Below, one piece after another: positions 1 through 64,000 of a stretch of 64,000 bases of DNA. The first letter of the stretch is position 1; each line of letters begins with the position of its first letter. The translations under genes were made by a program, and so were the position numbers. Under the pieces are notes generated by a model. The model did no database searches. It saw only the letters and a program-made list of their open reading frames with translations, and was not told the origin of the DNA. The stretch comes from Candidatus Gottesmanbacteria bacterium GW2011_GWA2_43_14. Its GTDB lineage: Bacteria; Patescibacteriota; Microgenomatia; 2-02-FULL-39-11. The stretch is from positions 4,140 to 68,139 of the forward strand of contig LCFP01000012.1 in assembly GCA_000999095.1 (NCBI GenBank). Direction: 5' to 3'.

Positions 1-776
1 CAGTTGACCGGGTACGTCTTTGGAATACAGCCGGTCCGACAAATGATCCCGATTACCGTCTGGGGGACGATTTCAAGAACATTGCTCTCCATGGAAGTTT
101 AGTTGGCAATTCTTTGCAGCTTTTATCTAGCGGCAATCTGGAAATTGGGAGCGATATCAACAGCAATACGAATATCACTCATACCAAGATAACCTATGCC
201 GATCTGTCACTGTTTCAGATCGGACCTGATGAATATGCAAATCTCTGGCAGACCGACTACGACAATTTAAACTGGCAGGTTATGGGCGGACAACTTTACC
301 AATTCGGACAAAACGGAGTGCCTGTGGCTGATACCGTCTGGTATAACCACGCATCCAACCGAAACTTAAGCGGTTCGCCACAAACCGGAGCAGATGATAA
401 ATTCAGAAGTTTCAAAGCTTCGGATCCGAATTTCCTGGCTATACTCGATTCAAGCTCGTTTTGGGATAAATCGACAGATATAAACGTGCAGATTTGGGCC
501 AGAAAAATGTCGACTGATGGAGGAACTGTTAATCAGACCTGTACGATAAAGAAAACCGGCAAAAAAAGTAAAAACGTTTGTGTCAATATCAGTAAAAACA
601 TATTGCGCATAAAGATAAACCAGACAAGCAATATTACCAACGATATACGGGGTTATGCCACATCCGGTAAAAATACAATAAACGGAACCGGAGGAACTAT
701 TAAAACCGGAAATGCGACGGTAAATATAACGGTCAATAATTCGGTCAACAGGTCAAGGATCATCATAGGAAGGTGA
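1..776 (+). CDS. Asn-rich secreted/surface protein, C-terminal part. Hypothetical.
   Basis: The frame of ORF 114..776 has no stop back to nt 3, so the gene starts upstream of the window. It is rich in N-x-S/T tripeptides (NIT, NQT, NVS, NGT, NAT). No recognisable domain. Confidence 0.4.
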   Translation, partial: VDRVRLWNTAGPTNDPDYRLGDDFKNIALHGSLVGNSLQLLSSGNLEIGSDINSNTNITHTKITYADLSLFQIGPDEYANLWQTDYDNLNWQVMGGQLYQFGQNGVPVADTVWYNHASNRNLSGSPQTGADDKFRSFKASDPNFLAILDSSSFWDKSTDINVQIWARKMSTDGGTVNQTCTIKKTGKKSKNVCVNISKNILRIKINQTSNITNDIRGYATSGKNTINGTGGTIKTGNATVNITVNNSVNRSRIIIGR

Positions 777-814
777 TCCTTTTAGGAATACTTCGAGCAA
801 TATGAATGAGGGGA

Positions 815-1507
815 TTAATTTCCCCGCACTGCCTGTTCTTTGTCGGGTGCGGTGCCTTGGAAGCGGACCTGGCCGTTTTCGACTCCCAGTTTGTATATAT
901 CGACACTCGGCTGTCTGTCCGCAATGACATCATCGATCAAATTCAGCAATGCAGGAGAGTATTCGGTGATATATTTCTGGGGAATGCTTATATTGGCGAT
1001 TTTCGCTCCGTGGATTTTTATCAGGCTCTGGTTATTTTCAATCGATCCTGAAACTTTTAAATAGACAGGCAAGTTGGTTTTGGGGATTTTGAATTTATTC
1101 ACGCCCTCTGAAATGTCCGCCTGTGCAATCCCTAAGGATACAAGATAATTGACCGCATCCTGATAGCTGACTGTGGCGCTGCCTTCGACTGAGCCGTCAC
1201 TGACAATCCTGATCTGAACATTTCTGAAGGGAAAGTAAGCATAATCATTGTGACGGTTATCAACCAGTGCCGTCAGTTCCTGGCTGGTAAAAGTGGCATC
1301 AACCGGATGGCCTCCCGTGACTAATAAAGTCTGGCCAAGAGGGGTATTTGTGGGCAGCGCTTCCGTGGTCACATTCAATTTGGCTTTAACGGAGCTGAGA
1401 TCTTCGGCAGTATATCTGATACCCAGAGTTTTCGGTCTCATCAGAAAAAAAACCAGGGCAATGCCAATTATTAAATCAACGAGAAGAAAAATCAGGAGTT
1501 TTTTCAT
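815..1507 (-). CDS. Membrane-anchored hypothetical protein
   Basis: 230-aa ORF with an N-terminal hydrophobic helix (MKKLLIFLLVDLIIGIALVFFL). No recognisable catalytic motif. Confidence 0.4.
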   Translation of the reverse strand: MKKLLIFLLVDLIIGIALVFFLMRPKTLGIRYTAEDLSSVKAKLNVTTEALPTNTPLGQTLLVTGGHPVDATFTSQELTALVDNRHNDYAYFPFRNVQIRIVSDGSVEGSATVSYQDAVNYLVSLGIAQADISEGVNKFKIPKTNLPVYLKVSGSIENNQSLIKIHGAKIANISIPQKYITEYSPALLNLIDDVIADRQPSVDIYKLGVENGQVRFQGTAPDKEQAVRGN

Positions 1508-1549
1508 TGATTAATATTATCATATCGAGAATGCATTGTTTAGTTGACT

Positions 1550-2338
1550 CTATTGGCAGTCGGAGTCGCAGGCGAAACCATCCCCGTCGCCGTCCCTTCC
1601 GGTACAGCCGCAATTAACCAGCTGGAATTGGGCTTCGGCGCAGGAGGTCATTTTGGCACACGATTTGCTGCAGTCGCAGATATATAAGGAAGCATCTCCG
1701 CCTGGTTCTGAAGTAGTCACGGGAGTCGGTTGAATTTCGCAGGCCGATCCCCATAATCCTTTCTGTTCTTCACGGGCGAGGCGCTGGGCTTCCATAAATC
1801 TTTCCTGGTATTTCACATCAGGCTGGTAAGTGTACGAATAGGCATAGCCTTCGCGGATGAGGATTTCATTTACCAGTTCTTCTCCGAGCCAAATGTATCT
1901 AAGGAGCCTGCCGTATCTGTCTTTTTCGGAAATATCCTTTTCCAACCTCACCAGTTTTCCTTCAACCAATTCTGTGTTTTTATCAGAAGCTTCTTTGGCG
2001 AAGCATTGGAGTGCTTTGGCCGGATGGACTGATTCCGGAGTATCGATGCCGATATACCTGACCGTTTCTCCGGTTTCTATTTTCACCGTGTCGCCGTCAA
2101 CGACGTTTACTACTCTGACTAAATCAGCATCATCAACGGTTGTCGTGGAAGGTTCCGGAGTCAGCATTTCGGCCGGACTGCCAGAAGGAGCGGGCGGATC
2201 GATTTTCTCGGGAGTGGGGGAAACTGAAGGGGAAGGGGTGAGGGACGGGGAGGATGAGGCGACTTCCGGGCCGGATTTGGCGGTTATTAAATTTGCCAGG
2301 ATGAAGAAAATCAGGAGTATGCCGAGTATTATTTTCAC
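1550..2338 (-). CDS. Secreted thermonuclease (Staphylococcal nuclease (SNase) family) with a C-terminal Excalibur Ca-binding domain
   Basis: Signal/TM N-terminus and a Pro/Ser/Thr linker. SNase motifs are present: VVDGDTVKI, RYIGIDTPE, DRYGRLLRYIW, VNEILIREGYA, GLWG. The C-terminus is Cys-rich with DGDGDGFACDSDC, an Excalibur-like signature. Confidence 0.8.
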   Translation of the reverse strand: MKIILGILLIFFILANLITAKSGPEVASSSPSLTPSPSVSPTPEKIDPPAPSGSPAEMLTPEPSTTTVDDADLVRVVNVVDGDTVKIETGETVRYIGIDTPESVHPAKALQCFAKEASDKNTELVEGKLVRLEKDISEKDRYGRLLRYIWLGEELVNEILIREGYAYSYTYQPDVKYQERFMEAQRLAREEQKGLWGSACEIQPTPVTTSEPGGDASLYICDCSKSCAKMTSCAEAQFQLVNCGCTGRDGDGDGFACDSDCQ

Positions 2339-2419
2339 CGAAGAAATTATAGAACATAAAAAGAAATAATTAAAAGGGGATTGACAGGACGTGATAATTG
2401 AGCTAACCTATTCGGAAAC

Positions 2420-2467
2420 ATGGATATATCGGCAGGCTCAACCATTACCACTACTACCTTCTTTTAA
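2420..2467 (+). CDS. Putative Thr-rich leader peptide (MDISAGSTITTTTFF)
   Basis: A 15-codon ORF with five Thr in six codons (acc att acc act act acc). Its stop codon directly abuts a G-run that can pair with the 5' strand of a downstream terminator. Confidence 0.45.
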   Translation: MDISAGSTITTTTFF

Positions 2468-2468
2468 A

Positions 2469-2520
2469 GGGGGGTTCCGGCAGTGGCAGATGAGGACCTC
2501 CCCATAAGGGAGGTTTTTTT
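2469..2520 (+). promoter_or_regulatory. Attenuator. The hairpin GGGGGGUUCC/GGACCUCCCC (2469-2503) and the intrinsic terminator CCUCCC-cauaa-GGGAGG+U7 (2496-2520) are mutually exclusive.
   Basis: Base pairing read directly from the sequence. The terminator sits 88 nt upstream of the tdh start, with no upstream + strand gene to terminate. Confidence 0.5.
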
Positions 2521-2608
2521 AATGCATGAAATGTCACAAAATTATGACTAAATATATGTCTGGTTTTATTTTTTCCGGTTTATTATTTACAAAAACAGGA
2601 GGGAAAAT

Positions 2609-3559
2609 ATGAAAAAAATATTGGTGACAGGGGCTTTCGGACTGGTCGGTTCTGACCTGGTTGTCGAATTGGGCAGGAAATACGGCCATGACAACGTCGT
2701 CCTTTTGGCCCACGAGACTAAACGGCAGGTCGATTTCCCCCTTGAGAAAGGCGATGTAAGGGACAAAAGCACACTTGCAAAAATCATCAAAAAATATAAC
2801 GTGGGACAGATTTACCACCTGGCCGGACTACTGTCTGTCGGAGGCGAAAAAAATCCACCCCTTGCCTGGGACATCAATATCAACGGACTGAGAAATGTGC
2901 TGGATTTGGCGGTTAACCATAAATGCAGACTTTTCTGGCCGAGCTCGATTGCTGTCTTCGGGCCGACCACACCAAGGGACAAGACACCACAGCATACGGT
3001 CCTCGAACCGACGACCATGTACGGCGTCACTAAACTGGCCGGTGAACTTCTATGCCAATACTATTTTTTAAAATACGGCCTGGATGTCAGAAGCCTCAGG
3101 TATCCGGGGCTGATCGCTTACAAAGCGCCGCCGGGGGACGGCACCACAGAGTATTCCGTGCATATCTTTTACGGGGCTTTGAAAAATAAATCGTACAGCT
3201 GTTTTCTGAAAAAGGGCACCGTGCTGCCGATGATGTTTATAACTGATGCCGTTACCGGAACAATCGGCCTGATGGAAGCGGACCCGGGAAAAATTTCGGT
3301 CCGCACCAGTTACAATTTTTCGGCCATTAATTTCGCTCCGGAAGAACTGGTCCTTGAGATAAAAAAACACATGCCGGAGTTTAAATGCAGTTATAAGCCT
3401 GACCACAGGCAGAAGATTGCCGATTCCTGGCCGAAATCAATCGATGACGCCGTTGCCCGGAAAGACTGGGGCTGGCGGCATGAATACAATTTGCCCAGGA
3501 TGACCACAGTGATGCTAGAAAAATTAAAAGAAAAGTTGTCCCGGATGAAATCGGGATAG
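2609..3559 (+). CDS. tdh: L-threonine 3-dehydrogenase of the SDR / UDP-glucose-4-epimerase-like type
   Basis: Rossmann motif GAFGLVGS. It aligns closely along its length with epimerase-like TDH: RYPGLI, GDGTTEYSV, LPMMFITD, and a WGW..Y.L C-terminus. Confidence 0.85.
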   Translation: MKKILVTGAFGLVGSDLVVELGRKYGHDNVVLLAHETKRQVDFPLEKGDVRDKSTLAKIIKKYNVGQIYHLAGLLSVGGEKNPPLAWDININGLRNVLDLAVNHKCRLFWPSSIAVFGPTTPRDKTPQHTVLEPTTMYGVTKLAGELLCQYYFLKYGLDVRSLRYPGLIAYKAPPGDGTTEYSVHIFYGALKNKSYSCFLKKGTVLPMMFITDAVTGTIGLMEADPGKISVRTSYNFSAINFAPEELVLEIKKHMPEFKCSYKPDHRQKIADSWPKSIDDAVARKDWGWRHEYNLPRMTTVMLEKLKEKLSRMKSG

Positions 3560-3573
3560 AAAAGGAAAAAATT

Positions 3574-4818
3574 ATGTCCAAGCTGAATTTTTATAAAGTT
3601 TTAGAGGCAGAGTTGAAAAGGGTAGATGAAGCGAAAGTGGCCAAGAGGCAGGAGAAGGTCATCGAGAAGTTCAATGACGATTTCTTTCCCAAAGCCGTCA
3701 TAAACGGCCGGGAATATGCAATCTTTAACTCCAATGATTATCTGGGGTTGAGGTTTTTCGAGGAACTCCGAAGCGGCGAGGCCGAGGCAGCGGGAAAGTA
3801 CGGCACGGGGCCCGGCGCTGTCAGATTTATCTCCGGGACGATGAAGGTTTATAAGGATCTGGAGAAAAAAGTCGCCGGCTTCCATTACCGGGAAGAGGCC
3901 ATGGTTTTCTCCTCCGCCTTTGCGGCAAATCTGGCTGTTATTGCCTGCTTGAGCAAAGGACAGAGTAAGGATTCGCTTCTGTCGGGTCAGACTCTGATTG
4001 TTTCCGATGAGCTGAACCACAGAAGCATTATCGACGGGGTGAGGGTAGCCGGCCTTGCCAAAGAGCAAAAACTTATATACAAACATCTGGATTATGCTTC
4101 TTTGGAACAGGTTTTGGAGGAGAATCTGGGTAAGTTCAAACGCGTATTGGTAGTAACCGACGGCATCTTCAGCATGCTGGGGGAATATGCCGATGTCGGC
4201 AGGCTGGAGAAAATCTGCAGGCAGTTTAACGGCAGGTTTGAGGAAGGGGTATTCCTGATCGTCGATGACAGCCACGGGGTGGGTGCCTGCGGGGAAAGCG
4301 GACGGGGCTGCGAGGAACTGACTGGCGGGAAGGCGGATATACTGGTTGGCACTTTCGGCAAAGCCTTCGGCAGCGACGGGGGATATGCGGTCGGGAATAA
4401 AATCCTGATCGACTATCTGCGGGAAGCGGCTGCAACTTATATCTATTCCAATTCCATTTCGCCGGGAGTGGCCGGGGCTGCTTTGGCGGCGGTCAGGCTG
4501 GTCGATTCTGCCAAAGGCAAAAAGCTTTTGCGGCAGCTGGAGGAAAATATCAGTCTTTTTAAAAAACTGATGAAAAAGTACGGTTTTACCATGGCCGCTG
4601 ATTCCGTACATCCCATCCAGCCGGTCCTGATTGCCGATCCCTTCAAGACAAAAGCGCTGACCGACAAATTGTTTGCCAAAGGATACCTGGTGACCAATAT
4701 CAATTATCCGGTTGTCCCTAAAGGCAAGGATGAGATCCGGGTGCAGATAAGCGCTGCGCAATCAAGGGAAGATATTGAGAAATTTGCGAGAGAGGCGGCC
4801 GCTGCCAGAGAAAGTTAG
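3574..4818 (+). CDS. kbl: 2-amino-3-ketobutyrate CoA ligase (glycine C-acetyltransferase)
   Basis: PLP alpha-oxoamine synthase family: NDYLGL, DELNHRSIIDGVR, DDSHGVG, GTFGKAFG lysine motif, YPVVPKG. Sits directly downstream of tdh. Confidence 0.85.
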   Translation: MSKLNFYKVLEAELKRVDEAKVAKRQEKVIEKFNDDFFPKAVINGREYAIFNSNDYLGLRFFEELRSGEAEAAGKYGTGPGAVRFISGTMKVYKDLEKKVAGFHYREEAMVFSSAFAANLAVIACLSKGQSKDSLLSGQTLIVSDELNHRSIIDGVRVAGLAKEQKLIYKHLDYASLEQVLEENLGKFKRVLVVTDGIFSMLGEYADVGRLEKICRQFNGRFEEGVFLIVDDSHGVGACGESGRGCEELTGGKADILVGTFGKAFGSDGGYAVGNKILIDYLREAAATYIYSNSISPGVAGAALAAVRLVDSAKGKKLLRQLEENISLFKKLMKKYGFTMAADSVHPIQPVLIADPFKTKALTDKLFAKGYLVTNINYPVVPKGKDEIRVQISAAQSREDIEKFAREAAAARES

Positions 4819-5100
4819 GAGGCCAGGGTTTTGCCGTCTTTTTTGAAGTGGCGTTTGTGGACGTCTTCTGTCAGTTCCATGCCTTTTTTCTGAAGTTCTT
4901 CTATTCTTGAGAATGTTTCATCCATTTTATTGACTAATTCTTCGGTGGTTTCCTTTTTCTTTTCCTCGAATTCCCTGATGATTTTATCCTTGACCTGGTT
5001 TGCTTTTGGTGCCTAAGAGGAAAATGGTGAAAGCGCCTACCAGGCCGCCTATAAAGAAGCCGAACCAGAAGTTGCCGGCTTTATTGTTCTCGTTTGTCAT
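4815..5100 (-). pseudogene. YtxH-like membrane protein gene with an apparent +1 frameshift
   Basis: The minus-strand reading MTNENNKAGNFWFGFFIGGLVGAFTIFLLGTKSKPGQG* stops early. The -1 frame continues APKANQVKDKIIREFEEKKKETTEELVNKMDE...KTLAS*. Joining them at tta-g-gca restores the YtxH consensus (GxxxGxxxGLLxAPK). The shift lies near 5010-5016. Confidence 0.55.
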
Positions 5101-5359
5101 CTTTTTTTTCCTTTTTGCCCGAGAACATTTTGAAGATGGAGAAGACCGCGTTTACGCCGTCGCCGAAACCGCTCAATTTTTCAAAGGATTTGCCCAGGTT
5201 GCCGGTCATATTGACGGCTCCGTCGACCATGGTATTGAATTTCATGAGCATTTTACGGATTTCACCGAGGATCTGGAAGATCTGCCAACCGATAAAGACA
5301 AGCAGGACGGTCAGGATGGTGACGACGGCAAAGAGCAGGATTTGGGTCGGATCAATCAT
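5081..5359 (-). CDS. Small N-terminally anchored membrane protein, DUF948/YtxG-like
   Basis: 92 aa with an N-terminal TM helix and a C-terminal Lys/Glu-rich tail. Adjacent to the ytxH-like gene, as in the Bacillus ytxG-ytxH arrangement. Confidence 0.4.
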   Translation of the reverse strand: MIDPTQILLFAVVTILTVLLVFIGWQIFQILGEIRKMLMKFNTMVDGAVNMTGNLGKSFEKLSGFGDGVNAVFSIFKMFSGKKEKKDDKREQ

Positions 5360-5447
5360 TTGATGGTAGATTTAATTCTAATTTTTGACAGGGCGTAAGT
5401 CAACTGTCGCAACCGAAAAATATGGGTTTATCTTTTTCAATCATAAT

Positions 5448-5503
5448 CCCGGATGTGTCTAGCTATATCACACCTGGTGTGATACGGAGGGGGGATGGGA
5501 TTT
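5448..5503 (+). repeat. Copy 1 of a roughly 50-nt intergenic repeat that contains the 17-bp perfect palindrome ATCACACCTGGTGTGAT
   Basis: cccggatgtgtctagctatatcacacctggtgtgatacgg(aggggg)gatgggatt. Matches in reverse orientation at 62594-62643, and its core matches 10078-10105. Confidence 0.85.
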
Positions 5504-6146
5504 AGTCGGCGGGGTCGACGGAGACGGTGCGGGTGAGTGTTTTCTTCTTGCCGAATTTGCTGATGGATTCGATGACTATGGTATTGACTCCCTCTTCCAG
5601 GGTAAAACTGGATGAGAATCCGCCATTGTCGTTTAAGGCAATTCTTTTGTTGTTGATCTCGACCACGGCATCGTGATCGGTCTTGCCGACAATTTCTATC
5701 CTCCCGTTTTTCAGGATTTCCCCTTCCTGCGGTTTATCGATAACCAAATTGGGCGGGCTGACATAAGCTTTCAGCTGGAATGACAGGTAGATGAAAAACA
5801 AAAGGAGGAAGGAGGCGAAAATAATAATGGTGATATTTTGCGGGGTAAAGCGGAAAACCGGTTCGTTGAGAGGTTTGCTGATACCCTCGGGCAGAATATC
5901 GTCGTCCTCATCGTATTCATACTGGCGGCGGAAAACGGCAACAATTTCTTCCGGTTTCAACTCCAGAAATTTGCTGTAGTTTCTAAGGAAGCCTTTGATA
6001 TAGGGGAGCGAGGGCAGTTTCACCCAGGCATTATCCTCCAGAGCCGCCAGGTATTTTTTCCTGATTTTGATCTGGTTTTCAACTTCATCAAGAGTAAGCC
6101 TTTTTTCCAGGCGGGCCTTTTTCAGAATTTCACCAACAGTACGCAT
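5502..6146 (-). CDS. rodZ: RodZ-like cytoskeleton/HTH membrane protein
   Basis: N-terminal XRE-type HTH (LTLDEVENQIKIRKKYLAALEDN), a central TM helix, and a C-terminal beta-rich domain. Confidence 0.6.
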   Translation of the reverse strand: MRTVGEILKKARLEKRLTLDEVENQIKIRKKYLAALEDNAWVKLPSLPYIKGFLRNYSKFLELKPEEIVAVFRRQYEYDEDDDILPEGISKPLNEPVFRFTPQNITIIIFASFLLLFFIYLSFQLKAYVSPPNLVIDKPQEGEILKNGRIEIVGKTDHDAVVEINNKRIALNDNGGFSSSFTLEEGVNTIVIESISKFGKKKTLTRTVSVDPAD

Positions 6147-6172
6147 GAAATAGCGGTTTTAAACGAAATGAT

Positions 6173-8197
6173 TTAGGCAGCAGGCTCCGGTTCGTTTTTA
6201 CCGGCGAAAAACTCATCAGGGTTTTTAACCAGGACGTCTCTGGGTTTGGACCCTTCGGCCATGCCGACAATTCCTTCCGCTTCAAGCTGGTCCAAGACCC
6301 TGGCCGCCCGGGCGTAGCCTATTGATAATCTTCTCTGCAGTAAAGAGGCGGAAGCGCGGTCATACTGGCAGACTACCCGGACAGCCTGTTCAAATAACGC
6401 GTCATGGCCGTCTTCGCCCGTGGTGCCGGCGGGGCCACCGGCGCCTTTTTTCCAGGTGGGCGCCATGGAAGTGACTTCCTCGGTATATTCAACCGGCACA
6501 TTTTTGTTTTTCATATATTCAACCAGTTTGGCAATTTCGCCTTCGTTGACATAAGTACCCTGGATGCGGGTCGGTTTGGCCTGGTCGGGCGGGATATAAA
6601 GCATGTCACCCCGGCCTAAAAGTTTCTCGGCTCCCGGCATGTCGATAATCACCCGGGAATCGATCATCGAGGAAACGTTGAAGGCGATACGGGAAGGGAT
6701 ATTGGCTTTGATCAGGCCTGTTATAACATCAACGGAAGGCCGTTGGGTGGCCACAACCAAATGGATGCCGGTGGCCCGGGCCATCTGGGCAATACGACAG
6801 ATGGAATCCTCGACCTCGACGGGAGCGTAGGACATGAGGTCAGCCAGTTCGTCGATAAAGATAATGATATAAGGCAAGGCCTGGAAACCGGACAATTCGT
6901 TGTAGTGGTCGATATTCCTGACGCCGACTTCGGAGAAGAGCTTGTAACGGCGGTCCATCTCTGACATGGACCACTTGAGGGCGGAGAGAATTTTGTCAGG
7001 TTCGACAATGACCGGTGTCAAAAGGTGGGGAATATCCTTATATAAGGTAAGCTCGACTCTTTTGGGATCAACCAATATCAGTCTGACTTCGCTGGGGCTG
7101 TTTCGGAAGAGGATGGATGCGATCCAGGAATTGATGAGAACCGACTTGCCTGAGCCGGTCGTACCGGCTATAAGAACGTGAGGCATTTTGGCGATGTTGC
7201 CGACTACGGGACTGCCGGAAACATCCAGTCCCAGGGCAACTAGTAATTTATTCTTGCCCCGCTTCATGGAATCGCTGGACAGCATCTGTTTGACGGTGAC
7301 GAATTCGAGGGAGCGGTTTCCCAGGGCAATTTCCAGGGCATACTGGGTAACGGCCGGTCCTAAATTGACTTCGACCACCCGGGCATTGATGCCGAAACTT
7401 TCCAGAGTCTGTTCAATGGTTTGGGCGTTTTGCTTCATGTCACCCCGGTCGGCTTTCTGTCCGGGAGCAGAAGCAAGAAGCGATAAAGGCGGGTATTCCC
7501 AAACTTCTTCGGAGGCATTGAGATTGGTGACCACAGACGATCCCAAATCTCCGGGAGTTCCGGGCAGTTGGGCAGGAGCTTTTGGCGCTTTGGATTTTTC
7601 CCTGTCACTGATTTCTTTTTCAATCGGCGTATTTGTCAGTCTCGGGACGGGCGGCGGACGGATGGGCAGTTTATCGGCAAAAAGGTCTTTTTTCTTGGTT
7701 TTGACCGGGAGCTTTTCAAACAGTTCTAAAACGGATTCGGCGACTTTGACGATTTCCGCCAGAGAAATGTCAAAAAGCACCATCAGCCCCACAAAAAGCA
7801 TCAGGGAAATCATGACAAAAGAGCCGATTTCCGAGATGCGGTCGCTCGCAATCAGCCAGATAAAAGTACCCACCACTCCGCTTTGGGTCAAACCGCTCAA
7901 ACAGAAAAAAACCAAAAGAAGGCCAAGAAGGATATTGGGCCGGGTCAGGGAAATTTTGAGTTTCAGAAAGGACAAAGAAAAAGTGAGACCAAGTATGGGC
8001 AGGAGATATTTCATGACGCCGAAATAGTAGTCGGCCGTAAATTGCAGACTGTCCAAAACAGAGCCCTGCTGAAAAAAGCTGAGGGTCAGTAAAATCGATC
8101 CGATTATAAGAAACAGGGAGAGCAGGGAAAAGATAGTGCCTTTTCTCGGTTTGAGGATTGATTTCCTTCTTCTTCTGTAGTGTCTGCGTTTAGCCAT
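6173..8197 (-). CDS. ftsK: DNA translocase FtsK/SpoIIIE
   Basis: N-terminal TM helices, Walker A GTTGSGKS, and a C-terminal gamma winged-helix (LFEQAVRVV...QRRLSIGYARAARVLDQLE). Confidence 0.9.
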   Translation of the reverse strand: MAKRRHYRRRRKSILKPRKGTIFSLLSLFLIIGSILLTLSFFQQGSVLDSLQFTADYYFGVMKYLLPILGLTFSLSFLKLKISLTRPNILLGLLLVFFCLSGLTQSGVVGTFIWLIASDRISEIGSFVMISLMLFVGLMVLFDISLAEIVKVAESVLELFEKLPVKTKKKDLFADKLPIRPPPVPRLTNTPIEKEISDREKSKAPKAPAQLPGTPGDLGSSVVTNLNASEEVWEYPPLSLLASAPGQKADRGDMKQNAQTIEQTLESFGINARVVEVNLGPAVTQYALEIALGNRSLEFVTVKQMLSSDSMKRGKNKLLVALGLDVSGSPVVGNIAKMPHVLIAGTTGSGKSVLINSWIASILFRNSPSEVRLILVDPKRVELTLYKDIPHLLTPVIVEPDKILSALKWSMSEMDRRYKLFSEVGVRNIDHYNELSGFQALPYIIIFIDELADLMSYAPVEVEDSICRIAQMARATGIHLVVATQRPSVDVITGLIKANIPSRIAFNVSSMIDSRVIIDMPGAEKLLGRGDMLYIPPDQAKPTRIQGTYVNEGEIAKLVEYMKNKNVPVEYTEEVTSMAPTWKKGAGGPAGTTGEDGHDALFEQAVRVVCQYDRASASLLQRRLSIGYARAARVLDQLEAEGIVGMAEGSKPRDVLVKNPDEFFAGKNEPEPAA

Positions 8198-8295
8198 AGG
8201 CAGTGATTTATTATATCAGAGTAGGCTCTGCATAAAACATCCTATAGTATTTATAAGGGAATGTCAAGAGCAGCAGTCCATGCTAAAATACTCGC

Positions 8296-9264
8296 ATGAA
8301 AAAAAGCATCGTCAAAGTCAGAAATCTGACCAAAGTCTTCGTATCGGGAAAATTCAGCCTGAGACGAACAAAAAAAGAAAAAGTGACTGCCGTAGACGGT
8401 ATATCATTTGATATTCATGAGGGTGAAATCCTGGGGCTTTTGGGGCCTAACGGCGCGGGCAAAACCACTACCATCCAGATGATCCTGGGCCTGATAACGC
8501 CTACCTCAGGTACGATCTCAGTTTTCGGCAAAAATCTGGAGAATAAGCGCAAAGAAATCCTGAAACAGGTAAATTTTTCATCGACATATACACATCTGCC
8601 TTGGAATCTGACGATTTGGGAAAATCTTTATGTCCAGGCACTTTTGTACGCTATCGAAAATCCCAAAGAAAGGGTGGCGGAAATCCTGAAACTTTTTTCG
8701 CTGGAAAGTAAAAAAAACAAGGAAGTCAACGAATTGTCTTCCGGCTGGACAACCAGGCTTAATATGGCTAAATCGTTTTTGAATAATCCCAGGTTTCTGC
8801 TTCTGGATGAACCGACCGCTTCCCTTGATCCCGAAAGCGCGGAATCGATAAGGGAGCATATCAGGAAAATCAGGAGAAAATACCAGACCACTATTCTCTT
8901 CACCTCCCATAATATGGCCGAGGTGGAAGACATCTGCGACCGTGTTATTTTTCTCAATCTGGGCAAAATCATTGCCCGCGACACTCCTGAAGGATTGGCC
9001 AAAAGGATAAAAATATCCAGAGTTGAGATGATGATTGTGGACGGCCTGAAAAGGTTGCGTTCAATTGTGCGTGAGAATAAGTGGCAGGTCCAGGTATCCG
9101 GCAGATTTACAACAGTAAAGATACCCGAGGCTGATATCCCTAAATTTCTGAATATGCTTTCCGAAAAAAAAGTATCTTACATGGAGATTTCCATAGAAAA
9201 ACCTACTTTGCAGGATTTTTTCTTATTAACGGCTTCCGCCAGAATGCGGCCATCTATCGGCTGA
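8296..9264 (+). CDS. ABC transporter ATP-binding protein
   Basis: Walker A GPNGAGKTT, a variant signature LSSGWTTRL, and Walker B LLLDEPTASLD. Confidence 0.85.
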   Translation: MKKSIVKVRNLTKVFVSGKFSLRRTKKEKVTAVDGISFDIHEGEILGLLGPNGAGKTTTIQMILGLITPTSGTISVFGKNLENKRKEILKQVNFSSTYTHLPWNLTIWENLYVQALLYAIENPKERVAEILKLFSLESKKNKEVNELSSGWTTRLNMAKSFLNNPRFLLLDEPTASLDPESAESIREHIRKIRRKYQTTILFTSHNMAEVEDICDRVIFLNLGKIIARDTPEGLAKRIKISRVEMMIVDGLKRLRSIVRENKWQVQVSGRFTTVKIPEADIPKFLNMLSEKKVSYMEISIEKPTLQDFFLLTASARMRPSIG

Positions 9265-9270
9265 AAAAAC

Positions 9271-10065
9271 ATGGAAGAAATAAACTGGTCAGGTGTCAAA
9301 GGCATAATCGTCAGGCATATGTTTGCCTGGAGGCGGGATCTCGACCGTCTGGTCGATGCTTTCTGGTGGGCGACTGTTGACCTGGTTTTCTGGGGATTGA
9401 CCTCAAGGTATGTCGAACAGTACAACCTGGGTTTTGACATAGTCGCAGTTTTCATCGGCGGTATTATTTTCTGGTCAGTCATCATCGGCAGCCAGCGTGA
9501 TATCAATATGCCGCTTCTCGATGAAGCCTGGAACCGTAACCTGATAAACCTTTTTACCACGCCTATCAGTCTGGTGGAGATGGTCATCGCAACCGTCCTT
9601 TTGGGTTTACTCAAGCTGACGATGACGATGACTTTTCTGTCGCTTTTGGCTTTTTTGCTCTACAAATACAATATTTTGAGTAACGGTTTTTATATCCTGC
9701 CTTTTTTTGCCAACCTGATTCTGATGGGCTGGACTGTAGGCTTTATCATCGACGGACTGATCCTGCGGTACGGTTATAAAATCCAGGCATTTGCCTGGGC
9801 GCTTATTTTTGTGATTTATCCGTTTGCAGCCGTGATTTATCCGGTAGGGGTTTTACCGAAATGGGCTCAGGTCATCTCACGACTGGTCCCTGCCAGTTAT
9901 GTTTTCGAAAACATGAGGAGGATTATCAGTCATGAAACCGTCAATTTTAACGAACTGGTAATCAGTTTCCTTCTAAACGTCCTTTATCTGACACTGGCGA
10001 TTATCTTTTTGAAAAGAATGTTCCGCCAGGCACTGAAACTGGGCAAACTGATAAAACTGAACTGA
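9271..10065 (+). CDS. ABC-2 family transporter permease
   Basis: Six predicted TM segments. Starts 7 nt after the ATPase gene. Confidence 0.7.
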   Translation: MEEINWSGVKGIIVRHMFAWRRDLDRLVDAFWWATVDLVFWGLTSRYVEQYNLGFDIVAVFIGGIIFWSVIIGSQRDINMPLLDEAWNRNLINLFTTPISLVEMVIATVLLGLLKLTMTMTFLSLLAFLLYKYNILSNGFYILPFFANLILMGWTVGFIIDGLILRYGYKIQAFAWALIFVIYPFAAVIYPVGVLPKWAQVISRLVPASYVFENMRRIISHETVNFNELVISFLLNVLYLTLAIIFLKRMFRQALKLGKLIKLN

Positions 10066-10077
10066 AGGATACCGGAA

Positions 10078-10105
10078 GGTGTCTAGCTATATCACACCTG
10101 GTGTG
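10078..10105 (+). repeat. Core copy 2 of the palindromic repeat (ggtgtctagctatatcacacctggtgtg)
   Basis: Exact match to the core of copies 1 and 3. Lies 13 nt after the permease stop and about 40 nt before the thyA start. Confidence 0.8.
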
Positions 10106-10141
10106 CGATTGATATCGACAAGGGAAATATTCTTTTATAGA

Positions 10142-11152
10142 ATGGAAGCTGCGATGGCTGACAAAAATCATCCGGAATACCAGTATTTAAATCTGCTTAA
10201 GGATATTCTGGACAACGGCGTCTGGAAAGTATCCCACTCAACAGGTGTTAAGCTGAAAAGCGTCTTCGGCCGGCAGATCAGATTTGATTTGTCCAAGGGC
10301 TTTCCCCTTTTGACCACCAAAAAAGTTTTCAGCCGCGGCATCATCCATGAACTGATCTGGTTTCTCTCAGGCTCCTCCAATATCAAATATCTGGTTGAAA
10401 ATAACGTCCATATCTGGGACGAATGGGCGTACAAAAAATACACCTGGGCGATGGAAGACTCGGCCAAAGGCCGATCGTCCTCTGGACGAAAAAAACAGAT
10501 GCCGATTCCTTATGAAGAATTTATTAAAAAAATAGCCGAAGACAAAAAATTCCTGGAAAAATGGGGGGAACTGGGACCTGTCTACGGAGTTCAATGGCGG
10601 CGCTGGCCTGCCTATGACGAAATGAATAAGGGGAGGATCAAAGAAATTGACCAGCTGGGATGGGCAATTGAAAAAATAAAAAAATATCCCCAGAAAAAGC
10701 ACTATATCATTTCGGCCTGGAATGCAGGTTCAATTTATGAAATGTCAGGCAGCCATTCGGCCTCGATGGTGATTGCGCCCTGCCATACGATGTATCATAT
10801 TAATATTACAGGGGATAAGTTGTCGCTTCTTTTATACCAGAGAAGTGCCGATTCATTCCTGGGCGTGCCCTTTAATATAGCAAGCTATGCCCTGTTGACG
10901 CTGATGCTGGCCCAGGTGACAGGCTATAAGCCAGGTGATTTCGTCCATACTTTCGGCGACATCCATATTTATGAAAACCATTTCGACCAGGTAAAGGAAC
11001 AGCTGAAAAGGACTCCGAAGCCGTTGCCTGTCATGAAGTTAAATCCGGAGATCAAAAACATAGATGATTTTAAATTTACTGATTTTGAATTATCGGGTTA
11101 CGATCCGCACCCGCCGATAAAAGGCGAGATCACGGTCGTAGGAGGATTTTAA
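10142..11152 (+). CDS. thyA: Thymidylate synthase (ThyA). Start uncertain (10142 or 10154).
   Basis: FGRQIRFDL, the PCH catalytic Cys motif (MVIAPCHTMYHINI), and SADSFLGVPFNIASYALLT. Confidence 0.85.
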   Translation: MEAAMADKNHPEYQYLNLLKDILDNGVWKVSHSTGVKLKSVFGRQIRFDLSKGFPLLTTKKVFSRGIIHELIWFLSGSSNIKYLVENNVHIWDEWAYKKYTWAMEDSAKGRSSSGRKKQMPIPYEEFIKKIAEDKKFLEKWGELGPVYGVQWRRWPAYDEMNKGRIKEIDQLGWAIEKIKKYPQKKHYIISAWNAGSIYEMSGSHSASMVIAPCHTMYHINITGDKLSLLLYQRSADSFLGVPFNIASYALLTLMLAQVTGYKPGDFVHTFGDIHIYENHFDQVKEQLKRTPKPLPVMKLNPEIKNIDDFKFTDFELSGYDPHPPIKGEITVVGGF

Positions 11153-11153
11153 A

Positions 11154-11642
11154 ATGGTGCATTTGAAAATATCGCTGATTGCGGCAATCGGATCCCACCG
11201 GGAGCTGGGAAAAGACAATAAACTTCTTTGGAGTATCCCCGAGGATATGCACCACTTTAAACAGATAACCTGGGGTCATCCTGTTGTCATGGGCCGTAAA
11301 ACTTTTGAATCTATAGGCAAGCCTCTCGACGGACGGCTGAATATAATTCTGACTAAAGAAAAAGATTTCCATCCTGAGGGCTGTTTTATCGCCCATTCCA
11401 TCCCGGAGGCAGTCAGCCTGGCCGAGAGTCGCAATGCCGAGGAGGTTTTTTTCATCGGCGGCGGAGACGTTTACCACCAGACGATCAAAATGGCGGATAA
11501 GCTTTACTTGACGGTCGTCGAGGGTAAATATGACGCCGATACCTACTTTCCCGATTACAGCGAATTCAAAAAAGTGCATTTCCAGAAGAAAGGGGAATAT
11601 AAAGATTATAAATATACTTTTCTGGAACTGTCCAAACTTTAA
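11154..11642 (+). CDS. folA: Dihydrofolate reductase
   Basis: ISLIAAIGSHRELGKDNKLLW...GRKTFESIG. Starts 2 nt after thyA. Confidence 0.85.
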   Translation: MVHLKISLIAAIGSHRELGKDNKLLWSIPEDMHHFKQITWGHPVVMGRKTFESIGKPLDGRLNIILTKEKDFHPEGCFIAHSIPEAVSLAESRNAEEVFFIGGGDVYHQTIKMADKLYLTVVEGKYDADTYFPDYSEFKKVHFQKKGEYKDYKYTFLELSKL

Positions 11643-11650
11643 TCTTTTAA

Positions 11651-12325
11651 ATGTTTCCCATCCGCGACCATAATCCGTCGAAGAGTTTTCCCGTCATCAC
11701 GGTGTTAATCATTTTGATCACCTCTTACGTTTTTTTCCTGCAGTTAACAGCTTTCGACCCTGAGGCTTTCATCATGAATTACGCCCTGGTGCCTGCATTG
11801 GTCGATTTCGGCAATCCTGCAACCTGGTGGCCTTTTATCTGGTCGATGTTCATGCATGGCGGGTGGCTGCACATCATTTCCAACTTGTGGTTTCTCTGGA
11901 TATTCGGAGACAATGTCGAGGCATTTCTGGGACATATAGGATTTTTGCTTTTTTATCTGTTAACCGGAATTGCCGCCAGCCTGGTGCAATTTTTTTTCAT
12001 GAGCGGATCGGAGATTCCGACTCTGGGAGCCTCCGGGGCAATCGCCGGAGTCTTGGGAGCTTACCTGGTTTTGTACCCCAGACACAAAATCGATACGTTG
12101 GTAATATCTTTCGGCGGATTCCTGCAAAAACTACAGATACCGGCTTCATTCATGCTCGGATACTGGTTTATCATCCAGCTGTTTTCGGGTGTCGGCAGTT
12201 TGGGAGCGGCCGGTCAGGGCGGCGTCGCCTGGTGGGCCCATATCGGCGGCTTTGCTTCAGGCTATCTTTTCACCCAGGCAGTCAAAGGCAACAACCGGAC
12301 TGAAACAGAACCGGATGCAGGGTAA
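11651..12325 (+). CDS. Rhomboid family intramembrane serine protease
   Basis: HGGWLHIISNLWFLWIFG, GASGAIAG (GxSG) and AHIGGFASG (His). About six TM helices. Confidence 0.8.
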   Translation: MFPIRDHNPSKSFPVITVLIILITSYVFFLQLTAFDPEAFIMNYALVPALVDFGNPATWWPFIWSMFMHGGWLHIISNLWFLWIFGDNVEAFLGHIGFLLFYLLTGIAASLVQFFFMSGSEIPTLGASGAIAGVLGAYLVLYPRHKIDTLVISFGGFLQKLQIPASFMLGYWFIIQLFSGVGSLGAAGQGGVAWWAHIGGFASGYLFTQAVKGNNRTETEPDAG

Positions 12326-12381
12326 TTTTCTGTTTTGTTTTGATAAATTAGCCTTTTTTGCTATAATGAGAAACTCTTAAG

Positions 12382-12786
12382 ATGAAAAGGATGTTTTTAT
12401 CATTAGTACTGTTTTTTGTCCTGTTACTTCCGGCAGGTGTAAACGCCCAAGAGACACCATCGTCAACACCCGAACCAACGGTGACGGCAACGCCAACCGG
12501 CAGCAGTGCGACAGCTACAAATTCACCTTCCGAACCGACGGCAACATCCAGGCCTCAGGCAACCGTCACCAGAACTCCGGTAAGAAGCACAGCCACGCCT
12601 TTGCCTCCGACCGTCACACCGACCATTACTTTGTCACCCACGCCCAGCCAGACACCGACTCCGACTCCGGCACCTTCTTTTTTGGCCAGGAGCGGGGGAG
12701 GAGCGGGTTTTATTTTGATTCTGGCAGGTTTAGCTCTTCTGGGCGGTTCCGTCTACTACCTGCGTAAACAAAAGCGCTCAGTTTAG
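12382..12786 (+). CDS. Secreted Thr/Pro-rich protein with a GlyGly-CTERM-like tail (GGG, then a TM helix, then basic residues)
   Basis: Signal peptide, a TP-rich linker, and the C-terminus ...ARSGGGAGFILILAGLALLGGSVYYLRKQKRSV. Immediately downstream of the rhomboid gene. Confidence 0.5.
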   Translation: MKRMFLSLVLFFVLLLPAGVNAQETPSSTPEPTVTATPTGSSATATNSPSEPTATSRPQATVTRTPVRSTATPLPPTVTPTITLSPTPSQTPTPTPAPSFLARSGGGAGFILILAGLALLGGSVYYLRKQKRSV

Positions 12787-12927
12787 CTTCCATATTTTTT
12801 ATTATCCCCTTTTTATATATTCCTGATATTTCTCTCATGTGCTGAAACTACGATAACGGCATAATAATGTTACTTACAGGCCTGCCGCCTTAAAACATTT
12901 TATCTCAACAAAATATCCATCTTTGCC

Positions 12928-12957
12928 AGAAACCCCCGAATACTCGGGGGTTTTTTA
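12928..12957. terminator. Bidirectional intrinsic terminator
   Basis: An A-run, then the CCCCCG-aatact-CGGGGG hairpin, then a T-run. It lies between convergent genes (12382..12786 + and rnj -). Confidence 0.6.
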
Positions 12958-12973
12958 TATTTCCGGGGGGATT

Positions 12974-14677
12974 TCAAACATTGATGACGACGGTCAGGAT
13001 GAGCGGACGGCGGTGGGTTTCCCTGAAGAAAAATTCCTCCAGATTGCCTTCGATCTGCCGTCTGACAAAATGCCAGTCGGTAATGCGGCCCTTTTTCAGT
13101 TTCAGGGAATTGACAATGACATTTTTAGCCTTCTCTATCAGTCCTTCCGACTCTTTCATATAAACAAAGCCGCGGGAAATAATATCCGGATCAGCTGAAA
13201 CGCGGCCGGAAGACTGGTCAATGGGCACAACCACAACCACAATTCCTTCACTGGCCATCGTCTGGCGGTCGCGAAGAACCACATGGCCGATATCGCCGAC
13301 ACCCAATCCGTCGATCATAATATTTTTTAAATTGAGGCGGTCTTTAACACTGACCTGGCCTTCTTTGGTAAATTCCAGAATTTCCCCCTCCTGGGGTTGC
13401 AGGACTTGTTGATGTTTATAGCCCATATCATAAGCCAGTTCGGCATAATGTCTCATTTGCCTGATGGTGCCGCCGATCGGCAGAATAAATTTGGGCCTGG
13501 TCAGGCCGATCATCAAAGCCAGGTCACTTTTGGATCCATGGCCTGAAACATGCAGGGCATCGGTGATTTCCGAATAGGCGACTCTGGCGCCGGCTGCGGT
13601 CAGGGAATCTATCAGGCCATGAACGGCGCTTTCATAGCCGGGAATGGGATCGGCGGAAAAGACCACGATATCCCCTTCTTTTATCGAGACAGACTTATGG
13701 ATGCCTTCGGCAATTCTGGACAGGGCTGAATTGGGCTGAGCCTGGCTGCCGGTAACAATCAGAGCCAAATCCTTGGGAGGGTGCTTGCGGATGTCTTTTT
13801 CGCGGACAACAAAGTTGTCGCTATAGTGCAGATAATTTAATTTGCGGGAGACATCGATATTTTTCTCGATCGACCTGCCTAAAAAGGCAATTTTGCGGTT
13901 GTGGCGGATAGCCACATCAACCGCCTGTTGAATCCTGGAGATGTTCGATGACTGGGTGGTGAAGATAAATTTACCAGGACAGTTCCGGATTTCTTTTTCC
14001 AGGGCATCTTCGATGACTCTTTCAGAGAGGGTATAACCTTCGGATTCCACGCGGACACAGTCTGATAAGAGGCAGACAATGCCGGAATTGGCGCTTGCTG
14101 CGATTTTGCCGACTTCAGTCTGCCTGCCGTCAATAGGCGTCCAGTCGAATTTGAAATCAGAGCCGTGGTAAAAATTGCCGACCGGAGTCCTGATAAAGAG
14201 ATTGGAGGCATCCGGTATGGAATGGGTGACATGGATGAAGCTGACGGTAAACGGGCCGAGCGTCAGATTTCTATCTTCGGCAATTTCATTCACCTGAAAC
14301 TGCAGACCGAAATCAGCTAATTTAACTTTGGCCAAGGCCGAAGTCAGTTTGTTGGCGTAAACAGGCACTTTTAGATCGGGCAGAATATAAGGCAGGGCGC
14401 CGATATGGTCTTCATGCCCGTGAGTCAGGACGATGCCGCGGATCTTGTCTTTTTTGTCCTGAAGATAGGTGATATCGGGAATAACCAGATCAATGCCGTA
14501 CATGGCTTCATCGGGAAAACCTATACCGCAGTCGACGATCAGTATGTCGCTGATAGTTTTCGGGTCTGAGCGAAGCTCATAGATATACATGTTTTTGGTG
14601 ACATTGCCGATGCCTCCCAGGGGGATCAGTCTTAAAAATTGGCCAAAGGGATTTTTATATATGGGTTCTGTTTGCAT
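12974..14677 (-). CDS. rnj: Ribonuclease J
   Basis: Metallo-beta-lactamase motif LTHGHEDHIGALPY. The length and beta-CASP region match RNase J. Confidence 0.85.
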   Translation of the reverse strand: MQTEPIYKNPFGQFLRLIPLGGIGNVTKNMYIYELRSDPKTISDILIVDCGIGFPDEAMYGIDLVIPDITYLQDKKDKIRGIVLTHGHEDHIGALPYILPDLKVPVYANKLTSALAKVKLADFGLQFQVNEIAEDRNLTLGPFTVSFIHVTHSIPDASNLFIRTPVGNFYHGSDFKFDWTPIDGRQTEVGKIAASANSGIVCLLSDCVRVESEGYTLSERVIEDALEKEIRNCPGKFIFTTQSSNISRIQQAVDVAIRHNRKIAFLGRSIEKNIDVSRKLNYLHYSDNFVVREKDIRKHPPKDLALIVTGSQAQPNSALSRIAEGIHKSVSIKEGDIVVFSADPIPGYESAVHGLIDSLTAAGARVAYSEITDALHVSGHGSKSDLALMIGLTRPKFILPIGGTIRQMRHYAELAYDMGYKHQQVLQPQEGEILEFTKEGQVSVKDRLNLKNIMIDGLGVGDIGHVVLRDRQTMASEGIVVVVVPIDQSSGRVSADPDIISRGFVYMKESEGLIEKAKNVIVNSLKLKKGRITDWHFVRRQIEGNLEEFFFRETHRRPLILTVVINV

Positions 14678-14682
14678 AATTA

Positions 14683-15768
14683 TTACCAGGTAGGCAGAAA
14701 TTTTTTAACATTGTCATTGGTGAGGGTGACTTTGCTGACCTGATTTTCAATAATCTGCCTGGCAACTTTGCGGCAGACGCCGTCGATAGTCCTTTCCAGC
14801 GTTCTGATGCCGGAATCGTAACCGAGCGGCCTGACTATGGCACTCCAAACATTATCTTCTATCTGCAGTTGCCCGGCAGAAAGACCGGTAGCGGCCAGGA
14901 TTTTGGGATAAACATAAGATTTGGCGATGACAATTTTTTCTTCATCATTATAGGAGGGCATCTGAATGGGTTCCAGTCTGTCCATAACCGCCGTTGAGAT
15001 ATTATTGGTATTGTTGGCTGTGGCTATAAAGAGGACTTCGGACAGGTCAAAGGGAAAATCTATGTAATGGTCGATAAAACCTACATTTTGTTCAGGGTCC
15101 AGAAGTTCGACCAGAACGCCCATAATATCCGACCGGGCATGCTCGGCCACGCGGTCAAGTTCATCCAAAAGGATAACCGGATTTTTACTGCCGGCACGTC
15201 TTAATGCTTTTATCAACTGGCCGACTTCGGCATCGGGATGGACGCGTGATTCCCCTCTCAAGTCAAGGGCCGAACCCATGCCGCCGAAAGGAATTCTGAC
15301 AAATTTCCGGTTCAGGGCTTCGGCGATTGAGATGGCCATGGTTGTTTTGCCGGTGCCGACCAGGCCGACAAAAAACAGGATGGGTGCCCTGGTAAAATTG
15401 TGTTTGGCATCAGGATGTATCTGGCTCAAATTCAGATTCAATTTCATGACTGATAAATATTCCAGTATTCTGTCTTTTAATTCGCCCAGACCGTAATGAT
15501 ACTTATCCAGAATCAGTTTGGCATTTTTAATGTCCAGATTATCAGGAGTCTTGTATTGCCAGGGAAGGGAAGTGATCCAGTCAATGTAAGCGGCCACGGC
15601 GTCAAATTGGCTGAACTGGGTATGGTATTTAAAGCTCAATTCCGCCCGGTGGATCATGGTTTGGGCTTTTTCTTTGAGTTCCTGCGGTAAGGTAACGGAG
15701 TTTATTTTTTGAGTCAGTTTTGTCAGTTCCGCAAATTCTCCGTCGGCGGCGTTTGTTTGGTTGTCCAT
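14683..15768 (-). CDS. Lon-like AAA+ ATPase that lacks the Lon N-terminal (LAN) domain and the protease domain
   Basis: YIDW..LPW, DKYHYGLGELKDRILEYLSV, Walker A GLVGTGKTT, Walker B ILLDELDRV, LLDPEQN. The ORF stops exactly where the Lon protease domain would begin. RNase J starts 5 nt later. Confidence 0.7.
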   Translation of the reverse strand: MDNQTNAADGEFAELTKLTQKINSVTLPQELKEKAQTMIHRAELSFKYHTQFSQFDAVAAYIDWITSLPWQYKTPDNLDIKNAKLILDKYHYGLGELKDRILEYLSVMKLNLNLSQIHPDAKHNFTRAPILFFVGLVGTGKTTMAISIAEALNRKFVRIPFGGMGSALDLRGESRVHPDAEVGQLIKALRRAGSKNPVILLDELDRVAEHARSDIMGVLVELLDPEQNVGFIDHYIDFPFDLSEVLFIATANNTNNISTAVMDRLEPIQMPSYNDEEKIVIAKSYVYPKILAATGLSAGQLQIEDNVWSAIVRPLGYDSGIRTLERTIDGVCRKVARQIIENQVSKVTLTNDNVKKFLPTW

Positions 15769-15815
15769 CAGTAAAATTATAACAGGCTTTAAGATTTGCT
15801 GTCAGTGGAAAGATT

Positions 15816-16970
15816 TTAAATCCCCTCAAGGGCTTGCGTTATATCTGCTATCAGATCATCCGCATCCTCGATGCCGACGGACAGTCTGATCAGTGTATCG
15901 CTAAGTCCGATTTTCGCCCGGTCTTCTGCCGGAATCGATGCATGGGTCATCGAAGCCGGATGCTCGATAAGCGATTCGACCACACCCAGAGATTCCGCCA
16001 CGGCGATAATTTTCAATGATTCCAGAAATTTTACCGACAGGGCAAGATCGGTATCCAGTTCGAATGAAAGCATACCGCTTGCGCCTGTCATCTGTTTTTT
16101 GGCAATGTCGTAATTCGGATGGGTGGAAAGTCCCGGATAATAAATTTTTTTGACTTTCGGCTGACGGCTGAGGAAGTCCACGATTTTCAGGGCGTTTTCT
16201 TCATGCCTTTTCATTCTCAAAGAAAGGGTTTTGATGCCTTTCAATATCTGGTAGCTGTCAAAGGGAGAGAGTATGGCTCCCACGGCATTTTGCAGGAATT
16301 TCAGACGAACAGACAACTGTTCGTCCCTGACAACAACGCCGCCTGCCACACAATCGGAATGGCCGCCGATATATTTGGTCATGGAGTGAATAACTATATC
16401 AGCTCCCAAATCCAGCGGTTTTTGGAAATAGGGCGAAGCGAAAGTATTGTCGACAACCGTCAAAATGCCTTTGGCCCGGGCTGTTTCGGCAACCGAGGCA
16501 ATATCGATTATTTTCAGAAGGGGATTGGTCGGCGATTCTATCCAGATCACTTTGGTGTTTTTCGTCAGATGAGGAAGAATTTCTTTGCCCTGGCAAAAAT
16601 CGGCGAATGTAAATTCCAGCCCGAAATCGCCAAAGACTTTGGTGAATAGTCTCCGGCTGCCGCCATAAACATCATCGATTGAAAGCAGGTGATCCCCCTG
16701 TTTGAGAAGCAGAAGAATGTTGGTCATGGCAGCCAGTCCGGAAGAAAAAGCAAAAGCGTATTTGCCGTTTTCAAGCGCGGCCAAGTTTTTTTCCAGGGCT
16801 TCCCGCGTCGGATTGCCGCTTCTGGAGTATTCATAGCCTGCTGTTGGCCGGTCGACTTTTGCCCGGGCAAAGGTGGTCGAGAGGTGGATCGGGACAACAA
16901 CATCGCCGCTGCCGCCCTCTTTTAAATTGGGTTCATTGCCGGTATGAATGGCTTTGGTAGCAAATTTCAC
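15816..16970 (-). CDS. Cys/Met-metabolism PLP-dependent enzyme (cystathionine gamma-synthase / beta-lyase / methionine gamma-lyase family)
   Basis: PLP-lysine motif SMTKYIGGHSD and an N-terminal AIHTG. GTG start. Confidence 0.75.
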   Translation of the reverse strand: MKFATKAIHTGNEPNLKEGGSGDVVVPIHLSTTFARAKVDRPTAGYEYSRSGNPTREALEKNLAALENGKYAFAFSSGLAAMTNILLLLKQGDHLLSIDDVYGGSRRLFTKVFGDFGLEFTFADFCQGKEILPHLTKNTKVIWIESPTNPLLKIIDIASVAETARAKGILTVVDNTFASPYFQKPLDLGADIVIHSMTKYIGGHSDCVAGGVVVRDEQLSVRLKFLQNAVGAILSPFDSYQILKGIKTLSLRMKRHEENALKIVDFLSRQPKVKKIYYPGLSTHPNYDIAKKQMTGASGMLSFELDTDLALSVKFLESLKIIAVAESLGVVESLIEHPASMTHASIPAEDRAKIGLSDTLIRLSVGIEDADDLIADITQALEGI

Positions 16971-17114
16971 AAAAAAAACCTTCCTTGAGGGATAGTCAGA
17001 TTTCTAACTCGAGAAAATCCGGCTTCCGTTACGGAAGGCAACAACAAATTTCAATAATTGTTCCGTGATTCATGTTTGAGAGTAAATAATAGCAGAAAGC
17101 CCTGATTTTGTCTA

Positions 17115-19286
17115 TTAAAACCTTCTTCTTTTAGGAGGACCGAAGCGGTCACGGCGGGGAGGACCGGAGTCCCTTCTTGGCTGGGGCGGTCTTTTCTTGG
17201 CATCTTCGCCGAAAAGCATGGACAGATTGATGCGGCCCTGGTCATCGATTTCCATGACCCGGACTGTTACTTTCTGGCCGATGGTAACGACATCGTTGGG
17301 ATTGGAAACAAAATCGGTGGCCATCTGGGAAACATGGACCATGCCTTCGCGGCCGGGAAGAATTTCCACAAAAGCGCCGAAGGAGAGGATGCGCCTGACC
17401 AGTCCTTCATAGACTTCCCCCGGCTGGACTTCCTTGATAATACCGGATACCCATTTGAAGGCGATCTCCACTTTTTCCGGATCGATGCCGGCGATGGTGA
17501 CCTGACCGTCATCGTTGACATTGATATCACAGCCTGTTTCGGCAATTATCTGGCGGATGATTTTGCCTCCCGGTCCAATGACTTCGCCGATTTTTTCTTT
17601 GGGAATTGTAACGACTTTGATCTTGGGTGCGTATTGAGAAATGTGGGTGCGGCTTTGGGGAAGGACTTTCAGCATTTCTTTCAGGATATAAAGACGGGCT
17701 GTCCGGGCTTTTTCCAAAGTCTCTTGAATTATTTCCTGCGACAGACCGTCATTTTTGACATCCAGCTGGATGGCGGTAATGCCTTTTTCCGAACCGGCGA
17801 CTTTGAAGTCCATATCTCCGGTGAAATCTTCGATGCCGATAATATCGGTGAGCAAAACGTATTTATTTTTCGCCCCGACTAAACCAATGGAAATACCGCT
17901 GACGGGACTTTTGATGGGAACACCGGCATCCATTAATGCCAAAGTAGAACCGCAGGTCGAAGCCATGGATGTCGAACCGTTGGAAGACATTATTTCCGAA
18001 ACCAGTCTGACGGTATAGGGAAAACTGCTCTGTGGAGGAATGACCGGCCACAAGGCTCTTTCAGCCAGGGCGCCGTGTCCGACTTCGCGCCTGGAGGGAA
18101 AACCAACTCGGCCCGTTTCACCGACTGAGTATGGCGGCATGCTGTAGTGGTGGATGTATCTTTTGGCTGTTTCGCCTTCCGGACTCTCAATAAGCTGCTC
18201 CATGGACGGTGACCCCAGTGTGGCCACAGTCAGTGCCTGGGTTTGACCCCGGCGGAACATGGCGCTGCCGTGGGTACGCGGCAACAGTCCGACTTCTCCT
18301 TCGATATCTCTAATTTCGTCTGCTTTTCTGCCGTCCGGTCTTTTGTTTTTTTCAAGAATGTTCCTGCGGATTGTTTCCTTAAAATTGTATTCAAGGGCTT
18401 TTTCAATGTCTTTCTTGTCATATTCCTCGTCGGTAGCGGCAATTTTATCGATCAGATCCGATGTTTCGTTGCCTTCCCTTTCTTTGCTGACCCGGGTCGT
18501 AACCAAAGCGTCGATTTCTTTCTGGAAATCTTTTTTTATGATGCTTTTAAGTTTTTCGATGTCAGCATCAGGATCAACCACGATTTTTTCCTTGCCTACG
18601 GCTGATTGCAATTCATTGATTAATTTAATGATTTTTTTAATTTCGTCTGAAGCAAATTTGATGCCCGAAAACATGTTTTCTTCACTGATTTCATTGCCGC
18701 CGGCTTCGATCATAACTGTTTTATCAGCGGTGCCGGAAACAATAAGGTCCATATCGGAAAATTCAAGTTCTTTGTCGCCGGGATTGGCGAAAAAACCCTT
18801 GTCGCCGTTTTCCGTCGGCACAAGTCCTACCCGGACGGCTCCGATCGGGCCTTTCCAGGGTAGCGGTGAAATGGACAGGGCGGCACTTACGGCTATCATG
18901 CCTAAAATATCCGGTTCATTCTGGCCGTCAACAGAGAGGATAGTGATAATAACCTGGACATCGTGGTGGTAATTGTAATCAAAAAGGGGCCTGATAGACC
19001 TGTCGATTAACCTGGCTCTAAGAATGGCGTCATCGGAAGGACGGCCTTCGCGTTTGACCCAGCGGCTGCCTTTGATTCTGCCTCCGGCGTACAGCCTTTC
19101 AACATATTCGACCGAGAGGGGGAAGTAATCCAGATTGGATTCTTTGGCCGAGGCCATCACTGTGGCTATGACCATGGTGTCGCCGTAGCGCGCCAGGACA
19201 GCAGCCGTGGCCTGTTCGGCAAACCGTCCGACTTCCAAAGACAGAGTTCGGCCGCCGATTTCCGCTGATTTTGATATGACTTTCAT
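17115..19286 (-). CDS. pnp: Polynucleotide phosphorylase
   Basis: Two RNase PH domains plus KH and S1 domains. Basic RR-rich C-terminal tail. Confidence 0.9.
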   Translation of the reverse strand: MKVISKSAEIGGRTLSLEVGRFAEQATAAVLARYGDTMVIATVMASAKESNLDYFPLSVEYVERLYAGGRIKGSRWVKREGRPSDDAILRARLIDRSIRPLFDYNYHHDVQVIITILSVDGQNEPDILGMIAVSAALSISPLPWKGPIGAVRVGLVPTENGDKGFFANPGDKELEFSDMDLIVSGTADKTVMIEAGGNEISEENMFSGIKFASDEIKKIIKLINELQSAVGKEKIVVDPDADIEKLKSIIKKDFQKEIDALVTTRVSKEREGNETSDLIDKIAATDEEYDKKDIEKALEYNFKETIRRNILEKNKRPDGRKADEIRDIEGEVGLLPRTHGSAMFRRGQTQALTVATLGSPSMEQLIESPEGETAKRYIHHYSMPPYSVGETGRVGFPSRREVGHGALAERALWPVIPPQSSFPYTVRLVSEIMSSNGSTSMASTCGSTLALMDAGVPIKSPVSGISIGLVGAKNKYVLLTDIIGIEDFTGDMDFKVAGSEKGITAIQLDVKNDGLSQEIIQETLEKARTARLYILKEMLKVLPQSRTHISQYAPKIKVVTIPKEKIGEVIGPGGKIIRQIIAETGCDINVNDDGQVTIAGIDPEKVEIAFKWVSGIIKEVQPGEVYEGLVRRILSFGAFVEILPGREGMVHVSQMATDFVSNPNDVVTIGQKVTVRVMEIDDQGRINLSMLFGEDAKKRPPQPRRDSGPPRRDRFGPPKRRRF

Positions 19287-19331
19287 TAATTAATTATAAG
19301 TAAGCAGTTTATTTTCAGGGGAGATTCCGGA

Positions 19332-19601
19332 TTATTTTGATAAATCGAGTTTTTTGATGATCTCCTTGTACCTGGTTTCCGCTTTGCTAGACAAATATGT
19401 TAACAGTCTTCTTCTTTTGGATATCATGCCTAAAAGACCGCGCCTTGAATGGTTGTCCTTGGGATTGCCTTTCAGGTGTCCGACCAGTTTATCTATTTTG
19501 TGGGAGAGGAGAGCAATTTGAACCTCAGGACTGCCGGTGTCTCCTTTTTTGGTGGCGTATTCACCAATAATTTTCTTTTTATCGTCAATCGGAAGCGCCA
19601 T
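19332..19601 (-). CDS. rpsO: Ribosomal protein S15
   Basis: 89 aa with the S15 signature (LLSHKIDKLVGHLKGNPKDNHSRRGLLGMISKRRRLLTYL). Confidence 0.9.
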   Translation of the reverse strand: MALPIDDKKKIIGEYATKKGDTGSPEVQIALLSHKIDKLVGHLKGNPKDNHSRRGLLGMISKRRRLLTYLSSKAETRYKEIIKKLDLSK

Positions 19602-19705
19602 TTAATAAATTAATCCGCCCGTTGTATGTTGGCGGAGATTCATATATAAACCTTAATTTCCTAAGCATTATAATCTAATCCCGGAAAAATTTCAATGAGA
19701 ATTTT

Positions 19706-20743
19706 TTAGAGAAGGGTAGAGCCTTTGTAGATTTTCGGCTTCAACCAGTCTGGAGGGGTTTCCGGAGGTGATCCTGCCTCTCTTACTGACGGGCTTTGTC
19801 CCTGTTGCTGCTGTTTAGGCTGTTGCTGGGGTTGGGTTTTGGGACGGAATGGCTGCTGCTGTTGCTGTGTCTGCTGCTGCTGTCCTGAAACCGGCTGTCT
19901 TTGAAACGGCCGTTGGGGACGGGCAAAAGAAAAAGGTTTTTGGGATTGATCCTGCCTGGGAAACTGCGGCAGATTCTGACCGGTTTTAGCTTGGGATTGT
20001 TTTTGCCTGGCACCGTTTTTGAGCAAAAGTGCGGCTGTTTCAAAAGTGGCGGCTGTAACCTCGGGCGAGGCGAAATTGTTGGTTTCCTCAGATAGTCCCA
20101 TCATAAGATTCGTAGCAATGTCCGGCTCCAGGGACAATCCCATTTCGCTTATAAGAGTGGCGGCTAGCTCTGAAATCGAAGAAGCACTGGTGTCGATAAT
20201 ATTGGCTTTACCGTATTTTTGATTGTTGCCTGCCACATCGATATTGATGAGCGGTTTTTCATTAAAAAGACTCTGGTTCCCGTTATAAAGACTGTCCAGA
20301 TCATCAAGTTTGCTTGCACCGACGGTGATGATGCAATCGGTTGCGCCGCCGCTGTAATTGTACTGCATCATTTCGGGTGTAATGGGGGGATAGCCTTCTC
20401 TTGGTTCGATAACTAAATTAAAAGTATCATTTTCGATATTGTAGCTGACTTTCTCGATGGAGCCTTCCTGGTATGGGAAGGAAATGATCAGATTCCGGCC
20501 GTTTTGACTGCCGATCGCTTTGCCGATTTTGTCCACACCTACTAATTCATTGTAGCCGACAGTCATTTCTGTGGCTGAAACCATTGAAATCTGTTTGCCG
20601 GCTGCCGATAATGACAGATAAAATGAAAGAGCTGCCGCTACTGCATCAAAAGAAGGATTTGCTGGCAGGGCAATTAAAATAGCCTTGGAAGATTCCAGCA
20701 GAGTTCTCGCTTGATTTACTTGGTCCCGATTAAGGTTTGCCAT
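19706..20743 (-). CDS. DHH-family (NrnA-like) domain protein with degenerate catalytic motifs and a Gln/Pro-rich tail
   Basis: The fold resembles the NrnA N-domain, but PDxD is replaced by PSFD, DHH by DVAG, and GDTGRF by SEETNNF. No DHHA1 domain. Ends in a Q/P-rich tail of about 90 aa. Confidence 0.5.
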   Translation of the reverse strand: MANLNRDQVNQARTLLESSKAILIALPANPSFDAVAAALSFYLSLSAAGKQISMVSATEMTVGYNELVGVDKIGKAIGSQNGRNLIISFPYQEGSIEKVSYNIENDTFNLVIEPREGYPPITPEMMQYNYSGGATDCIITVGASKLDDLDSLYNGNQSLFNEKPLINIDVAGNNQKYGKANIIDTSASSISELAATLISEMGLSLEPDIATNLMMGLSEETNNFASPEVTAATFETAALLLKNGARQKQSQAKTGQNLPQFPRQDQSQKPFSFARPQRPFQRQPVSGQQQQTQQQQQPFRPKTQPQQQPKQQQQGQSPSVREAGSPPETPPDWLKPKIYKGSTLL

Positions 20744-20784
20744 ATTTGGGCTTTTAAAAAGACCCCTTTAATATCGGGGTCAAA

Positions 20785-22281
20785 TTAGCCTATAGATATT
20801 ATACTATCACCTGTCAAGACCTCTATGTTTCCGGCCAATCCGACACCGGCTTCTGTACCGGTTTCCGCTTTGGTTATGTCGGTTTTATGAAATTTGAGTG
20901 ATTTGATTTTTGTTCTGCCGATTTCTACATCATTGCGCATGATTTTTATTTGATCTCCTTTGGCTATTCTGCCTGAAGTGACTTTGGCGCCCAAAACAAT
21001 TTCGCCCTTGTAATTGAAGACAGCCAGAACATTGGCTTTGCCGAAGATTTCCACCAGGTCTCCTTTTCTTAAAGCTTCGATAACTTCTTCCAATTCATCC
21101 AGCAGCTCATAAATAATATTATAAGTTTTAATTAGTACTTTCTCCGATTTTGCCAATTTCAGTACCTGATCTGACGGTTTTACGGCAAAGCCGATAATCA
21201 GGGCTTTGGTGGTTTTTGCCAATAAGACATCTGATTCCGAAATATTGCCCACACCTGACAAGATGATTTTTGTCCGGTCTTTAAGGCTGCTAAGGCCTAC
21301 GGAAATAGCTTCCAAAGTACCTGTTGTATCGGCACGGACGATCAACCTTATTTGTTCCGTTAATAATTCATTTTCAGTTGTTTCAACTATCGGTTTCGGA
21401 GATTGAGGTGAAATGGATTTCCCCTGCGGTTTTACTATTTCAGACTCATTTTTCAGGTAAAGGCTGGAGCCGACAGCCGGCAACTTATTCCAGCCTAAAA
21501 CTTCAGCCGGATCCCCGGCGCTGACAGTTTTCAAGGGCTGACCAAGCCAATCTGTTAAAGCCCGTATACGGAATTCCTGCTTATCGGATACGCAATCGTC
21601 ACCGATTGACAGAGATCCCCGGCGTACAATCACCGTGGCTGTAATGCCTTTATTTTTGGATAATAAAGATTCGATAACAACGCCGTGGAATTGACCGCTT
21701 TTTTCTGCTGTTTTAAACAAATCATTCAATACCAGAATCATTTCCAGCAGTTTATCGATACCGCTGCCGTTTTTCGCCGAAACCGGAACAAGCGGAGTTT
21801 CCCCGCCGTACTCTTCAAGTTCGACGCCGTTTTTCGAGAGTTGTTTTTTAACCATCTCCTGATTGAGATTGGGCAGATCAATTTTATTCAAGGCTACCAG
21901 AAACGGGATTTTAGCCCTTTTTATATGTTCAATTGATTCGATAGTTTGAGGTTTGACACCGTCATTGGCAGCGACCACCAGGATGGCGACATCGGCAACG
22001 GTTGCCCCCCGGCTTCTCATTTCGGCAAAAGCCTGGTGTCCGGGAGTATCTATAAAAGTAATTTTTTGGGGAAAAGCAGGTTGTTTTAAAAGGGTTTGAG
22101 GAACATCTATTTGGTAGGCGGCTATGTGTTGGGTGATGCCTCCGTGTTCGCGGGCGGCAATATTAGTTTTTCTTATTGTATCTAAAAGTGAAGTTTTGCC
22201 GTGGTCAACATGACCTAAAACAGCCACTACCGGAGGCCTAGCAGAAACAGTTTGCACATTTGATTTTTTGTTTTTGGCCAT
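20785..22281 (-). CDS. infB: Translation initiation factor IF-2 (short form)
   Basis: GTPase G1 motif [25 protein letters not shown], and C-terminal beta-barrels. Confidence 0.9.
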   Translation of the reverse strand: MAKNKKSNVQTVSARPPVVAVLGHVDHGKTSLLDTIRKTNIAAREHGGITQHIAAYQIDVPQTLLKQPAFPQKITFIDTPGHQAFAEMRSRGATVADVAILVVAANDGVKPQTIESIEHIKRAKIPFLVALNKIDLPNLNQEMVKKQLSKNGVELEEYGGETPLVPVSAKNGSGIDKLLEMILVLNDLFKTAEKSGQFHGVVIESLLSKNKGITATVIVRRGSLSIGDDCVSDKQEFRIRALTDWLGQPLKTVSAGDPAEVLGWNKLPAVGSSLYLKNESEIVKPQGKSISPQSPKPIVETTENELLTEQIRLIVRADTTGTLEAISVGLSSLKDRTKIILSGVGNISESDVLLAKTTKALIIGFAVKPSDQVLKLAKSEKVLIKTYNIIYELLDELEEVIEALRKGDLVEIFGKANVLAVFNYKGEIVLGAKVTSGRIAKGDQIKIMRNDVEIGRTKIKSLKFHKTDITKAETGTEAGVGLAGNIEVLTGDSIISIG

Positions 22282-22308
22282 TGTTGTCGAACCGCAAGAC
22301 TAGCTTAT

Positions 22309-23433
22309 TCATGCTTCTTTCGGTTTCTCTGATTCTTTTTTAGCTTTTGACTCCTTAGCTTTTGCCTGTTTTGGGTCATCCGATACCGACAGGTCATCTC
22401 TTTTACTACTTTTTACCTCTCGGGTTGAATTTTTCTCTACTTTTTCCTTAGTTCCTGTCTCTTCCGGCTCGGTTTTTGCCTTACCTGACTTGGGTTTTAT
22501 ATCAATTTTGTAATCTGTCAGCTTTGCCGCCAGACGGACATTTTGACCGTCTTTACCAATGGCCAGAGAAAGCTGATCATCAGGGACCAAAGCTTCAGCC
22601 AGTTTATTTTTTTCATTGACAATAATTTCAATATCCTTTGCCGGTGCCAATGACTGGGAAATGAAAATTTTGGGATCATCACTCCATTGGATGATGTCCA
22701 CTTTTTCGGCGCCCCCCAGTTCGTTAATTACTGCTTGGACCCTAACGCCTTTTTGACCTACACAGCTGCCGACAGGATCAACACCGGATTGTGTCGAGGC
22801 GACCGCGATTTTAGTCCTATTGCCTGCTTCCCGGGCGATTACCCGTAAGACTACCGCACCGTTATTTACCTCAGGCACTTCTCTTTTGAAAAGCGCTGAC
22901 ACCAAGCCTTTGGAGGCGCGGGAGACAATGATTTCATTTCCACGCATTGTCTGTCTGATACTTTCTATATAAAAGGAAAGTCTTTGATTTAAACGGTATT
23001 TTTCATTAGGGATTTGTTCTTGAGGAGGCATGACTCCTTCTGCACGACCGATATCAACAATTATATTAGGTCCGTCAAACCGCAAAATCATACCGTTGAC
23101 GATAGTTCCTACTTTTGTGGAATAATCAGCTATGATAGCTTTTTTTTCAGCCTCACGTATACGTTGGAGGATGACTTGTTTGGCTGTTTGAGCGGCAATC
23201 CGGCCAAAACCCGCCGGAGTAATGTCTTTTTTATCTTTATAGACTTTAGCTTCTCCTGATTGTGGATCTATAGTTATTTCTAATTCTTCAATCTCTTCAA
23301 TCCCGTAATCTTTACGATACGCTGCCAGGATAGCTGCTTTAATTGTTTCCAGGACAATCTCAGGATCAATACCTCGTTCATTAGCTACCTGGTTTAAAGC
23401 TAGGGCAAATTCACTTCTGACTGTTGCCGGCAT
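22309..23433 (-). CDS. nusA: Transcription factor NusA
   Basis: N-terminal domain plus S1 and 2xKH domains, with a Lys/Glu-rich tail. Confidence 0.85.
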   Translation of the reverse strand: MPATVRSEFALALNQVANERGIDPEIVLETIKAAILAAYRKDYGIEEIEELEITIDPQSGEAKVYKDKKDITPAGFGRIAAQTAKQVILQRIREAEKKAIIADYSTKVGTIVNGMILRFDGPNIIVDIGRAEGVMPPQEQIPNEKYRLNQRLSFYIESIRQTMRGNEIIVSRASKGLVSALFKREVPEVNNGAVVLRVIAREAGNRTKIAVASTQSGVDPVGSCVGQKGVRVQAVINELGGAEKVDIIQWSDDPKIFISQSLAPAKDIEIIVNEKNKLAEALVPDDQLSLAIGKDGQNVRLAAKLTDYKIDIKPKSGKAKTEPEETGTKEKVEKNSTREVKSSKRDDLSVSDDPKQAKAKESKAKKESEKPKEA

Positions 23434-23450
23434 AATAAAACTCCTACTTT

Positions 23451-23476
23451 ATAAAAATTGGTGGGTATTTCCCACC
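23451..23476 (-). promoter_or_regulatory. Hairpin (GGUGGG-aaaua-CCCACC) plus U-run in the nusA 5' leader
   Basis: On the minus strand: gctGGTGGGaaataCCCACCaatttttat, followed by an AGGAG ribosome-binding site and then the nusA start codon. Confidence 0.35.
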
Positions 23477-23586
23477 AGCTTTTATACTTACCAACCCCAA
23501 TTCTAGCATATTGAGCTATTGGGGTGCAACCGAAGAGATGGACAGTTAATATAATAATGTATAGGCGTTTAATTAAATCTTGACTA

Positions 23587-23614
23587 TTGACACCATTTTT
23601 TCCAGTGGTAGAAT
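23587..23614 (+). promoter_or_regulatory. Candidate sigma70-type promoter of rpoBC (TTGACA, 16-nt spacer, TAGAAT)
   Basis: cttgactaTTGACAccattttttccagtggTAGAATatag, about 80 nt upstream of rpoB. Confidence 0.35.
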
Positions 23615-23693
23615 ATAGTAAATTCGCGAGACAAGAGGCGTACAGCTGTCAAAGTACGCTTATTTTGTTGTTTTTGGATCTTCTTTATTCCCG

Positions 23694-26600
23694 ATGCCAA
23701 AATCTAAAACTGAATCCCGGAAACATGAATTGCCCAAAAGAATCTATTGGGGACAACAAACCGATAATCTCCCTGAATTGGATTTAATCCAAGTTCAGAA
23801 AGAGTCTTATAACTGGTTTATCAACCATGGACTTTCCGAACTTCTACAGGAAATTTCACCTGTCGAAGATTTTACCGGAAAAAACTGGAGTTTAACTTTC
23901 GGTAAATATTATTTTGACAAACCCCGTTATTCTCCTGATGACTGTCTGCAAAAAGGTTTAACTTTTGATTCACCTCTTAAAGCGGAAACTACCCTTTTAA
24001 ACAAACAAACCGGTAAGGAAATCCGGCAAGATGTCTTCCTGGGTGATATTCCCTCAATGACTGAGAATGGCACATTTATTATAAACGGTGTAGAGCGTTG
24101 TATCGTCAACCAGATAGTCAGATCTCCCGGAGCATACTTTACCGGTGATACCGACCCCAGTACGGGGAAAATGCTATTCTTAGCTGAAGTCAGGCCACTT
24201 TTTGGATCCTGGCTTGATTTTTCCATCTCCAGAAATGATATCTTGCTGGTCCGAATTGACCGAAGGAGAAAATATGCAGCCACTACGCTTCTTCGGGCAA
24301 TTGGTATTTCTTCAGATGAAGAACTTTTAAAACTTTTTGCCGATGTTGATCCGGATAATACATATATTTCAAACACTCTTTTAAAAGACCCCACAAAAAC
24401 ACAGGAGGAGGCGGTAATTGAGATTTACCGTAAAATGAGACCTGGAGAACCGACCGTATTGGATAATGCCCAGGAACTTTTTAAAAACCTATTTTTTAAT
24501 ACCCGTCGTTATAGCTTAGGATCTGTAGGTCGCTATAAAATCAATAAAAAACTTAAACAATCTGTCGAGAATACGCCTGGAAATTGGGTTCTGACAAAAG
24601 AAGACATCATTGGTATCATCAAGTATCTTATTAGCTTAACAAAGGGTAAAGGAGATGTTGATGATATTGATCATTTGGGAAACCGACGTATAAGGAGAGT
24701 TGGGGAACTGGTTGCAAACAGTGCTTTTAAAATCGGATTAATGAGGCTGGAGAGGTCTATTAAGGAGAGAATGAGCTTGGCACAAACTCAAATGGAAATT
24801 ACTCCCAGCCAGATAGTAAATGCCAGACCTATTATTGCCACAATTAACGATTTTTTCCGCACCAGTCAGTTGTCAACAATATTAGATCAAACAAATCCAT
24901 TGTCAGAGGTAGATAATCTGAGAAGATTAACAGTGATGGGAGTTGGTGGCATTTCCCGTGAAAGAGCTTCATTTTCTATCAGAGATATTAATTCAAGTCA
25001 ATATTCGCGAATCTGTCCTGTAAGAAGTCCTGAAGGTCCTAATATCGGATTGGTTACCTACATGTCTCTTTATGCCAAAGTCAATGAATATGGATTTCTG
25101 GAAGCACCTTACATAGAGGTTAATTTTGACGAAAAACATCAGAAACCTAAAGTTTCGAATAAGATCGTTTATCTGACGGCTGATGATGAACAGGAATCTT
25201 ATATCACCCATGCCAGTGTGCCTATTGATAGTAAAGGTTTTATTGCTGAAGAAAGAGTTGCTGCTCGTTACAAAGGTGACTTTTTGGAAACTGACGCTAA
25301 AAATATTAGCTATATTGATGTTGTTCCAAGACAAGTTGTTGGTATAGCCGCTTCTCTTGTTCCATTCATCGCTCATGACGAAGCTAATCGGGCTTTGATG
25401 GGCACCCACATGCAATGCCAGGCAGTACCATTAGTTAAACCCGATTCGCCAATTGTGGGTACAGGTATGGAAGGGGTTGTACCTCAAGCACTGGGTAGAA
25501 CGATTATTGCACCCGAAAATGCAAAAGTAGCCTATGTTGATGCGCAAAAACTTACTTTAAAAGGTAATAGTGGTAAAGTCTATGAATTTGAGATAGAGAA
25601 ATTTAAAAGAACAAGTCAAAATACCTGTTTTTCCCAAAATCCGTTGGTTTCACTAGGAGACTCGGTAGAAAAGAATCAGCCAATAATAGACAGCCCCGCT
25701 TGTGATAAAGGAGAATTGGCTTTAGGTCAGAACTTGATCATCGCTTACGCTTCGTTTGATGGTATGGGATATGAAGATGCCATAGTTATTTCTGATCGAC
25801 TTGTAAAAGATGATAATTTTACATCGATCTCCATCGAAGAATATGAAACAGAAGTAGTCGATACAAAATTGGGACCGGAGGAAACAACTCGTGATATTCC
25901 AAACGTCGGTGAAGAAGCCTTGGCAAATTTGGATGACAAAGGGATAGTTATAATCGGGGCTGATGTCGGTCCAAATGATATTTTAGTTGGAAAGATCGCT
26001 CCAAAAGGAGAAACGGAATTAACAGCAGAAGAGAGATTATTACGAGCTATATTTGGCGAAAAAGCCCGAGAAGTAAGGGATACATCTTTAAGAATGCCCC
26101 ACGGAGAAAAGGGAGTTGTCATTGATGTTAAAATCCTTGACCGTGAAAAAGGTGACGAACTTCATCCGGGAACTATTAAAAAAATAATAGTAAAAGTAGC
26201 ACAAGTCAGAAAAGTAGTCGTAGGAGATAAATTGGCCGGACGGCATGGTAACAAAGGTGTCATTTCTAAAATTGTACCTGCTTCTGATATGCCATATTTG
26301 CCTGATGGTACCCCTGTTGATGTCATAATTTCTCCCCTTTCCGTCCTTTCCAGAATGAATTTGGGTCAATTATTGGAAGCACATTTGGGTTGGGCAGCCC
26401 AAAAAGGATCATATAAGATAGCTGTTCCAGTTTTCGAACCGATAAAGGAAGAGAGAATTGTATCAGAACTCAAGAAATACAATTTGCCTGTTGACGGTAA
26501 AACAATCTTATTTGATGGGAGAACAGGTGAACCTTATAAGGAACCTGTAGTGGTAGGAATAGCTTATATCATGAAATTAATTCACATGGTTGAGGATAAA

Positions 26601-27080
26601 ACGCATGCCCGTTCAACAGGACCATATTCTTTGGTTACTCAACAACCTTTAGGCGGTAAAGCCCAGATGGGTGGACAACGATTAGGAGAAATGGAAGTTT
26701 GGGCTTTAGAGGCACATCGTTCGGCATATACTTTGCAGGAAATGCTGACAATTAAATCAGATGATGTTGTCGGCCGCGCCCGGGCTTTTGAAGCCATCGT
26801 AAAAGGGACAGATATTCCCGCTTCTACTATTCCGGAATCATTTAAAGTTTTAGTGAAAGAACTACAAGCATTAGGACTGAATGTTATTCCTACGGGTACT
26901 GTTACATATGCTAAAAAAACTACTGGTACCATCGGCAGTGACGATAATCAGGAGGAAGTAGAAAAACAGGCGGCAGCGTTAGCTGAAGCAGCCGGTGTAG
27001 AGATAGTTGAAGTAGGTTCAACTGTTGTTCAGAATGAAGCTTCTGAAGGTGAAAAAGAAATTAAGGAGGTAAAAGAATAA
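23694..27080 (+). CDS. rpoB: RNA polymerase beta subunit
   Basis: 1128 aa with conserved beta-subunit blocks (GNRRIRRVGEL, NPLSE..NLRRLT, RSPEGPNIGL). Confidence 0.95.
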   Translation: MPKSKTESRKHELPKRIYWGQQTDNLPELDLIQVQKESYNWFINHGLSELLQEISPVEDFTGKNWSLTFGKYYFDKPRYSPDDCLQKGLTFDSPLKAETTLLNKQTGKEIRQDVFLGDIPSMTENGTFIINGVERCIVNQIVRSPGAYFTGDTDPSTGKMLFLAEVRPLFGSWLDFSISRNDILLVRIDRRRKYAATTLLRAIGISSDEELLKLFADVDPDNTYISNTLLKDPTKTQEEAVIEIYRKMRPGEPTVLDNAQELFKNLFFNTRRYSLGSVGRYKINKKLKQSVENTPGNWVLTKEDIIGIIKYLISLTKGKGDVDDIDHLGNRRIRRVGELVANSAFKIGLMRLERSIKERMSLAQTQMEITPSQIVNARPIIATINDFFRTSQLSTILDQTNPLSEVDNLRRLTVMGVGGISRERASFSIRDINSSQYSRICPVRSPEGPNIGLVTYMSLYAKVNEYGFLEAPYIEVNFDEKHQKPKVSNKIVYLTADDEQESYITHASVPIDSKGFIAEERVAARYKGDFLETDAKNISYIDVVPRQVVGIAASLVPFIAHDEANRALMGTHMQCQAVPLVKPDSPIVGTGMEGVVPQALGRTIIAPENAKVAYVDAQKLTLKGNSGKVYEFEIEKFKRTSQNTCFSQNPLVSLGDSVEKNQPIIDSPACDKGELALGQNLIIAYASFDGMGYEDAIVISDRLVKDDNFTSISIEEYETEVVDTKLGPEETTRDIPNVGEEALANLDDKGIVIIGADVGPNDILVGKIAPKGETELTAEERLLRAIFGEKAREVRDTSLRMPHGEKGVVIDVKILDREKGDELHPGTIKKIIVKVAQVRKVVVGDKLAGRHGNKGVISKIVPASDMPYLPDGTPVDVIISPLSVLSRMNLGQLLEAHLGWAAQKGSYKIAVPVFEPIKEERIVSELKKYNLPVDGKTILFDGRTGEPYKEPVVVGIAYIMKLIHMVEDKTHARSTGPYSLVTQQPLGGKAQMGGQRLGEMEVWALEAHRSAYTLQEMLTIKSDDVVGRARAFEAIVKGTDIPASTIPESFKVLVKELQALGLNVIPTGTVTYAKKTTGTIGSDDNQEEVEKQAAALAEAAGVEIVEVGSTVVQNEASEGEKEIKEVKE

Positions 27081-30000
27081 TGGATAAAAAAGGCAATTTC
27101 GGAAATATTGTTGATTTTGAAGGCTTGAAAATTACATTAGCATCTTCGTTGGATATCCTTAATTGGTCATATGGTGAAATCTCAAAACCGGAAACCATTA
27201 ATTACCGGACCCTCAAGCCGGAAAAAGACGGCCTTTTTGATGAAAGAATTTTCGGACCTACGAAAGATTGGGAATGTTATTGCGGGAAATATAAACGAAT
27301 TCGTTACCGTGGTATTATATGTGACAAATGCGGAGTTGAAGTTACCCAAAGCAAGGTCAGAAGAGAAAGAATGGGACATATTAAATTGGCCGCTCCGGTT
27401 TCCCACGTCTGGTTTTTCAAAGGTACACCTTCTAAATTATCGTTAATCATGGATATTACACCGAAAGCATTGGAAAATATAATTTACTTTGCTTCTTATT
27501 TAGTAATCGATGTCGATCGGGAAGGTCATAAAAAAGCTCAGGATGTTTTAAAGCAGGCTTTTGAGAAAAGAAAAGAAGAAAGACAGAAGATTAATAAAGA
27601 GAGAATTGAAGATATTGAAAAAGAACATTCACAGGAAAAAGATAGTGTTAAAGAACGAATCAAAAATAAAGAAACTCGTGATTTGACATTGCAGGAATTA
27701 GATTACCGTAAAAAACAGCAATTAACTATGTTGGCTGAAGAAAACGCGTCAGAAGAATCAACGGCCAAAGAAATTTTCAGTACAATTCTTGATTTGGTTA
27801 ACAGAGTAAAACCATTATCAGTTATTTCCGAAGATGAGTATCTCAAGTTGAGAGAATATAATGTCGGTTCCTTTATAAAAGTGGGCATGGGGGCAGAATG
27901 TCTATTGGAAATATTGCGCAAAATGGATTTGAATAAGACCATTATTGAATTGAGAAAAGAAGCCCAAGATACTTCCGGACAAAGAAAAATAAAAGCTACC
28001 AAGAGATTGAGAGTAATCGAAAGCCTTAAGAAAGCGGAGATAGATCCTTCCTGGATGATTTTGTCCGTTTTACCGGTAATTCCTCCGGATTTAAGACCAA
28101 TGGTTCAGCTGACCGGAGGTAAATTTGCGACATCTGATTTAAATGATTTGTATCGCCGGGTAATTAACCGCAATAACCGCCTAAAACATCTGATTGAGTT
28201 GGGAGCTCCGGAAATTATTTTGAGAAACGAAAAAAGAATGTTGCAGGAGGCAGTTGATTCACTTATTGATGCCAGTCAGAGACCTTCAGGCCGTACTTCA
28301 GCCGGACAGGCATTAAGGTCACTTTCAGACATGCTGAGAGGAAAACAGGGACGTTTCCGGCAAAATCTATTAGGCAAAAGAGTTGATTATTCCGGTAGGA
28401 GCGTCATAGTAGTCGGACCTGAACTTCAGCTTACCCAGTGCGGATTACCTAAAGAAATGGCTTTGGAATTATTTAAGCCCTTCGTCCTAAGGGAGTTAAT
28501 ACTTCGCGGTCTGGCACCAAATGTCAAAAGCGCCAAGAACATTTTGGACGGTCGTGAAGCAGAAGTATTTGATATTTTAGAAGAAATCACCCGTAATCAT
28601 CCTGTTCTGTTAAACCGGGCTCCAACTTTACACAAGTTGGGTATTCAGGCGTTTTTTCCGATCCTGATCGAAGGATCTGCTATCAGAATTCATCCTTGTG
28701 TTTGTGCAGGTTATAATGCCGATTTTGATGGCGATCAGATGGCGGTTCATGTGCCGTTGTCACAGGCAGCCCAAGACGAAGCGAAAAACCTGATGTTACC
28801 TTCAAACAATCTTTTAAAGCCGGCAGACGGTACCCCCATAACAATTCCAAACAAAGAAATGGCTTTAGGTTGTTATTACCTAACCAGTTTTTCCAAAGCA
28901 TCAGCCGATATTCCTGACTCTGAGCTGCCGATTTTCAGCGACGGTCCGCAGGCAATATTAGCTTATCAAAACGGTAAAATTGAAGTTAGGCAACCTATCA
29001 GGGTCAGAATCGAAGGCAAAATATTAAGAACCAGTGTCGGCAGGGTTTTGCTAAACGAGATTCTCCCGGTAGATTTAAGGTACTTTAATGAACCTGTCAA
29101 GGTGGGTACGATTAAAGCCCTCGTAACCAAGGCATTCGATCTTTATTCCAAAGAAGAAGTTACCCAACTGATAGATAAGTTCAAAGACCTCGGATTTTAC
29201 GGAGCCACTATTGCCGGTGGAGTGTCCGTCTCTGTTTTTGACAACATTATAATTCCTGAAAAGCAAAAGATGATACATGAAGCGGAAACAAAAGTAACGG
29301 AAGTTGAGGAGAATTACCAGCAAGGATTGATAACCAATGAGGAAAGGAAACGCCTGGAAAATGAAATCTGGATTGATATTACAGAGAGGTTGGCCGATGC
29401 CACCTGGGATGCCATGACTGTAGATAATCCTGTCAAAATTATCATCAATTCCGGAGGAGCACGTGCTTCCAAGGACCAGTTAAAACAACTGTCAGCGGTT
29501 AAAGGCCTAGTCGTTGATCCATTGGGTAAAATCGTTGAATTACCCACAAAATCCAATTACCGGGAGGGCTTATCCATTTTTGAATACGTGACGTCAACCA
29601 GAGGTTCTAGGAAGGGATTGACAGATTCTGCCTTAAAAACGGCTGATGCGGGATATTTAACCAGAAGACTGATTGATGTGGCGCATGATGCCATTATCAG
29701 AAGCGAAGATTGCGGCACAAGCAATGGTTTAAGGTTCGACAGGAGTGATAAAAGACAGGCTTCTCTGGAATTGAGAGTTATGAGCAGGGTTTTAGCCGAA
29801 GATGTTCATGCTCCAAAACAGAAGAAAGCTATCATGAAAAAAGGCGAGCTGATAACTGAAGACAAAATGCCACTTTTGAAAGATGTGGAGACGGTTATCG
29901 TAAGATCACCGCTCACCTGTCAATTAAAATACGGTTTATGCGCCCAATGTTACGGTATAGATTTATCCAGCAAGAAATTTGTGGAATTGGGGACTCCGGT

Positions 30001-30799
30001 GGGAATATTGGCTGCCCAGTCAATCGGGGAACCGGGTACGCAATTGACAATGAGAGTCAGGCATGCTGGTGGAATTGTCGGTTTGGACGTTACCCAAGGT
30101 TTACCAAGAGTTGAGGAGTTGTTTGAGGCCAGAACGCCCAAAATTTCATCTCCATTGGCTGAAATTTCCGGTAAAGTGACAGTCGAAGAATTAGATGAAG
30201 GCTACCAAATTACCATTAAAAGTGTCGGTATTAAACCGATTGAACAAAGAACTTATTCTGTATTAAAGACCAGTGAACTTAAAGTCAAAACAGGCGACCT
30301 GATTTCTGCAGGAGAAGCTTTAACATCAGGTCCTTTGGATATAAAACAAGTATTGCAGATAAGGGATCTTTTGGAAACGCAAAATTACCTGCTGTCTGAA
30401 GTTCAAAAAGTTTATGAATCTCAGGGAATTCCTATTCATGATAAGCATTTTGAAGTGATTATCAGAAAAATGAGCGACAAGGTTAGAATCGAAAGTTCGG
30501 GTGACACCATTCTGCTGCCGGGAGAAATGGTGGATAAGTCAGCTTTTGAGGAGGAAAATGCCCGGATCCTGGCCAGTGGTGGAGAACCGTCAACTGCACA
30601 AGTTGTTATCTTGGGTATTACCAGAGCTTCACTATATACAGAGTCATGGCTTTCCAGCGCTTCATTTCAGGAAACTACTTCGGTTTTGACTGATGCAGCC
30701 TTAGCCGGTAAAGTCGACCGTTTGTTGGGACTAAAAGAAAATGTTATAATCGGCCGTCTTATTCCGGTATCAGAAGACCGGGCCAGAATCGGAGTTTAA
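27080..30799 (+). CDS. rpoC: RNA polymerase beta' subunit
   Basis: Zn-finger CxxC..CxxC, the NADFDGDQMAVH catalytic motif, and a trigger loop. Confidence 0.95.
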   Translation: MDKKGNFGNIVDFEGLKITLASSLDILNWSYGEISKPETINYRTLKPEKDGLFDERIFGPTKDWECYCGKYKRIRYRGIICDKCGVEVTQSKVRRERMGHIKLAAPVSHVWFFKGTPSKLSLIMDITPKALENIIYFASYLVIDVDREGHKKAQDVLKQAFEKRKEERQKINKERIEDIEKEHSQEKDSVKERIKNKETRDLTLQELDYRKKQQLTMLAEENASEESTAKEIFSTILDLVNRVKPLSVISEDEYLKLREYNVGSFIKVGMGAECLLEILRKMDLNKTIIELRKEAQDTSGQRKIKATKRLRVIESLKKAEIDPSWMILSVLPVIPPDLRPMVQLTGGKFATSDLNDLYRRVINRNNRLKHLIELGAPEIILRNEKRMLQEAVDSLIDASQRPSGRTSAGQALRSLSDMLRGKQGRFRQNLLGKRVDYSGRSVIVVGPELQLTQCGLPKEMALELFKPFVLRELILRGLAPNVKSAKNILDGREAEVFDILEEITRNHPVLLNRAPTLHKLGIQAFFPILIEGSAIRIHPCVCAGYNADFDGDQMAVHVPLSQAAQDEAKNLMLPSNNLLKPADGTPITIPNKEMALGCYYLTSFSKASADIPDSELPIFSDGPQAILAYQNGKIEVRQPIRVRIEGKILRTSVGRVLLNEILPVDLRYFNEPVKVGTIKALVTKAFDLYSKEEVTQLIDKFKDLGFYGATIAGGVSVSVFDNIIIPEKQKMIHEAETKVTEVEENYQQGLITNEERKRLENEIWIDITERLADATWDAMTVDNPVKIIINSGGARASKDQLKQLSAVKGLVVDPLGKIVELPTKSNYREGLSIFEYVTSTRGSRKGLTDSALKTADAGYLTRRLIDVAHDAIIRSEDCGTSNGLRFDRSDKRQASLELRVMSRVLAEDVHAPKQKKAIMKKGELITEDKMPLLKDVETVIVRSPLTCQLKYGLCAQCYGIDLSSKKFVELGTPVGILAAQSIGEPGTQLTMRVRHAGGIVGLDVTQGLPRVEELFEARTPKISSPLAEISGKVTVEELDEGYQITIKSVGIKPIEQRTYSVLKTSELKVKTGDLISAGEALTSGPLDIKQVLQIRDLLETQNYLLSEVQKVYESQGIPIHDKHFEVIIRKMSDKVRIESSGDTILLPGEMVDKSAFEEENARILASGGEPSTAQVVILGITRASLYTESWLSSASFQETTSVLTDAALAGKVDRLLGLKENVIIGRLIPVSEDRARIGV

Positions 30800-30802
30800 T
30801 TT

Positions 30803-31258
30803 ATGCCGACAATAAATCAATTAGTTAAAAAAGGCAGGAGGAGATCCGCCAAAAAAGTCAAAGCTACAGCTTTGAGAAAATATTTTAATGCCAAAGACCG
30901 TGAGATGAAGCAAATTGCTGCTCCCTTTAAACGCGGAGTGGTCACACTTGTTAAAACCATGACTCCGAAAAAACCCAATTCCGCATTGAGAAAAGTAGCC
31001 AGGGTCAGACTATCCAATAAACAGGAAGTAACGGCATATATTCCCGGTATCGGACACGAGCTTTCCGAGCATGCCATTGTTCTTGTCAGAGGGGGACGTG
31101 TAAAGGATTTACCGGGTGTAAAATATCATATTGTCCGGGGAAAATTCGACACTTCAGGCGTCAACGGACGCCGTCAGGGAAGATCAAAATACGGAACTAA
31201 AAAAGGAGAAGTTGCAGGTTCAGCTCCCATGCCTTCCGCCCCAACACCGGCCGCTTAA
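30803..31258 (+). CDS. rpsL: Ribosomal protein S12 (with an insertion and a C-terminal extension)
   Basis: [42 protein letters not shown]. Confidence 0.9.
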
Positions 31259-31280
31259 ATAAGTTTTTAAAAAATACTAT

Positions 31281-31757
31281 ATGTCCAGAACAGGAAAAAT
31301 AAAAAAAAGAACAATCGAAAACGACCCTCTGCATAACAACAAGCTGTTGGCAAGATTTATAAACCGGGTGATGCATAGCGGTAAAAAAAGCGTTGCCCAG
31401 AAAACGGTTTATGGGGCATTGGAAATAATCCAGGAAAAAAATATGGATCCTCTAAATGTTTTTCAGACAGCCTTAAGTAATGTTTCTCCCAGGATGGAGG
31501 TCAAGCCTAGAAGAGTCGGCGGGGCTTCATACCAGGTTCCTACTGAAGTTCGGGGAGAGAGAAGGGTAGCTCTTTCCATCCGTTGGCTTATTGAAGCTGC
31601 CCGGAAAAGATCCAGCAAGGAATACCATACATTCTCGGAAAAACTAGCAGCAGAACTGATAGATGCATTCAATAATGCTGGAGAAGCAGTCCGGAAACGT
31701 GATATAATGCATAGAAATGCAGAGGCCAATAAAGCCTTTGCTCATTTCCGTTGGTAA
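31281..31757 (+). CDS. rpsG: Ribosomal protein S7
   Basis: 158 aa. S7 family. Confidence 0.9.
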   Translation: MSRTGKIKKRTIENDPLHNNKLLARFINRVMHSGKKSVAQKTVYGALEIIQEKNMDPLNVFQTALSNVSPRMEVKPRRVGGASYQVPTEVRGERRVALSIRWLIEAARKRSSKEYHTFSEKLAAELIDAFNNAGEAVRKRDIMHRNAEANKAFAHFRW

Positions 31758-31842
31758 GGCAGAAACCCAATTATCCGTTGCCTGATTTTCAGGAATAACA
31801 GATGGGTCAGGAGATAAGCGGAACCGTTGGGTTTTTTTATTT

Positions 31843-33842
31843 ATGGCACAAAATGTAACCGTCACCAAAAACAGGAACGTACCTTTGGCCAGGTTGAGGA
31901 ATATCGGCATTATTGCCCATATTGATGCCGGTAAAACCACGACCACCGAAAGGATACTTTATTATACCGGTAAATCCTACAAGATCGGTGACATTGATGA
32001 GGGTACAACCCAGATGGACTGGATGCCTCAGGAGAAAGAAAGAGGCATAACTATCACCGTTTGGATGCGGAAGAAGGCGTCCAGTCCCAATCAGAGACTG
32101 TCTGGCATCAGGCGGATAAATACAAAGTTCCCCGGATATGTTTTATTAACAAGATGGATAAACTGGGTGCTGACTTTCTGAGAACTGTGCAAATGATTAA
32201 AGACCGCCTGGGAGCCAATCCGGCCATCATGAATTTACCGATAGGCAAAGAACATGAATACATAGGCGTTGTCGATCTTTTAACCAGAAAAAGCATGATT
32301 TGGGGAACCGATGTGCTCGGAGCGAAATATGATCTGTCAGACGAGATTCCGGCCGGTATGAAAGATGAAGTGGAAAAATACCGCCACAAACTGATCGAAC
32401 AGATTTGTGAGCAGGATGATGCCCTTTTGGAAAAATACCTGGGCGGAAATGAACCGTCTCTGGAAGAATTAAAGAAAGTATTGAGGAAGACTACCATCGC
32501 CTATAAACTGGTGCCGATTTATGCCGGTTCATCATTAAGAAATAAGGGAGTTCAGCCTCTTTTGGATGCTATTGTCGATTACCTCCCGTCGCCTTTGGAA
32601 GTATCAGGCATCAAAGGCATTAATCCCAAGACAAACCAGGAGGAATTGAGAAAAACTGATTCTAACGAGCCGTTTTCGGCTCTGGCCTTCAAAATCCAAT
32701 TGGATCCGCATGTAGGTAAATTGACTTACATCCGGATTTATTCAGGTAAATTGACCTCCGGTTCATATGCCTGGAATGCCTCTAAAGACAAGCAGGAAAG
32801 GGTCGGCCGCCTGCTTTTAATGCATGCCAATAACCGTGAAGAAATACAGGAAGCTTATGCCGGAGAGATAGTAGCGGTTGTGGGTTTGAAGGAAACGGGT
32901 ACAGGTGATACTTTAAGCCAACAGACAAGGCCAATTATTTTGGAGAAGATTACTTTTCCGGATCCTGTTATTTCTCTGGCCATTGAACCGAAAACCAAGG
33001 CTGACCAGGAAAAAATGGGACAAGCCCTGCAAAGACTTGCCGAAGAAGACCCGACTTTTATAGTTAAATCAAATTTGGAAACAGGACAAACTATCATCTG
33101 GGGCATGGGTGAACTTCATCTGGAAGTTCTGGTCGACAGAATGAAAAGGGAATTCAAAGTCGATGCTAATGTCGGAGCGCCACAGGTTGCTTATAAAGAA
33201 ACGATCAAAGGTAAAGCCGAAGGGGAGGGAAAATATATACGTCAGACAGGTGGCCGGGGACAATACGGTCATTGTTTCCTTAGAGTTGAACCAAAAGCCA
33301 GAGGTGAAGGTTACGAATTTGTTGACGCCATCAAAGGCGCGGCAATACCCAATGAATTTATTCCTTCAGTGCAAAAAGGAGTCAAAGAAGCATTGGATAA
33401 GGGCATTCTAGCCGGATACCCGGTAGTTGATATGAAAGTCACCCTTTATGACGGCACATACCATGATGTGGATTCATCAGATATCGCCTTTAAAATTGCC
33501 GGCAGTATAGCTTTGCAGAGTGCAGCCAAACAGGCCGGTTTAATCCTTCTGGAACCGATCATGAAGGTCGAAGTGACGACTCCTGATGAATTTATGGGTA
33601 CGGTCATCGGAGATATATCGAGTAAAAGAGCTCAAATCCTGGGAACGGAAAAACGCGGTACTGTTTCCATTATTATCGCATTGGTACCTTTAGCGGAACT
33701 TTCAGGATATGCGACAACCTTAAGGTCTGTTTCCCAAGGCCGGGCAACTTACTATATGGAGCCTTCACATTACGAGGAAGTTCCTAAAAACATTACTGAA
33801 AAAATCGTTTCCTCAGTTTCCCATCCGTCTACCCGGGGTTAA
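31843..33842 (+). CDS. fusA: Elongation factor G with an apparent internal deletion and frameshift at about 32052-32066. The G3/DTPGH segment is missing.
   Basis: ORF 31843..32181 encodes the G1/G2 region up to ERGITIT. ORF 32061..33842 resumes at (V)[26 protein letters not shown] in another frame. About 35-40 codons are absent between them. Confidence 0.85.
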
Positions 33843-33854
33843 ACTTCCGTCTTC

Positions 33855-34772
33855 TTACTTCTGAAGTTCTTTTTTCCTGAAGAAAAAGCGCAGGATCAAG
33901 ATCGCGGGGATGATGATGACTGAGTAGACAAAAGCCCAGATAGCCAGAGTGCCTACTTTTCTCAGGTTGGCAATTAATGATCTGACCGCTGTTTTAAAGA
34001 TGACGTCCGGCCTCCAGGTTTCAGAGGGTGCGTATGGCAATGAGAATTCATCGGTTGATAAATTTATGGTGATTCGGGCAAGTTGGGCGTTTTTCTCAAG
34101 GTAATTTTGCCGACCCTTGTAGGAATCGATCTGGTTTTCCAAATTAATCAGTTCCTGCTGAACCCTGAGGATATCGGAGATTTCCACAGCAGATTCAAAA
34201 ATAGCCTCGAATTTAGCTTTAGTACGGTTTAATGTAACCAGTTTGGCGTCAATATCCTCATATTCATCGGTGACGTCATTGCCGTATAAATTTTCCCAGA
34301 CAACTTTAACCGCCAGACCCCTTAAAGAATTTAAGGTTGCATCCAATTGGGAAGCCGGTACTCTGACTGTCAGGGAAGCATAAGGTGCATCTTCAGGAGA
34401 TGAAAGGCTGCTGTTGACCATATAGCCGCCGGCCGCCTTGACCTGGCTTAAAATATCATCCAGGGCTGTCCGCACGTTTTTTACCTGCAGGGAAATATCG
34501 GAATTCTGGATGACAAGTCTGTCTTGTGCGTTATTAGTCGGAGCATAATCCGCTGAAGAAGGAATTATGCTTTTGCCTAAGCCCCGGGAACCAAGTCCCA
34601 TCTCCGGTGCGGCCATATCGAAGCTTTCGGTCATACCCAAATTCGGTTGATAGCTTTTTCTGAGGTTAACTGAAAAGAGACCGGAATTATTTTTCAGAAG
34701 GAAATATAAAACGGCTACAGCCAAAAGTGCCGTCAGTCTGTTGTTTTTTATCCAGGAAAAAACAGCCTTCAT
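33855..34772 (-). CDS. DUF4349-like membrane protein (N- and C-terminal TM helices, coiled-coil core)
   Basis: 305 aa on the opposite strand, inserted between fusA and tuf. Confidence 0.4.
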   Translation of the reverse strand: MKAVFSWIKNNRLTALLAVAVLYFLLKNNSGLFSVNLRKSYQPNLGMTESFDMAAPEMGLGSRGLGKSIIPSSADYAPTNNAQDRLVIQNSDISLQVKNVRTALDDILSQVKAAGGYMVNSSLSSPEDAPYASLTVRVPASQLDATLNSLRGLAVKVVWENLYGNDVTDEYEDIDAKLVTLNRTKAKFEAIFESAVEISDILRVQQELINLENQIDSYKGRQNYLEKNAQLARITINLSTDEFSLPYAPSETWRPDVIFKTAVRSLIANLRKVGTLAIWAFVYSVIIIPAILILRFFFRKKELQK

Positions 34773-34815
34773 AATTCCATATTAGGTAAAGATTGAGTGC
34801 CTGTCAACCTCCTCT

Positions 34816-34851
34816 TGCGCCTGCCTCAACTGATGTTGTATAATCCTTTTT
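34816..34851 (+). promoter_or_regulatory. Candidate tuf promoter with an extended -10 (TGtTATAAT)
   Basis: cttgcgcctgcctcaactgatgtTGtTATAATcc, about 55 nt upstream of tuf. Confidence 0.3.
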
Positions 34852-34901
34852 ACCCAAAATTAATTGGGAGTCTTTTTTATTTATCATTGAAAGGAGTTCT
34901 C

Positions 34902-36086
34902 ATGGCACAAGGCGTATTTCAGAGAAATAAAACACATTTAAACATCGGCACCATCGGCCACGTCGATCACGGGAAAACTACATTGACATCAGCTATCACT
35001 CACGTTTTGGCTTCAAAAGGACTGGCTAAAGCTTTAAAGTACGAAGAAATAGATAACGCTCCTGAAGAAAAAGCCCGCGGCGTCACCATCAACATCCATC
35101 ATTCGGAATATGAAACTGAAAAACGGCATTATGCACATATTGATGCTCCGGGACATGCCGATTACATTAAAAACATGATAACGGGCGCCGCCCAGATGGA
35201 TGGAGCCATTTTAGTGGTTTCAGCTCCGGACGGACCAATGCCTCAGACACGCGAGCATATTCTTTTGGCCAATCAGGTAAACGTACCGGCTATTATCGTT
35301 TTTATGAATAAAACAGACATGGTTCAGGATAAGGAACTGTTGGATTTGGTAGAAATGGAAGTCAGGGAACTGTTAACCAAATATAAATTCCCTGGTGATA
35401 AAGTTCCGGTTATCCGGGGCAGCGCTCTAAAGGCTCTTCAGGGTGATGCGGAAGCAATAAAGTCCATAGAGGAATTGATGAAAACCGTGGACGAGTATAT
35501 ACCGGAACCGGTCAGGGATCTGCAAAAACCGTTCCTGATGCCTATTGAGGATGTTTTTTCCATAAAAGGCCGCGGTACTGTAGTAACCGGCAGAGTTGAA
35601 AGGGGCAAGATCAATGTCAATGAAGAAGTGGATATTGTCGGCGTCAAAGCGACTCAGAAGACTGTTATAACCGGAGTCGAAATGTTCAGAAAGACACTTA
35701 ATGAAGCCCAGGCCGGAGACAATGTCGGTCTATTATTGAGAGGTATCGAAAAACATCAGGTCGAAAGGGGCCAGGTTGTAGTCAAGCCGGGATCTGTTAC
35801 ACCGCATACGGAATTCGAAGCGGAAATTTACATTCTGACCAAGGAAGAAGGCGGCCGCCATACACCATTTTTTACAGGATACCGGCCCCAATTTTATATC
35901 AGGACAACCGATGTGACCGGTGAGGTGACCCTGCCGAAAGGCATAGAGATGGTCATGCCGGGTGACAGTACCAAGATGACAGCCAAACTGATTGTACCGG
36001 TAGCTCTGGAAGAAGGCCAGAGGTTTGCTATCCGTGAAGGAGGGCATACCGTCGGTGCCGGTGTCATCACAAAGATCATAAAGTAA
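34902..36086 (+). CDS. tuf: Elongation factor Tu
   Basis: [41 protein letters not shown]. An AAGGAG ribosome-binding site lies 6 nt upstream. Confidence 0.95.
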
Positions 36087-36102
36087 CTTGAAAACCAAAT
36101 AA

Positions 36103-36411
36103 ATGCCGAAAGGGAGAATTCGCGTCCGATTAAAAGCCTACGATGGCAGGATCATTGATGATTCCTGTCAGAAGATACTGGACACTGCAATCAGGACCGG
36201 CGCCAAGGTAGTCGGTCCTATTCCGCTGCCTACTGATAAAGGGCATTATTCTGTACAAAGGTCTCCCTTCACTGATAAAGATTCGCGTGAGGATTTTATG
36301 ATAAAGATTCATAAAAGGCTGATCGATATTATTGAACCGACGGATAAAACCATTGACTCGCTGATGCATTTGGAATTGCCTGCAGGTGTGGACATTGCTA
36401 TCAAAATGTAA
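36103..36411 (+). CDS. rpsJ: Ribosomal protein S10
   Basis: 102 aa. S10 family. Confidence 0.9.
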
Positions 36412-36497
36412 GGTATAGGGTTATTTTATTTTTTTACTTGTGCAACTAAAAAAGCAACATCAGTAAGTTTTTAGTTTGACGGATTTTTTGGGAATTT

Positions 36498-36531
36498 TAT
36501 AAAGCCCCGAGATTCCGGGGCTAATTTTTTT
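36498..36531 (+). promoter_or_regulatory. Hairpin (GCCCCGaGATTCCGGGGC) plus T7 immediately before the rplC start codon
   Basis: An unusually long 120-nt spacer separates S10 and L3. The T-run overlaps the ATG. Confidence 0.3.
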
Positions 36532-37176
36532 ATGTTTAAAGCAATATTGGGTTCAAAAATAAACCAATCACAATTATTTGATAAGGAAGGCAACCGGCTG
36601 GCCGTAACTCACATAACGGCAGGCCCCTGTCAGGTTGTTTCGGTTAAAACCGAAGAGACAGACGGCTATCGGGCGGTGGTCATCGGATTCGGCACTAAAA
36701 GAATCAAATTACTCACCAAAGCCCAAATGGGTAATTTCAAGAAAGCGGGGTTGGACAAAATACCTCCCCGCTTTTTAACAGAGATTGAAACCGGCAGGGA
36801 ATTGACCGGCGAAGCCAAACCAGGACAAAGTTACAATGTCGCCGACGTATTTAAAGAGGGGGATACCGTTCAGGTGACGGGAACTTCCAAAGGAAAAGGT
36901 TTTGCCGGTGTTGTTAAACGCCATGGTTTTGCCGGAGGTCCCAGGACCCATGGCCAGTCTGACAGGGAAAGGGCTCCCGGTTCAATAGGTCAAACAACGA
37001 CCCCTGGCCGTGTTTACAAAGGTAAACGCATGGCCGGCAGAATGGGAACTGACAGGGTTACCATTAAAAATTTGAAAGTAGTTAAAATTGATGCTGAAAA
37101 AAACATTTTGACCGTGGGCGGTTTGGTACCCGGGGGCAGGAATTCACTGCTTCTGATCAGAAAAACCGGAGATTGA
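36532..37176 (+). CDS. rplC: Ribosomal protein L3
   Basis: L3 family. Confidence 0.9.
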   Translation: MFKAILGSKINQSQLFDKEGNRLAVTHITAGPCQVVSVKTEETDGYRAVVIGFGTKRIKLLTKAQMGNFKKAGLDKIPPRFLTEIETGRELTGEAKPGQSYNVADVFKEGDTVQVTGTSKGKGFAGVVKRHGFAGGPRTHGQSDRERAPGSIGQTTTPGRVYKGKRMAGRMGTDRVTIKNLKVVKIDAEKNILTVGGLVPGGRNSLLLIRKTGD

Positions 37177-37946
37177 CGATTATGCCAAGCAAAAAAATTG
37201 TTAAGACTGATACAAAGGCAAAATCCAAGACTGAAGCATTATTGGAAACTGCCTTATATAACCATGAAGGTAAGGCTTCCGGTAAAATTTCCCTGCCAAA
37301 GGAAGTTTTTGACAGGGAAGCTAAACCGGAATTGCTGAATATGGCAGTCAGGATTTATCTGGCAAATCAAAGATCCGGTACCCACAAAGCAAAAACACGC
37401 GGCATGGTCACTGGATCCACCAGGAAATTGTTCCGCCAAAAAGGAACGGGACGCGCCAGACACGGCGACATCAAAGCCCCGATTTTTATCGGCGGAGGAG
37501 TCGCCCACGGACCTCTGCCCAGGGATTACCGTTTGGCTTTTCCGAAAAAAATGAAAAGACTTGCTCTTTACGGAGCATTGACTGCCAAATATCGCGAGAA
37601 TAGCCTTAAAGTAGTTGCCAAAATGGAAGAACTGCAGCCCAAAACCCGGGATCTTTTCAGGGTATTAAAAAATCTCGATTTGGAGCCTGATAAAAAAAAT
37701 GAGAAAATGACAACTCTTTTGATCACTGATGGAAAAGCAGATAATCTGGTCAAAGCCGGCAGAAATTTGGCTAACGTAAAAGTCTCTCCCGTCAACCAGT
37801 TGTCAGCTTATGAAGTATTGGTAAACCGGAAACTGGTCATGACCCAAAAAGCGGTAAAGATGCTCACCTCGGATGATGAAGCACCTGCAAAAACAGAAGC
37901 AAAAAAAACGGTTAAAAAAAGTCCGAAAAAAATCTCTAAATCATGA
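37173..37946 (+). CDS. rplD: Ribosomal protein L4 (with a Lys/Ala-rich C-terminal tail)
   Basis: L4 family. Confidence 0.9.
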   Translation: MTIMPSKKIVKTDTKAKSKTEALLETALYNHEGKASGKISLPKEVFDREAKPELLNMAVRIYLANQRSGTHKAKTRGMVTGSTRKLFRQKGTGRARHGDIKAPIFIGGGVAHGPLPRDYRLAFPKKMKRLALYGALTAKYRENSLKVVAKMEELQPKTRDLFRVLKNLDLEPDKKNEKMTTLLITDGKADNLVKAGRNLANVKVSPVNQLSAYEVLVNRKLVMTQKAVKMLTSDDEAPAKTEAKKTVKKSPKKISKS

Positions 37947-38242
37947 AAAACAGTGTTATCGTAGTCAGGCCGATTATCAGTGAAAGGTCGCTTTCCGACG
38001 CTCAAAAAGGTGTCTTTACTTTCGAAGTAGTAAAAAATGCAACCAAAGGTAAAGCAGCTTCCGAGATTAGCAGACTGTTTAACGTTAAAGTTACCGGCAT
38101 CACCTCTCAAATAGTTAAAGGCAAGACCAGATTCGCCGGCCGCAAAAGGATTAAAGTCAGACAACCGGATATTAAGAAAGTTAGGGTAACATTAACAAAA
38201 GGTCAAACAATTACTTTATTTGAGGTAGGTCAGACAGCATGA
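37943..38242 (+). CDS. rplW: Ribosomal protein L23
   Basis: L23 family. Confidence 0.9.
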   Translation: MKNSVIVVRPIISERSLSDAQKGVFTFEVVKNATKGKAASEISRLFNVKVTGITSQIVKGKTRFAGRKRIKVRQPDIKKVRVTLTKGQTITLFEVGQTA

Positions 38243-39024
38243 AAAACTTAAGCCGTAAAAGACCGGAAAAACAATTAACCCAAATTCTGTCAAAACATTC
38301 CGGCAGGAACCAGACAGGTAAAGTTACCGTCCGTCATCAGGGCGGCCGGGAGAAAAGATATTACCGCCAGATTGATTTCAGGAGGGACAAATTCGGAGTC
38401 TTGGGAAAAGTGGTCGCATTTGAGTATGATCCAAACAGAAATGTAGATCTGGCTTTAATTCATTATGCAGACGGAGAGAAAAAATATATCCTATCACCCA
38501 TTGGCTTGGAATTGGGCCAGACTGTTATTTCCGGTTCGGAAGTCGAAGCTCATGTCGGAAATGCCATGCCCATGTCCCGCGTCCCGATCGGCATGGCAAT
38601 TCATAACGTTGAATTGCATCCGGGAAGAGGCGGACAGGTGGTTCGCGGAGCCGGAACAATGGCCACAATTCTGGCAAGGGAAGGCGGATTTGCCCATGTA
38701 AAACTTCCCTCAGGTGAAATCCGCAAAATAAGAGATAATGGATTGGCTACAATTGGACAGCTGGGCAACCAAACTTGGAAAGACACACAGATCGGCTCAG
38801 CCGGACGCGCCAGACATATGGGACAGCGTCCTAGTGTCAGGGGTACGGCAATGCATCCGGGCTCACATCCTCACGGAGGCGGCGAGGGCAGAAGTGGTGA
38901 AGGTCTGAAGAGTTCAAAAACACCCTGGGGCAAAGTTGCCAGGGGTATGATAACCAGAAAAAGGGGTAAATACTCGGATAAATACATCATTTCAAAAAGG
39001 AAGAAAAAAGGAAGGATTAAATAA
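38239..39024 (+). CDS. rplB: Ribosomal protein L2
   Basis: L2 family (GRNxxG, HPHGGGEG). Confidence 0.95.
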   Translation: MKNLSRKRPEKQLTQILSKHSGRNQTGKVTVRHQGGREKRYYRQIDFRRDKFGVLGKVVAFEYDPNRNVDLALIHYADGEKKYILSPIGLELGQTVISGSEVEAHVGNAMPMSRVPIGMAIHNVELHPGRGGQVVRGAGTMATILAREGGFAHVKLPSGEIRKIRDNGLATIGQLGNQTWKDTQIGSAGRARHMGQRPSVRGTAMHPGSHPHGGGEGRSGEGLKSSKTPWGKVARGMITRKRGKYSDKYIISKRKKKGRIK

Positions 39025-39027
39025 AAA

Positions 39028-39312
39028 ATGTCCAGATCAAGCAAAAAAGGTCCTTATATTGACGTTAAACTGTTAAAAAAGATTATGCTGCAGAAAAAAG
39101 GCGATGACCGTTCGCCCATTAAAACTTGGGCCCGCGGCAGCCAGATTTCTCCTGAATTTGTCGGACATAAATTTGCCGTCTACAATGGCCATAAATTTAT
39201 TGAATTTTATGTATCCGAGACTATGGTCGGTCACCGTCTGGGCGAGTTTTCACCCACGAGAACTTTCCGCGGACACGGTCAAGTTACCAAGAGAGTCCTG
39301 GAAAAAACTTAA
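39028..39312 (+). CDS. rpsS: Ribosomal protein S19
   Basis: S19 family. Confidence 0.9.
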
Positions 39313-39318
39313 AAATAT

Positions 39319-39723
39319 ATGGAAGCCACATCTTATACCAGGTATATCAGAATATCGCCGAAAAAGATCAAGTCGTTGGCCAAACTGACGGTCGGTTTGC
39401 CTGTTTCTGCAGCCCTTGACAGACTATCTCTGACTGCCGGCAAACCGGGACAGCTTTTAATAAAAGCTATTGCTTCAGCCAAAGCAAATGCCGTTAACAA
39501 TCTAAAACTCTCCGAAAAAAACCTGGTTATCAGGGAAGTATCAATAGAAAAAGGTCCTTTTTTCAAAAGATTCCAGCCGGTTGCCCGGGGAATGGCCCAT
39601 TCATATAAAAAAAGAACAAGCCATTTGAAAATCAGGGTAGCAGAGAAAGAAGTGAAGGAAGAAGTTAAAAAAGTTTCGGCCAAAGGCCGATTGTCCATTG
39701 GACAAAAAAAGAGGTCCGCCTAA
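39319..39723 (+). CDS. rplV: Ribosomal protein L22 (C-terminal tail ...VSAKGRLSIGQKKRSA)
   Basis: L22 family. Confidence 0.9.
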   Translation: MEATSYTRYIRISPKKIKSLAKLTVGLPVSAALDRLSLTAGKPGQLLIKAIASAKANAVNNLKLSEKNLVIREVSIEKGPFFKRFQPVARGMAHSYKKRTSHLKIRVAEKEVKEEVKKVSAKGRLSIGQKKRSA

Positions 39724-39724
39724 T

Positions 39725-40384
39725 ATGGGTAAGAAAGTCAATCCGATGGTTTTCCGTTTGGGAGTTATCAATACCTGGGATTCCCGCTGGTTTGCCGACA
39801 ATAAACAGTATAAATACTTTATCCTGGAAGACAGTTTCCTGAGGGATCTGTTTTTCAAGCGGATCAAAGGCGCAGGCTTAACAAAAGTGGAGATTGAAAG
39901 ATCGATCAACACTATCAGTATTACCATGCACGTTGTACGTCCGGGTTTGGTCATCGGTCGGGGGGGCCAAGGTATGGAAGAATTGAAGAAATTTGTTCAA
40001 AAAAGCATACTCAATTTCCGCACAAAATATAAGAAGACTTTGGACAAGAAAGATGCCCTGAAAATTGATTTGAAAGTGGAACCGGTCAAAGAGCCGAATC
40101 TGAATGCTCATTTTATGGCCACCCAGATTTCCGAACAGCTTCAGAAAAGACTGCCGCACAAAAGGGTTGTCAATTTTGCCCTGGAAAAGATGATGAACAG
40201 CGGCGCCAGGGGGGCAAAAATACTTTTGGCAGGCAGGATAGCCGGAGCTGAAATTGCCAGGCGGGAAACCTACAAGAAAGGCACTATACCGCTGTCAACC
40301 ATCAGGGAGAATATTGATTATGCTTCGGTACCGTCTTTGACGAAATCAGGTTATATAGGCATTAAAGTCTGGATCTGCCGTTAA
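39725..40384 (+). CDS. rpsC: Ribosomal protein S3
   Basis: MGKKVNPMVFRLG... KH domain. Confidence 0.9.
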   Translation: MGKKVNPMVFRLGVINTWDSRWFADNKQYKYFILEDSFLRDLFFKRIKGAGLTKVEIERSINTISITMHVVRPGLVIGRGGQGMEELKKFVQKSILNFRTKYKKTLDKKDALKIDLKVEPVKEPNLNAHFMATQISEQLQKRLPHKRVVNFALEKMMNSGARGAKILLAGRIAGAEIARRETYKKGTIPLSTIRENIDYASVPSLTKSGYIGIKVWICR

Positions 40385-40403
40385 TTAGTAATTCTAAATT
40401 ATT

Positions 40404-40811
40404 ATGCTGACACCAAAAAGAACCAAACACCGCAAGCAGTTCAGGGGAAAAATGAGAGGCATGGACAAGCGCGGCTCGGTAATAATTTTCGGAAAATTCG
40501 GCCTTAAAGCCCAATCAGCCGGTTGGATATCTTCAAAGCAGATTGAGGCAGGTCGCAGAGTCTTGACCCGCTATACACAAAAAGGCGGCCGGGTCTGGAT
40601 CAGAATTTTCCCTGACAAGCCGATTACCGACAAGCCGCCAGAAGTCAGGATGGGCGGCGGTAAAGGGGATGTAGTAGAATATGCAGTCACCGTCAGACCG
40701 GGCAGAATCCTTTATGAAATGAGCGGTGTGACGGCCGAATCAGCCAAAGAGGCGATGAAGACTGCCGGCGGCAAGATGCCGGTCAGAACAAAATTTATTG
40801 TCAAAACCTGA
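40404..40811 (+). CDS. rplP: Ribosomal protein L16
   Basis: L16 family. Confidence 0.9.
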   Translation: MLTPKRTKHRKQFRGKMRGMDKRGSVIIFGKFGLKAQSAGWISSKQIEAGRRVLTRYTQKGGRVWIRIFPDKPITDKPPEVRMGGGKGDVVEYAVTVRPGRILYEMSGVTAESAKEAMKTAGGKMPVRTKFIVKT

Positions 40812-41019
40812 TATGAAAAGAACTCAAATCAAAGAATTGGCCAATAAAACTCTCAAAACCCTTGGAAAGGAAGTGGCGGATTTACAGTCTCAATTCAAAA
40901 AAAAGACAGTTGAAGCCTCAACGGGTAAAATAAAAAATGTCAGCTGGAAGCGTGATATGAAAAAAGATATTGCACGTCTAAAAACCGTTATCAGAATGAA
41001 GGAGATGGCAGACAAATGA
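40798..41019 (+). CDS. rpmC: Ribosomal protein L29
   Basis: L29 family. Confidence 0.85.
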   Translation: MSKPDMKRTQIKELANKTLKTLGKEVADLQSQFKKKTVEASTGKIKNVSWKRDMKKDIARLKTVIRMKEMADK

Positions 41020-41243
41020 AAATTCAAAGTGGCAAAGTGGTATCTATAAAAATGTCAAAAACCCTGGTGGTGGAAGTGGTCAGGCAGTCAATACACCCTT
41101 TGTATAAAAAAATACTGAGAAAAAGCAAAAAGTACCATGTCCACAATGAGGATCCGGGGATAAAATTAGGGGACATGGTCACCATTGTTAAAACCAGGCC
41201 ATTATCGAAAACTAAGCATTATAAAGTAGGGGAGAAATTATGA
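41016..41243 (+). CDS. rpsQ: Ribosomal protein S17
   Basis: S17 family. Confidence 0.9.
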
Positions 41244-41614
41244 TCCAATTAAGATCGATTCTCAATGTAGCTGATAATACCGGTGCCCAAAGGCTGTCGG
41301 TAATCCAGGTTTACGGCCATGGCAACCGGATGAAAGCCTATGCCGGAGAAATTGTCACCTGCGTTGTTAAAAAAGCCGCAGCGGAAGGCATAGTCAAAAA
41401 TCATGAGATGGTTAAAGCAGTGATTGTCAGGACACGCAAGGAAACCAGGCGGAAAGACGGCTCCTATATCCGTTTTGACGATAATGCCGCGGTTATTATT
41501 GACAATCCCAAGGATAAAAATCCCAAAGGAACCAGGATTTTCGGCCCCGTTATCCGGGAGCTGAAGGAATTGGGATTTAATAAAATTGTTTCCATGGCTA
41601 CAGAGGTTTATTAA
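41240..41614 (+). CDS. rplN: Ribosomal protein L14
   Basis: L14 family. Confidence 0.9.
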
Positions 41615-41615
41615 T

Positions 41616-41954
41616 ATGATGAAATTTAAAAAAGGCGATGAAGTACTGATTACTGCCGGCAAGGATAAAGGCAAGAAAGGCAAAATTGAAAGAATTTATG
41701 CTTCTTCATCCACAGCCCTTATACCGGGCCTGAATCTTTTTAAAAGGCATCTTAAAAAAAAGGATGAAAAAAATCCGGGAGGCATCATCGAGTTTCCCAG
41801 AGCTCTTTCTTTCGGCAAATTGGCACTGATCTGTTCAAAATGCGGCAAACCCACCAGAGCCGGTTTTAAGATCGATAAAAAAGTATCGGACAAAGGCCGA
41901 TTGTCCTTTGGGCAAAAAAAAAGAATCTGCCGTAAATGCGGCGGACTCTTATAA
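41616..41954 (+). CDS. rplX: Ribosomal protein L24 with a C-terminal Cys4 (zinc-ribbon-like) extension
   Basis: MMKFKKGDEV KOW motif. The tail reads CSKCGKPTRAGFKIDKKVSDKGRLSFGQKKRICRKCGG. Confidence 0.85.
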   Translation: MMKFKKGDEVLITAGKDKGKKGKIERIYASSSTALIPGLNLFKRHLKKKDEKNPGGIIEFPRALSFGKLALICSKCGKPTRAGFKIDKKVSDKGRLSFGQKKRICRKCGGLL

Positions 41955-41966
41955 ACCATTAATTAT

Positions 41967-42512
41967 ATGTCACAATATTACACTGATTATTTAAAGGAAG
42001 GCAGACAGAAATTGGCCAAGGAATTGAAAATAGCCAATATTATGGCTGTGCCCCGATTGAAGAAAGTGGTTATCAATGTCAGTTTGGGTGAAGCTCTGGC
42101 AAACAAAAAAGCAGTGGAAACGACAATGGAACATATAGGTCTTATTACCGGGCAGAAACCGGTCCCAACCCGGGCCAGGAAAGACATCTCAACTTTTAAA
42201 TTGAGAAAAGGTGAAATCGTCGGTATAAAGGTGACTTTAAGAGCGGGAAAAATGTATGATTTTGTGGAAAAACTGGTCAAAATAGTTCTTCCCAGAATCA
42301 GGGATTTCAGGGGTATTCCTTTAAGCGGTTTCGACAGCCGGGGAAATTATACTTTAGGCCTTTCCGAACAGATTGTTTTTCCGGAAATCGATGCTTCCAA
42401 AATCGATAAAGTCCGGGGGCTGGAGGTTACCCTGGTTACTGACTCAAGTGAAAAAGAGAGTAAAAAGCTGATGGAGTATTTGGGCTTCCCTTTTGTCAAA
42501 ATTAAGCAATGA
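41967..42512 (+). CDS. rplE: Ribosomal protein L5
   Basis: L5 family. Confidence 0.9.
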   Translation: MSQYYTDYLKEGRQKLAKELKIANIMAVPRLKKVVINVSLGEALANKKAVETTMEHIGLITGQKPVPTRARKDISTFKLRKGEIVGIKVTLRAGKMYDFVEKLVKIVLPRIRDFRGIPLSGFDSRGNYTLGLSEQIVFPEIDASKIDKVRGLEVTLVTDSSEKESKKLMEYLGFPFVKIKQ

Positions 42513-42543
42513 AATTTCATGATATAATCAGACACTTGTAAAT

Positions 42544-42729
42544 ATGGCTAAACAATCAGATATAATCAAATTCCAAAAAAAGCAGAAATTCGAAGTAAGG
42601 CAACGTAACCGCTGCCAGCTTTGCGGCAGAGCCCGCGGGTATATGCGGCGTTTCGGTCTTTGCCGTTTGTGTTTCCGGGAAAAAGCCCAAAAAGGCCAAC
42701 TGCCCGGCGTCATCAAATCCAGTTGGTAA
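42544..42729 (+). CDS. rpsZ: Ribosomal protein S14, type Z (zinc-binding)
   Basis: 61 aa with [23 protein letters not shown]. Confidence 0.9.
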
Positions 42730-42735
42730 AAAATT

Positions 42736-43128
42736 ATGACACATGATCCCATTTCCGATTTTTTCGCCAGAATTAAAAACGCTTATATGGCCCGACGGGA
42801 CGAAACCGAGGCGCCTTATTCGAAAATGATTCTGTCTTTGGCGGAAATTCTGAAAAACCAGGGTTATCTGGGAAAAGTCGAAATTCAGGAGGAAAAACAC
42901 CATAAAAAACTGCTTATGAGCCTGCTTTACCAGGACAAGGAACCGAAATTGACCGATGTGGTTATGGTCAGCCGTCCCGGTAAAAGGGTCTATGTCAAAA
43001 GAAACGAACTGCCGAAAGTGCTCAGCGGTTTTGGAATGGCCATCATATCCACACCCGAGGGTCTGATGACCGACAAGTCTGCCAGAAAAAAAGGCATAGG
43101 CGGAGAGTTAATTTGTAAACTGTGGTAA
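42736..43128 (+). CDS. rpsH: Ribosomal protein S8
   Basis: S8 family. Confidence 0.9.
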   Translation: MTHDPISDFFARIKNAYMARRDETEAPYSKMILSLAEILKNQGYLGKVEIQEEKHHKKLLMSLLYQDKEPKLTDVVMVSRPGKRVYVKRNELPKVLSGFGMAIISTPEGLMTDKSARKKGIGGELICKLW

Positions 43129-43688
43129 AAAAAATGGCAAAATTAAGACAAAAACCCATTACATTTGAAAGCGATACCCGTGTCAGCCTCAATCAGGGCA
43201 GAATCAAAGTGTCCGGACCCAAGGGCGATATGGAAATCGAATTGCCATCGGTTGTTAAAGCGCAGGTGGCACAAAATGAAGTCACGCTTGCGGCTGCCAG
43301 CGTCAAAGACAATCCGATGGTAGGGCTTTATAATTCACTGATCAGAAATGCGATCACAGGCGTCAAAAGCGGTTGGCAGAAGACTCTGGAGCTGGTCGGT
43401 GTCGGCTTCCGGGCTCAAGTCGACGGAGGCAATTTGACTTTAAATGTGGGTTTTTCCCATCAGGTAAAAATTAACGCCCCACAGGGTATCTCTTTCGAAG
43501 TCAAAGACAATAAAATTACAGTTTCCGGCATCAACAAGTATGAGGTCGGGGAAGTGGCGGCAAATGTGCGCCGCGTCAAACCGCCGGAACCTTATAAAGG
43601 TAAAGGTATCCGTTATCTCAACGAAGTAGTCAGAAAGAAATTGGGTAAGGCCGCCAAAGCCATAGGAGGTGCTCCCGGAGCAAAATAA
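43122..43688 (+). CDS. rplF: Ribosomal protein L6 (the true start may be the ATG at 43134)
   Basis: L6 family. Confidence 0.9.
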   Translation: MVKKMAKLRQKPITFESDTRVSLNQGRIKVSGPKGDMEIELPSVVKAQVAQNEVTLAAASVKDNPMVGLYNSLIRNAITGVKSGWQKTLELVGVGFRAQVDGGNLTLNVGFSHQVKINAPQGISFEVKDNKITVSGINKYEVGEVAANVRRVKPPEPYKGKGIRYLNEVVRKKLGKAAKAIGGAPGAK

Positions 43689-43691
43689 AAC

Positions 43692-44048
43692 ATGAACAGG
43701 AAAATTTTATTAGCGCGAAAAAATAAGTCCAAATCCATTGTGCAAAAGGGTAAACGCGGTACAGCCGAACGTCCCAGACTGTCCGTTTTCCGTTCCAACC
43801 GCTACATTTATGCCCAGCTGGTAGACGATATGAAAGGCAGGACTTTGATATCAGCCAGCGAGAAAGAACTGAAAGCCAAAGCTGAAACAAATAAAAGCGT
43901 TAAGGCCAAACTATTGGGAGAACTATTAGCAGAAAAGTCGCTTAAAAAAAAGATAAACAGGGCGATTTTCGACCGCAGGGGTTATCAATATCACGGCCGG
44001 GTAAAACAGTTGGCCGAAGGAGCAAGGAGCAAAGGCCTTGAGATCTAA
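43692..44048 (+). CDS. rplR: Ribosomal protein L18
   Basis: L18 family. Confidence 0.9.
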   Translation: MNRKILLARKNKSKSIVQKGKRGTAERPRLSVFRSNRYIYAQLVDDMKGRTLISASEKELKAKAETNKSVKAKLLGELLAEKSLKKKINRAIFDRRGYQYHGRVKQLAEGARSKGLEI

Positions 44049-44049
44049 C

Positions 44050-44490
44050 ATGGATGATGAATTTTCGGAAAAAGTCGTTCAGGTAAACCGTGTTTCCAAA
44101 AAAACAACCGGCGGCAACAAGATCGGCTTTTCCATTCTGGTGGTAGTCGGAGACAGGAAAGGCAAAGTCGGTGTCGGATTGGGCAAAGCGGCTGATGTGG
44201 CCTCGGCTGTAAGAAAAGGTTCCTCCTATGCCAGGAAACATATGGTCAAAATTCCCCTGGTAAATACCACTATACCCCACGAAATCAGAATGAAATTGGG
44301 TGCGGCCAGGATTCTCTTAAAACCGGCCCCTCCGGGCACCGGCATCAGGGCGGGCGGCAGCGTCAGGGCAGTTGTTGAGGCGGCCGGAATAAAGGATATC
44401 GTTTCCAAAATTCTAGGTACGGACAACAAGGCGTCCAATGTTTACGCCACCTTTGCCGCACTGCAAAAGTTGAAAGAAAGGCGTCTATGA
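44050..44490 (+). CDS. rpsE: Ribosomal protein S5
   Basis: S5 family (VNRVSKKTTGG). No L30 gene follows: rplO overlaps the rpsE stop. Confidence 0.9.
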   Translation: MDDEFSEKVVQVNRVSKKTTGGNKIGFSILVVVGDRKGKVGVGLGKAADVASAVRKGSSYARKHMVKIPLVNTTIPHEIRMKLGAARILLKPAPPGTGIRAGGSVRAVVEAAGIKDIVSKILGTDNKASNVYATFAALQKLKERRL

Positions 44491-44927
44491 TAGATTTGAA
44501 GAATTTACCCAGGCAGACAGACAGAGCAGCCAAACGCTTAGGCCGGGGCCACGGCAGCGGCAGGGGCAAAACAGCCGGCCGGGGTACCAAAGGCCAGAAG
44601 GCCAGAGGCAATATACCCGTCAGGATAAAAGAAGGCGGTATATCCTTTGTCAAAAGACTGCCGTTATTACGCGGACGGGGCAGAAACAAAAGCATCCGTT
44701 CCAAGCCGTTTGTCATTAATCTTAAAAATTTGACTGATGTCCCGAAAAATTCGGTCATTGACCTGAATTTTTTAATCCAGCGTAAAATGGTAAAAAAGGA
44801 TGTTGCCGAAAGTTACGGCATCAAGCTTTTAGGTGATGGTGATATAAAAATACCGTTAACCGTCAAAATTGCCTGCTCAGGCTCTGCCAAAAAGAAAATC
44901 GAAAAAGCGGGCGGCAAAGTAGAATGA
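44487..44927 (+). CDS. rplO: Ribosomal protein L15
   Basis: L15 family ([15 protein letters not shown]). Confidence 0.9.
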
Positions 44928-46210
44928 ACAAATATTTAAGATCTATCTCACTGGCTTTTAAAACCCCGGAACTCCGCCGCAAAATAATCTTTACCGCAGT
45001 CATCTTTCTCGTCTTCAGGATATTCGCCCACGTTCCGGTACCGGGAGTCAATCTGGTAAAACTCAGGGCTCTTTTTTCGCAGAGCGAATTTTTAGGACTT
45101 TTGGATATCTTTTCCGGAGGCACCCTGGCCAACTTTTCAGTCATGGCCATAGGTTTAAATCCTTATATCAATGCTTCTATTATCCTGCAGCTTCTGACTA
45201 TTGTCTTTCCCAAACTTGAGGAGTTGCAGAAGGAAGGCGAAGCCGGCAGGGAGAAAATTAACCAGTATACCCGTTTTCTGGCAGTGCCATTGGCAACTAT
45301 GCAGTCATTGGGCATGTACGCCCTTTTGCGGAATCAGGGGATAATTGAGAATCTTTCCCCTTTGACTTTAATGTCTTTGGTGGCGACCATGACCGCCGGC
45401 ACGGTAATTCTGATGTGGCTCGGCGAACTTATATCCGAATTCGGCATCGGCAACGGCATATCACTCCTTATCTTTGCCGGCATAGTCGGGCGGATGCCCG
45501 TCTTTTTAGGGCAGACTTTTTCACTGGTATCCCAGGAAATGATCATTAATCTTTTGATATTCGTGGCTTTGGGATTTGCCGTTGTGGCCGGAATCGTTTT
45601 TATAAATGAAGCGGTCAGGCAGGTGCCGGTCAATTATGCCAAAAGGATTAGGGGCAACCGTCTGTACGGAGGCCAGACCACCTATCTGCCGCTCCGACTA
45701 AACCAGGCAGGCGTCATTCCCATCATCTTTGCCGTCTCGATCGTTTTAATCCCCCAGCTTCTGGGCCGTTTCCTGTCGCAAATACCCAATCCGGCCCTGT
45801 CGAAAGCAGCCAGCTCTTTGGCTGCTGTTTTTTCGGCACAGGGAATCGTCTACAACCTCGTTTATTTCCTCCTGGTAATCGGTTTTACCTATTTTTATAC
45901 GGCTATAACTTTCAATCCCCAGAAAATTGCCGGTGAAATCCAGAAATACGGCGGCTTCATCCCGGGAATTAGGCCGGGAGCTCCGACTGCCAACTATTTA
46001 AATTATATTCTTACCAGGATTACCCTGGCTGGTGCTTTATTTTTGGGTTTAATCGCCATACTGCCCTCTCTTGCACGTCTGGCGACAGGTATTTCCTACC
46101 TGACGATCGGAGGTACCAGTATCCTGATCGTTGTTTCCGTTGTTTTGGAAACGGTTAAACAGATTGAGTCCCAACTGGTCATGCGCAATTATGAGGGCTT
46201 CCTGAAATAA
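44924..46210 (+). CDS. secY: Preprotein translocase SecY
   Basis: 10 TM helices. SecY family. Confidence 0.95.
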
Positions 46211-46215
46211 CTTTT

Positions 46216-46800
46216 ATGCACCTCATCATCTACGGTCCGGAAGGATCAGGCAAAGGCACTCAGGCAAAACTCTTAAGCGAACATTACCGTTTACCCATCA
46301 TTACTTCCGGCGATTTAGTCAGGGAAATGGCTGAAAGAGATCAAAGTGATATTGGAAATGCTTGCCGTCAGGCTTTGAAAACGGGCACGTATGTTTCCGA
46401 TAACGTCATGTTTGAAATCTGGCGCCAGAAACTTTCCTCACCCGAATCCCGGAAAGGCTTTATACTTGACGGATTTCCCAGGAATGTGTACCAGGCCGAT
46501 TTCCTGCTGGATCAGGTCAAAAAAAACGGTTACGGTATCGACCGGGCGGTCTATATCAGATTAAGCGATGAAGAAGCCCACAGAAGGCTGACCAAGAGGA
46601 GCCGTAAATTATTTGAGGGCAGTTCGGAACTTCACGACAGTCCGGAAAGAATCTCCCATCGCCTGCAAACTTACCGGGCTAAGGAACAGGGGACTTTGGA
46701 TTTTTTCCGGAAAAAGAATCTGCTTTTAGATGTTAACGGTGAAAAAGAGATAGAAAAGGTATTTAAGGATATCATTGCCGGATTGGAACCCGGGAGTTGA
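46216..46800 (+). CDS. adk: Adenylate kinase
   Basis: GPEGSGKGTQA. Short form without the zinc LID. Confidence 0.85.
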   Translation: MHLIIYGPEGSGKGTQAKLLSEHYRLPIITSGDLVREMAERDQSDIGNACRQALKTGTYVSDNVMFEIWRQKLSSPESRKGFILDGFPRNVYQADFLLDQVKKNGYGIDRAVYIRLSDEEAHRRLTKRSRKLFEGSSELHDSPERISHRLQTYRAKEQGTLDFFRKKNLLLDVNGEKEIEKVFKDIIAGLEPGS

Positions 46801-46804
46801 CCAA

Positions 46805-47362
46805 ATGGCGAAAAAAGTCGTTTTACTGATCGCCGGCTTGTGCGGGTCAGGCAAAACAACAGCCGCCCGCATTTTCCGTTTACAAGGCATACCCGTAGTC
46901 AGAATGGGAGACGCGACCGACCGGTTTTTGAATTCGAAGAGCAAAAAAATAAATGAAACCAATGAACGCAGGGCAAGAAGGGAATTAAGGGAAAAATTCG
47001 GGCAGGATTACTACGCCAGGGAGTCTCTGCCTAAAATTAAAAAAGAACTGGCAGGCCGGAAATTGTTGGCCCTGGAAGGCTTGAGAAGCGAAGAGGAGAG
47101 GCTGGTTTTTTCAGGGGAATTTGTTGATTGCCGCCTGCTTTACTTGGAATCGTCCAGAAAGTTGCGCATAAAAAGGCTGGTAATGAGGAAAAACCGGCCG
47201 TTAAAAAAAGAGCAGATTATTCTGCGGGAAAGATATGAAAGGGAATCCTTAGGTACCCACAGGCTGAAAAAAAAGGCGGATTACCTGGTAAAAAATGACG
47301 GAAGGTTGGAAAGTTTCCATGAGAAAATCAGGCAAATCATCGAAAGACTTAAAAATGATTGA
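46805..47362 (+). CDS. P-loop nucleotide kinase-like protein (possibly dephospho-CoA kinase / NMP kinase family)
   Basis: MAKKVVLLIAGLCGSGKTT Walker A. An extra gene between adk and map. Confidence 0.45.
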   Translation: MAKKVVLLIAGLCGSGKTTAARIFRLQGIPVVRMGDATDRFLNSKSKKINETNERRARRELREKFGQDYYARESLPKIKKELAGRKLLALEGLRSEEERLVFSGEFVDCRLLYLESSRKLRIKRLVMRKNRPLKKEQIILRERYERESLGTHRLKKKADYLVKNDGRLESFHEKIRQIIERLKND

Positions 47363-48158
47363 TTATAAAAAAGACAATGAGATAAAAATCATGCAGGAGG
47401 GGGGACTTATCCTGACGGAAATCATGAATCTGTTGTTGGACCGCGCCCGTGTCGGCGTCAGCATGATTGAGCTGGACCGTCTGGCCGAAAAGGAAATTAT
47501 TCAAAGGGGAGGTGAGCCCTCCTTCAAAAAAGTGCCCGGCTATAAATGGAGTATTTGCGCCTGTGTCAACGAAGTGGTCGTTCACGGCATTCCTGACAAT
47601 TATCAGATCAAAGCCGGTGATGCAGTCGGAATTGACTGCGGAGTCTATTACAATGGTTTTCATACGGATGCTTCCTGGACAGTCAGGGTAGGCAGTGGCA
47701 GTCAGGATGGAGCGTTGGACCGCTTTTTGGCCTCAGGCCGGAAAGCTTTGACCTCCGCATTAAAGGAGGTAGTTCCCGGAAATTATATTTATGATGTTTC
47801 CAAAGCCATCCAGACAGAGGTAGAGAGCGCAGGCTACAGCGTGGTAAAAAGCCTGATAGGTCACGGTGTCGGACGCTCCTTACATGAGGAACCGGAAATA
47901 CCGGGTTTTACCCGCGGCCAACGGGAAGATACAGTCATGATAAAGCCGGGCTTGGTGGCAGCCGTTGAGGTGATTTATAATATGGGTGGTGCTGACGTTG
48001 TTTATAAGGGAAATGACGGATGGACAATCAAAACCAAAGATGATAAAATATCTGGACTTTTCGAAGCCACCGTGGGGGTATCGAACCACGGTGTTCTTCT
48101 TTTGACGAAAATAAATGGCACATCAGGGAACAATAGAGAAAATAGGCCAGGTAATTGA
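47355..48158 (+). CDS. map: Methionine aminopeptidase type I
   Basis: Pita-bread fold metal ligands (D..D..H..E..E). Confidence 0.85.
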
Positions 48159-48333
48159 GGCATTACCCAATACTCTGTTCCGGGTCAAATTGGACGACGG
48201 CAAAGTAATACTTTGCCATCTGTCGGGAAAAATGAGGATTCATTATATTAAAATTCTGCCCGGGGACATGGTCAGGGTTGAGACAACAGCCTATGATCTA
48301 ACCAAAGGCAGAATTACTTACAGAATGAAATGA
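48115..48333 (+). CDS. infA: Translation initiation factor IF-1
   Basis: [26 protein letters not shown]1-like. Confidence 0.9.
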
Positions 48334-48345
48334 GGCGTATAGAAA

Positions 48346-48459
48346 ATGAAAGTACAGTCATCAGTACAAAAAAGATGTAAAAAATGTAAAGTGGTTGTCC
48401 GGCGGGGAAAAGTCTATATTACTTGCGGGAATCCGAAGCACAAACAGCGTCAAGGATAA
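48346..48459 (+). CDS. rpmJ: Ribosomal protein L36
   Basis: [37 protein letters not shown] (C..C..C..H zinc ribbon). Too short for the ORF track. Confidence 0.85.
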
Positions 48460-48465
48460 AATAAT

Positions 48466-48873
48466 ATGGCACGTATAGCAGGAATTGATTTACCAAACCA
48501 TAAAAGAATCGATATCGCCCTGACATACCTTTATGGCATCGGCAGGAGAAATGTGGTTGCTCTCTTGTCAACAGCCAAAGTCGAGGCCTTCAAAAGGGTA
48601 GGTAAATTATCCGAGGAAGAAGTCTCCCGCATTATGAAAGTACTGGACAAGGATTTCAAAATCGAGGGTGACCTTAAAATTGAAGTTGCCGAAAATATCA
48701 AAAGACTCAAGGAGATCGGCAGCTACCGCGGTTTGCGGCATACGCACAATCTGCCGTCACGTGGGCAAAGAACCCGGGTCAATGCCAGAACCAAAAGAGG
48801 CCGCAGACAGACTGTAGGTGCCATGAGAAAAGATATGAGGGCCAAACTGACAACTCCGGCTCCCGCCAAATAA
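48466..48873 (+). CDS. rpsM: Ribosomal protein S13
   Basis: S13 family. Confidence 0.9.
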   Translation: MARIAGIDLPNHKRIDIALTYLYGIGRRNVVALLSTAKVEAFKRVGKLSEEEVSRIMKVLDKDFKIEGDLKIEVAENIKRLKEIGSYRGLRHTHNLPSRGQRTRVNARTKRGRRQTVGAMRKDMRAKLTTPAPAK

Positions 48874-48876
48874 CTT

Positions 48877-49245
48877 ATGAAAAAAACAGCAAAAATCAGC
48901 GAAAAAGGCAAAGTTTTTATTACTTCCACTTTCAACAATACCATCATTACTTTGACCGATGAAAAAGGCAACACTTTAGGCTGGGGTTCGTCCGGCAGCG
49001 TCGGTTTCAAAGGCACACGCAAATCAACGCCCTTTGCCGCAACCAGCGCGGTTGATCAGGTGGTAAAAAAAGTCATGATGAAAAACCGCTTGAGAAGCGT
49101 CGAAGTTTATATTAAAGGACCGGGTTCAGGCAGGGATGCGGCCTTAAGAGCGTTGAAAAGCGCCGGATTAACCATTTCCATGATTGCCGACGTCACACCC
49201 ATGCCCCACAACGGGGTCAGGCCGAAGAAAAAGAGGAGAGTCTAA
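48877..49245 (+). CDS. rpsK: Ribosomal protein S11
   Basis: S11 family. Confidence 0.9.
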   Translation: MKKTAKISEKGKVFITSTFNNTIITLTDEKGNTLGWGSSGSVGFKGTRKSTPFAATSAVDQVVKKVMMKNRLRSVEVYIKGPGSGRDAALRALKSAGLTISMIADVTPMPHNGVRPKKKRRV

Positions 49246-49866
49246 ATGGCAAGATACAGAGGACCCAAAAACAGAATTGCCAGAAGGGAAGGCATTGATC
49301 TGGGGCTTAAGACCCCCGGATCCAATTCCCACGCCAATCTACTGAAAAGACTGAAGATAACTCCCGGTATGCACGGGCAAAAAAGAAGGAGAAAACCTTC
49401 GGATTACGGTTTGCAGTTGAGGGAAAAACAGAAGGTAAAAAGGCTTTACGGACTTTTGGAAAAACAGTTCAGGAGATATTTCGAAAAAGCATCAAGCCAT
49501 CCCCAAAATACCGGTGAGATGATGCTGTCTCTCCTGGAAAGACGTTTGGACAATGTGGTCTACCGCATGAATTTGGCTCCTACCAGGACCAGTGCCCGGC
49601 AGTTCGTCACCCACGGACACGTGACGGTTGACAACAAAAAAGTCAATATTCCCTCATTTTCGGTTAAAGCCGGCCAGGTGATCTCCTATGAACCGAAGTT
49701 TCTGGAAAACCCCCTGGTGAAGAAAATGCTGGAAATAAAAGATGCCACCCTTGCTTCCTGGCTTGCCAAAAAAGGTCCGGTGGGCAAAATTGCCCGCTTG
49801 CCGAAAAGGGATGACATTGCCGAACCGATTAACGAACAGCTTATTATTGAGTTTTATTCGAGATAA
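49246..49866 (+). CDS. rpsD: Ribosomal protein S4
   Basis: S4 family. Confidence 0.9.
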   Translation: MARYRGPKNRIARREGIDLGLKTPGSNSHANLLKRLKITPGMHGQKRRRKPSDYGLQLREKQKVKRLYGLLEKQFRRYFEKASSHPQNTGEMMLSLLERRLDNVVYRMNLAPTRTSARQFVTHGHVTVDNKKVNIPSFSVKAGQVISYEPKFLENPLVKKMLEIKDATLASWLAKKGPVGKIARLPKRDDIAEPINEQLIIEFYSR

Positions 49867-49882
49867 CCTTTAAGGAGGATAT

Positions 49883-50800
49883 ATGCAGGAACCAAGATTC
49901 AACATCAGGGAGGAAACATCTTCTGAGGATTACGGCAAGTTTTCATTTGAGCCTTTGGAACAGGGTTACGGTCACACGCTCGGTGTTTCCCTGAGAAGGG
50001 TGCTCCTGACAAGCCTTAAAGGAGCCGCCATTACCAAAGTAAGGATTGATTCTGTTAAACATCAGTTTTCCACCATGCCGGGGTTGAAGGAAGATGTCAT
50101 CCAGCTATTATTGAATATCAAAAAAATCAGGGTCCAGCTCCTGTCAGACAAAGGCATGACCGCTAAATTAAACGTTAAAGGGCCGGGGAAATTTTATGCA
50201 AAAGATATAAGCGCGCCCGAAGCGGAGATAATCAACAAGGATTTATATTTGGGTGAACTGACATCCAATAAAGCCAAAATGAACATGGAGCTTTATATTG
50301 AACCGGGATTAGGTTATGTAACCGCCGAAGACTATGCGGGGAGCAAGGAAATGAATATGATGATTCTGGATGCCCTATACAGCCCGGTTGTCAGGGTCAA
50401 TTACAAAGTGGAAGCCACCCGTGTCGGCCGTGTGACTGATTTGGATAAATTAATTATGGAAATTTGGACTGACGGATCGATAAGTCCCAAGGACAGCATT
50501 AAAGAAGCTTCCAAAATTCTGGTGGCTTATTTTATGCAGATTTTCGAACCGAAAGCCAAAAGCACGGACAGCGTAGCCGTAACCCCGTCGGTTTCCGAAG
50601 AGGTTTTGAAAATGACCCTGGAAGAGCTTGACCTGCAGACCAGGATTGTCAATGCGCTTCATAACGGAGGCATCGATACCGTCGGTCAGCTTTTGGGGAC
50701 ACCGAAAAAAGATCTTTATAAAATCAAAAATCTGGGAGCAAAATCCATTACTCACATTGAGGGAATTCTCAGGGATAAAGGTATCGCCCTGACTGTCTGA
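49883..50800 (+). CDS. rpoA: RNA polymerase alpha subunit
   Basis: N-terminal dimerisation domain plus C-terminal domain. Confidence 0.9.
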   Translation: MQEPRFNIREETSSEDYGKFSFEPLEQGYGHTLGVSLRRVLLTSLKGAAITKVRIDSVKHQFSTMPGLKEDVIQLLLNIKKIRVQLLSDKGMTAKLNVKGPGKFYAKDISAPEAEIINKDLYLGELTSNKAKMNMELYIEPGLGYVTAEDYAGSKEMNMMILDALYSPVVRVNYKVEATRVGRVTDLDKLIMEIWTDGSISPKDSIKEASKILVAYFMQIFEPKAKSTDSVAVTPSVSEEVLKMTLEELDLQTRIVNALHNGGIDTVGQLLGTPKKDLYKIKNLGAKSITHIEGILRDKGIALTV

Positions 50801-50804
50801 AGAA

Positions 50805-51254
50805 ATGAGACATAACGTATTCGGCCGAAAATTAAACCGGGATGTTAAGGAGCGCAAGGCTCTGTTCCGAAGCCTGGTCAATGCCTTTATAGAAAAAGGC
50901 CGCATCAAAACAACCAAGGCCAAAGCCAAAGCGGTGATTTCCCTGATCGAGAAACTGGTCACCAAGTCAAAAGACGGTTCCAGGGCATCGATGACGGTTC
51001 TTATGTCATTTTTCAACCGCAAGGAACCGGTCCATAAACTGACGCATGAAATCGCTCCCCGCTTCAAGGATAAAGTCGGTGGTTATATCAGGATGATTCA
51101 GTTGGGAAGACGCCACGGGGATAATGCCCAGGAGGTTTTGCTGGAATGGACAGTGCCGGAGCCTGTTCCGGTAAAAGCTGCCAAAGTTCCGGCCGCGAAA
51201 AAAACAGCCAAACCCGAAGCAAAAAAAGAAGTTAAAAAGAAAGGTAAAAAATGA
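50805..51254 (+). CDS. rplQ: Ribosomal protein L17
   Basis: L17 family, with a K/A-rich tail. Confidence 0.9.
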   Translation: MRHNVFGRKLNRDVKERKALFRSLVNAFIEKGRIKTTKAKAKAVISLIEKLVTKSKDGSRASMTVLMSFFNRKEPVHKLTHEIAPRFKDKVGGYIRMIQLGRRHGDNAQEVLLEWTVPEPVPVKAAKVPAAKKTAKPEAKKEVKKKGKK

Positions 51255-51673
51255 AAGGCGCAACCAGACCTACCAGAAGCGGGGAAATTGTCAGGAATTG
51301 GCATCTGATCGACCTTAAAGGCAAGATATTGGGTCGGGCCGCCGGCGATATCGCCGCCAAATTAATCGGCAAGAGCAAACCCTATTTTGTACCGAATTTG
51401 GATTGCGGCGACTATGTGATTGTCGTAAATGCTACCGGAGTGGAAGTCACCGGAAAAAAAGAGTCGCAGAAAGAATATCATCATTTTTCAGGCTATCCGG
51501 GCGGACTTAAGAGAAAACCTTACCACCGGGTCATGCAGGAGAAGCCGGAAAGAATCATACAAGAGGCGGTATCGGGCATGCTGCCGAAAAACAAACTGAG
51601 GGATTCCATGCTTACCAGGCTTTACGTTTATCCGGGCAGTGAGCATCCTTACAAGGCAAAACTTACGAAATAA
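51251..51673 (+). CDS. rplM: Ribosomal protein L13
   Basis: L13 family. Confidence 0.9.
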   Translation: MKGATRPTRSGEIVRNWHLIDLKGKILGRAAGDIAAKLIGKSKPYFVPNLDCGDYVIVVNATGVEVTGKKESQKEYHHFSGYPGGLKRKPYHRVMQEKPERIIQEAVSGMLPKNKLRDSMLTRLYVYPGSEHPYKAKLTK

Positions 51674-51675
51674 AT

Positions 51676-52137
51676 ATGGCAGCTAAAAAAGAAAAGAAAA
51701 AACAGGCTCAATATTACGAAGCGGTTGGCCGCAGAAAGGAAGCCACGGCCAGGGTCCGCCTTTACACCATTACCGGAGATTCCGTTGATGTAAACGGTAC
51801 ATCCGTTAAAAAAGGTGAAATTGTAGTCAACAAAAAGCCGGTCGAACAATATTTTCCGGGAGAAGTTGCCAAGCGAATTTATCTTGAGCCGTTCAGGACG
51901 ACCAATACTGTCGGCAGGTTTACCGTTTCGGCTCTGGTTACGGGAGGCGGATCTTACGGCCAGATGGGGGCTTTCATCCATGCGGTTTCCAGGGTCCTCC
52001 AGGATATTGATAAGGACAAATTCCGCAGCATCCTCAAAAAAAGAGGTTTTTTGAAAAGGGATCCGCGTATGAAGGAACGCCGCAAAGCCGGTCTGGCGCA
52101 ATCCGCCCGCGCCAAAAAACAATCCCCCAAAAGATAA
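51676..52137 (+). CDS. rpsI: Ribosomal protein S9
   Basis: S9 family (GGG.TGQ..A). Confidence 0.9.
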   Translation: MAAKKEKKKQAQYYEAVGRRKEATARVRLYTITGDSVDVNGTSVKKGEIVVNKKPVEQYFPGEVAKRIYLEPFRTTNTVGRFTVSALVTGGGSYGQMGAFIHAVSRVLQDIDKDKFRSILKKRGFLKRDPRMKERRKAGLAQSARAKKQSPKR

Positions 52138-52140
52138 ATC

Positions 52141-52170
52141 AATACCTACACCCTCAATACCTACACCCTC
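52141..52170 (+). repeat. Tandem 15-bp direct repeat (aatacctacaccctc x2)
   Basis: Two exact adjacent copies directly after the rpsI stop. A third partial copy, ctacacctcc, lies inside the terminator. Confidence 0.8.
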
Positions 52171-52172
52171 CA

Positions 52173-52202
52173 GGTGTTATGAAGCTACACCTCCGTTTTT
52201 TA
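52173..52202 (+). terminator. Intrinsic terminator after rpsI (AGGUGU-uaugaagcu-ACACCU, then ccg and U6)
   Basis: Hairpin plus T-run read from the sequence. Confidence 0.5.
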
Positions 52203-52267
52203 TATAAACTAAAAATTCTACAATATCAGTATGTCCCGAGGCAGAAACAGAACAATAAATGATATAG

Positions 52268-53122
52268 TTATCCCGGCTTTCTGGTGGTGGCGATAATGTA
52301 CCTCCAGGATCCGTTTGCCTTCATATCACGGAAACCGACAGTTGCACACATTGCATTGACGAAATTTTTCTCCAATTTCAGCAATTTCAGAATGGAAAAA
52401 GGGATAACGGTCAGGCGGTATAACGTCTCCAGCATAGGGTTAATCCTGGGGGTGATTTCCTCTACTTTAATTGAGGTAAAATCGGCTTCCTTAAGCAATT
52501 TCGGGAAGCAGCCGTGATAAAATTTGTCAAGTCCGAACATGCCTGTTCCTGTTTTGATTTCCTGCCACAGCCGTTTTTGCGCCGGGGTCTGTTTTTTGCT
52601 TGAAGTTATGGTGTATTCAAATAAAACCAGTAACCCTTTAGGTTTAAGAAACTTACGGAATTTGCCTAAAGCCTTTTTATAATTCGCCACGTGAACCAGG
52701 GTCTCCATGGTGTAAATTGCGTCGAAATGATTTTCCGGAAAATTATATCTGGTGTAATCCCCCTGAATAAAATTTACTGCCGGACCCATTTTTGCCTTTT
52801 CAGCTTTTTTCCTGGCAATTTTTATGGAATTATCAATAAAATCGATGCCGGTCATCCGATAGCCGTATTTTCGGGCTAGGTGTATAGCGACATGTCCCTC
52901 CCCGCATCCCGCGTCCAGAACTTTGGAACCTATCGGTAAATCAAGTTTTTCCGCCAGATATTCTTCCATTTTAAGCTGAGCCTGGTACATGGAAAGCTTT
53001 TCCTGCCCGGGAGGATAGTATCCGAAATGCCGGATGCCTTTAAGAATGAGGGAGTAGCCCAGGCGGGATTCAAAAGTATGATAATAATCAATGACTTTTT
53101 GTTGATTTATACGGGAATTCAT
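52268..53122 (-). CDS. Class I SAM-dependent methyltransferase
   Basis: VLDAGCGEG motif I, with later motifs present. Specificity unknown. Confidence 0.7.
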   Translation of the reverse strand: MNSRINQQKVIDYYHTFESRLGYSLILKGIRHFGYYPPGQEKLSMYQAQLKMEEYLAEKLDLPIGSKVLDAGCGEGHVAIHLARKYGYRMTGIDFIDNSIKIARKKAEKAKMGPAVNFIQGDYTRYNFPENHFDAIYTMETLVHVANYKKALGKFRKFLKPKGLLVLFEYTITSSKKQTPAQKRLWQEIKTGTGMFGLDKFYHGCFPKLLKEADFTSIKVEEITPRINPMLETLYRLTVIPFSILKLLKLEKNFVNAMCATVGFRDMKANGSWRYIIATTRKPG

Positions 53123-53226
53123 CAGTTTTATTATAGTACACCAGTATTTCCAATATCCTCCAATATTTTTTAATATCTTGTAACTTCTTCTAATATTTGT
53201 TAAAAATAAATAAAGTTGATTTTCAT

Positions 53227-54216
53227 ATGCTTCTTGATTACGCTTATTCGATTACTCCGGCCATCACCGATCATCTATACCAGCTTGATGTCTTGAACAA
53301 AGCTTTGACTCTCATGCCTCATTTGCCGCATATCGAAGAGAATTTAAAGAGAAAATCACTCCTTAAGAGTTCCGTTTATTCCGCCAGGATTGAAGGCAAC
53401 CGCCTGAGAATGGAGGATGTGGAAAACTCCACGTTTGAGTTACGTGGCGAAACCCGCGAAAAACTGGAAATTGCCAATATTTTAAAAGCTATCCGCTGGC
53501 TCGATTCGCAAAGGTCAAATGTGCTGTCAAAAGCTTTTCTTATGGAACTGCATAAAATAGTCATGTCAGGTTTGACTGAAGAGCTGGGCAGGTTCAGGAG
53601 CAGTCAGTCGGCCATCTTCAATCAGGCAGGCGTCGCCATTTATCTGCCTCCGCCGGCTTCCGAAGTCGGGACATTGGTGGAAAAACTGATTGAACAGGCC
53701 CGATCCTCGAAAGATGCGGGGCCTTTGGTGTCAGCCCGCTTCCATTTTGTTTTCGAGAAAATCCATCCTTTTCTGGACGGCAACGGCAGGGTTGGCAGGC
53801 TGGTTTCGGCTTTCATCCTGGAAAAAACAGGTTACGGTTTTAGGAAGCTTGTTTCTCTGGAAGAATATTTGGAAAATGAAAGAGAAAGGTATTATCATTT
53901 TCTGAATACCGCAGGCAAAGACATAACCGGATTTATTGAATTTTTTCTTGAAGGGTTTGTATTGCAGGCGGAAAAAGCCTTGGTCAATTTGGGAAAAACA
54001 AAGGAAGAACTGCCGGAAGACAGCCTTCTCCCCAGGCGGCGTGAAATTCTGGAAATTATCAGGGACCAGAAAATGGTTTCATTCGATGCCATAAAAAGGA
54101 GGTTTTTTAAAGTGCCGTCAAGCACAATCCATTACGATTTAAAACAGCTGACAAAGGACAGGTTCATAAAAAAACTCGGCAAAACCCGCGGTTCGCTTTA
54201 TACACCGGCCGACTGA
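53227..54216 (+). CDS. Fic family protein (AMPylation domain plus a C-terminal winged helix)
   Basis: Fic motif HPFLDGNGRVGRL. Confidence 0.85.
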   Translation: MLLDYAYSITPAITDHLYQLDVLNKALTLMPHLPHIEENLKRKSLLKSSVYSARIEGNRLRMEDVENSTFELRGETREKLEIANILKAIRWLDSQRSNVLSKAFLMELHKIVMSGLTEELGRFRSSQSAIFNQAGVAIYLPPPASEVGTLVEKLIEQARSSKDAGPLVSARFHFVFEKIHPFLDGNGRVGRLVSAFILEKTGYGFRKLVSLEEYLENERERYYHFLNTAGKDITGFIEFFLEGFVLQAEKALVNLGKTKEELPEDSLLPRRREILEIIRDQKMVSFDAIKRRFFKVPSSTIHYDLKQLTKDRFIKKLGKTRGSLYTPAD

Positions 54217-54223
54217 CTGACAA

Positions 54224-55081
54224 ATGAAAATAGCTTTTATCACCTTTAGAGATGTTCCCGCACTTAATCCCGGCGATAAGTTGCTGGTCAAACCCGTAGA
54301 GTCGTTGGGACATCAGGTTTTCGCTGTCCCCTGGGATAGGAAGGCAACCGACTGGTCAAGTTTTGATGCTGTTATTCCGCGTTCCTGCTGGAATTACCAT
54401 TTAAAGTTTGCTGATTTTTTATCCTGGTTAAACTCGGTCAGCCGGTCAGGCCCGAAGATATTGAATCCGTTGGAAATCATCCGCTGGAATGCCTATAAAA
54501 CATACTTATTTGATCTTGAAAAAAAAGGGGTTGAAATAATTCCGTCTGTGCTGGTCAAAAAAAATTCCCCGTCGATACCGGAGGATATTTTTTACAAATT
54601 CAAATCTGAAGAATTGGTCATAAAGCCGACGGTGGGAGCCTCAGCTTTCAATATTATCTCAGTCAAAAAATCTGAGCTAAAATATAAGCTGAAAGATCTG
54701 GATCGGGTACTGCGGCATTCCGATTGCCTCATTCAACCGCTTTTTGAGGAAATTTATGGAGGAGAGATTTCCATGGTTTTTATTGATAAAGAGTTCAGCC
54801 ATGCGGTTATCAAACGCCCGCGGAAAAATGAATTCAGAGTTCAGATCGAATTAGGTGGGACGGAAAAACCCGTAAAATTGCCCGGGGAAGTCATTAACGC
54901 CGGCAAAAAGATCATTGATAATGTTGCCGGTGATTTATTGTATGCGCGGGTCGACGGACTAATTAATAAAGGAAGATTTATTCTCATGGAGCTTGAGTTG
55001 ATTGAGCCTTACCTATTCGTGGAATTTCATCCACCTTCCGCCTTCCGCTTTGCCGAAGCATTGAATCGGTTAATTGTTTGA
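54224..55081 (+). CDS. RimK-like ATP-grasp ligase
   Basis: Collinear with E. coli RimK: FDAVIPR, LVIKPTVGASAF, and a C-terminal ...ARVDGL....ILMELELIEP. Confidence 0.7.
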   Translation: MKIAFITFRDVPALNPGDKLLVKPVESLGHQVFAVPWDRKATDWSSFDAVIPRSCWNYHLKFADFLSWLNSVSRSGPKILNPLEIIRWNAYKTYLFDLEKKGVEIIPSVLVKKNSPSIPEDIFYKFKSEELVIKPTVGASAFNIISVKKSELKYKLKDLDRVLRHSDCLIQPLFEEIYGGEISMVFIDKEFSHAVIKRPRKNEFRVQIELGGTEKPVKLPGEVINAGKKIIDNVAGDLLYARVDGLINKGRFILMELELIEPYLFVEFHPPSAFRFAEALNRLIV

Positions 55082-55961
55082 AAACAGCCAGGTGGCCTGA
55101 GATTCTTTCCTCTTTATTGCTGCTTCTCCAGGGAGTTTCGACAGTAATGACAGGTATCTTTATTGAAGACAGATATGCTCCCATAGTCTGGGCTTTTATA
55201 AATTTTTTCCACAACCGGTTCAGTATTGCAAAGCCGAATCCCAAAGGGGAATATCCCGCAATTTTTAATTTTCTGCCGTAATAATCCGTTTCTGTTAAAG
55301 AAAATTTATTCTCTTTAAGAAATTTTATTATCCTCACAGCAGTCTCCTGCGGAACAAATTTATTGGCATAAAAAAACATGCCTTGTTTTTGGGGGCTTTC
55401 ATGAAGAGAGAGGACAAAGTCCGGCCGGAATTTTTCAACCTCCTTTTTTATAAGGGCTGCTTCCCGGCTTCGGAAAATAACAAAATCGCGGTTGATGTCC
55501 AGGCCTTCGGCATTATATCTTGATTTGCATGTTGCCCCGACTGGATTTGCCGGGGTTATGATTCTGATTTCCATTTCCCTGTAGCGGCTGAAACGGCTGC
55601 GCAGTTCTTTAAGTATCTCCGGTATGGCCATCATGGCCGCCTGTTCATTGCCGTGGATGCCGGCGATAACCAGTAATTTTTTATTTGTTTTTATGCCTTT
55701 AAAATTTATTTTGAGGATGGGATATTTTTTATCCCGGTAGGTTATCTCAGCTATTTTTGAGATTGCATATAATTTTTTGAAACTTAAAATCTTCCTGTAA
55801 TATTCATCCAAATTGAAATCCAGATAATAGATGCCCAATTCCGTTTCTTCTTCAGGACCCTTTCCGGGATATCCGGTTAAATGGTATTTCCAAAAAAGCC
55901 TGAGGTTTTTATAAACGGCTCTCAACATTTCGAAATAATAATTACAGCTGTCAGTAAACAA
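54984..55961 (-). CDS. M14-family zinc deacylase/peptidase (succinylglutamate desuccinylase / aspartoacylase / MpaA-like)
   Basis: LLVIAGIHGNEQAAM (HxxE zinc site) and later His/Glu residues. Its 3' end overlaps the ATP-grasp 3' end by 98 nt on the opposite strand. Confidence 0.7.
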   Translation of the reverse strand: MFTDSCNYYFEMLRAVYKNLRLFWKYHLTGYPGKGPEEETELGIYYLDFNLDEYYRKILSFKKLYAISKIAEITYRDKKYPILKINFKGIKTNKKLLVIAGIHGNEQAAMMAIPEILKELRSRFSRYREMEIRIITPANPVGATCKSRYNAEGLDINRDFVIFRSREAALIKKEVEKFRPDFVLSLHESPQKQGMFFYANKFVPQETAVRIIKFLKENKFSLTETDYYGRKLKIAGYSPLGFGFAILNRLWKKFIKAQTMGAYLSSIKIPVITVETPWRSSNKEERISGHLAVFKQLTDSMLRQSGRRKVDEIPRIGKAQSTQAP

Positions 55962-56580
55962 TTACCGGAGTACCGACGGGGGCCCAGGCAAAGAGCTGTT
56001 CGGCTTCGGGAGTTTTCATATTGATGCAGCCGTGGGACATCGGTTGTCCGAAGTTGTTATGCCAGTAGGTGCCATGGAAGGAAAAACCGCGGTACCAGGG
56101 AATCTGGCTATTGCCGTAAAACATGACCCAGGGAACGTTGGGCAGGTAGTAATAAGTATTATTGGCCTTGTTGCCTCCGGACATCTTTTGCGCCCGGACT
56201 TTGCGTTCAATAGTGAAAGTACCTCTCGGAGTCGGATACCATTTACCGGTCGAGACGATAAAATCAAAGAGTAAAGAATTTCCCTCAAAAGCATAAACAT
56301 GCTGGTTGGCCAGGTTGACTTCTATCCTTTTGGCTCCTACCTGTTCTCCTAAAACAAAAGCAAAGGAATCGTTGATCGGAGGGACAGTTACATTTGTGCC
56401 GAAATATTCACCGGAAGTTGCCGCTGGATCAAACTGGTCGGAGATTTGGTTTTCATTTTCATGTGGCAGGCAGCCGATGGCAGCTGCAGGCTGGATTGGT
56501 TCAAGCGGTTTAATGATAAACCATAAAGCGGCCAGTTCGGCAAAGGTCAAAAATATCAGTAAATAAGAAATTTTCTTCAC
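55951..56580 (-). CDS. L,D-transpeptidase (YkuD domain)
   Basis: N-terminal TM helix. Catalytic motif SHGCINM. Confidence 0.8.
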   Translation of the reverse strand: MKKISYLLIFLTFAELAALWFIIKPLEPIQPAAAIGCLPHENENQISDQFDPAATSGEYFGTNVTVPPINDSFAFVLGEQVGAKRIEVNLANQHVYAFEGNSLLFDFIVSTGKWYPTPRGTFTIERKVRAQKMSGGNKANNTYYYLPNVPWVMFYGNSQIPWYRGFSFHGTYWHNNFGQPMSHGCINMKTPEAEQLFAWAPVGTPVIVY

Positions 56581-56640
56581 TTTTTCCAGTATATGCTATG
56601 GAAAATACGTTTGACAACATCTTGGTCTTGGGGAAAAAAT

Positions 56641-57021
56641 TTAAGCGGTTGGATTATAAGTATCAATGTCTTTCATGGGGTAATGTTTCAGATTAAGGGA
56701 AACTAAGATCAGATTATTGACGTTTGCGGTTCCCGCGATCAGACAGTCCAGCAAGTTGAGATTTTTAAATTTCTTATTGAATTGTTGGAAATACAGTCCT
56801 GCCTGTTTGGCAACCGGAGATGTTATATCCCAAGCCTGAAATTCATTTAAAACATTTTCTGTTTTGAGCAGTTCGGAAGGGTATATATTTTTGTATATTT
56901 CGGCAATGGTAACAGTTGAGATGGAAAGTGAGTCTTTATTTTTCAGCTGAAGCAGTAAATCCGTAAATTTTTTATTCCCCCTTAAGACCCAGATCAGGAC
57001 ATCCGTATCAATTAAATACAT
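56641..57021 (-). CDS. vapC: PIN-domain toxin VapC
   Basis: MYLIDTDVLIWVL plus later acidic residues. Confidence 0.75.
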   Translation of the reverse strand: MYLIDTDVLIWVLRGNKKFTDLLLQLKNKDSLSISTVTIAEIYKNIYPSELLKTENVLNEFQAWDITSPVAKQAGLYFQQFNKKFKNLNLLDCLIAGTANVNNLILVSLNLKHYPMKDIDTYNPTA

Positions 57022-57023
57022 GG

Positions 57024-57302
57024 TTAGTAATTTCTGTCTGAGGCTTTTCTTTCCTTTTCAACCCATGCGGAAACGTCTTTTTTAGTCCGCCATTCGGGAT
57101 GGTTAGCTGCTGTCAGGACACCGCTTGCAATTTTCAGTGCTTTTGTAAAAGTGTCGGGGTTGAATTTTTTCTTGCCGACAAGCTGGGCAATTTTTTCGTC
57201 TTTTTTTTCGTCCCGCAATATTATCGTATGGCCGTCTCTGGCTTTGGCGATATAGTCTGCGATTTGCTGGCGGAACTGGCTGATAGAAACGTTTATGATC
57301 AT
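57024..57302 (-). CDS. Phd/YefM-like antitoxin
   Basis: 92 aa. Its stop lies 2 nt before vapC. N-terminal ISISQFRQQIADYIAKA..GHTIIL. Confidence 0.6.
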   Translation of the reverse strand: MIINVSISQFRQQIADYIAKARDGHTIILRDEKKDEKIAQLVGKKKFNPDTFTKALKIASGVLTAANHPEWRTKKDVSAWVEKERKASDRNY

Positions 57303-57370
57303 TGGTTAATATTAGTACATATTGTACATTTTGTCAATCTCAGACGGATCTTATTTAACGCTTTTCTGTG

Positions 57371-57443
57371 TCGGGGCGACACGATTTGAACGTGCGACCA
57401 CACGACCCCCAGCCGTGTGCTCTACCAACTGAGCTACGCCCCG
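57371..57443 (-). tRNA. tRNA-Pro (anticodon GGG)
   Basis: Manual fold: acceptor CGGGGCG/CGCCCCG, U8 A9, D-arm GCUC-AGUUGGUA-GAGC, anticodon stem CACGG/UCGUG with loop CU-GGG-GG, T-arm GCACG-UUCAAAU-CGUGU, discriminator A. CCA is not encoded. Confidence 0.8.
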
Positions 57444-57703
57444 ATATTTTTACTCTCTATTAACTTCAAAATTAATTCTTTTATTTGTTTTCCAAAACCT
57501 GTTTTATAAAATTTTTCTCGTAACTTTGCATCCTTTTCGCATTGGTATTTTTCGAAATATTTTAATAAGAAAGGGCCGTTATATCGTGACCATTGATTTG
57601 ACCCGTTATTATGTTCATTGACTCGAATTTTCGGAATTTTTGTTGTTGATCCGACATATACCTTTCCATTCTTTTTACTTTTCATAAAGTAAAGGTAAGG
57701 CAT
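57434..57703 (-). CDS. GIY-YIG nuclease family protein (small, YhbQ/UPF0213-like)
   Basis: YLYFMKSKKNGKVYVGSTTKIPKIRVNEHN, i.e. GIY...YIG...R..E.H(N). Its last four codons are encoded by the tRNA-Pro 5' end. Confidence 0.7.
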   Translation of the reverse strand: MPYLYFMKSKKNGKVYVGSTTKIPKIRVNEHNNGSNQWSRYNGPFLLKYFEKYQCEKDAKLREKFYKTGFGKQIKELILKLIESKNIGA

Positions 57704-57714
57704 TTTTTAATATT

Positions 57715-57770
57715 TGCTCTACCTCGGCCAAAGGCCGATCAGCCTTTGGCTGAAACTGAGCTACGCCCCG
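57715..57770 (-). other. Partial duplicate of tRNA-Pro nt 1-25, with a 30-nt palindromic hairpin inserted in the D-loop
   Basis: The reverse complement reads CGGGGCGTAGCTCAGTT[tcagccaaaggctgatcggcctttggccgag]GTAGAGCA, matching the tRNA 5' half. The GIY-YIG start codon follows 10 nt later. Confidence 0.7.
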
Positions 57771-57863
57771 TTCCGATTAATCCCTTGTATTTTACCATAC
57801 GTTATGCCAGAATGGTTTTGATTTTCTGCCCCCTATAAACTTTTTAACGGAAGGAGACTCTCA

Positions 57864-58898
57864 ATGAGCGTCAACCAGAAACTTCAGGCTATCCGGGTGG
57901 CTATGGATCAGATCGAAAAGCAGTACGGACGCGGCTCCATTATGCGTTTGGGCGACCAGTCGGCCGATAAATTCGCCATGGAAGTCATCCCCACGGGTTC
58001 ACTGGCTTTGGATATCGCTTTGGGAGTCGGCGGCGTGCCCCGCGGCCGCATTATTGAGATTTTCGGCCCGGAGGCATCAGGCAAAACTACCGTTACCCTT
58101 TCAATTATCGCAGAGACACAAAAAATGGGAGGAGTGGCAGCTTTTATTGACGCCGAGCATGCTTTGGATCCTATTTGGGCGGAGAAATTGGGTGTCAAAC
58201 TCGATGACCTTCTGGTTTCCCAGCCGGACACAGGCGAGCAAGCCCTGGAAATCGCCGAAACTTTGATCAGGTCCGGCGGAATCGATCTGGTTGTCATAGA
58301 TTCGGTGGCAGCCCTTGTGCCGAGAGCTGAAATCGAGGGCGAGATGGGCGATTCCATGGTCGGTGTCCAGGCCCGGCTTATGTCACAGGCTTTACGCAAA
58401 CTGACAGGGGCTATTTCCAAATCCAAGACTGTGACCATTTTTACCAACCAGCTGAGGCAAAAAATCGGCATAATGTTCGGCAATCCGGAAACAACTCCCG
58501 GAGGCTTGGCCCTTAAGTTTTATGCCACCATGAGAATGGATACAAGGAAAATTGAGACCCTCAAAGCCCAGGATAAAGTAATCGGCTCCCGTCACCGGGT
58601 CAGAATTGTTAAAAATAAAGTAGCCGCGCCTTTCCGCATTGCAGAATTTGATATTCTGGAAAATGGCATCTCCAAAGAAGGAGCGATTATAGATATCGGA
58701 CTGGAATTCGGCATTCTGACCAAGTCAGGCGTTTTCATAAAATACCAGGACAAAGTACTCGGGCAGGGACGGGAAGCTGTCAGGATATATCTGTCCGAAA
58801 ACCCGAAAGTAGCCAAAGAAATAATGGACGGTATCTGGAAAGCGCATAAAAGCGGTCAGCAAAAAGAAAAGATAGTCGGCAAAGAAGAAACCAAATAA
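57864..58898 (+). CDS. recA: Recombinase RecA
   Basis: Walker [10 protein letters not shown], with L1/L2 loops. No intein. Confidence 0.95.
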
Positions 58899-58902
58899 GA
58901 CC

Positions 58903-59379
58903 ATGGAGGACGAAGACTTCGGTAAAGTCAAGAATTACGCATTGAAATTGCTCTCTTTGCGGCCCCGGTCAGTCCGGGAGATGGAGAATAAACTATCCTC
59001 ATATCTTGCCAGAAAGAAATACCCCGCCGGATTTCTCGAAAAACTGATCGCAGAGCTTACGCGGCTCAATTTCCTCAATGATCTGGAATTTGCCCGCTGG
59101 TGGGCCGAACAAAGAGGAAGAGCCAACATCAAAGGCAAAACTTTCATCAAAAAAGAGCTGCAGTCCAAGGGAATTGACCGCGAGGTGATTGCCGAGGTTT
59201 TGTCAGCCCTGGGAACTGAGGACGAATACGAAAAAGCGCTTCAGCTGGCCGGTAAAAAATTCTCAAAATTAGCTTTAGACCGCCAGTCTGAACAAAAACT
59301 AGGCCGTTATCTGCAAAACAGAGGTTTTTCCTATGATGTTGTAAGAAAAGTGATTGACTCATTGAGCCAAAGAGGATAA
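58903..59379 (+). CDS. recX: RecA regulator RecX
   Basis: 158 aa with three-helix repeats. Directly downstream of recA. Confidence 0.7.
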   Translation: MEDEDFGKVKNYALKLLSLRPRSVREMENKLSSYLARKKYPAGFLEKLIAELTRLNFLNDLEFARWWAEQRGRANIKGKTFIKKELQSKGIDREVIAEVLSALGTEDEYEKALQLAGKKFSKLALDRQSEQKLGRYLQNRGFSYDVVRKVIDSLSQRG

Positions 59380-59558
59380 AATAGGACAACATTTTAGGGA
59401 TTTTGGGATTTTAAAAAGGTTATATATGTCATTCCATCCAAATTCAGCCGTTAACATATATTTAACCGCAGATTGCGGATTATTTTCCGCGGAATTCTTC
59501 AGATCTTAAAATCCCCTAAATAGCATTAATATTAGATGTCCTTAAAAGGAGGAAATTT

Positions 59559-61079
59559 ATGTTGTCAGTTCTAAAGACCATTCTGTCCAGGTTGGAAAAA
59601 ATTGAAAAACAGCTGGATACGGAAAAGGAAGCAATTCCAGTCCAGGTAACGCCCAAGGCAGCTCCTGTTGCCAAGCTTGATTTATCCCAGGTCAACCAGG
59701 AAGCCAAAGCCATCATTATCGAAGCCAGAGATGAGGCTTTCCGCATCAAAAGGGAAGCCGAGGATAAAGCCGGCAAGCTGCGCCAGGAAATCCTGTCAAT
59801 TGAGCAGCGGGTTTTAGGAAAGGAAGATGCAGTCGATAAAAAAATAAGCCAGATGGAAGCCGGAGAGAGGGAATTAAATAGGAAAGAGGCATCAATTGCC
59901 GGCAGTGTAGCCGAAGCCGATAAGTTGAGAACGGACCTGATCACTAAACTGGAAAGCGTGGCACACATGACCCGCGAAGAAGCCAAGAAGCTGATACTGA
60001 CGGCTGTCGAAGATAAATTAAAGGAAGAAATGGCCAAGAGGATCAGGGAAGCCGAATCAGAGGCCAAACAGGAAGCCGATACCAAAGTCAGGGAGATTCT
60101 GATCGATGCCATGCGTCACGGAGCAACTGATTACGTACCGGAATATACTGTTTCGGCACTGAAGATTACAGACGAGGATTTCAAAGGCAGGATTATCGGC
60201 AAGGAAGGCCGCAATATCCGGGCTTTCGAGATGGCCACCGGTGTTGATGTAGATCTGGATGAGGAAGGGGTCATCAGACTGTCTTCCTTTGATTCGGTGC
60301 GCCGGGAGATCGCCAGGGTCACTTTGGAGAAATTGCTCCGCGACGGCCGCATCCAGCCGGTCAGGATAGAGGAGCTGGTCAGGCAGACGAAGCAGGAAGT
60401 TGAGCGGGTGATGTTTAAAGAAGGGGAGAAATTATGCCACGCGGTAGGTGTTTACAATCTGCCGAGTGACAAAATTGCCCTTTTGGGACGGTTCAAATTC
60501 CGGTTTTCCTACGGTCAGAACATGATTGCCCATACCTTGGAAGAGACGAAAATCGGCATTGCCCTGGCCCACGAGCTCGGGGCTGATGTCAATATAGTCA
60601 GGCTGGGATGTCTTTTGCATGATATCGGTAAGGTGATAACCGACAAGGAAGGCAGCCATGTCCAGCTGGGAGTCGAGCTTTTGAAGAAAAACGGCATGCC
60701 CCAGGCGGTCATTGACTGCGTGGCGTCACACCACGAGGATATTCCTTTCCCGTCTTTGGAGGCGGTCATCGTTTACGTGGCTGATGCCATCTCCGGATCG
60801 CGTCCGGGAGCCCGTTACGAGAATATTGATGAATATGTCAAAAGGCTCTCGACCTTGGAGGAAGTGGCCACTTCTTTTCCCGGCATCGAGAAAGCCTATG
60901 CCCTTCAGGCGGGCCGCGAACTTCGGGTTATCGTTGACCCGGGCAAACTGGATGATGCCGCCATGACGGTGGTAACCAGGAAAATCAGGGATGAAATCGA
61001 GAAAAAGTTTCCGACTTTTCCCGGACAGATAAAGATCACTGCCATCAGGGAATTGCGGGTTGTGGAAACAGTACATTAG
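59559..61079 (+). CDS. rny: Ribonuclease Y
   Basis: Coiled coil, then a KH domain (GKEGRNIRAFE), then an HD domain (LHDIGK, HH). No obvious N-terminal TM helix. Confidence 0.85.
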   Translation: MLSVLKTILSRLEKIEKQLDTEKEAIPVQVTPKAAPVAKLDLSQVNQEAKAIIIEARDEAFRIKREAEDKAGKLRQEILSIEQRVLGKEDAVDKKISQMEAGERELNRKEASIAGSVAEADKLRTDLITKLESVAHMTREEAKKLILTAVEDKLKEEMAKRIREAESEAKQEADTKVREILIDAMRHGATDYVPEYTVSALKITDEDFKGRIIGKEGRNIRAFEMATGVDVDLDEEGVIRLSSFDSVRREIARVTLEKLLRDGRIQPVRIEELVRQTKQEVERVMFKEGEKLCHAVGVYNLPSDKIALLGRFKFRFSYGQNMIAHTLEETKIGIALAHELGADVNIVRLGCLLHDIGKVITDKEGSHVQLGVELLKKNGMPQAVIDCVASHHEDIPFPSLEAVIVYVADAISGSRPGARYENIDEYVKRLSTLEEVATSFPGIEKAYALQAGRELRVIVDPGKLDDAAMTVVTRKIRDEIEKKFPTFPGQIKITAIRELRVVETVH

Positions 61080-61243
61080 AGCTTTCTGACGCGATAAATC
61101 ATCTCCGTGTTCCAAATTGGGGCTTGACAACAACATAAAAAAATTCTACATTTGATTTTGGATTTTCACAGCAATCTGAAAAATTATTCGCCTGCCCCTG
61201 CGACTTTGCCGGTCGTGGAAAAAAAGGAGGTGAATATTGCTAA

Positions 61244-61516
61244 ATGACAAAAGCTGATTTGGTTGAGTTCGTTGCCAAGAAAGCCAATCTGACTGCTAAA
61301 GCCGCCAAAGATGCCGTCAATTCCGTCTTCAGTGCCGTCACCGATACTCTCAAGAAAGGTGACAAAGTTGTTGTGACAGGGTTCGGTACTTTTATGGTCC
61401 GCTCCAGAGCCGCCAGAAAAGGTAGAAATCCGCAGACAGGAGCACCCATTAATATTCCAGCCAGAAAAACTCCTGGTTTTACTGCCGGAAAAGCGCTTAA
61501 AAAGTCGATCAGATAA
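61244..61516 (+). CDS. hup: DNA-binding protein HU
   Basis: MTKADLVEFVA...GFGTF.VR.R.AR.GRNP.TG. Confidence 0.9.
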   Translation: MTKADLVEFVAKKANLTAKAAKDAVNSVFSAVTDTLKKGDKVVVTGFGTFMVRSRAARKGRNPQTGAPINIPARKTPGFTAGKALKKSIR

Positions 61517-61536
61517 AACTGGTCACCAAGAATTTT

Positions 61537-61586
61537 TATATAGAAGAACTCTCAGTATATGAGGAGGGTTCTTCTATATATTTTCC
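61537..61586 (+). terminator. Intrinsic terminator after hup (13-bp stem TATATAGAAGAAC/GTTCTTCTATATA, then a T-run)
   Basis: Perfect 13-bp inverted repeat with a 17-nt loop, followed by TTTT. Confidence 0.6.
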
Positions 61587-61631
61587 CCGGAAGACTATTT
61601 CCGAACCCTCTAGTGCTATACTATTACCTCA

Positions 61632-62624
61632 ATGAAGACCATTTATGTCTCCCATTTGAAAAAATATTACCGTATTTTCAAAAGGCGTGAGGGGCTTTTA
61701 TCGGCTTTCAAATCATTGGTTTCCAGGCCGCAGCATACAGTCAAAGCGGTCGATGATATTTCTTTCTCAATCGGTGAAGGTGAGCTGGTCGGTTTTATCG
61801 GGCCCAACGGTGCCGGAAAAACAACCACGCTCAAATGCCTCTCCGGCCTTTTATATCCGTCGGCAGGTGTAGTTGAAGTTCTGGGATTCAAGCCATTCAA
61901 AAGAAATAATAATTATTTAAAACAGATCAGCCTGGTCATGGGGCAGAAAAACCAGCTCTGGTGGGATTTGCCGGCCATGGAATCCCTGCGTCTGAACAAG
62001 GAAATTTACGATCTCACCGAAAGGCAGTTCAGGGAGAATCTGGAGGAACTGTCTCAGCTTCTGGAAGTCGGTGATATGGCAAAGGTGCCGGTCAGGCAGC
62101 TCTCTTTGGGCCAAAGAATGAAAATGGAACTGATTGCCGCCCTCATTCACCATCCCAAAGTCCTCTTTTTGGACGAGCCGACCATAGGATTGGATATCGT
62201 CATGCAGAAAAAAATGAGGGATTTTATTGCCGGTTACAACCGCAACCACAAGGCGACCATTATTCTGACCAGCCATTATATGGCCGATGTCAAAGAGCTG
62301 GCCAAACGGGTCATCATCATCGACCGGGGCAGACTTCTCTATGACGGCAACCTGACCGATTTGATAAAAAAATATGCCGACCACAAAGTCATCACCGCCC
62401 ATTTTGAAAAAGAGGTCAAGAGCGAGGATTTCAGGAAACTGGGCAAACTCAAGTCAGTCAACGGTAAATCAGTTAGTTTTACGGTTTCAAGGAACCGGGC
62501 CAAGGCGGTTGCGGTGGATCTCTTAAAAAATTACCGCATCCGCGATTTTGAGATCGAGGAACCGGAACTGGAAGACGTCATTTCCATTATCTTCCAATCC
62601 CATCCCGTATCACACCAGGTGTGA
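61632..62624 (+). CDS. ABC transporter ATP-binding protein
   Basis: Walker A GPNGAGKTT, signature LSLGQRMK, Walker B LFLDEPTIGLD. The stop codon lies inside repeat copy 3. Confidence 0.85.
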   Translation: MKTIYVSHLKKYYRIFKRREGLLSAFKSLVSRPQHTVKAVDDISFSIGEGELVGFIGPNGAGKTTTLKCLSGLLYPSAGVVEVLGFKPFKRNNNYLKQISLVMGQKNQLWWDLPAMESLRLNKEIYDLTERQFRENLEELSQLLEVGDMAKVPVRQLSLGQRMKMELIAALIHHPKVLFLDEPTIGLDIVMQKKMRDFIAGYNRNHKATIILTSHYMADVKELAKRVIIIDRGRLLYDGNLTDLIKKYADHKVITAHFEKEVKSEDFRKLGKLKSVNGKSVSFTVSRNRAKAVAVDLLKNYRIRDFEIEEPELEDVISIIFQSHPVSHQV

Positions 62625-62643
62625 TATAGCTAGACACATCCGG
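62594..62643 (-). repeat. Copy 3 (inverted orientation) of the roughly 50-nt palindromic repeat
   Basis: Its reverse complement, cccggatgtgtctagctatatcacacctggtgtgatacgggatgggattgg, matches copy 1 apart from a 6-nt indel. Confidence 0.85.
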
Positions 62644-62679
62644 GTTGAGAGATGGGAGAGGCAGATATATGAGGTAATC

Positions 62680-63474
62680 ATGAAAAAATACTGGTTTGTC
62701 ACCAAAAATTCCATGTCCGAATACCTGACTTACAGGCTCAATTTTGTCTTATGGCGGGTCAGGGTGGTTGTTTCGGTTTTGATCACATTCTTTTTGTGGC
62801 AGACTATTTTTTCCGGCAAGGAAGTAATTTTCAATTACAGTGAAAGCCAGATGATGACTTACATTATCCTGCTTTCATTCATCAGCGCCGTTGTCCTGTC
62901 CACCCAGACATTCCGGGTAGCGGAGGAAATTAACAGAGGGACGCTTTCCAATTTTCTCATCCGTCCGATCAGCTATTTCCGTTTCAACATCGCCCGGGAT
63001 CTGTCCGACAAGATGATCAATATTGCCTTTTCCCTGGTTGAGGTGCCCCTGATTATTCTCCTTTTCCGGCCAGCCTTTTTCTGGCAGACTGATCCGCTCA
63101 ACTGGCTGCTATTTGCGGCCGCGCTTTTCCTGTCATCCCTTTTATATTTCGAAATCAGCATGCTTTTGTCTTTCATCGGTTTCTGGTCCCGGGAAGTCTG
63201 GGCGCCCAGGTTTATCTTTTTTATCCTGATTGCCTTTTTGGCAGGCACGTATTTTCCCCTGGATATCGTGCCTCCCGCTGTTTACAGCATACTCAGAGTC
63301 CTGCCGTTTACTTATCTGGTTTTTTTCCCTTTGAGGATTTATCTGGGAGGATTGGATTCACAGGCTTTGGTTGTAGGGTTCGGCGTTACCATAGTCTGGC
63401 TGTTTATTCTGTTTTTCGTCATGCGCAGGGTCTGGCAAAACGGCTTAAAATATTACACGTCAGAAGGACAATGA
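62680..63474 (+). CDS. ABC-2 family transporter permease
   Basis: Six TM helices. Start taken at MKKYWFV, preceded by a GAGGT ribosome-binding site. The upstream part of track ORF 62548.. overlaps the repeat and the ATPase gene. Confidence 0.7.
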   Translation: MKKYWFVTKNSMSEYLTYRLNFVLWRVRVVVSVLITFFLWQTIFSGKEVIFNYSESQMMTYIILLSFISAVVLSTQTFRVAEEINRGTLSNFLIRPISYFRFNIARDLSDKMINIAFSLVEVPLIILLFRPAFFWQTDPLNWLLFAAALFLSSLLYFEISMLLSFIGFWSREVWAPRFIFFILIAFLAGTYFPLDIVPPAVYSILRVLPFTYLVFFPLRIYLGGLDSQALVVGFGVTIVWLFILFFVMRRVWQNGLKYYTSEGQ

Positions 63475-64000
63475 AAAAATACTTTAAAGTCTGGTGGCTG
63501 ATGACCAGCCAGTCGATCCAAATGTTTTTTGTTTCCCGTCTCGGGGCGCTTCTTTTCCTGTCGGGGAAAATCCTGCGTTTCATTTTTTTCTTCGGCTTTC
63601 TGCTTTTGCTGTTCAGCAAAACAGAGGCTCTGGCAGGATATGACCTGAATCAGGTTATTTTGTTTTATTTTACTTTCAGCCTCATCGATTCGGCGACCCA
63701 GATGCTGTTTAGGGAAGTCTACCGTTTCCGCCAATATATCGTCACCGGCAATTTCGATATGCTCCTGGTCAAACCGGTCAATCCGCTATTCCGCTCGCTT
63801 TTCGGCTGGACCGACATCCTTGACCTGATCACGCTCGGCCCCTTCATTCTAATGATTGTTTATGTCTTGACGAAAATTCCGGGCATCAATTTTGCTTCTG
63901 TGGCAATTTATATTGCTCTTCTTATAAACAGCATGATTCTGGCCACTTCATTCCATGTTATCGTTTTGGCACTGGCTGTTATGACGACGGAGATTGATCA
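63471..64000 (+). CDS. Second ABC-2 family permease (partial; runs off the window end)
   Basis: ATG at 63471 overlaps the previous stop (ATGA). MKKYFKVWWLMTSQ... is hydrophobic, and the frame stays open to nt 64000. Confidence 0.6.
   Translation, partial: MKKYFKVWWLMTSQSIQMFFVSRLGALLFLSGKILRFIFFFGFLLLLFSKTEALAGYDLNQVILFYFTFSLIDSATQMLFREVYRFRQYIVTGNFDMLLVKPVNPLFRSLFGWTDILDLITLGPFILMIVYVLTKIPGINFASVAIYIALLINSMILATSFHVIVLALAVMTTEID

What the first reader, a model, noticed from the sequence alone, without database searches (positions are those of the whole stretch)
11651..12786. Rhomboid protease followed by a small secreted protein with a GlyGly-CTERM-like sorting tail
The 134-aa protein has a signal peptide, a Thr/Pro-rich spacer, and the C-terminus SGGGAG-FILILAGLALLGGSVYYL-RKQKRSV. 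A Gly-Gly motif, then a TM helix, then a basic cluster is the GlyGly-CTERM signature that rhombosortases (a rhomboid subfamily) cleave in Proteobacteria. Here the gene sits 57 nt downstream of a rhomboid gene, which makes them a candidate protease and cognate-substrate pair. Such a pairing has not, to my knowledge, been described for CPR bacteria. The T/P-rich region would be a surface-exposed stalk.
Basis: partly seen in the sequence, partly recalled or inferred. Interest (0 to 1): 0.6.

Follow-up and report, generated by a model that had tools for sequence, protein, structure and literature searches.

The report
Ordinary rhomboid beside small anchored protein
A general-purpose rhomboid membrane protease in a groundwater CPR bacterium lies next to a small, lineage-specific, threonine/proline-rich surface protein. 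The small protein's membrane tail looks like a rhombosortase sorting signal but fails every formal test for one, so it is only an untested candidate substrate.

Summary
Both genes are real and at the stated coordinates. The 224-aa protein is a canonical rhomboid: Pfam 110.8 bits, Ser128/His197, and an AF2 model that matches GlpG. It is not a rhombosortase (TIGR03902 19 bits against a cutoff of 84).

The 134-aa protein has a Sec signal peptide, a T/P/S-rich spacer, a Gly-Gly motif, a TM helix and a basic tail. Its tail and four orthologous tails give no TIGR03501 hit, while a synthetic control tail scores 26.5 bits. They match only the TM-plus-basic part of generic anchor models.

The gene pair recurs in six Gottesmanbacteria lineages, inside a larger conserved block. 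Eight other close rhomboid orthologues lack the small gene. The small gene carries its own conserved TGnTATAAT promoter element (6 of 6 loci) and its own terminator. In 1.84 billion representative proteins, the motif F[ILV]xx[AST]GGx[LA]G occurs only in small orthologues, so it is not a modular sorting tag.

The juxtamembrane motif does fit the general rhomboid rule (bulky P4, small P1, helix-breaking GGP). Cleavage by the neighbouring rhomboid is therefore plausible (about 0.3) but unproven. Verdict: partly supported, modest interest.

The parts
11651..12325 (+). Rhomboid-family intramembrane serine protease, 224 aa, six-TM core, general type (neither rhombosortase nor GlpG equivalog)
   Evidence: PF01694 scores 110.8 bits. 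TIGR03902 scores 19.1 of the 84 needed and TIGR04239 scores 22 of the 250 needed. The AF2 model has pLDDT 89.9. Its top 30 Foldseek PDB hits are all GlpG, probability 1.0, TM about 0.75. A source names it 'rhomboid family protein, Candidatus Gottesmanbacteria GW2011_GWA2_43_14'.
12032..12034 (+). Codon of the catalytic Ser128 (GASG motif)
   Evidence: Aligns with Ser116 of H. influenzae GlpG. Invariant in 31 of 31 homologues.
12239..12241 (+). Codon of the catalytic His197 (AHIGG motif)
   Evidence: Invariant in 31 of 31 homologues. The position corresponds to the TM6 His of rhomboids (established knowledge of GlpG).
12340..12367 (+). Promoter-like site TTGATA-16-TATAAT with a TG extension, ending 14 nt before the small gene's ATG
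   Evidence: Matches 11 of 12 consensus positions. TGnTATAAT lies 10-20 nt upstream of the start in 6 of 6 orthologous loci.
12382..12786 (+). Small lineage-specific secreted, C-terminally anchored T/P-rich protein (134 aa, no Pfam family)
12382..12447 (+). Sec signal peptide (residues 1-22, predicted cleavage VNA|Q)
   Evidence: Read directly from the sequence. The A/G|Q junction is conserved in six orthologues.
12448..12678 (+). Thr/Pro/Ser-rich spacer, predicted to be extended
   Evidence: Composition is 66% T+P+S.
12679..12708 (+). Conserved juxtamembrane motif F-[ILV]-x-x-[AS]-G-G-x-[LA]-G (FLARSGGGAG here). This is the candidate protease recognition site, with L101 as P4 and S104 as P1.
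   Evidence: It is the most conserved block of the protein. It fits the P4-bulky, P1-small rule described in PMC11389362.
12709..12762 (+). Transmembrane helix F110-L127 with conserved Gly116 and Gly121
   Evidence: Hydropathy score 2.24. Invariant columns listed.
12763..12783 (+). Basic cytoplasmic tail RKQKRSV
   Evidence: Read directly from the sequence.
12928..12955 (+). Intrinsic terminator (12-bp stem, then a T-run) that closes the small gene's transcription unit

Best explanation
The locus holds two separate things.

(1) A general-purpose six-TM rhomboid protease. It belongs to a broadly conserved orthologous group with an invariant N-terminal MFPIRDHNP. Members share 53-79% identity across Microgenomates/CPR and about 48% identity with Rhodobacterales.

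(2) A small protein specific to a Gottesmanbacteria sub-clade. It is transcribed from its own strong promoter and ended by its own terminator. It is exported by Sec, loses its signal peptide, and sits in the cytoplasmic membrane as a type-I (N-out, C-in) protein with an extended T/P-rich stalk. This resembles the wall-spanning linker of Gram-positive surface proteins, but without a head domain.

The tail is this family's own membrane anchor, not a GlyGly-CTERM sorting domain, and the protease is not a rhombosortase. The adjacency comes from a larger conserved block (ABC-ABC-thyA-folA-rhomboid-small gene) shared by close relatives.

Shown: gene reality, protease family and fold, the HMM failures, the extent of synteny, the conserved promoter element, and restriction of the motif to this family.

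Inferred: topology, surface exposure, and whether the protein is cleaved. I estimate about 0.3 that the neighbouring rhomboid cleaves it after [AS]104 and sheds the stalk.
For: - Rhomboid identity: PF01694 110.8 bits, GlpG fold, catalytic Ser/His invariant.
- Not a rhombosortase: 19.1 bits against a cutoff of 84.
- Tail is not GlyGly-CTERM: no hit for five tails, positive control 26.5 bits. The tails hit only profile positions 8/12-33 of LPXTG_anchor, plus Loki-/Heimdall-CTERM below cutoff, which is the generic TM-plus-basic part.
- The rhomboid group is widespread and unlinked elsewhere: 581 relatives in GTDB, with Rhodobacterales at about 48% identity and no such neighbour.
- The pair occurs in six lineages: window, L011, L012, L013, L091, and L099 with one gene in between. 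It is absent after eight other close orthologues.
- Linked and unlinked rhomboids differ at only one core residue (Q159), plus one column in the variable C-terminal tail.
- TGnTATAAT is conserved in 6 of 6 loci, and a terminator follows the gene.
- The motif is found only in 132-203 aa orthologues among 1.84 billion representatives.
- PT-linker-plus-anchor tails with a G-rich pre-TM stretch are common in unrelated proteins.
Against: - The juxtamembrane block P[SN]F[ILV]xx[AS]GGx[LA]G is the most conserved part of the protein. That is more than a passive anchor needs, and it suggests recognition by some partner.
- It satisfies the P4-hydrophobic, P1-small rhomboid rule in all orthologues and is followed by helix-breaking GG(P).
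- Haft and Varghese found that single-target rhombosortase systems are typically adjacent to their target, in 16 of 21 genomes. Adjacency of a lone target is therefore a known signature.
- A whole-genome census of the source genome could not be run.
Confidence: 0.6

Rival explanations
1. Dedicated protease-substrate pair that works like a one-target rhombosortase system, or like GlpG/AarA with a cognate substrate. The rhomboid cleaves the neighbour-encoded type-I protein at [ILV]-x-x-[AS]|G-G, at the outer edge of the membrane. This releases an ~80-residue T/P-rich peptide from the monoderm cell, or exposes a new C-terminus for re-attachment.
For: - Same strand, 56-nt gap. Adjacency is kept in five lineages and one-gene proximity in a sixth.
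- Type-I topology, and a conserved juxtamembrane motif with bulky P4 and small P1. This resembles the GlpG site in VesB (F375 as P4, S378 as P1, in the loop just before the GlyGly motif; PMC11389362).
- Helix-destabilising GGP and Gly116/Gly121.
- Lone targets are usually encoded next to their rhombosortase (PMC3237569).
- The protease has an intact catalytic dyad.
Against: - The protease fails the rhombosortase HMM and the tail fails TIGR03501.
- The rhomboid orthologous group is retained without the small gene in eight close CPR relatives and in Alphaproteobacteria.
- There is no protease specialisation beyond one column.
- The adjacency sits in a block of functionally unrelated genes.
- The small gene has its own conserved promoter.
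- A more distant relative of the small protein (P0133) is not next to a rhomboid.
- The P4/P1 rule is loose and is easily met by chance.
Confidence: 0.28
2. The tail is a sortase-type cell-wall sorting signal with a degenerate pentapeptide ([ILV]-x-[KR]-[AS]-G; LARSG here, compare class-E LAxTG). A Microgenomates sortase, not the rhomboid, processes it and links the T/P stalk to peptidoglycan.
For: - The isolated tails score 19.3 and 16.9 bits on TIGR01167 LPXTG_anchor (cutoff 15.9), with two more at 14.0 and 15.4.
- A T/P-rich wall-spanning segment before the anchor is typical of sortase substrates.
- True LPXTG proteins (VPKTGD, LPETGD) were recovered by the same profile.
- A sortase family is reported as near ubiquitous in Microgenomates (PMC6744442).
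Against: - The HMM alignments cover only profile positions 8/12-33 and exclude the LPXTG part.
- The full-length protein scores below cutoff (14.9 bits).
- No Pro at position 2 in any orthologue, and Thr at position 4 only in P0125 (IFQKTGG).
- No ORF with a sortase TLxTC signature in the window, and none of ten Pfam-scanned ORFs is a sortase.
Confidence: 0.1
3. The small ORF is a non-functional low-complexity ORF, or a degenerating remnant of a larger surface protein (linker plus anchor only), and the pairing has no meaning.
For: - The protein has no globular domain and no Pfam hit.
- Gene callers skipped it in two assemblies.
- The closest rhomboid relative has an IS transposase at this position.
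Against: - The frame, signal peptide junction, tail motif, promoter and terminator are all conserved across six or more lineages that share only 37-50% protein identity.
- Three further orthologous clusters turn up in the full HMMER scan.
Confidence: 0.02

Closest known systems
Rhombosortase / GlyGly-CTERM system (TIGR03902 / TIGR03501; Haft & Varghese 2011; V. cholerae RssP-VesB)
   Same: - A rhomboid-fold Ser/His protease next to a single protein whose C-terminus is a Gly-rich motif, a TM helix and a basic cluster.
- Lone targets of rhombosortase are typically encoded adjacent to it.
   Different: - The protease scores 19 bits against an 84-bit cutoff, and the tail has no TIGR03501 match although a control tail is detected.
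- The host is a CPR bacterium, reported to lack a Gram-negative envelope (PMC6744442). [quoted passage not shown]
- The tail is confined to one small protein family and is not shared by non-homologous proteins.
General bacterial rhomboids with natural type-I substrates (E. coli/V. cholerae GlpG, P. stuartii AarA-TatA)
   Same: - Six-TM core, GxSG Ser and TM6 His, and the GlpG fold.
- The candidate site has a bulky hydrophobic P4 and a small P1 next to a helix-breaking Gly/Pro, as for AarA/GlpG substrates.
   Different: - It scores only 22 bits on the GlpG equivalog (cutoff 250), and is ~50 residues shorter than that 271-position model.
- It has a family-specific N-terminal strand and a TM4-TM5 beta-hairpin in the AF2 model.
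- No substrate has been shown experimentally.
LPXTG-type sortase substrates of Gram-positive bacteria (TIGR01167)
   Same: Signal peptide, a Pro/Thr-rich wall-spanning segment, a hydrophobic stretch and a basic tail. The tail alone reaches the model's cutoff.
   Different: There is no LPXTG-like pentapeptide. The match is confined to the hydrophobic and basic part.

Membership tests
Rhomboid family (PF01694) | Pfam score above the gathering threshold | tested here: met
   110.8 bits against a threshold of 22.6.
Rhomboid family (PF01694) | Catalytic Ser in GxSG (TM4) and His in TM6, plus the H..H...N of TM2 | tested here: met
   S128 aligns with HiGlpG S116. H69, H74, N78, S128 and H197 are invariant in 31 sequences.
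Rhomboid family (PF01694) | GlpG-like six-helix fold | tested here: met
   AF2 pLDDT 89.9. Foldseek hits to GlpG have probability 1.0 and TMt 0.66-0.77.
Rhombosortase (TIGR03902) | Score at or above the equivalog cutoff | tested here: not met
   19.1 bits against a cutoff of 84. The GlpG model scores slightly higher at 22 bits.
Rhombosortase (TIGR03902) | Co-distribution with GlyGly-CTERM proteins across genomes | tested here: not met
   Eight close orthologues and the alphaproteobacterial homologues lack any such neighbour. A genome-wide profile was not possible.
GlyGly-CTERM (TIGR03501) | Tripartite C-terminal architecture: Gly-rich motif, TM helix, basic cluster | tested here: met
   SGGGAG / FILILAGLALLGGSVYYL / RKQKRSV. 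GG is invariant in the orthologues.
GlyGly-CTERM (TIGR03501) | Match to the HMM (cutoff 15.5 bits) | tested here: not met
   No hit at E<=10 for the full protein or for five isolated tails. A synthetic consensus tail scores 26.5 bits.
GlyGly-CTERM (TIGR03501) | Tail homology shared by otherwise unrelated proteins (many-to-one), or a lone target adjacent to the sorting enzyme | tested here: inconclusive
   The motif occurs only in small orthologues among 1.84 billion representatives, and only once in the window. Adjacency to a non-rhombosortase rhomboid is present in five to six lineages.
GlpG equivalog (TIGR04239) | Score at or above 250 bits | tested here: not met
   22 bits.
LPXTG sortase signal (TIGR01167) | HMM score at or above 15.9 bits | tested here: inconclusive
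   The full protein scores 14.9 bits. Isolated tails score 19.3, 16.9, 14.0 and 15.4 bits.
LPXTG sortase signal (TIGR01167) | LPXTG-like pentapeptide before the hydrophobic segment | tested here: not met
   The alignments start at profile position 8-12. The conserved sequence is F[ILV]xx[AS]GG, with no Pro or Thr.
LPXTG sortase signal (TIGR01167) | Sortase encoded in the same genome | not testable with these tools
   None seen in the 64-kb window. The literature reports sortase as near ubiquitous in Microgenomates.
Canonical rhomboid substrate (functional class) | Type-I single-pass topology, P4 bulky / P1 small motif, helix-destabilising TMD residues | tested here: met
   Signal peptide plus a positive-inside tail. 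[ILVF] at P4 and [AS] at P1 (T in one case) in all orthologues, with GG(P), G116 and G121. The rule is taken from PMC11389362.
Canonical rhomboid substrate (functional class) | Demonstrated cleavage by the protease | not testable with these tools
   Needs a biochemical or co-expression assay.

The most novel reading that the evidence does not exclude
A general (non-rhombosortase) rhomboid in a monoderm CPR bacterium has a neighbour-encoded, dedicated substrate. It cleaves the conserved [ILV]xx[AS]|GG site and sheds, or re-anchors, a mucin-like T/P-rich stalk peptide. This would be the first predicted natural rhomboid substrate in the CPR. It would also be an independent, convergent counterpart of the one-target rhombosortase/GlyGly-CTERM arrangement.
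Probability: 0.25. Interest if true: 0.55.

Novelty: new member of a known kind. Interest (0 to 1): 0.3.

Why it matters
Natural substrates of bacterial rhomboids are known for only a handful of species, and none for CPR bacteria. A neighbour-encoded candidate with a conserved site that fits the rule gives a cheap, directly testable pair.

As it stands, the locus is an ordinary rhomboid beside a clade-specific anchored surface protein. The resemblance to GlyGly-CTERM comes from the generic 'G-rich, TM, basic' architecture shared by many unrelated tails. For later scans, this means that architecture alone should not be read as a rhombosortase signal.

Tried and rejected
- Tail-only alignment against the 5.8-billion protein database. 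The first two attempts failed on parameter limits. The third found 192 word-sharing candidates, none at E<=10. A 46-residue TM-rich profile cannot reach significance at that database size, so this is uninformative rather than negative.
- Metagenome scan with the small-protein alignment. Paralogues sharing only the tail could have been missed.
- Rhomboid NJ tree, to ask whether linked rhomboids form a clade. It was unresolved, with monophyly in 7 of 50 bootstraps; an earlier smaller tree had suggested a clade. No conclusion drawn.
- Search for residues that separate linked from unlinked rhomboids. Only Q159 in the core and one column in the variable C-terminal tail. No evidence of specialisation.
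- Context of a distant small-protein relative (P0133). The contig is only 1 kb and has no flanking rhomboid. Weak evidence.
- Sortase signature and LPXTG regexes on window ORFs found nothing relevant.
- Literature searches for rhomboids in CPR/Patescibacteria returned no relevant paper.
- AF2 docking of the tail into the protease was considered, but the tool folds single chains of window sequences only.

Full report
**Observation.** The window carries ORF 11651..12325 (+, 224 aa) and ORF 12382..12786 (+, 134 aa), separated by 56 nt. The 134-aa product reads MKRMFLSLVLFFVLLLPAGVNA|QETP..., followed by a spacer that is 29% Thr, 23% Pro and 14% Ser. Identical genes occur on Rifle groundwater contigs. 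One source names the rhomboid as coming from Candidatus Gottesmanbacteria GW2011_GWA2_43_14.

**The protease.**
- It matches Pfam Rhomboid at 110.8 bits.
- Ser128 in GASG aligns with the catalytic Ser116 of H. influenzae GlpG.
- H69, H74, N78, S128 and H197 are invariant in 31 homologues.
- An AlphaFold2 model (pLDDT 89.9) finds only GlpG structures as its top 30 PDB matches (probability 1.0).
- It scores 19.1 bits on the rhombosortase equivalog TIGR03902 (cutoff 84) and 22 bits on the GlpG equivalog (cutoff 250). It is a generic short rhomboid.
- The family is widespread. A GTDB scan confirmed 581 relatives. Beyond five CPR genomes, the best hits were Rhodobacterales proteins at about 48% identity that share the invariant N-terminus MFPIRDHNP.

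**The tail.** The full protein gives no TIGR03501 (GlyGly-CTERM) hit at E<=10. It gives only sub-threshold hits to Heimdall-CTERM (15.9 of 24 bits) and LPXTG_anchor (14.9 of 15.9 bits).

I ran a sensitivity control. A synthetic consensus-style GlyGly tail scored 26.5 bits on TIGR03501 (cutoff 15.5) and also picked up rhombosortase-dependent families. The isolated tails of the window protein and four orthologues again gave no TIGR03501 hit. Those tails scored 14-19 bits on LPXTG_anchor, but only over profile positions 8/12-33. That is the hydrophobic and basic part, not the LPXTG part. The resemblance to GlyGly-CTERM is therefore architectural, not homologous.

**Relatives and linkage.** A database search with the small protein found one homologue (38% identity) with the same neighbourhood. 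Scans of GTDB genomes and metagenomes, plus contig look-ups, gave six species-level lineages in which the small gene follows the rhomboid:
- the window
- L011, L012 and L013
- L091
- L099, with one Zincin_1 gene in between and the small ORF missed by the gene caller

In all of them the pair lies in a larger conserved block: ABC ATPase, ABC permease, thyA, folA, rhomboid, small gene.

Eight other close CPR orthologues of the rhomboid (53-70% identity) lack the small gene: L014, L015, L096, L097, L098, L100, L101 and L102. Their downstream genes are murI-like, an antitoxin/PIN pair, msrB, thyA, rarA and others. The closest relative, L095 (77-79% identity), has an IS transposase there and the contig then ends. 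No such neighbour was detected in the alphaproteobacterial loci; the rhomboid ORF itself was located in only about 30 of them.

The rhomboid tree does not resolve whether the linked proteases form a clade (7 of 50 bootstraps). Only one core column (Q159) and one in the variable C-terminal tail separate linked from unlinked proteases.

**Transcription.** A near-consensus promoter, TTGATA-16-TATAAT with a TG extension, ends 14 nt before the small gene's ATG. A strong intrinsic terminator follows at 12928-12955. The extended -10 element TGnTATAAT lies 10-20 nt upstream of the start codon in all six orthologous loci. In two of them it overlaps the rhomboid stop codon. The small gene is thus very probably its own transcription unit, although read-through from the rhomboid is not excluded.

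**Is the tail a modular sorting tag?** I ran a full HMMER scan of 1.84 billion representative proteins with the alignment of the window protein and P0001. It gave 81 hits at E<=0.001. The motif [FIV][FILV]xx[AST]GGx[LA]G occurs in only five clusters, all 132-203 aa and plainly orthologous small proteins.

The remaining hits are unrelated proteins with a P/T linker and a TM-plus-basic anchor. They include genuine LPXTG proteins (VPKTGD, LPETGD) and several with G-rich pre-TM stretches. More distant small relatives (P0128, P0131, P0134) keep the architecture but lose the GG. One of the more distant relatives, P0133 (which keeps a GG, SSVGGKPL), is not flanked by a rhomboid on its short contig. 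Within the window, no other protein has this tail. The tail is therefore specific to this family.

**What still favours a protease-substrate link.** The juxtamembrane block P[SN]F[ILV]xx[AS]GGx[LA]G[FY] is the best-conserved part of the protein.

Work on V. cholerae VesB shows that the general rhomboid GlpG cuts in the loop just before the GlyGly motif, with F375 as P4 and S378 as P1. The preferences are a bulky P4 and a small P1, as for AarA/TatA (PMC11389362). Here [ILV]101 (F in one orthologue) would be P4 and [AS]104 (T in one) would be P1. Helix-breaking GG(P) follows, and the TM has conserved glycines.

Haft and Varghese also found that lone GlyGly-CTERM targets are usually encoded next to their rhombosortase, in 16 of 21 genomes (PMC3237569). 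These points make cleavage plausible. However, the P4/P1 rule is permissive and nothing here tests cleavage.

**Sortase rival.** A sortase family is reported as near ubiquitous in Microgenomates (PMC6744442), and the tail alone reaches the LPXTG_anchor cutoff. Against this, no LPXTG-like pentapeptide is conserved, and no sortase lies among the window ORFs examined.

**Verdict.** The locus is an ordinary general rhomboid next to a clade-specific, independently transcribed, Sec-exported, type-I anchored T/P-rich stalk protein. Membership in the rhombosortase/GlyGly-CTERM system is rejected on tested defining features.

| Reading | Estimated probability |
|---|---|
| Anchored surface protein, no demonstrated coupling to the rhomboid | about 0.6 |
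| The small protein is a natural substrate of the neighbouring rhomboid | about 0.25-0.3 |
| Sortase substrate | about 0.1 |

No paper on rhomboids in CPR bacteria turned up in the searched library. The candidate pair would be new if confirmed, but at present the interest is modest.

Noticed in passing
window 31843-33842 (+): fusA (EF-G) is split between two frames. The G-domain N-terminus (AHIDAGKTT) is in ORF 31843..32181 and the rest runs from about 32061..33842. This implies a frameshift near 32050-32065, either an assembly error or real.
   Followed up: partly
window 33855-34772 (-): A DUF4349 membrane protein (132.7 bits) is encoded antisense between fusA and tuf. It carries the only other TM-plus-basic C-terminal tail in the window.
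   Followed up: partly
window 11651-12325 (residues 2-6 and 146-164 of the rhomboid): The AF2 model places the invariant N-terminal MFPIRD as a beta-strand and residues 146-152/158-164 (between TM4 and TM5) as a beta-hairpin. Neither element was seen in the sequence alignment to H. influenzae GlpG; the comparison with GlpG structures rests on recalled knowledge. The N-terminal motif is conserved from CPR to Rhodobacterales.
   Followed up: partly
window 12359-12367, and the equivalent sites in L011, L012, L013, L091 and L099: An extended -10 element TGnTATAAT is conserved 10-20 nt upstream of the small gene's ATG in 6 of 6 lineages. In L013 and L091 it overlaps the rhomboid stop codon. The leader would be very short.
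   Followed up: yes
L004 432-1103: One assembly of the same strain has a rhomboid whose C-terminus is replaced by out-of-frame sequence after ...IIQLFSG. It loses the catalytic His and ends 1 nt before the small gene. This is probably a deletion or an assembly artefact.
   Followed up: no
L095 1622-2512: In the closest relative of the rhomboid (77-79% identity), an rve_3 integrase/transposase sits directly downstream, where the small gene would be. The contig ends just after it.
   Followed up: partly
L001 7726-8130; L099 2313-2744: Automatic gene callers missed the small T/P-rich ORF in two assemblies. In L099 an antisense 167-aa ORF was called instead. Counts of this family in protein databases are therefore underestimates.
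   Followed up: yes
L011 5363-5890, L012 5147-5677, L013 1486-2016, L091 4436-4828: In the sister lineages, the small gene is followed (convergently) by a secreted SLT-domain lytic transglycosylase (the L091 copy carries its own T/P-rich linker), and in L011-L013 then by a 287-297 aa gene (CAP domain on the identical L008 copy). In the window, RNase J follows directly.
   Followed up: no
window 1550-2338 (-) and 55951-56580 (-): A secreted staphylococcal-nuclease homologue with an Excalibur Ca-binding domain, and a YkuD L,D-transpeptidase. These are ordinary envelope functions, consistent with the Gram-positive-like envelope reported for CPR bacteria.
   Followed up: no

What the first reader, a model, noticed from the sequence alone, without database searches (positions are those of the whole stretch)
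14683..15768. Stand-alone Lon AAA+ module lacking both the N-terminal substrate domain and the protease domain
The 361-aa ORF aligns from the Lon helical region (YIDW..LPW, HYGL...RILEYL) through a complete AAA+ module with Walker A, Walker B and sensor residues. It stops exactly where the Lon Ser-Lys protease domain should begin. RNase J starts 5 nt later, and the metC-like gene ends 47 nt upstream, so neither flank has room for the missing domains. It is either an unusual protease-less Lon-derived ATPase (an unfoldase or regulator) or a decayed lon gene.
Basis: seen in the sequence. Interest (0 to 1): 0.55.

Follow-up and report, generated by a model that had tools for sequence, protein, structure and literature searches.

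The report
Protease-less Lon ATPase of CPR bacteria
This gene encodes only the ATP-driven motor of the Lon protease, without its substrate-binding or protein-cutting domains. It is not a broken gene but a strongly conserved family found across a large group of tiny uncultured bacteria, which suggests the Lon motor does another job there, probably as a chaperone-like remodeller.

Summary
A 361-aa ORF (minus strand, 15768→14683) matches LonA only from the three-helix bundle through the AAA+ α/β and lid subdomains (TIGR00763 positions 253-571 of 795). It has no N domain and no S16 protease domain. RNase J starts 5 nt downstream and a Cys/Met-PLP gene ends 47 nt upstream.

It is not a decayed lon gene.
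- The genome is a Candidatus Gottesmanbacteria (CPR).
- The same ~345-400-aa protease-less architecture occurs in 71 species-level Microgenomates/Dojkabacteria genomes and in hundreds of metagenomic clusters.
- Every member stops within 9 codons of the same point.
- Walker A/B, sensor-1, Arg finger, sensor-2 and the DPEQN signalling motif are invariant. dN/dS is 0.075.
- The canonical LonA substrate-gripping loop (RGHRRTY[IV]G) is replaced by a family-specific loop (RGQSRx[H/F]P[D/E]AEPG) in the protease-less forms.

Best reading: a ring-forming, ATP-hydrolysing Lon-derived remodeller or chaperone with no peptidase of its own, here co-transcribed with rnj. Its position between pnp and rnj is part of a long lineage-wide syntenic block, so that link is weak evidence.

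I could not test whether a peptidase partner is encoded elsewhere in these genomes. This is a new architectural variant of a known family. I found no description of it.

The parts
14683..15768 (-). lonAAA CDS, 361 aa: a LonA-derived AAA+ ATPase without the N domain and without the S16 protease domain
15568..15756 (-). N-terminal three-helix bundle (residues 5-67), equivalent to E. coli Lon ~247-305, the C-terminal part of HI(CC)/NTD3H
   Evidence: AF2 helices 5-24, 29-47 and 55-67; alignment to E. coli Lon; domain naming from PMC6722904
14965..15375 (-). AAA+ alpha/beta nucleotide-binding subdomain (Pfam AAA, residues 132-268)
15340..15366 (-). Walker A, GLVGTGKTT. G135, G138, G140, K141 and T142 are invariant in 71/71 members
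15220..15258 (-). Pore-1 loop, RGESRVHPDAEVG. Family consensus is RGQSRx[H/F]P[D/E]AEPG, replacing LonA RGHRRTY[IV]G[AS]MPG
15160..15177 (-). Walker B, VILLDE. D202 and E203 are invariant
15085..15156 (-). Pore-2 loop region plus the conserved LDPEQN motif, which corresponds to the inter-subunit signalling motif of LONP1
14977..15021 (-). Sensor-1 (TANN, N252 invariant) to the Arg finger (D263-R264, equivalent to E. coli R484, invariant)
14740..14892 (-). Lon-type lid (alpha-helical subdomain, Pfam Lon_lid, residues 293-343), with sensor-2 R322 invariant
14686..14706 (-). C-terminal tail KKFLPTW-COOH. The pattern ...[FY][LMI]P.W-COOH is conserved in most Gottesman-, Shapiro- and Levybacteria members and differs in Woese- and Roizmanbacteria
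15776..15805 (-). Promoter-like site CTGACA-18-(TG)TATAAT, 11 of 12 matches, the best in 12800-17200. The -10 element ends 7 nt before the ATG, so the mRNA would be (nearly) leaderless
   Evidence: This is a consensus match only
12974..14677 (-). rnj (RNase J, 567 aa). It starts 5 nt after the lonAAA stop and is probably co-transcribed and translationally coupled
12928..12955 (.). GC-rich hairpin 18-46 nt past the rnj stop. It is terminator-like, with a better T-run on the + strand
15816..16970 (-). Cys/Met-metabolism PLP enzyme (metC/metB-like). It is a lineage-specific insertion between pnp and lonAAA, seen only in the window, L005 and L006
17115..19286 (-). pnp (PNPase), the upstream member of the conserved block nusA-infB-c3-rpsO-pnp-lonAAA-rnj

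Best explanation
The gene encodes a functional, vertically inherited, protease-less descendant of LonA. It consists of a three-helix bundle plus a complete AAA+ module (alpha/beta and lid subdomains).

Shown: the architecture is conserved across Microgenomates and Dojkabacteria. The gene is under strong purifying selection. Every residue needed for ATP binding, hydrolysis and inter-subunit coupling in a ring is invariant. The canonical Lon substrate-threading loop has been replaced by a family-specific, acidic, Pro-containing loop. No peptidase domain or N-terminal recognition domain is encoded in or next to the gene.

Inferred: the protein assembles into a hexameric ring or spiral, like the isolated E. 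coli Lon 235-584 fragment. It uses ATP hydrolysis to remodel, hold or unfold client proteins without degrading them, so it is a chaperone- or regulator-type Lon. This is the mirror image of LonC, which kept the protease and lost the ATPase. In this genome the gene is expressed from its own promoter-like site as a two-gene unit with rnj.
For: - Domain content and extent.
- Fold: AF2 pLDDT 81.6. The top Foldseek hits are LonA/LONP1 AAA+ modules, and the best mutual coverage is with 6n2i, the isolated E. coli Lon AAA+ fragment (TM 0.80/0.85).
- Conservation of the truncated architecture: 71 genomes, all ORFs ending 0-9 codons after query position 357-361; more than 100 Gottesmanbacteria clusters of 350-388 aa; 120 of 120 Dojkabacteria hits of 386-425 aa with AAA + Lon_lid only.
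- Invariant in 71/71: K141, D202/E203, N252, R264, R322. DPEQN is conserved.
- dN/dS is 0.075 against L001.
- All canonical LonA representatives carry RGHRRTY[IV]G, while all high-scoring protease-less forms carry the rewritten loop.
- The smallest NJ clan holding the 71 loci has 83 members, all protease-less.
- No Lon N-domain or P-domain similarity in the window or in ~1.1 Mb of flanks. No peptidase gene family recurs in the neighbourhood. No ClpP-like gene lies near, and the only ClpX-like match is one weak hit in L043.
- The isolated EcLon(235-584) fragment binds ADP and packs as an open helical hexamer (PMC6722904).
- Proteolytically inactive Pim1 retains chaperone function (PMC12994072).
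- Promoter-like site and 5-nt coupling to rnj.
Against: - No biochemical data exist. Hexamer formation, ATPase activity and client remodelling are all inferred.
- In LonA the protease ring contributes to hexamer stability (own knowledge), so a protease-less protein may need a partner.
- The pore-1 loop keeps an aromatic or His residue in 58 of 71 members, so processive threading into a separately encoded chamber is not excluded.
- The conserved C-terminal ...P.W-COOH tail could be a docking element.
- I could not search the rest of these genomes for an S16, ClpP or HslV partner.
- Bootstrap support for the exact edge of the clade is only 40/100.
Confidence: 0.6

Rival explanations
1. It is the ATPase subunit of a split, two-component protease. 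The ring docks onto a separately encoded peptidase (an orphan Lon S16 domain, or a ClpP- or HslV-like protein) located elsewhere in the genome, and threads substrates into it.
For: ATPase and ring-coupling residues are intact. An aromatic or His residue is retained at the pore-1 position in 58 of 71 members. A short conserved C-terminal tail ends in Trp in most lineages, which resembles the C-terminal docking tails of HslU and proteasomal ATPases (own knowledge). MEROPS lists S16 groups that lack ATPase components (PMC9569914).
Against: No peptidase-like gene lies next to it in any of 71 loci, and no Lon_C similarity appears in ~1.1 Mb of flanks. No ClpP-like gene lies near, and the only ClpX-like match is one weak hit in L043. 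The canonical threading motif is lost and replaced by an acidic Pro-containing loop exactly in the protease-less forms. The C-terminal tail is not universal, since Woese-, Roizman- and part of the Levybacteria differ. No split Lon has been described (searches found none).
Confidence: 0.2
2. It is an accessory ATPase of the RNA-decay machinery. It would remodel or regulate RNase J and/or PNPase, or their RNP substrates, which would explain its position between pnp and rnj.
For: pnp lies upstream in 57 loci and rnj downstream in 55 of 71 loci, on the same strand. lonAAA and rnj are directly adjacent in 35 loci, and within 100 nt or overlapping in 27. The gap is 5 nt here, with a promoter-like site in front of lonAAA. 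In several Levybacteria loci the lonAAA-rnj pair stays together although ftsK is no longer downstream.
Against: The whole string nusA-infB-c3-rpsO-pnp-lonAAA-rnj-ftsK-rodZ-like is conserved. pnp...rnj-ftsK is an old gene order in Terrabacteria (own knowledge), so adjacency may simply be inherited. Unrelated genes (UDG-like, phosphoesterase-like, ProRS-like) are inserted between them in many loci. Roizmanbacteria, Dojkabacteria, L055 and L062 keep the gene without pnp or rnj nearby, and in Roizmanbacteria it sits beside groES-groEL. The family is acidic (median pI 5.6, against 8.7 for the E. coli fragment), with acidic pore loops, which is unfavourable for nucleic-acid binding.
Confidence: 0.12
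3. It is a decayed or truncated lon gene, or an assembly artefact.
For: Only the missing domains themselves. TIGR00763 scores below its cutoff.
Against: The identical protein occurs on 5 independently assembled contigs. The same boundaries hold in 71 genomes and hundreds of clusters. Catalytic residues are invariant. dN/dS is 0.075. No domain remnants appear in any frame.
Confidence: 0.02

Closest known systems
LonA protease (E. coli Lon, B. subtilis LonA, human LONP1; MEROPS S16.001, TIGR00763)
   Same: Clear homology over the three-helix bundle, the AAA+ alpha/beta subdomain and the Lon-type lid: 37-45% identity, E ~1e-76. The fold is the same. Walker A/B, sensor-1, Arg finger, sensor-2, DPEQN and the pre-sensor-1 hairpin region are the same.
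   Different: It lacks the N-terminal LON substrate-binding domain and long coiled coil, and it lacks the S16 Ser-Lys protease domain. The pore-1 loop is rewritten (Y398→H/F, I399→P, G400→D/E, M402→E). The protein is acidic rather than basic. The Lon literature defines every Lon as an A domain followed by a P domain (PMC9569914).
E. coli Lon(235-584) proteolytic fragment (PDB 6n2i)
   Same: Essentially the same boundaries as this natural protein. It gives the best mutual structural coverage (TM 0.80/0.85). It binds ADP and packs as an open helical hexamer (PMC6722904).
   Different: It is a laboratory fragment of a full protease and keeps the canonical pore loop. The family described here is a natural, selected, stand-alone gene product.
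LonC (Meiothermus taiwanensis and other thermophiles)
   Same: A Lon-family member that has lost one of Lon's two activities and is reported to act as a chaperone as well (PMC3391209, PMC13069640).
   Different: It is the opposite case. LonC keeps the protease and has a dead ATPase. This family keeps the ATPase and has no protease.
Proteolytically inactive Lon/Pim1 acting as a chaperone; other AAA+ protease motors working without a peptidase (FtsH-like FtsHi, ClpX in organisms without ClpP; own knowledge)
   Same: They set a precedent that the AAA+ part of a protease can do useful remodelling or assembly work without degradation (PMC12994072).
   Different: Those are point-inactivated enzymes or belong to other AAA+ families. 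Here the peptidase domain is absent altogether, and the Lon-type pore loop is changed.

Membership tests
LonA protease (TIGR00763 / MEROPS S16.001) | C-terminal S16 Ser-Lys proteolytic domain (Pfam Lon_C, PF05362) | tested here: not met
   No Pfam hit. The ORF ends at E. coli-equivalent residue ~582. tblastn with E. coli Lon 585-784 finds nothing in the window or in 71 loci.
LonA protease (TIGR00763 / MEROPS S16.001) | N-terminal LON substrate-binding domain (PF02190) and long coiled-coil helix | tested here: not met
   No Pfam hit. The ORF starts at E. coli-equivalent residue ~244. tblastn with E. coli Lon 1-250 finds nothing. The longer variants carry only low-complexity tails.
LonA protease (TIGR00763 / MEROPS S16.001) | AAA+ module with Lon-type lid, and a fold matching the LonA ATPase | tested here: met
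   PF00004 and PF22667. Foldseek E 1e-27 to LONP1/LonA, TM 0.80/0.85 to 6n2i.
LonA protease (TIGR00763 / MEROPS S16.001) | Whole-protein score at or above the curated equivalog cutoff (608 bits) | tested here: not met
   330 bits over profile positions 253-571 only.
LonA protease (TIGR00763 / MEROPS S16.001) | Canonical pore-1 loop RGHRRTY[IV]G[AS][ML]PG | tested here: not met
   RGESRVHPDAEVG here. The family consensus is RGQSRx[H/F]P[D/E]AEPG, while most full-length N+A+P LonA representatives carry the canonical motif, with only small variations.
Active ring-forming AAA+ ATPase (classical/HCLR clade) | Walker A GxxGxGK[ST], Walker B hhhhDE, sensor-1 N, Arg finger, sensor-2 R | tested here: met
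   All are present and invariant in 71/71 members.
Active ring-forming AAA+ ATPase (classical/HCLR clade) | Hexamer formation and ATP hydrolysis | not testable with these tools
   Only indirect evidence: the Arg finger and DPEQN are conserved, and the homologous EcLon fragment packs as a helical hexamer.
ATPase subunit of a two-component AAA+ protease (ClpX/HslU-like arrangement) | A cognate peptidase gene, usually adjacent or in the same operon | tested here: not met
   No peptidase family recurs in the neighbourhoods of 71 loci. There are no Lon_C or ClpP hits in the flanks. The rest of the genomes could not be searched.
ATPase subunit of a two-component AAA+ protease (ClpX/HslU-like arrangement) | A dedicated docking element (IGF-type loop or C-terminal tail) | tested here: inconclusive
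   A conserved ...[FY][LMI]P.W-COOH tail occurs in most but not all lineages. No known docking motif was recognised.
LonC | Degenerate ATPase motifs together with an active S16 protease domain | tested here: not met
   The opposite is found: intact ATPase motifs and no protease domain.
Anti-phage defence Lon-like/AAA proteins (e.g. BrxL; PADLOC models) | A significant match to a defence-system model, and a defence-island context | tested here: not met
   Only weak generic AAA matches (best is DolB, 28 bits). The context is core housekeeping genes.

The most novel reading that the evidence does not exclude
The Lon-derived ATPase is a dedicated ATP-dependent remodeller of the RNA-decay machinery. 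It would be co-expressed with RNase J, just downstream of PNPase, and would act on RNase J, PNPase or their protein partners. That would make it a Lon-based degradosome component in organisms with minimal genomes. The evidence does not exclude this, but most of the synteny can be explained by inherited gene order.
Probability: 0.1. Interest if true: 0.8.

Novelty: new variant of a known kind. Interest (0 to 1): 0.5.

Why it matters
Lon is defined in the literature as a single chain carrying both an ATPase and a protease. The only described Lon that has lost one of its two activities (LonC) lost the ATPase.

This family is the reverse case. It is a naturally selected Lon motor without a protease, with all ATPase machinery intact but a rewritten substrate-contact loop. 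It is conserved across a large radiation of ultra-small, genome-reduced bacteria (Microgenomates and Dojkabacteria).

It offers three things:
- a natural system to ask what a Lon AAA+ ring does on its own, and how pore-loop chemistry tracks the loss of degradation;
- a correction to database annotation, because these proteins are variously labelled "Lon protease", "ATP-dependent protease La" or "AAA family ATPase";
- a pointer to how protein quality control is organised in CPR bacteria.

If a distant peptidase partner exists, it would be the first split Lon.

Tried and rejected
- **Decayed gene or assembly error.** Rejected by conservation, invariant motifs, dN/dS and five independent contigs.
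- **Hidden protease or N-domain remnants in other frames or in the flanks.** None found.
- **P0160** (Dojkabacteria, 548 aa), as an intermediate with a decayed protease domain. Its extra 195 residues are an S/N-rich low-complexity tail with no similarity to Lon_C.
- **N-terminal extensions** (Levybacteria ~90 aa, others up to ~150 aa), as remnants of the LON domain. They are P/Q/A/T-rich low complexity with no Pfam hit.
- **P0211**, the protease-bearing Lon nearest to the family, as a CPR relative. It is a full-length LonA split by frameshifts on a 71%-GC contig, so it is unrelated.
- **Heat-shock (CIRCE/HrcA) operator upstream.** None in any locus, and none at groES in the Roizmanbacteria loci either, so the test is uninformative.
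- **Nucleic-acid-binding role like E. coli Lon.** The family is acidic (pI 5.6 against 8.7). I could not retrieve the paper on E. coli DNA-binding residues.
- **Defence-system membership.** Only generic AAA matches.
- **ClpP/ClpX near the loci.** No ClpP-like match, and only one weak ClpX-like hit, in L043.
- **Structured RNAs around the gene.** None.
- **Literature** on Lon in CPR, Patescibacteria or Microgenomates, or on protease-less Lon. Nothing found.
- **AFDB fold search.** The library was unavailable.
- **Biopython NJ.** It timed out, so I replaced it with my own NJ implementation.
Full report
**1. Observation**

The ORF is real. It runs on the minus strand from 15768 (ATG) to 14683 and encodes 361 aa. 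The RNase J gene (12974..14677, minus; beta-CASP, RNase_J_C and metallo-beta-lactamase domains) starts 5 nt after its stop. A Cys/Met-metabolism PLP enzyme gene (15816..16970, minus) ends 47 nt before its ATG.

Pfam sees only AAA (residues 132-268) and Lon_lid (293-343). NCBIfam's endopeptidase La model TIGR00763 matches profile positions 253-571 of 795, at 330 bits against a 608-bit cutoff. The best solved-structure match by sequence is B. subtilis Lon 3m6a residues 4-338 (E 2e-76), followed by many LonA/LONP1 entries. In alignment with E. coli Lon, the protein spans residues ~244-582. tblastn with the E. coli N region (1-250) and the protease domain (585-784) finds nothing in the 64-kb window at E<=1. 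It omitted only the strand.

**2. It is a conserved family, not a decayed gene**

The identical protein is on record from a Candidatus Gottesmanbacteria MAG and on five independently assembled contigs. The 120 best database hits are all 324-388 aa, apart from one 547-aa protein with an N-terminal extension. They are 66-77% identical and contain only AAA + Lon_lid.

A scan of one genome per species returned 71 loci. They are labelled Gottesman-, Woese-, Shapiro-, Roizman-, Levy- and Dojkabacteria and 'Patescibacteria', plus several obviously mislabelled MAGs. In every locus the ORF ends 0-9 codons after the position aligned to query residue 357-361. Most are 342-365 aa. One Levybacteria clade is 430-450 aa, and a few reach 470-512 aa. 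The extra N-terminal residues are P/Q/A/T-rich low-complexity sequence with no domain hit.

A second database search, seeded with the most divergent member (Dojkabacteria, L067), again returned 120 of 120 protease-less proteins of 386-425 aa. Several lie on 0.70-0.76-Mb contigs. E. coli Lon N- and P-domain queries find nothing in ~1.1 Mb of flanking sequence from these loci. dN/dS against the closest relative (L001, 84% aa identity) is 0.075, with dS near saturation.

**3. What is kept and what is changed**

These residues are invariant in 71/71 members:
- Walker A: G135, G138, G140, K141, T142
- Walker B: D202, E203
- sensor-1: N252
- the Arg finger: R264 (E. coli R484)
- sensor-2: R322 (E. 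coli R542)
- R326

The LDPEQN motif after pore loop 2 is also conserved (D224 in 71/71, P225 in 70/71). In LONP1 it is described as an inter-subunit signalling motif (PMC12994072). An Arg finger and a signalling motif matter only in an oligomer, so their invariance argues for a ring or spiral assembly.

By contrast, the pore-1 loop is rewritten. In LonA this loop reads RGHRRTY[IV]G[AS]MPG and carries the Tyr that grips and threads substrate (PMC12994072). The changes are:
- Y398 → H (34), F (21), Y (3) or other (13)
- I399 → P (56)
- G400 → D/E (67)
- M402 → E (70)

Among the 150 best representatives from an exhaustive 1.84-billion-protein search, most full-length N+A+P LonAs carry the canonical motif or a near variant, and every high-scoring protease-less short form carries the rewritten ...P[D/E]AEPG type. 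Loss of the protease domain and loss of the canonical threading loop therefore go together. The family is also acidic (median pI 5.6), whereas the equivalent E. coli fragment has pI 8.7.

**4. Structure**

The AF2 model (pLDDT 81.6, pTM 0.79) shows three N-terminal helices (5-24, 29-47, 55-67) followed by a canonical AAA+ alpha/beta subdomain and a helical lid. Foldseek against the PDB gives LONP1 and LonA ATPase modules at E ~1e-27. The best mutual coverage is with 6n2i, the isolated E. coli Lon 235-584 fragment (TM 0.80/0.85). That fragment is made by limited proteolysis, binds ADP, and packs as an open helical hexamer (PMC6722904). The Gottesmanbacteria protein is in effect a natural version of it.

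**5. Phylogeny**

In a distance (NJ) tree of the AAA+ module with 213 sequences, the smallest clan holding all 71 loci has 83 members. All are protease-less, and none of the 111 protease-bearing Lons falls inside. Support for the exact boundary is only 40/100, because a few deeper protease-less forms (P0157, P0160, P0162, P0192) move in and out.

Protease-bearing Lons are all about equally distant, at 38-42% mean identity. The nearest one, P0211, is a frameshift-split full-length LonA on a 71%-GC contig, so it is not a CPR relative. I found no intermediate form. P0160 (Dojkabacteria, 548 aa) has only a low-complexity tail.

**6. Genomic context**

At first sight the context is striking. PNPase lies upstream and RNase J downstream on the same strand in most loci. 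Clustering all ORFs of the loci shows that lonAAA sits in a long conserved string, nusA-infB-(345-aa unknown)-rpsO-pnp-lonAAA-rnj-...-ftsK-rodZ-like.

From my own knowledge, nusA-infB-...-rpsO-pnp and rnj-ftsK are old gene orders in Terrabacteria. The position may therefore be inherited rather than evidence of a functional link. Other points against a strict link:
- Unrelated genes are often inserted between lonAAA and rnj. By eye these are a family-4 UDG-like gene, a metallophosphoesterase-like gene and others. A ProRS-like gene sits between rnj and ftsK. In this genome, a metC-like gene is inserted between pnp and lonAAA.
- Roizmanbacteria keep the gene divergently next to groES-groEL, with no pnp or rnj nearby. 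Dojkabacteria, L055 and L062 also lack the rnj link.

What remains is local coupling. lonAAA and rnj are directly adjacent in 35 loci, and within 100 nt or overlapping in 27. In this window the best sigma-70-like site of the region (CTGACA-18-TG-TATAAT, 11/12) sits in the 47-nt gap. Its -10 element ends 7 nt before the ATG, so the mRNA would be nearly leaderless. rnj follows after 5 nt, and a GC-rich hairpin lies just past rnj. Co-transcription with rnj is therefore likely here. A functional partnership is possible but unproven.

**7. Mechanism**

Shown: this is a selected, ATPase-competent, Lon-derived AAA+ module with no peptidase, no N-terminal recognition domain and a non-canonical pore loop.

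Inferred: it forms a hexameric ring or spiral and uses ATP to remodel, hold or unfold client proteins without degrading them. That would make it a chaperone- or regulator-type Lon. The precedents are the chaperone function of proteolytically inactive Pim1 and LonC, the mirror-image case of an ATPase-dead protease with chaperone function.

I give this reading 0.6. The rivals are:
- the ATPase of a split protease whose peptidase is encoded elsewhere (0.2). In favour: a retained aromatic or His residue in 58 of 71 members, and the conserved ...P.W-COOH tail. Against: no adjacent peptidase in 71 loci, and loss of the threading motif;
- an accessory ATPase of RNA decay (0.12);
- decay or artefact (0.02).

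**8. Comparison with the known, and novelty**

The protein is homologous to LonA but fails the membership tests for a Lon protease. It has no P domain and no N domain, it scores below the equivalog cutoff, and it has a non-canonical pore loop. The Lon literature states that every Lon chain has an A domain followed by a P domain (PMC9569914).

NCBI names these proteins 'AAA family ATPase', while other sources call them 'Lon protease' or 'ATP-dependent protease La'. No specific NCBIfam model exists. Five literature searches found nothing on Lon in CPR or on protease-less Lons. I therefore class it as a new variant of a known kind.

**9. Limits**

- The key open question is whether these genomes encode any S16, ClpP or HslV peptidase or a second, full-length Lon.
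- The neighbour identifications for c10, c11, c27, c28 and c31 are by eye, not by profile search.
- The promoter and terminator calls are consensus matches only.

Noticed in passing
window 31843-33842 (+): The EF-G gene is interrupted. ORF 31843..32181 encodes the N-terminus up to ...[10 protein letters not shown]. The reading frame then shifts, and ORF 32061..33842 resumes at ...[14 protein letters not shown]. About 50 residues, including the G3 (IIDTPGH) motif, are missing in all frames. This is either an assembly artefact or a real deletion plus frameshift in an essential gene.
   Followed up: partly
proteins P0121, P0123, P0124, P0126-P0141 etc. (representative search, not in the window): Many top-scoring relatives are Lons with two or three tandem AAA+-lid modules followed by a single Lon_C domain (about 900-1700 aa). 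P0121 is from Candidatus Dependentiae. Some of the extra modules have non-canonical pore loops. This is an unusual multi-ring Lon architecture.
   Followed up: partly
window 19706-20743 (-): A 345-aa gene with no Pfam hit is conserved between infB and rpsO in 48 of the related loci. It occupies the position where rbfA, truB or nrnA sit in other bacteria.
   Followed up: no
window 12382-12786 (+): A 134-aa ORF with a signal-peptide-like N-terminus and a long P/T/S-rich region. It ends in a C-terminal hydrophobic stretch followed by a basic tail (RKQKRSV). It looks like a cell-surface-anchored protein.
   Followed up: no
window 15816-16970 (-): The metC/metB-like PLP enzyme gene is a lineage-specific insertion into the otherwise conserved pnp-lonAAA interval. 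It is present only in the window, L005 and L006 among 72 loci. A promoter-like site (TAGACA-17-TATTAT) lies at 17114..17086.
   Followed up: partly
loci L018, L019, L021, L031, L069 (Roizmanbacteria): Here the protease-less Lon gene is not near pnp or rnj. It lies divergently next to groES-groEL. This may hint at a proteostasis role, or it may be coincidence.
   Followed up: partly
proteins P0160 and P0157 (Dojkabacteria-type, not in the window): A second, more divergent kind of protease-less Lon-AAA protein with yet another pore loop (LRGTTSTDANGFPG) and long S/N-rich disordered C-terminal tails. Dojkabacteria may carry two paralogous protease-less Lon ATPases.
   Followed up: partly
window 53197-54216 (+), 1550-2338 (-) and 59559-61079 (+): A Fic-domain protein, a staphylococcal-nuclease-like protein and RNase Y are also encoded in the window. 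With PNPase and RNase J, three RNA-decay enzymes lie within 64 kb.
   Followed up: no

What the first reader, a model, noticed from the sequence alone, without database searches (positions are those of the whole stretch)
19706..20743. Catalytically degenerate DHH (NrnA-like) paralogue embedded in the nusA-infB-rpsO-pnp operon
The N-terminal 250 aa follow the DHH-family fold pattern (ILIALPANPSFDAVAAALSFYLSL; INIDVAG; ISELAATLI; GLSEETNNF). Every metal-binding motif is substituted: DxD becomes SFD, DHH becomes DVA, DTG becomes ETN. The DHHA1 domain is replaced by a 90-aa Gln/Pro-rich low-complexity tail. It occupies the slot where rbfA and truB sit in other bacteria, between infB and rpsO. This suggests a non-enzymatic, possibly RNA- or ribosome-binding role tied to RNA degradation (PNPase) or translation initiation.
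Basis: partly seen in the sequence, partly recalled or inferred. Interest (0 to 1): 0.55.

Follow-up and report, generated by a model that had tools for sequence, protein, structure and literature searches.

The report
Dead nanoRNase adaptor beside IF2
This gene encodes a widely conserved, almost certainly inactive relative of a small-RNA-degrading enzyme that always follows the translation initiation factor IF2 gene in one group of ultra-small bacteria. It has swapped its substrate-binding half for a flexible tail ending in an invariant docking peptide, which points to a lineage-specific helper of translation or ribosome assembly whose partner is still unknown.

Summary
Window 19706-20743 (- strand) encodes a 345-aa protein in a Candidatus Gottesmanbacteria genome.

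- **Fold.** Residues 1-250 are a true NrnA-type DHH domain (PDB phmmer 2e-11, profile 5e-18, Foldseek 8e-15).
- **Lost catalytic features.** Only 2 of 8 canonical active-site positions survive. There is no DHHA1 domain.
  - A 55-aa, four-stranded beta insert is the best conserved part of the family. It has no sequence or fold match elsewhere.
  - The Gln/Pro tail is a hypervariable linker ending in a nearly invariant peptide, P-x-D-W-L-K-P-K-I-[YF]-K-G-S. Its Trp lies 13-14 residues from the C-terminus.
- **Distribution.** The family has over 1000 clusters at 50% identity across the Microgenomates group.
- **Gene context.** The gene directly follows infB in 76 of 76 testable loci. rpsO-pnp is a looser neighbour and is replaced by rmuC-recJ in some lineages.
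- **Origin.** This is the published position of active NrnA' nanoRNases (nusA-infB-rbfA-nrnA'). Microgenomatia are reported to have lost rbfA.

Best reading: a non-catalytic adaptor derived from NrnA', acting with IF2/NusA in translation initiation or 30S maturation. The partner is unproven. It is a new variant of a known kind, of moderate to high interest.

The parts
19706..20743 (-). Whole gene for the 345-aa degenerate DHH protein ('X'; NCBI KKS95999.1, UniRef100_A0A0G1DEE3)
   Evidence: ORF. An identical database protein is named 'exopolyphosphatase-like / phosphoesterase RecJ domain'. Over 1000 representative clusters match at E<1e-30.
20513..20743 (-). DHH domain, N-terminal part (aa 1-77): strand beta1, degenerate motif I (P27...S31-F32-D33), helix, strand beta2
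   Evidence: Profile positions 10-77 align to TM1595 residues 7-74. AF2 gives strands 21-26 and 51-56 and helix 32-47.
20345..20512 (-). Family-specific insert (aa 78-133): four-stranded beta unit, 'NLIISFPYQEGSIEKVSYNIENDTFNLVIEPREGYP', the most conserved block of the family
   Evidence: It has no counterpart in NrnA structures: ~57 residues stand where TM1595 has ~10. It holds invariant residues N84 to R115. No PDB or Pfam sequence match at E<=10. It folds alone with pLDDT 84. No Foldseek match, best E=3.1.
20006..20344 (-). DHH domain, C-terminal part (aa 134-246): degenerate motif II (G142), motif III (D169-V170-A171) and motif IV (E220-T221-N222)
   Evidence: Aligned to NrnA, Rv2837c and RecJ-like chains.
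19757..20005 (-). Disordered Gln/Pro-rich linker (aa 247-329), standing where DHHA1 would be
   Evidence: pLDDT is about 50. Composition is 35% Q and 16% P. Length varies from 23 to 230 aa (median 66) and the sequence is not conserved across 219 relatives.
19709..19756 (-). Invariant C-terminal peptide (aa 330-345) PPDWLKPKIYKGSTLL-COOH
   Evidence: Of 219 relatives, 214 have W333, 218 have P336, 206 have K337 and 189 have D332. The Trp lies 13-14 residues from the C-terminus in 183/211. The motif was found nowhere else in 1.1 Mb of related loci plus the window.
20785..22281 (-). infB (short IF2, 498 aa, starts at the G domain), the invariant upstream neighbour
   Evidence: Pfam GTP_EFTU, IF-2 and EF-G_D2. 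Directly upstream of X in 76/76 testable loci.
22309..23433 (-). nusA, first gene of the nusA-infB-X unit
   Evidence: Pfam NusA_N and KH_5. Synteny in 80 loci.
20756..20781 (-). Terminator-like hairpin GACCCC-(9 nt)-GGGGTC plus TTTTT, between the infB stop and the X start codon
   Evidence: Read directly from the sequence. The same kind of hairpin is present in most of the 18 closest Gottesmanbacteria loci. It is absent in deeper relatives, where the infB-X gap is 0-25 nt.
19667..19695 (-). Promoter-like site TTGAAA-17-TATAAT (11 of 12) between the X stop and the rpsO start
   Evidence: This is a consensus match only.
19332..19601 (-). rpsO (S15), the usual but not universal downstream neighbour
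   Evidence: Pfam Ribosomal_S15. Within 700 nt of X in 55/75 loci.
17115..19286 (-). pnp (PNPase), downstream of rpsO
   Evidence: Pfam RNase_PH, KH and S1.

Best explanation
X descends from the NrnA' type of DHH/DHHA1 nanoRNase, the clade that sits after nusA-infB-rbfA in other bacteria, and has become a non-catalytic adaptor.

**Shown**
- It keeps the DHH fold.
- It has lost the DHHA1 substrate-binding domain and most metal ligands.
- It has gained a strongly conserved four-stranded beta insert on an acidic core.
- It carries a flexible linker of variable length ending in an invariant basic/aromatic peptide at a fixed distance from the free C-terminus.
- It is encoded immediately after infB throughout the Microgenomates group.

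**Inferred**
- The protein works by binding, not hydrolysis.
- The insert-bearing core and the tethered C-terminal peptide each dock onto a partner, so X bridges or recruits components.
- Because the only invariant genomic partners are IF2 and NusA, the partner most likely belongs to translation initiation or late 30S maturation. Candidates are IF2 itself, the 30S subunit or NusA.
- This lineage is reported to lack RbfA, RimP, Era and Der, so X may cover part of what RbfA/RimP do elsewhere.
For: **Fold and ancestry**
- PDB sequence hits.
- Foldseek hits to TM1595, M. smegmatis and Mtb NrnA, and D. radiodurans RecJ-like.
- Confident AF2 model for residues 1-250 with a disordered tail.

**Loss of catalysis**
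- The B. subtilis NrnA ligands are H20, D24, D26, D80, H103, H104 and D156. DHHA1 forms the substrate site (PMC5593865).
- X has P, S, D, G, V, A and E at those positions and no DHHA1.
- Across 219 relatives none has the full set and none has GGGH. The old ligand positions differ between subclades (HTDDD[R/F]HA versus PSDGDxxx), while the insert and the peptide stay fixed.

**Real and selected gene**
- 1041 representative clusters at E<1e-30.
- Members in Gottesman-, Chisholm-, Woese- and Roizmanbacteria.

**Link to IF2**
- infB is directly upstream in 76/76 loci, with a median gap of 21 nt and often 0-5 nt.
- nusA-infB-X persists where rpsO-pnp is replaced by rmuC-recJ.
- A promoter-like site separates X from rpsO.

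**Published context**
- Active NrnA' is co-transcribed with infB and rbfA in M. smegmatis (PMC4081065).
- Microgenomatia lost rbfA, era and der, and rimP is nearly absent in CPR (PMC12641178).
- No rbfA, truB or rimP was found among the window ORFs scanned: the nusA-pnp cluster and the flanks at 114-16970 and 52268-62624. The 23.7-52 kb stretch was not scanned.

**Precedent**
- Cdc45 is a dead DHH protein that became a scaffold (PMC5100581).
Against: - No binding partner has been identified and nothing here tests binding.
- AF2 does not dock the peptide onto its own domain (tip pLDDT about 55-59), and no complex could be modelled.
- Gene adjacency is circumstantial. In most Gottesmanbacteria the gene is also close to rpsO-pnp, a Lon-like AAA+ gene and rnj.
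- Some relatives keep 5-6 of 8 canonical positions, including an intact DHH triad. Residual metal or ligand binding therefore cannot be excluded for those.
- A terminator-like hairpin lies between infB and X in the window's clade, so co-expression with infB may be only partial there.
- The absence of rbfA from this particular genome was not checked beyond the 64-kb window.
Confidence: 0.45

Rival explanations
1. X is an RNA-degradosome adaptor. The C-terminal Trp-containing peptide docks onto PNPase (or RNase J/Y), as the C-terminal GWW peptide of Caulobacter RNase E does. X would then be a nanoRNase-derived scaffold for RNA decay.
For: - In the window and in 55/75 loci, X lies just upstream of rpsO-pnp, followed by a Lon-like AAA+ gene and rnj. 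RNase Y is also in the window.
- The architecture resembles the RNase E tail. In RNase E, the peptide TAPPEKPRRGWWRR at the extreme C-terminus binds PNPase (PMC3376730).
- The ancestor was an RNA-decay enzyme.
Against: - X keeps its peptide and insert in lineages where rpsO-pnp is not adjacent and rmuC-recJ follow instead.
- The adjacency to infB is absolute while that to rpsO is not.
- rpsO has its own promoter-like site.
- The peptide shares no motif with GWW.
Confidence: 0.17
2. X is still a ligand-binding or weakly catalytic protein. The remnant of the active site (D33, N167, D169, N174, N223, F224, plus H27/D142/H171 and an Arg in many relatives) binds a nucleotide such as pAp, a dinucleotide or c-di-AMP. 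X would then act as a sensor, or as an enzyme with altered chemistry, with the insert replacing DHHA1.
For: - D33 is invariant in 218/219 relatives, and D169, N174 and F224 are highly conserved.
- The commonest family pattern keeps 5 of 8 canonical positions, with Arg or Phe replacing the first His. Three members keep an intact DHH triad.
- Catalytically dead EAL and HD-GYP proteins are known to bind dinucleotides (PMC9779919).
Against: - Both metal sites lose ligands in every member: D31 and the motif IV Asp are lost family-wide.
- The DHHA1 domain that forms the substrate site in NrnA is absent everywhere.
- The old ligand positions vary freely within the Gottesmanbacteria clade, as expected under relaxed selection.
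- The conserved D and N residues are also conserved scaffold residues of ordinary NrnA motifs.
Confidence: 0.15
3. X is a decaying gene or an annotation artefact. On this reading it is a pseudogenised nrnA whose 3' half has frameshifted into low-complexity sequence.
For: All catalytic motifs are substituted, and the C-terminal third is low-complexity sequence.
Against: - The same architecture occurs in over 1000 clusters at 50% identity.
- The start is conserved, the new insert is invariant, and the C-terminal peptide is invariant in the same reading frame.
- No DHHA1-like ORF exists in other frames.
Confidence: 0.01
4. The C-terminal peptide is a membrane-targeting or degradation signal. It would tether X to the membrane like the FtsA/MinD tails (my own knowledge), or mark it for an AAA+ machine such as the neighbouring Lon-like ATPase.
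For: - The position at the extreme C-terminus after a flexible linker, the mix of hydrophobic and Lys residues, and a frequent hydrophobic C-terminal end.
- A Lon-like AAA+ gene lies in the same cluster.
Against: - Invariant D332, P336, G341 and S342 point to a specific protein contact rather than amphipathicity.
- Pro336 would break a helix.
- The last three residues, where degrons usually lie, are the least conserved.
Confidence: 0.05

Closest known systems
NrnA' nanoRNases (M. smegmatis MSMEG_2630, M. tuberculosis Rv2837c/CnpB; also T. maritima TM1595 and D. radiodurans RecJ-like)
   Same: Best sequence and fold matches for the DHH domain. Same genomic neighbourhood: NrnA' genes sit after nusA-infB-rbfA and are co-transcribed with infB and rbfA (PMC4081065).
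   Different: X lacks DHHA1/GGGH. It keeps only 2 of 8 canonical active-site positions in this genome and at most 6 in any relative. It carries a 55-aa beta insert between beta2 and motif II, and a disordered linker with a conserved C-terminal peptide. rbfA is missing between infB and X.
Cdc45 (eukaryotes) and archaeal GAN
   Same: DHH-family proteins in which an inserted domain mediates protein contacts. In Cdc45, catalytic residues were lost and the protein became a scaffold (PMC5100581).
   Different: Cdc45 and GAN keep DHHA1. Their CID is a helical bundle placed between DHH and DHHA1. X has no DHHA1, its insert is a small beta sheet inside the DHH domain, and neither protein appears among its top 50 Foldseek hits. 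This is an analogy, not membership.
RNase E C-terminal scaffold microdomains (Caulobacter GWW peptide)
   Same: A long disordered region ends in a short conserved Trp-containing peptide at the extreme C-terminus that recruits a partner (PMC3376730).
   Different: No sequence relationship. A different folded domain. The partner of X's peptide is unknown.
RbfA / RimP (30S maturation factors encoded in the nusA-infB operon of other bacteria)
   Same: Operon position next to infB. The lineage carrying X is reported to have lost rbfA, and rimP is reported nearly absent across CPR (PMC12641178).
   Different: No homology: X has a DHH fold. Any functional overlap is pure inference.

Membership tests
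DHH phosphoesterase superfamily (fold) | Homology to the N-terminal DHH domain (five-stranded parallel alpha/beta fold) | tested here: met
   PDB phmmer 2.3e-11. Profile 5e-18. Foldseek 7.9e-15 to TM1595 and 1.4e-13 to M. smegmatis NrnA. Pfam DHH is sub-threshold for this sequence (17.7 bits versus 28.1) but above threshold for relatives.
NrnA / NrnA' nanoRNase (DHH/DHHA1 subfamily) | Complete set of metal-binding and catalytic residues (B. subtilis H20, D24, D26, D80, H103, H104, D156) | tested here: not met
   X has P27, S31, D33, G142, V170, A171 and E220. Of 219 relatives none has the full set, and the modal pattern is HTDDD[R/F]HA. The ligand list is from PMC5593865.
NrnA / NrnA' nanoRNase (DHH/DHHA1 subfamily) | C-terminal DHHA1 domain with GGGH motif forming the substrate-binding site | tested here: not met
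   No DHHA1 hit in Pfam. Alignments end at the inter-domain linker. The tail is disordered. No GGGH-like motif in 219 relatives.
NrnA / NrnA' nanoRNase (DHH/DHHA1 subfamily) | NrnA' clade trait: gene located with nusA, infB and rbfA | tested here: met
   nusA-infB-X in the window and in 76/76 testable loci. rbfA itself is absent from the locus. The trait is described in PMC4081065.
NrnA / NrnA' nanoRNase (DHH/DHHA1 subfamily) | Hydrolysis of nanoRNA, pAp or dinucleotides | not testable with these tools
   This needs an enzyme assay.
Cdc45/GAN-type non-catalytic DHH scaffold | CID helical domain inserted between DHH and DHHA1, with DHHA1 retained | tested here: not met
   The insert of X is a four-stranded beta unit within the DHH domain. 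X has no DHHA1. No Cdc45 or GAN structure appears among the top 50 Foldseek hits. The CID is described in PMC5100581.
RbfA | Sequence match to the RbfA family | tested here: not met
   The only Pfam hits are DHH and a noise hit. The insert has no Pfam or PDB match.
RNase E-type PNPase-recruiting peptide | Binding of the C-terminal peptide to PNPase | not testable with these tools
   Only the architecture resembles it. No complex prediction was available.

The most novel reading that the evidence does not exclude
X is a Microgenomates-specific translation or ribosome-biogenesis factor built from a dead nanoRNase. It is expressed with IF2. It would use its new beta insert and its tethered C-terminal peptide to dock on IF2 and/or the 30S subunit. 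In doing so it would take over the late 30S maturation or initiation checkpoint role that RbfA (and perhaps RimP or Era) plays in other bacteria and that this lineage has lost.
Probability: 0.25. Interest if true: 0.75.

Novelty: new variant of a known kind. Interest (0 to 1): 0.6.

Why it matters
- CPR/Patescibacteria have small ribosomes and about half the usual ribosome-biogenesis factors. How they assemble and start ribosomes without RbfA, RimP, Era or Der is open (PMC12641178).
- X is universally conserved in the Microgenomates, undescribed in the library searched, and welded to infB. It is a concrete, testable candidate for a replacement factor.
- It is a clear bacterial case of a DHH enzyme turned pseudoenzyme, with staged decay visible across the family. 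The domain architecture changed first, and the metal ligands eroded afterwards.
- Databases currently label members as 'nanoRNase/pAp phosphatase' or 'c-di-AMP phosphodiesterase-like'. That would mislead metabolic reconstructions of nanoRNA and c-di-AMP turnover in these organisms.

Tried and rejected
- **Local decay or pseudogene.** Rejected on conservation.
- **Tail as frameshifted DHHA1.** No DHHA1-like ORF in other frames, and the C-terminal peptide is conserved in frame.
- **rbfA or truB hidden nearby.**
  - The ORFs scanned in the window carry none. Those cover the nusA-pnp cluster and the flanks at 114-16970 and 52268-62624; the 23.7-52 kb stretch was not scanned.
  - In loci with 1-3 kb between X and rpsO, the extra ORFs differ from locus to locus and none looked like rbfA or truB. 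They were inspected by eye only, not scanned.
- **The same C-terminal peptide on other proteins.** No other occurrence in 1.1 Mb of related loci plus the window. A database-wide search was not attempted because the X family would saturate the hit list.
- **Homology of the insert to a known domain.** No PDB sequence hit at E<=10, only noise in Pfam, and no Foldseek hit (best E=3.1).
- **A gene fusion as a functional clue.** P0217 is an in-frame IF2(C-terminal part)-X fusion. However, it lacks the end of IF2 and the start of X, occurs on a single contig, and that contig also has split nusA and infB. It is therefore treated as probable assembly error.
- **Cis-docking of the peptide.** The AF2 model gives no confident placement.
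- **Rfam.** Only one tRNA in the window and nothing at this locus.
- **Ascertainment caveat.** The 80 genome loci were fished with the peptide patterns SIEKVSYN and DWLKPKIY, so their conservation of those two strings is partly circular. The profile-based searches do not have this bias and show the same conservation.
Full report
**1. What is there**

The ORF at 19706-20743 (- strand) is real and encodes 345 aa. On the same strand lie:
- nusA (22309-23433) and infB (20785-22281) upstream;
- rpsO (19332-19601) and pnp (17115-19286) downstream;
- then a Cys/Met PLP enzyme, a Lon-like AAA+ protein without a protease domain (14683-15768), and RNase J (12974-14677).

All of these were confirmed with Pfam. 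An identical protein is in NCBI and UniRef (KKS95999.1, A0A0G1DEE3) from a Candidatus Gottesmanbacteria MAG. It is named 'exopolyphosphatase-like protein, phosphoesterase RecJ domain-containing protein'. Gottesmanbacteria belong to the Microgenomates group of Patescibacteria/CPR.

**2. The DHH assignment**

- On its own the sequence only grazes Pfam DHH (E=0.0045, 17.7 bits against a 28.1-bit cut-off).
- phmmer against PDB sequences gives 2.3e-11 to the D. radiodurans RecJ-like protein and about 2e-7 to M. tuberculosis Rv2837c/NrnA.
- A profile of 117 relatives gives 5e-18 to T. maritima TM1595 and 1.5e-15 to M. smegmatis NrnA.
- An AF2 model built on that alignment has pLDDT >90 for residues 1-250. 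By Foldseek it matches TM1595, mycobacterial NrnA, RecJ-like, B. fragilis Nrn, S. aureus NrnA, Borrelia DhhP, B. subtilis NrnA, GdpP and family II pyrophosphatases, from E=8e-15 downwards.

**3. The active site**

[quoted passage not shown] The DHHA1 domain (RxRxR and GGGH motifs) forms the substrate-binding site (PMC5593865).

In X the equivalent positions are P27, S31, D33, G142, V170, A171 and E220. The Asp of the DHH triad (D169) is kept.

All sequence alignments stop at the DHH/DHHA1 linker. No DHHA1 is detected. Residues 251-345 are predicted disordered.

**4.

*An insert.* The profile-to-structure alignments come in two blocks: profile 10-77 against TM1595 7-74, and 134/142-257 against 85-196. 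About 55 residues (78-133) therefore have no counterpart in NrnA.
- This insert is the best conserved part of the family: NLxISFPYQEGSIEKVSYNIExxxFNLVIEPR, with more than 20 invariant residues among 117 sequences.
- It forms four beta strands in the full model and folds the same way when predicted alone (pLDDT 84).
- It has no PDB or Pfam sequence match at E<=10 and no Foldseek match (best E=3.1).

*A tethered peptide.* The Gln/Pro tail (35% Q, 16% P) is a hypervariable linker, 23-230 aa long with a median of 66.
- It ends in a nearly invariant peptide, P-x-D-W-L-K-P-K-I-[YF]-K-G-S-[ST]-[LVI].
- Counts among 219 relatives: W in 214, the central P in 218, K337 in 206.
- The Trp is 13-14 residues from the C-terminus in 183 of 211.
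- The folded core is acidic (pI 4.4; family median 5.05) and the peptide is basic.
- The peptide motif occurs nowhere else in 1.1 Mb of related loci plus the window.

**5. A family, not an accident**

A profile search of 1.84 billion representative proteins finds 1041 clusters (50% identity) at E<1e-30. Named members come from Gottesman-, Chisholm-, Woese- and Roizmanbacteria and unclassified Microgenomates.

In a broad alignment of 219 members (31-74% identical to X), none has the complete ligand set and none has a GGGH motif. The state of the eight positions (the seven NrnA ligands plus the first Asp of the DHH triad) varies by subclade.
- The commonest pattern is H-T-D-D-D-[R/F]-H-A, which is 5 of 8.
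- Three members keep an intact DHH triad (6 of 8).
- The Gottesmanbacteria clade around the window has drifted to about 2 of 8, with many different residues at the former ligand positions.
- The insert, the loss of DHHA1 and the C-terminal peptide are constant in all of them.

The simplest reading is staged. The architecture changed first and catalysis was lost. The leftover ligands have been eroding under relaxed selection since, while selection now acts on the insert and the peptide. A few orthologues do retain the DHH triad, but none retains a working site, so this is not local decay.

**6. Genomic context**

Across 80 genome loci the order nusA-infB-X-rpsO-pnp-(Lon-like AAA+)-rnj is very common. 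The two sides are not equal, however.
- infB is directly upstream in 76 of 76 testable loci. The median gap is 21 nt and is often 0-5 nt.
- rpsO lies within 700 nt in 55 of 75 loci. It is separated by unrelated genes in 16 and absent within the flank in 4.
- In Roizmanbacteria-type genomes the order is nusA-infB-X-rmuC-recJ. X there still has the insert and the peptide.
- In the window a near-consensus promoter-like site (TTGAAA-17-TATAAT) lies between X and rpsO.

X therefore belongs with nusA-infB rather than with pnp.

**7. Link to known biology**

Srivastav et al. defined an NrnA' clade of active nanoRNases whose neighbours are infB, rbfA and nusA. They showed co-transcription of M. smegmatis MSMEG_2630 with infB and rbfA (PMC4081065). 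The best PDB matches of X are of this type. X thus most likely descends from an NrnA' that sat at this position. That inference was not tested with a phylogeny.

A survey of more than 30,000 genomes reports that Microgenomatia, WWE3 and Dojkabacteria lost der, era and rbfA, and that rimP is nearly absent from CPR (PMC12641178). Consistently, no rbfA, truB or rimP turned up among the window ORFs scanned: the nusA-pnp cluster and the flanks at 114-16970 and 52268-62624. The 23.7-52 kb stretch was not scanned. The rest of this genome could not be examined.

**8. How it most likely works**

Shown:
- a DHH fold without a functional metal centre or a substrate-binding domain;
- a new conserved surface element;
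- a tethered, invariant C-terminal peptide;
- obligatory adjacency to infB.

Inferred:
- X is a binding protein (adaptor) whose core and peptide contact one or two partners.
- The partner belongs to the IF2/NusA/30S sphere.
- X possibly compensates for lost RbfA/RimP functions.

I put about 0.8 on 'non-catalytic' and about 0.45 on the full statement. Precedents exist for both elements. Cdc45 is a dead DHH scaffold with an inserted interaction domain (PMC5100581). The extreme C-terminal Trp peptide of Caulobacter RNase E recruits PNPase (PMC3376730).

The main rivals are:
- a PNPase/degradosome adaptor, favoured by proximity in this genome and weakened by the lineages where pnp is elsewhere;
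- a ligand sensor using the remnant site, which cannot be excluded for the 5/8 subtype.

**9. Novelty and limits**

- No paper in the searched library combines DHH with the Microgenomates, Gottesmanbacteria or CPR search terms, so nothing there describes this family.
- No curated Pfam or NCBIfam model covers the insert or the peptide.
- Source annotations call members hypothetical, 'nanoRNase/pAp phosphatase' or 'c-di-AMP phosphodiesterase-like'. The last two are probably over-annotations.
- X is a new variant of a known kind: a pseudoenzyme derivative of NrnA' with a new architecture.
- Not tested: the partner, any activity, the presence of an intact NrnA or RbfA elsewhere in this genome, and the phylogenetic derivation.

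Noticed in passing
window 20756-20781 (- strand), between the infB stop (20785) and the X start (20743): An intrinsic-terminator-like hairpin, GACCCC-gatattaaa-GGGGTC followed by TTTTT, ends only about 12 nt before the X start codon. That leaves no room for a promoter. A similar ACCCC...GGGG+T-run hairpin sits at the same place in most of the 18 closest Gottesmanbacteria loci. It is absent in deeper relatives, whose infB-X gap is 0-25 nt. It may be an attenuator or a 3' stabiliser that sets the IF2:X ratio.
   Followed up: partly
window 14683-15768 (- strand); same position in most loci L002-L080: A 361-aa protein has an AAA+ domain and a Lon lid but no Lon protease domain. It is conserved in the order pnp-(this gene)-rnj across the Microgenomates loci. 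Its function is unclear.
   Followed up: partly
window 20785-22281 and 22309-23433 (- strand): IF2 is only 498 aa and starts directly at the G domain, with no N-terminal region. NusA matches only the NusA_N and KH Pfam domains and ends in a Lys/Glu-rich tail. No rimP precedes nusA; rpoB starts divergently 260 nt away.
   Followed up: no
L081 1817-3790 (GCA_016178125.1, JACOTV010000021.1); protein P0217: An in-frame fusion joins the C-terminal part of IF2 to X. It lacks the last ~25 aa of IF2 and the first ~20 aa of X. On the same contig nusA and infB are each split in two, so it is probably an assembly or sequencing artefact. A real fusion would be strong evidence for an IF2-X functional link.
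   Followed up: partly
L082/L083 8001-8960, L084 8001-9059, L081: In Roizmanbacteria-type genomes X is followed by rmuC and a full-length recJ (DHH, DHHA1 and RecJ_OB) instead of rpsO-pnp. Here a dead DHH gene lies next to a live one.
   Followed up: partly
loci L008, L010-L012, L017, L018, L021, L026, L027, L029-L031, L069 and others: Many GTDB/INSDC records carrying this typical Microgenomates locus are titled 'uncultured Gammaproteobacteria', 'uncultured Pseudomonadales' or 'Candidatus Bathyarchaeia archaeon'. The record titles look like placeholder or wrong taxonomy.
   Followed up: no
window 19667-19695 (- strand): A near-consensus sigma-70-like promoter (TTGAAA, 17 nt, TATAAT; 11 of 12) lies in the 104-nt gap between X and rpsO. 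It suggests that rpsO-pnp is a separate transcription unit.
   Followed up: no
window 15816-16970 (- strand): A Cys/Met-metabolism PLP enzyme lies between pnp and the Lon-like AAA+ gene. It is present at that spot in only a few related loci (L003, L016, L018), so it is a local insertion into an otherwise conserved cluster.
   Followed up: no
window 59559-61079 (+), 12974-14677 (-), 17115-19286 (-): RNase Y, RNase J and PNPase are all in this 64-kb window. No RNase E was found among the ORFs scanned. This is a Firmicutes-like RNA-decay toolkit.
   Followed up: no
database entries P0117, P0292, P0302: Members of this family are named 'nanoRNase/pAp phosphatase (c-di-AMP/oligoRNAs hydrolase)' or 'c-di-AMP phosphodiesterase-like protein' by automatic pipelines, although they lack DHHA1 and a complete metal site.
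   Followed up: yes
window 114-776 (+), 815-1507 (-), 5000-5398 (+), 12382-12786 (+): Four ORFs of 132-230 aa have no Pfam match at E<=1e-4. They were not examined further.
   Followed up: no

Follow-up and report, generated by a model that had tools for sequence, protein, structure and literature searches.

We found that the interrupted fusA gene, which encodes elongation factor G (EF-G), of the Gottesmanbacteria draft genome GW2011_GWA2_43_14 was probably broken by a local mis-assembly in the deposited scaffold and not in the organism. Most likely we are dealing with a local assembly defect, or with a rare deletion variant at most, rather than with unusual biology; the interruption as observed is most probably not a property of the organism. 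At the level of sequence, other assemblies demonstrate that the aquifer population has an ordinary, intact 706-aa fusA within a rpoBC-rpsL-rpsG-fusA-(DUF4349)-tuf-S10 cluster, and that the deposited scaffold is without two stretches of about 120 nt that these assemblies contain.

In the window, by which we mean the whole 64-kb stretch of DNA that was analysed, fusA is flanked by the genes for S12, S7, EF-Tu and S10, in the order rpoB, rpoC, rpsL, rpsG, fusA, a DUF4349 gene (on the opposite strand), tuf, rpsJ, rplC and onward. The gene reads as follows.

31843–32058, plus strand: 5′ fragment of fusA, EF-G codons 1–72 in frame 1 (tblastn, Pfam and identity with the intact contig L002)
Within 31843–32058, plus strand: P-loop AHIDAGKTT and switch I/G2 (...ERGITIT) of the 5′ fragment
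32059–32060, plus strand: junction, with the 121 nt of L002 5176–5296 missing between the two bases
32059–32181, plus strand: out-of-frame tail of the 112-aa ORF, ending in VLTF and a stop; by translation, EF-G coding sequence in the wrong frame
32061–33842, plus strand: 3′ part of fusA, EF-G residues 114–706 in frame 3 (Pfam, tblastn and alignment with L002)

The first-pass annotation had described an EF-G-like translation that runs out of frame and resumes in another frame, and both tblastn and Pfam bear this out. The 112-aa ORF (31843–32181) has an N-terminus typical of EF-G (MAQN...) and is later out of frame, its last in-frame codon being the ACC at 32056–32058 for the final T of ...ERGITIT. 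The 593-aa ORF (32061–33842) lies in another frame and reaches the normal EF-G C-terminus. In tblastn searches against the window, residues 3–64 of Escherichia coli EF-G matched 31873–32058 in frame 1 (E = 4e-23) and residues 118–701 matched 32076–33815 in frame 3 (E = 0), while residues 65–117 had no match anywhere in the 64 kb. The Pfam GTP_EFTU profile is likewise split, with positions 2–59 in the 112-aa ORF, positions 101–188 in the 593-aa ORF and positions 60–100 missing. The window fusA has domains II–V (EF-G_D2, EFG_III, EFG_IV and EFG_C are all above the Pfam cut-offs) and the str-operon context (rpsL-rpsG-fusA-tuf), and it lacks a complete single-frame G domain with G1, G2/switch I, G3 (DxxG)/switch II, G4 and G5. 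In GenBank, the two pieces are filed as separate ‘elongation factor G’ proteins, P0121 (112 aa) and P0032 (KKS96007.1, 562 aa), on a GW2011_GWA2_43_14 contig of 140,268 nt.

A few other features of this region were observed. The DUF4349 gene (33855–34772, minus strand) between fusA and tuf interrupts the usual str operon, and a relative with 84% EF-G identity (L016) has a PIN/MazE toxin-antitoxin pair and DUF4349 at the equivalent place. The S12 protein (30803–31258, plus strand) carries an Ala/Pro-rich C-terminal extension of about 20 residues. IF-2 (20785–22281, minus strand) is short, with 498 aa, and begins directly at the G domain.

Alignment with the 99.97%-identical intact contig L002 showed that exactly 121 nt (L002 5176–5296) are absent at 32059|32060, the very position (acc-g/tt-tgg-atg) at which the junction had been placed before. 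The missing segment amounts to 40 1/3 codons, so that fusA is frameshifted, and it includes the G3 motif DTPGH/switch II. The loss had earlier been put at 35–40 codons or about 110 nt with DxPGH included; the absence of the motif stands, and the size was close to the measured one. Outside the gap, both the 5′ fragment and the 3′ part (G4/G5, the G′ insertion and domains II–V) are 100% identical to the intact allele. When the 121 nt are restored, fusA becomes an ordinary contiguous 706-aa gene, and L002, which has them, shows a full G domain with a complete GTP_EFTU match (profile 2–188/188). The fusA gene is essential, and GTP hydrolysis by EF-G requires the G3 motif DxxG and switch II. That an allele lacking them should be fixed in a single-copy gene which the cell cannot do without is therefore implausible.

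It could be supposed that the gene is nonetheless expressed, by a programmed frameshift or bypass, as a split EF-G, or as an EF-G working without switch II. We give this idea next to no credence. It has in its favour only that two long ORFs remain intact on either side of the junction, but the missing residues take in G3 and strands from the core of the G domain, EF-G is normal and contiguous in close relatives at 71–84% identity and in other assemblies of the same strain, and the split arrangement is not conserved in any other contig. With the interruption not conserved in relatives and the G3 motif absent from the window, a programmed frameshift or translational bypass was rejected, and a programmed or functional interruption is effectively excluded.

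We then investigated the junction itself. No repeat of 15 nt or longer was found at the fusA junction when 15-, 21- and 31-mers were checked, and thus the gap is not a repeat collapse; the same check rejected repeat collapse at the ftsK junction described below. The earlier proposal of a collapsed or mis-joined assembly accordingly survives in its second half only: mis-joining is favoured by the intact alleles elsewhere and by the ftsK gap, while collapse is not. Comparison of the window with L002 showed no clean microhomology at the gap ends, only the imperfect repeat TCACCG/TCACGG. A slip between these two words would delete 120 nt in frame, whereas the window has one T fewer. An inverted repeat with 12 of 13 positions matching flanks the fusA segment. 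A hairpin-mediated deletion is not supported, as the predicted DNA structure of the intact region is not unusual relative to shuffled controls (z = 0.5) and the junctions are not at the base of the inverted repeat. We also considered that the missing segment had been moved elsewhere in the window by inversion or transposition, and rejected it: the only other GTPase matches in tblastn of the window were EF-Tu and IF-2. The same search revealed no second fusA within the 64 kb.

Further contigs of the population were found through the neighbouring proteins S7, DUF4349, RpoC, PNPase and SecY. The site is spanned wholly or partly by at least eight contigs of other assemblies (ENA and JGI), all of which carry the 121 nt. 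They are 99.9–100% identical to the window, and several have its SNP haplotype. Contigs bearing on the site are the following.

Three ENA contigs of 44–132 kb: intact fusA, encoding protein P0001
ENA contigs L005 (MGnify assembly of SRR1658466, PRJNA268031), L006 and L008: the rpoC SNP alleles of the window together with the intact 121 nt
L009, JGI 3300025309: intact at the fusA site
L007 and L011, JGI 3300025308: 100% identical to the window over more than 17 kb, broken at the site

P0001 is the closest full-length homologue, and its identity (94%) is lowered only by the alignment gap. It is encoded on scaffold_1121 of the ENA assembly ERZ28564302 (ANAN16-1, BioSample SAMN03202995), which over 12 kb matches the window at 99.96–99.97% identity and contains the additional 121 nt; the only other differences over this length are two synonymous rpoC SNPs at 30565 and 30610. 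PRJNA268031 is a time series of filtrates from the Rifle aquifer, from which the MAG GW2011_GWA2_43_14 also comes. None of the ENA and JGI contigs recovered contains the aberrant sequence, and these independent assemblies agree on the normal gene. In the first-pass annotation, a restoration of the missing stretch (estimated there at about 110 nt) had been named as the sign of an assembly error; the independent assemblies, including contigs of the window haplotype, restore exactly 121 nt.

The JGI assembly 3300025308 is discontinuous at this very place. Its 17-kb contig stops at window position 32024, 35 nt before the junction, and the next contig, of 25 kb, starts 3 nt inside the missing segment (L002 5179) and runs through it (the contigs at the break are Ga0209211_10006424 and Ga0209211_10003548). 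A break so near the junction and between two long contigs is unlikely to be a coincidence. It reflects either reads that are difficult at this position or the coexistence of two alleles.

Contigs L005, L006, L008 and L009, from four assemblies, all end within 3 nt of about 32351–32354 (L002 5587–5590), at a palindrome CCGGCCGG in fusA; the opposite ends of these four contigs differ. This common end probably marks a strain-variable site. The aquifer samples contain at least three coexisting near-identical haplotypes (at least 99.85% identity), with variable sites at window positions 14210, 14223, 14612, 30565 and 30610 and, in L013, at L002 6488, 6663 and 8239. The coexisting haplotypes probably explain why several assemblies are fragmented here. 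Two other causes of the breaks were considered and rejected. K-mers of a co-occurring relative (84% aa identity) share words of at most 27 nt with this region, none of them at the breaks. A tandem duplication or loop (A-C-B-C-D) uniting the junction with the ends at about 32352 is contradicted by a contig of the Logan collection, described below, that runs straight through, and also by contigs with the normal A-B-C order.

When the frameshifted 112-aa ORF was used as a protein query, the matches were only the GenBank entry and unrelated frameshifted fusA fragments of other assemblies, the latter through a shared out-of-frame tail. A search with the 99-aa segment after the junction retrieved only proteins that are short and distant. 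Scans for exact patterns in JGI metagenome contigs and in genome contigs, collections without this strain, gave no match. A scan of GTDB representative genomes for fusA-related loci gave one locus per genome, none of them from this species. Several other EF-G N-terminal fragments in public assemblies run out of frame within the first ~170 codons: P0192 (169 aa, from GW2011_GWA2_44_17, another MAG of the same GWA2 sample), P0146, P0148, P0151, P0158, P0170 and P0224. Such cases suggest that assembly or sequencing repeatedly yields broken fusA calls, and that the defect is not peculiar to GW2011_GWA2_43_14.

About 49 kb of the window (7238–56210) was compared with an ENA scaffold (L022), and one further structural difference was found.

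6173–8197, minus strand: ftsK with the second gap, 123 nt missing at 7319|7320 relative to L022 21968–22090

These 123 nt correspond to 41 in-frame codons of the conserved FtsK alpha domain. The Pfam match to FtsK_alpha covers profile positions 2–72/101 in the window (45.7 bits) and positions 2–101/101 in L022 (103.9 bits). The ftsK junction has no clean microhomology and no repeated 15-, 21- or 31-mers; ACCAAAC forms an imperfect short repeat close to both gap ends. When the two gaps are set aside, three SNPs separate the window from the ENA scaffold, and none separates it from the JGI contigs of the same haplotype. Two large gaps without point changes are not how real divergence accumulates. 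A similar defect thus recurs on the same scaffold, and the 123-nt ftsK gap supports a systematic assembly origin of the fusA gap. Taken together, two gaps of nearly equal size, located in conserved cores, without repeats or point differences and absent from every recovered ENA and JGI contig that spans them, favour a procedural origin.

The likely course of events is that scaffolding or local reassembly of a draft with about 14x coverage dropped about 120 nt at each of two contig joins. The first loss (121 nt at 32059|32060 in fusA) would have removed G3/switch II and shifted the frame, and the second would have taken 123 nt from ftsK (7319|7320). The standard pipeline of the laboratory uses IDBA-UD (mink 40, maxk 100) on 150-bp Illumina reads, and its genome names encode the sample, the GC content and the coverage (PMC4736985). 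By this naming convention, we infer a coverage of about 14x for the GW2011_GWA2_43_14 bin. A 14x bin with a 140-kb scaffold, whose population appears in the output of other assemblers as contigs of 1–25 kb, must contain many scaffold joins. IDBA-UD, as the standard choice, would then be the presumable assembler, and the loss would have arisen at the assembly step.

One piece of evidence does not fit easily with a pure assembler error. The Logan (k = 31) contig SRR29904086_39903, which is 29.5 kb long, has both junctions exactly as in the window and is 100% identical to it over the 13.5 kb compared. Besides the window, the deletion-specific products of 593 aa and 627 aa are on record only in this contig. 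Each Logan contig is built from one SRA run by way of a de Bruijn graph with k = 31, and includes only k-mers that are present in the reads. Under the graph-cleaning rules, junctions retained in a Logan contig would dominate the library, provided that the reads are raw environmental ones. Should SRR29904086 consist of raw environmental reads, each of the two junctions is present in real DNA. Such agreement of an independent k-mer assembly is not expected for an error made purely by the assembler.

On the mis-assembly explanation, the Logan run with both gaps would derive from the deposited MAG and not from raw environmental reads. One end of SRR29904086_39903 is in a 41-nt exact repeat and the other is in the tuf P-loop, and the contig is longer than the JGI and ENA contigs of the same haplotype. 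These end points match what an ideal, repeat-limited assembly would give. Without being proof, the end points and the contig size would fit reads derived from the MAG itself. We found no mention of the MAG name, SRR29904086, neighbouring accessions, or the IMG and BioSample identifiers in the literature. The repeat in question, CCCGGATGTGTCTAGCTATATCACACCTGGTGTGATACGG, is an exact inverted repeat of about 41 nt at 5447–5488 (plus strand) and 62603–62644 (minus strand) and contains the palindrome TATCACACC-T-GGTGTGATA. One copy is just downstream of a gene for an HTH_25 regulator and the other lies at the stop codon of a gene for an ABC ATPase; the end of the Logan contig falls inside the first copy (5447–5488).

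Alternatively, a recent Gottesmanbacteria sub-lineage might have lost 121 bp of fusA, giving a null allele, and 123 bp of ftsK, and might coexist with intact siblings. The first-pass annotation had likewise named a real deletion, offset by a second fusA copy, as the other option. We consider this unlikely, but it is the strongest competitor of the assembly defect. It would account for the identical junctions in the NCBI MAG and in the independent k = 31 Logan assembly of SRR29904086, since a de Bruijn assembler needs a repeat to create such a junction falsely, and there is no repeat here. The break of the JGI assembly at the fusA junction is likewise as expected with two alleles in the reads, and several haplotypes do coexist in these samples. 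However, such a sub-lineage would have to dominate at least one sequenced library, and a fusA null allele is lethal unless compensated. It would need another source of EF-G, such as a second fusA, of which there is none in the 64 kb, or intact and deleted chromosomes side by side in one cell; without such a source, it would not grow and would be a dead end. The two deletions of about 120 bp would also have to sit in conserved cores without a single SNP against contigs of the same haplotype across more than 20 kb, and their near-equal sizes (121 and 123) suggest a procedural cause. Neither deletion appears in any ENA or JGI contig recovered, and their specific products are known solely from the one Logan contig. 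That both deletions are real and heritable, with a CPR lineage persisting in, or even dominating, a sample although its str-operon fusA is null and its ftsK damaged, seems very improbable to us. If true, the real deletions would imply an unrecognised back-up, namely a second EF-G, mixed chromosome copies, or dependence on a host.

The junctions might also have been produced in the library, if template jumping by the polymerase caused deletion molecules to be over-represented in one low-input library; whichever assembler was given these reads would then report the junctions. This would reconcile read-level support in Logan with the biological implausibility of the deletions, and the imperfect short repeats near the gap ends (TCACCG/TCACGG in fusA and ACCAAAC in ftsK) as well as the inverted repeat flanking the fusA segment can be read in this sense. 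Yet the junctions are not on those short repeats, the predicted DNA structure is no stronger than in the shuffled controls, and the artefact molecules would have to outnumber the intact templates at two loci. We regard this origin as improbable, and a mis-assembly in the deposited scaffold remains our preferred explanation.

The practical meaning of this finding is a data-quality flag: the two fragment EF-G entries (KKS96007.1 and the 112-aa piece) and the shortened FtsK in GenBank/UniProt are unreliable. They should not be taken as signs that Candidate Phyla Radiation bacteria have lost genes, turned them into pseudogenes or evolved an unusual EF-G. If, on the other hand, the junctions were real and dominant, a CPR lineage living without a canonical fusA would be of biological interest. 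The comparison also illustrates that independent assemblies of one population can expose local defects of about 120 nt without recourse to the reads.

Known systems resemble the present case to different extents. Deletion pseudogenes of duplicated translation factors, as in bacteria with two EF-G paralogues, illustrate how an internal out-of-frame deletion could be tolerated, given a second functional copy. Here, in contrast, the affected gene is the str-operon copy, no second copy exists in the 64 kb, and the window fusA is 100% identical to intact alleles outside the gap, without the decay by point mutations that a pseudogene would show. In within-population indel polymorphism, the coexisting haplotypes are nearly identical apart from SNPs and indels, and it is at the variable sites that assemblies break up, much as in this region; however, tolerated variants normally spare the catalytic core of an essential single-copy gene. 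Local assembly errors in draft MAG scaffolds, especially those from IDBA-UD, are defined by absent read support, whereas the Logan contig of SRR29904086 shows the same junctions as the window. In other respects the likeness is clear: short wrong or missing stretches occur in otherwise accurate scaffolds and break genes. There are several such errors per genome (13 in one 1.13-Mb CPR genome), and other assemblies of that population allow the correct sequence to be recovered (Chen, Anantharaman, Shaiber, Eren & Banfield 2020, PMC7111523).
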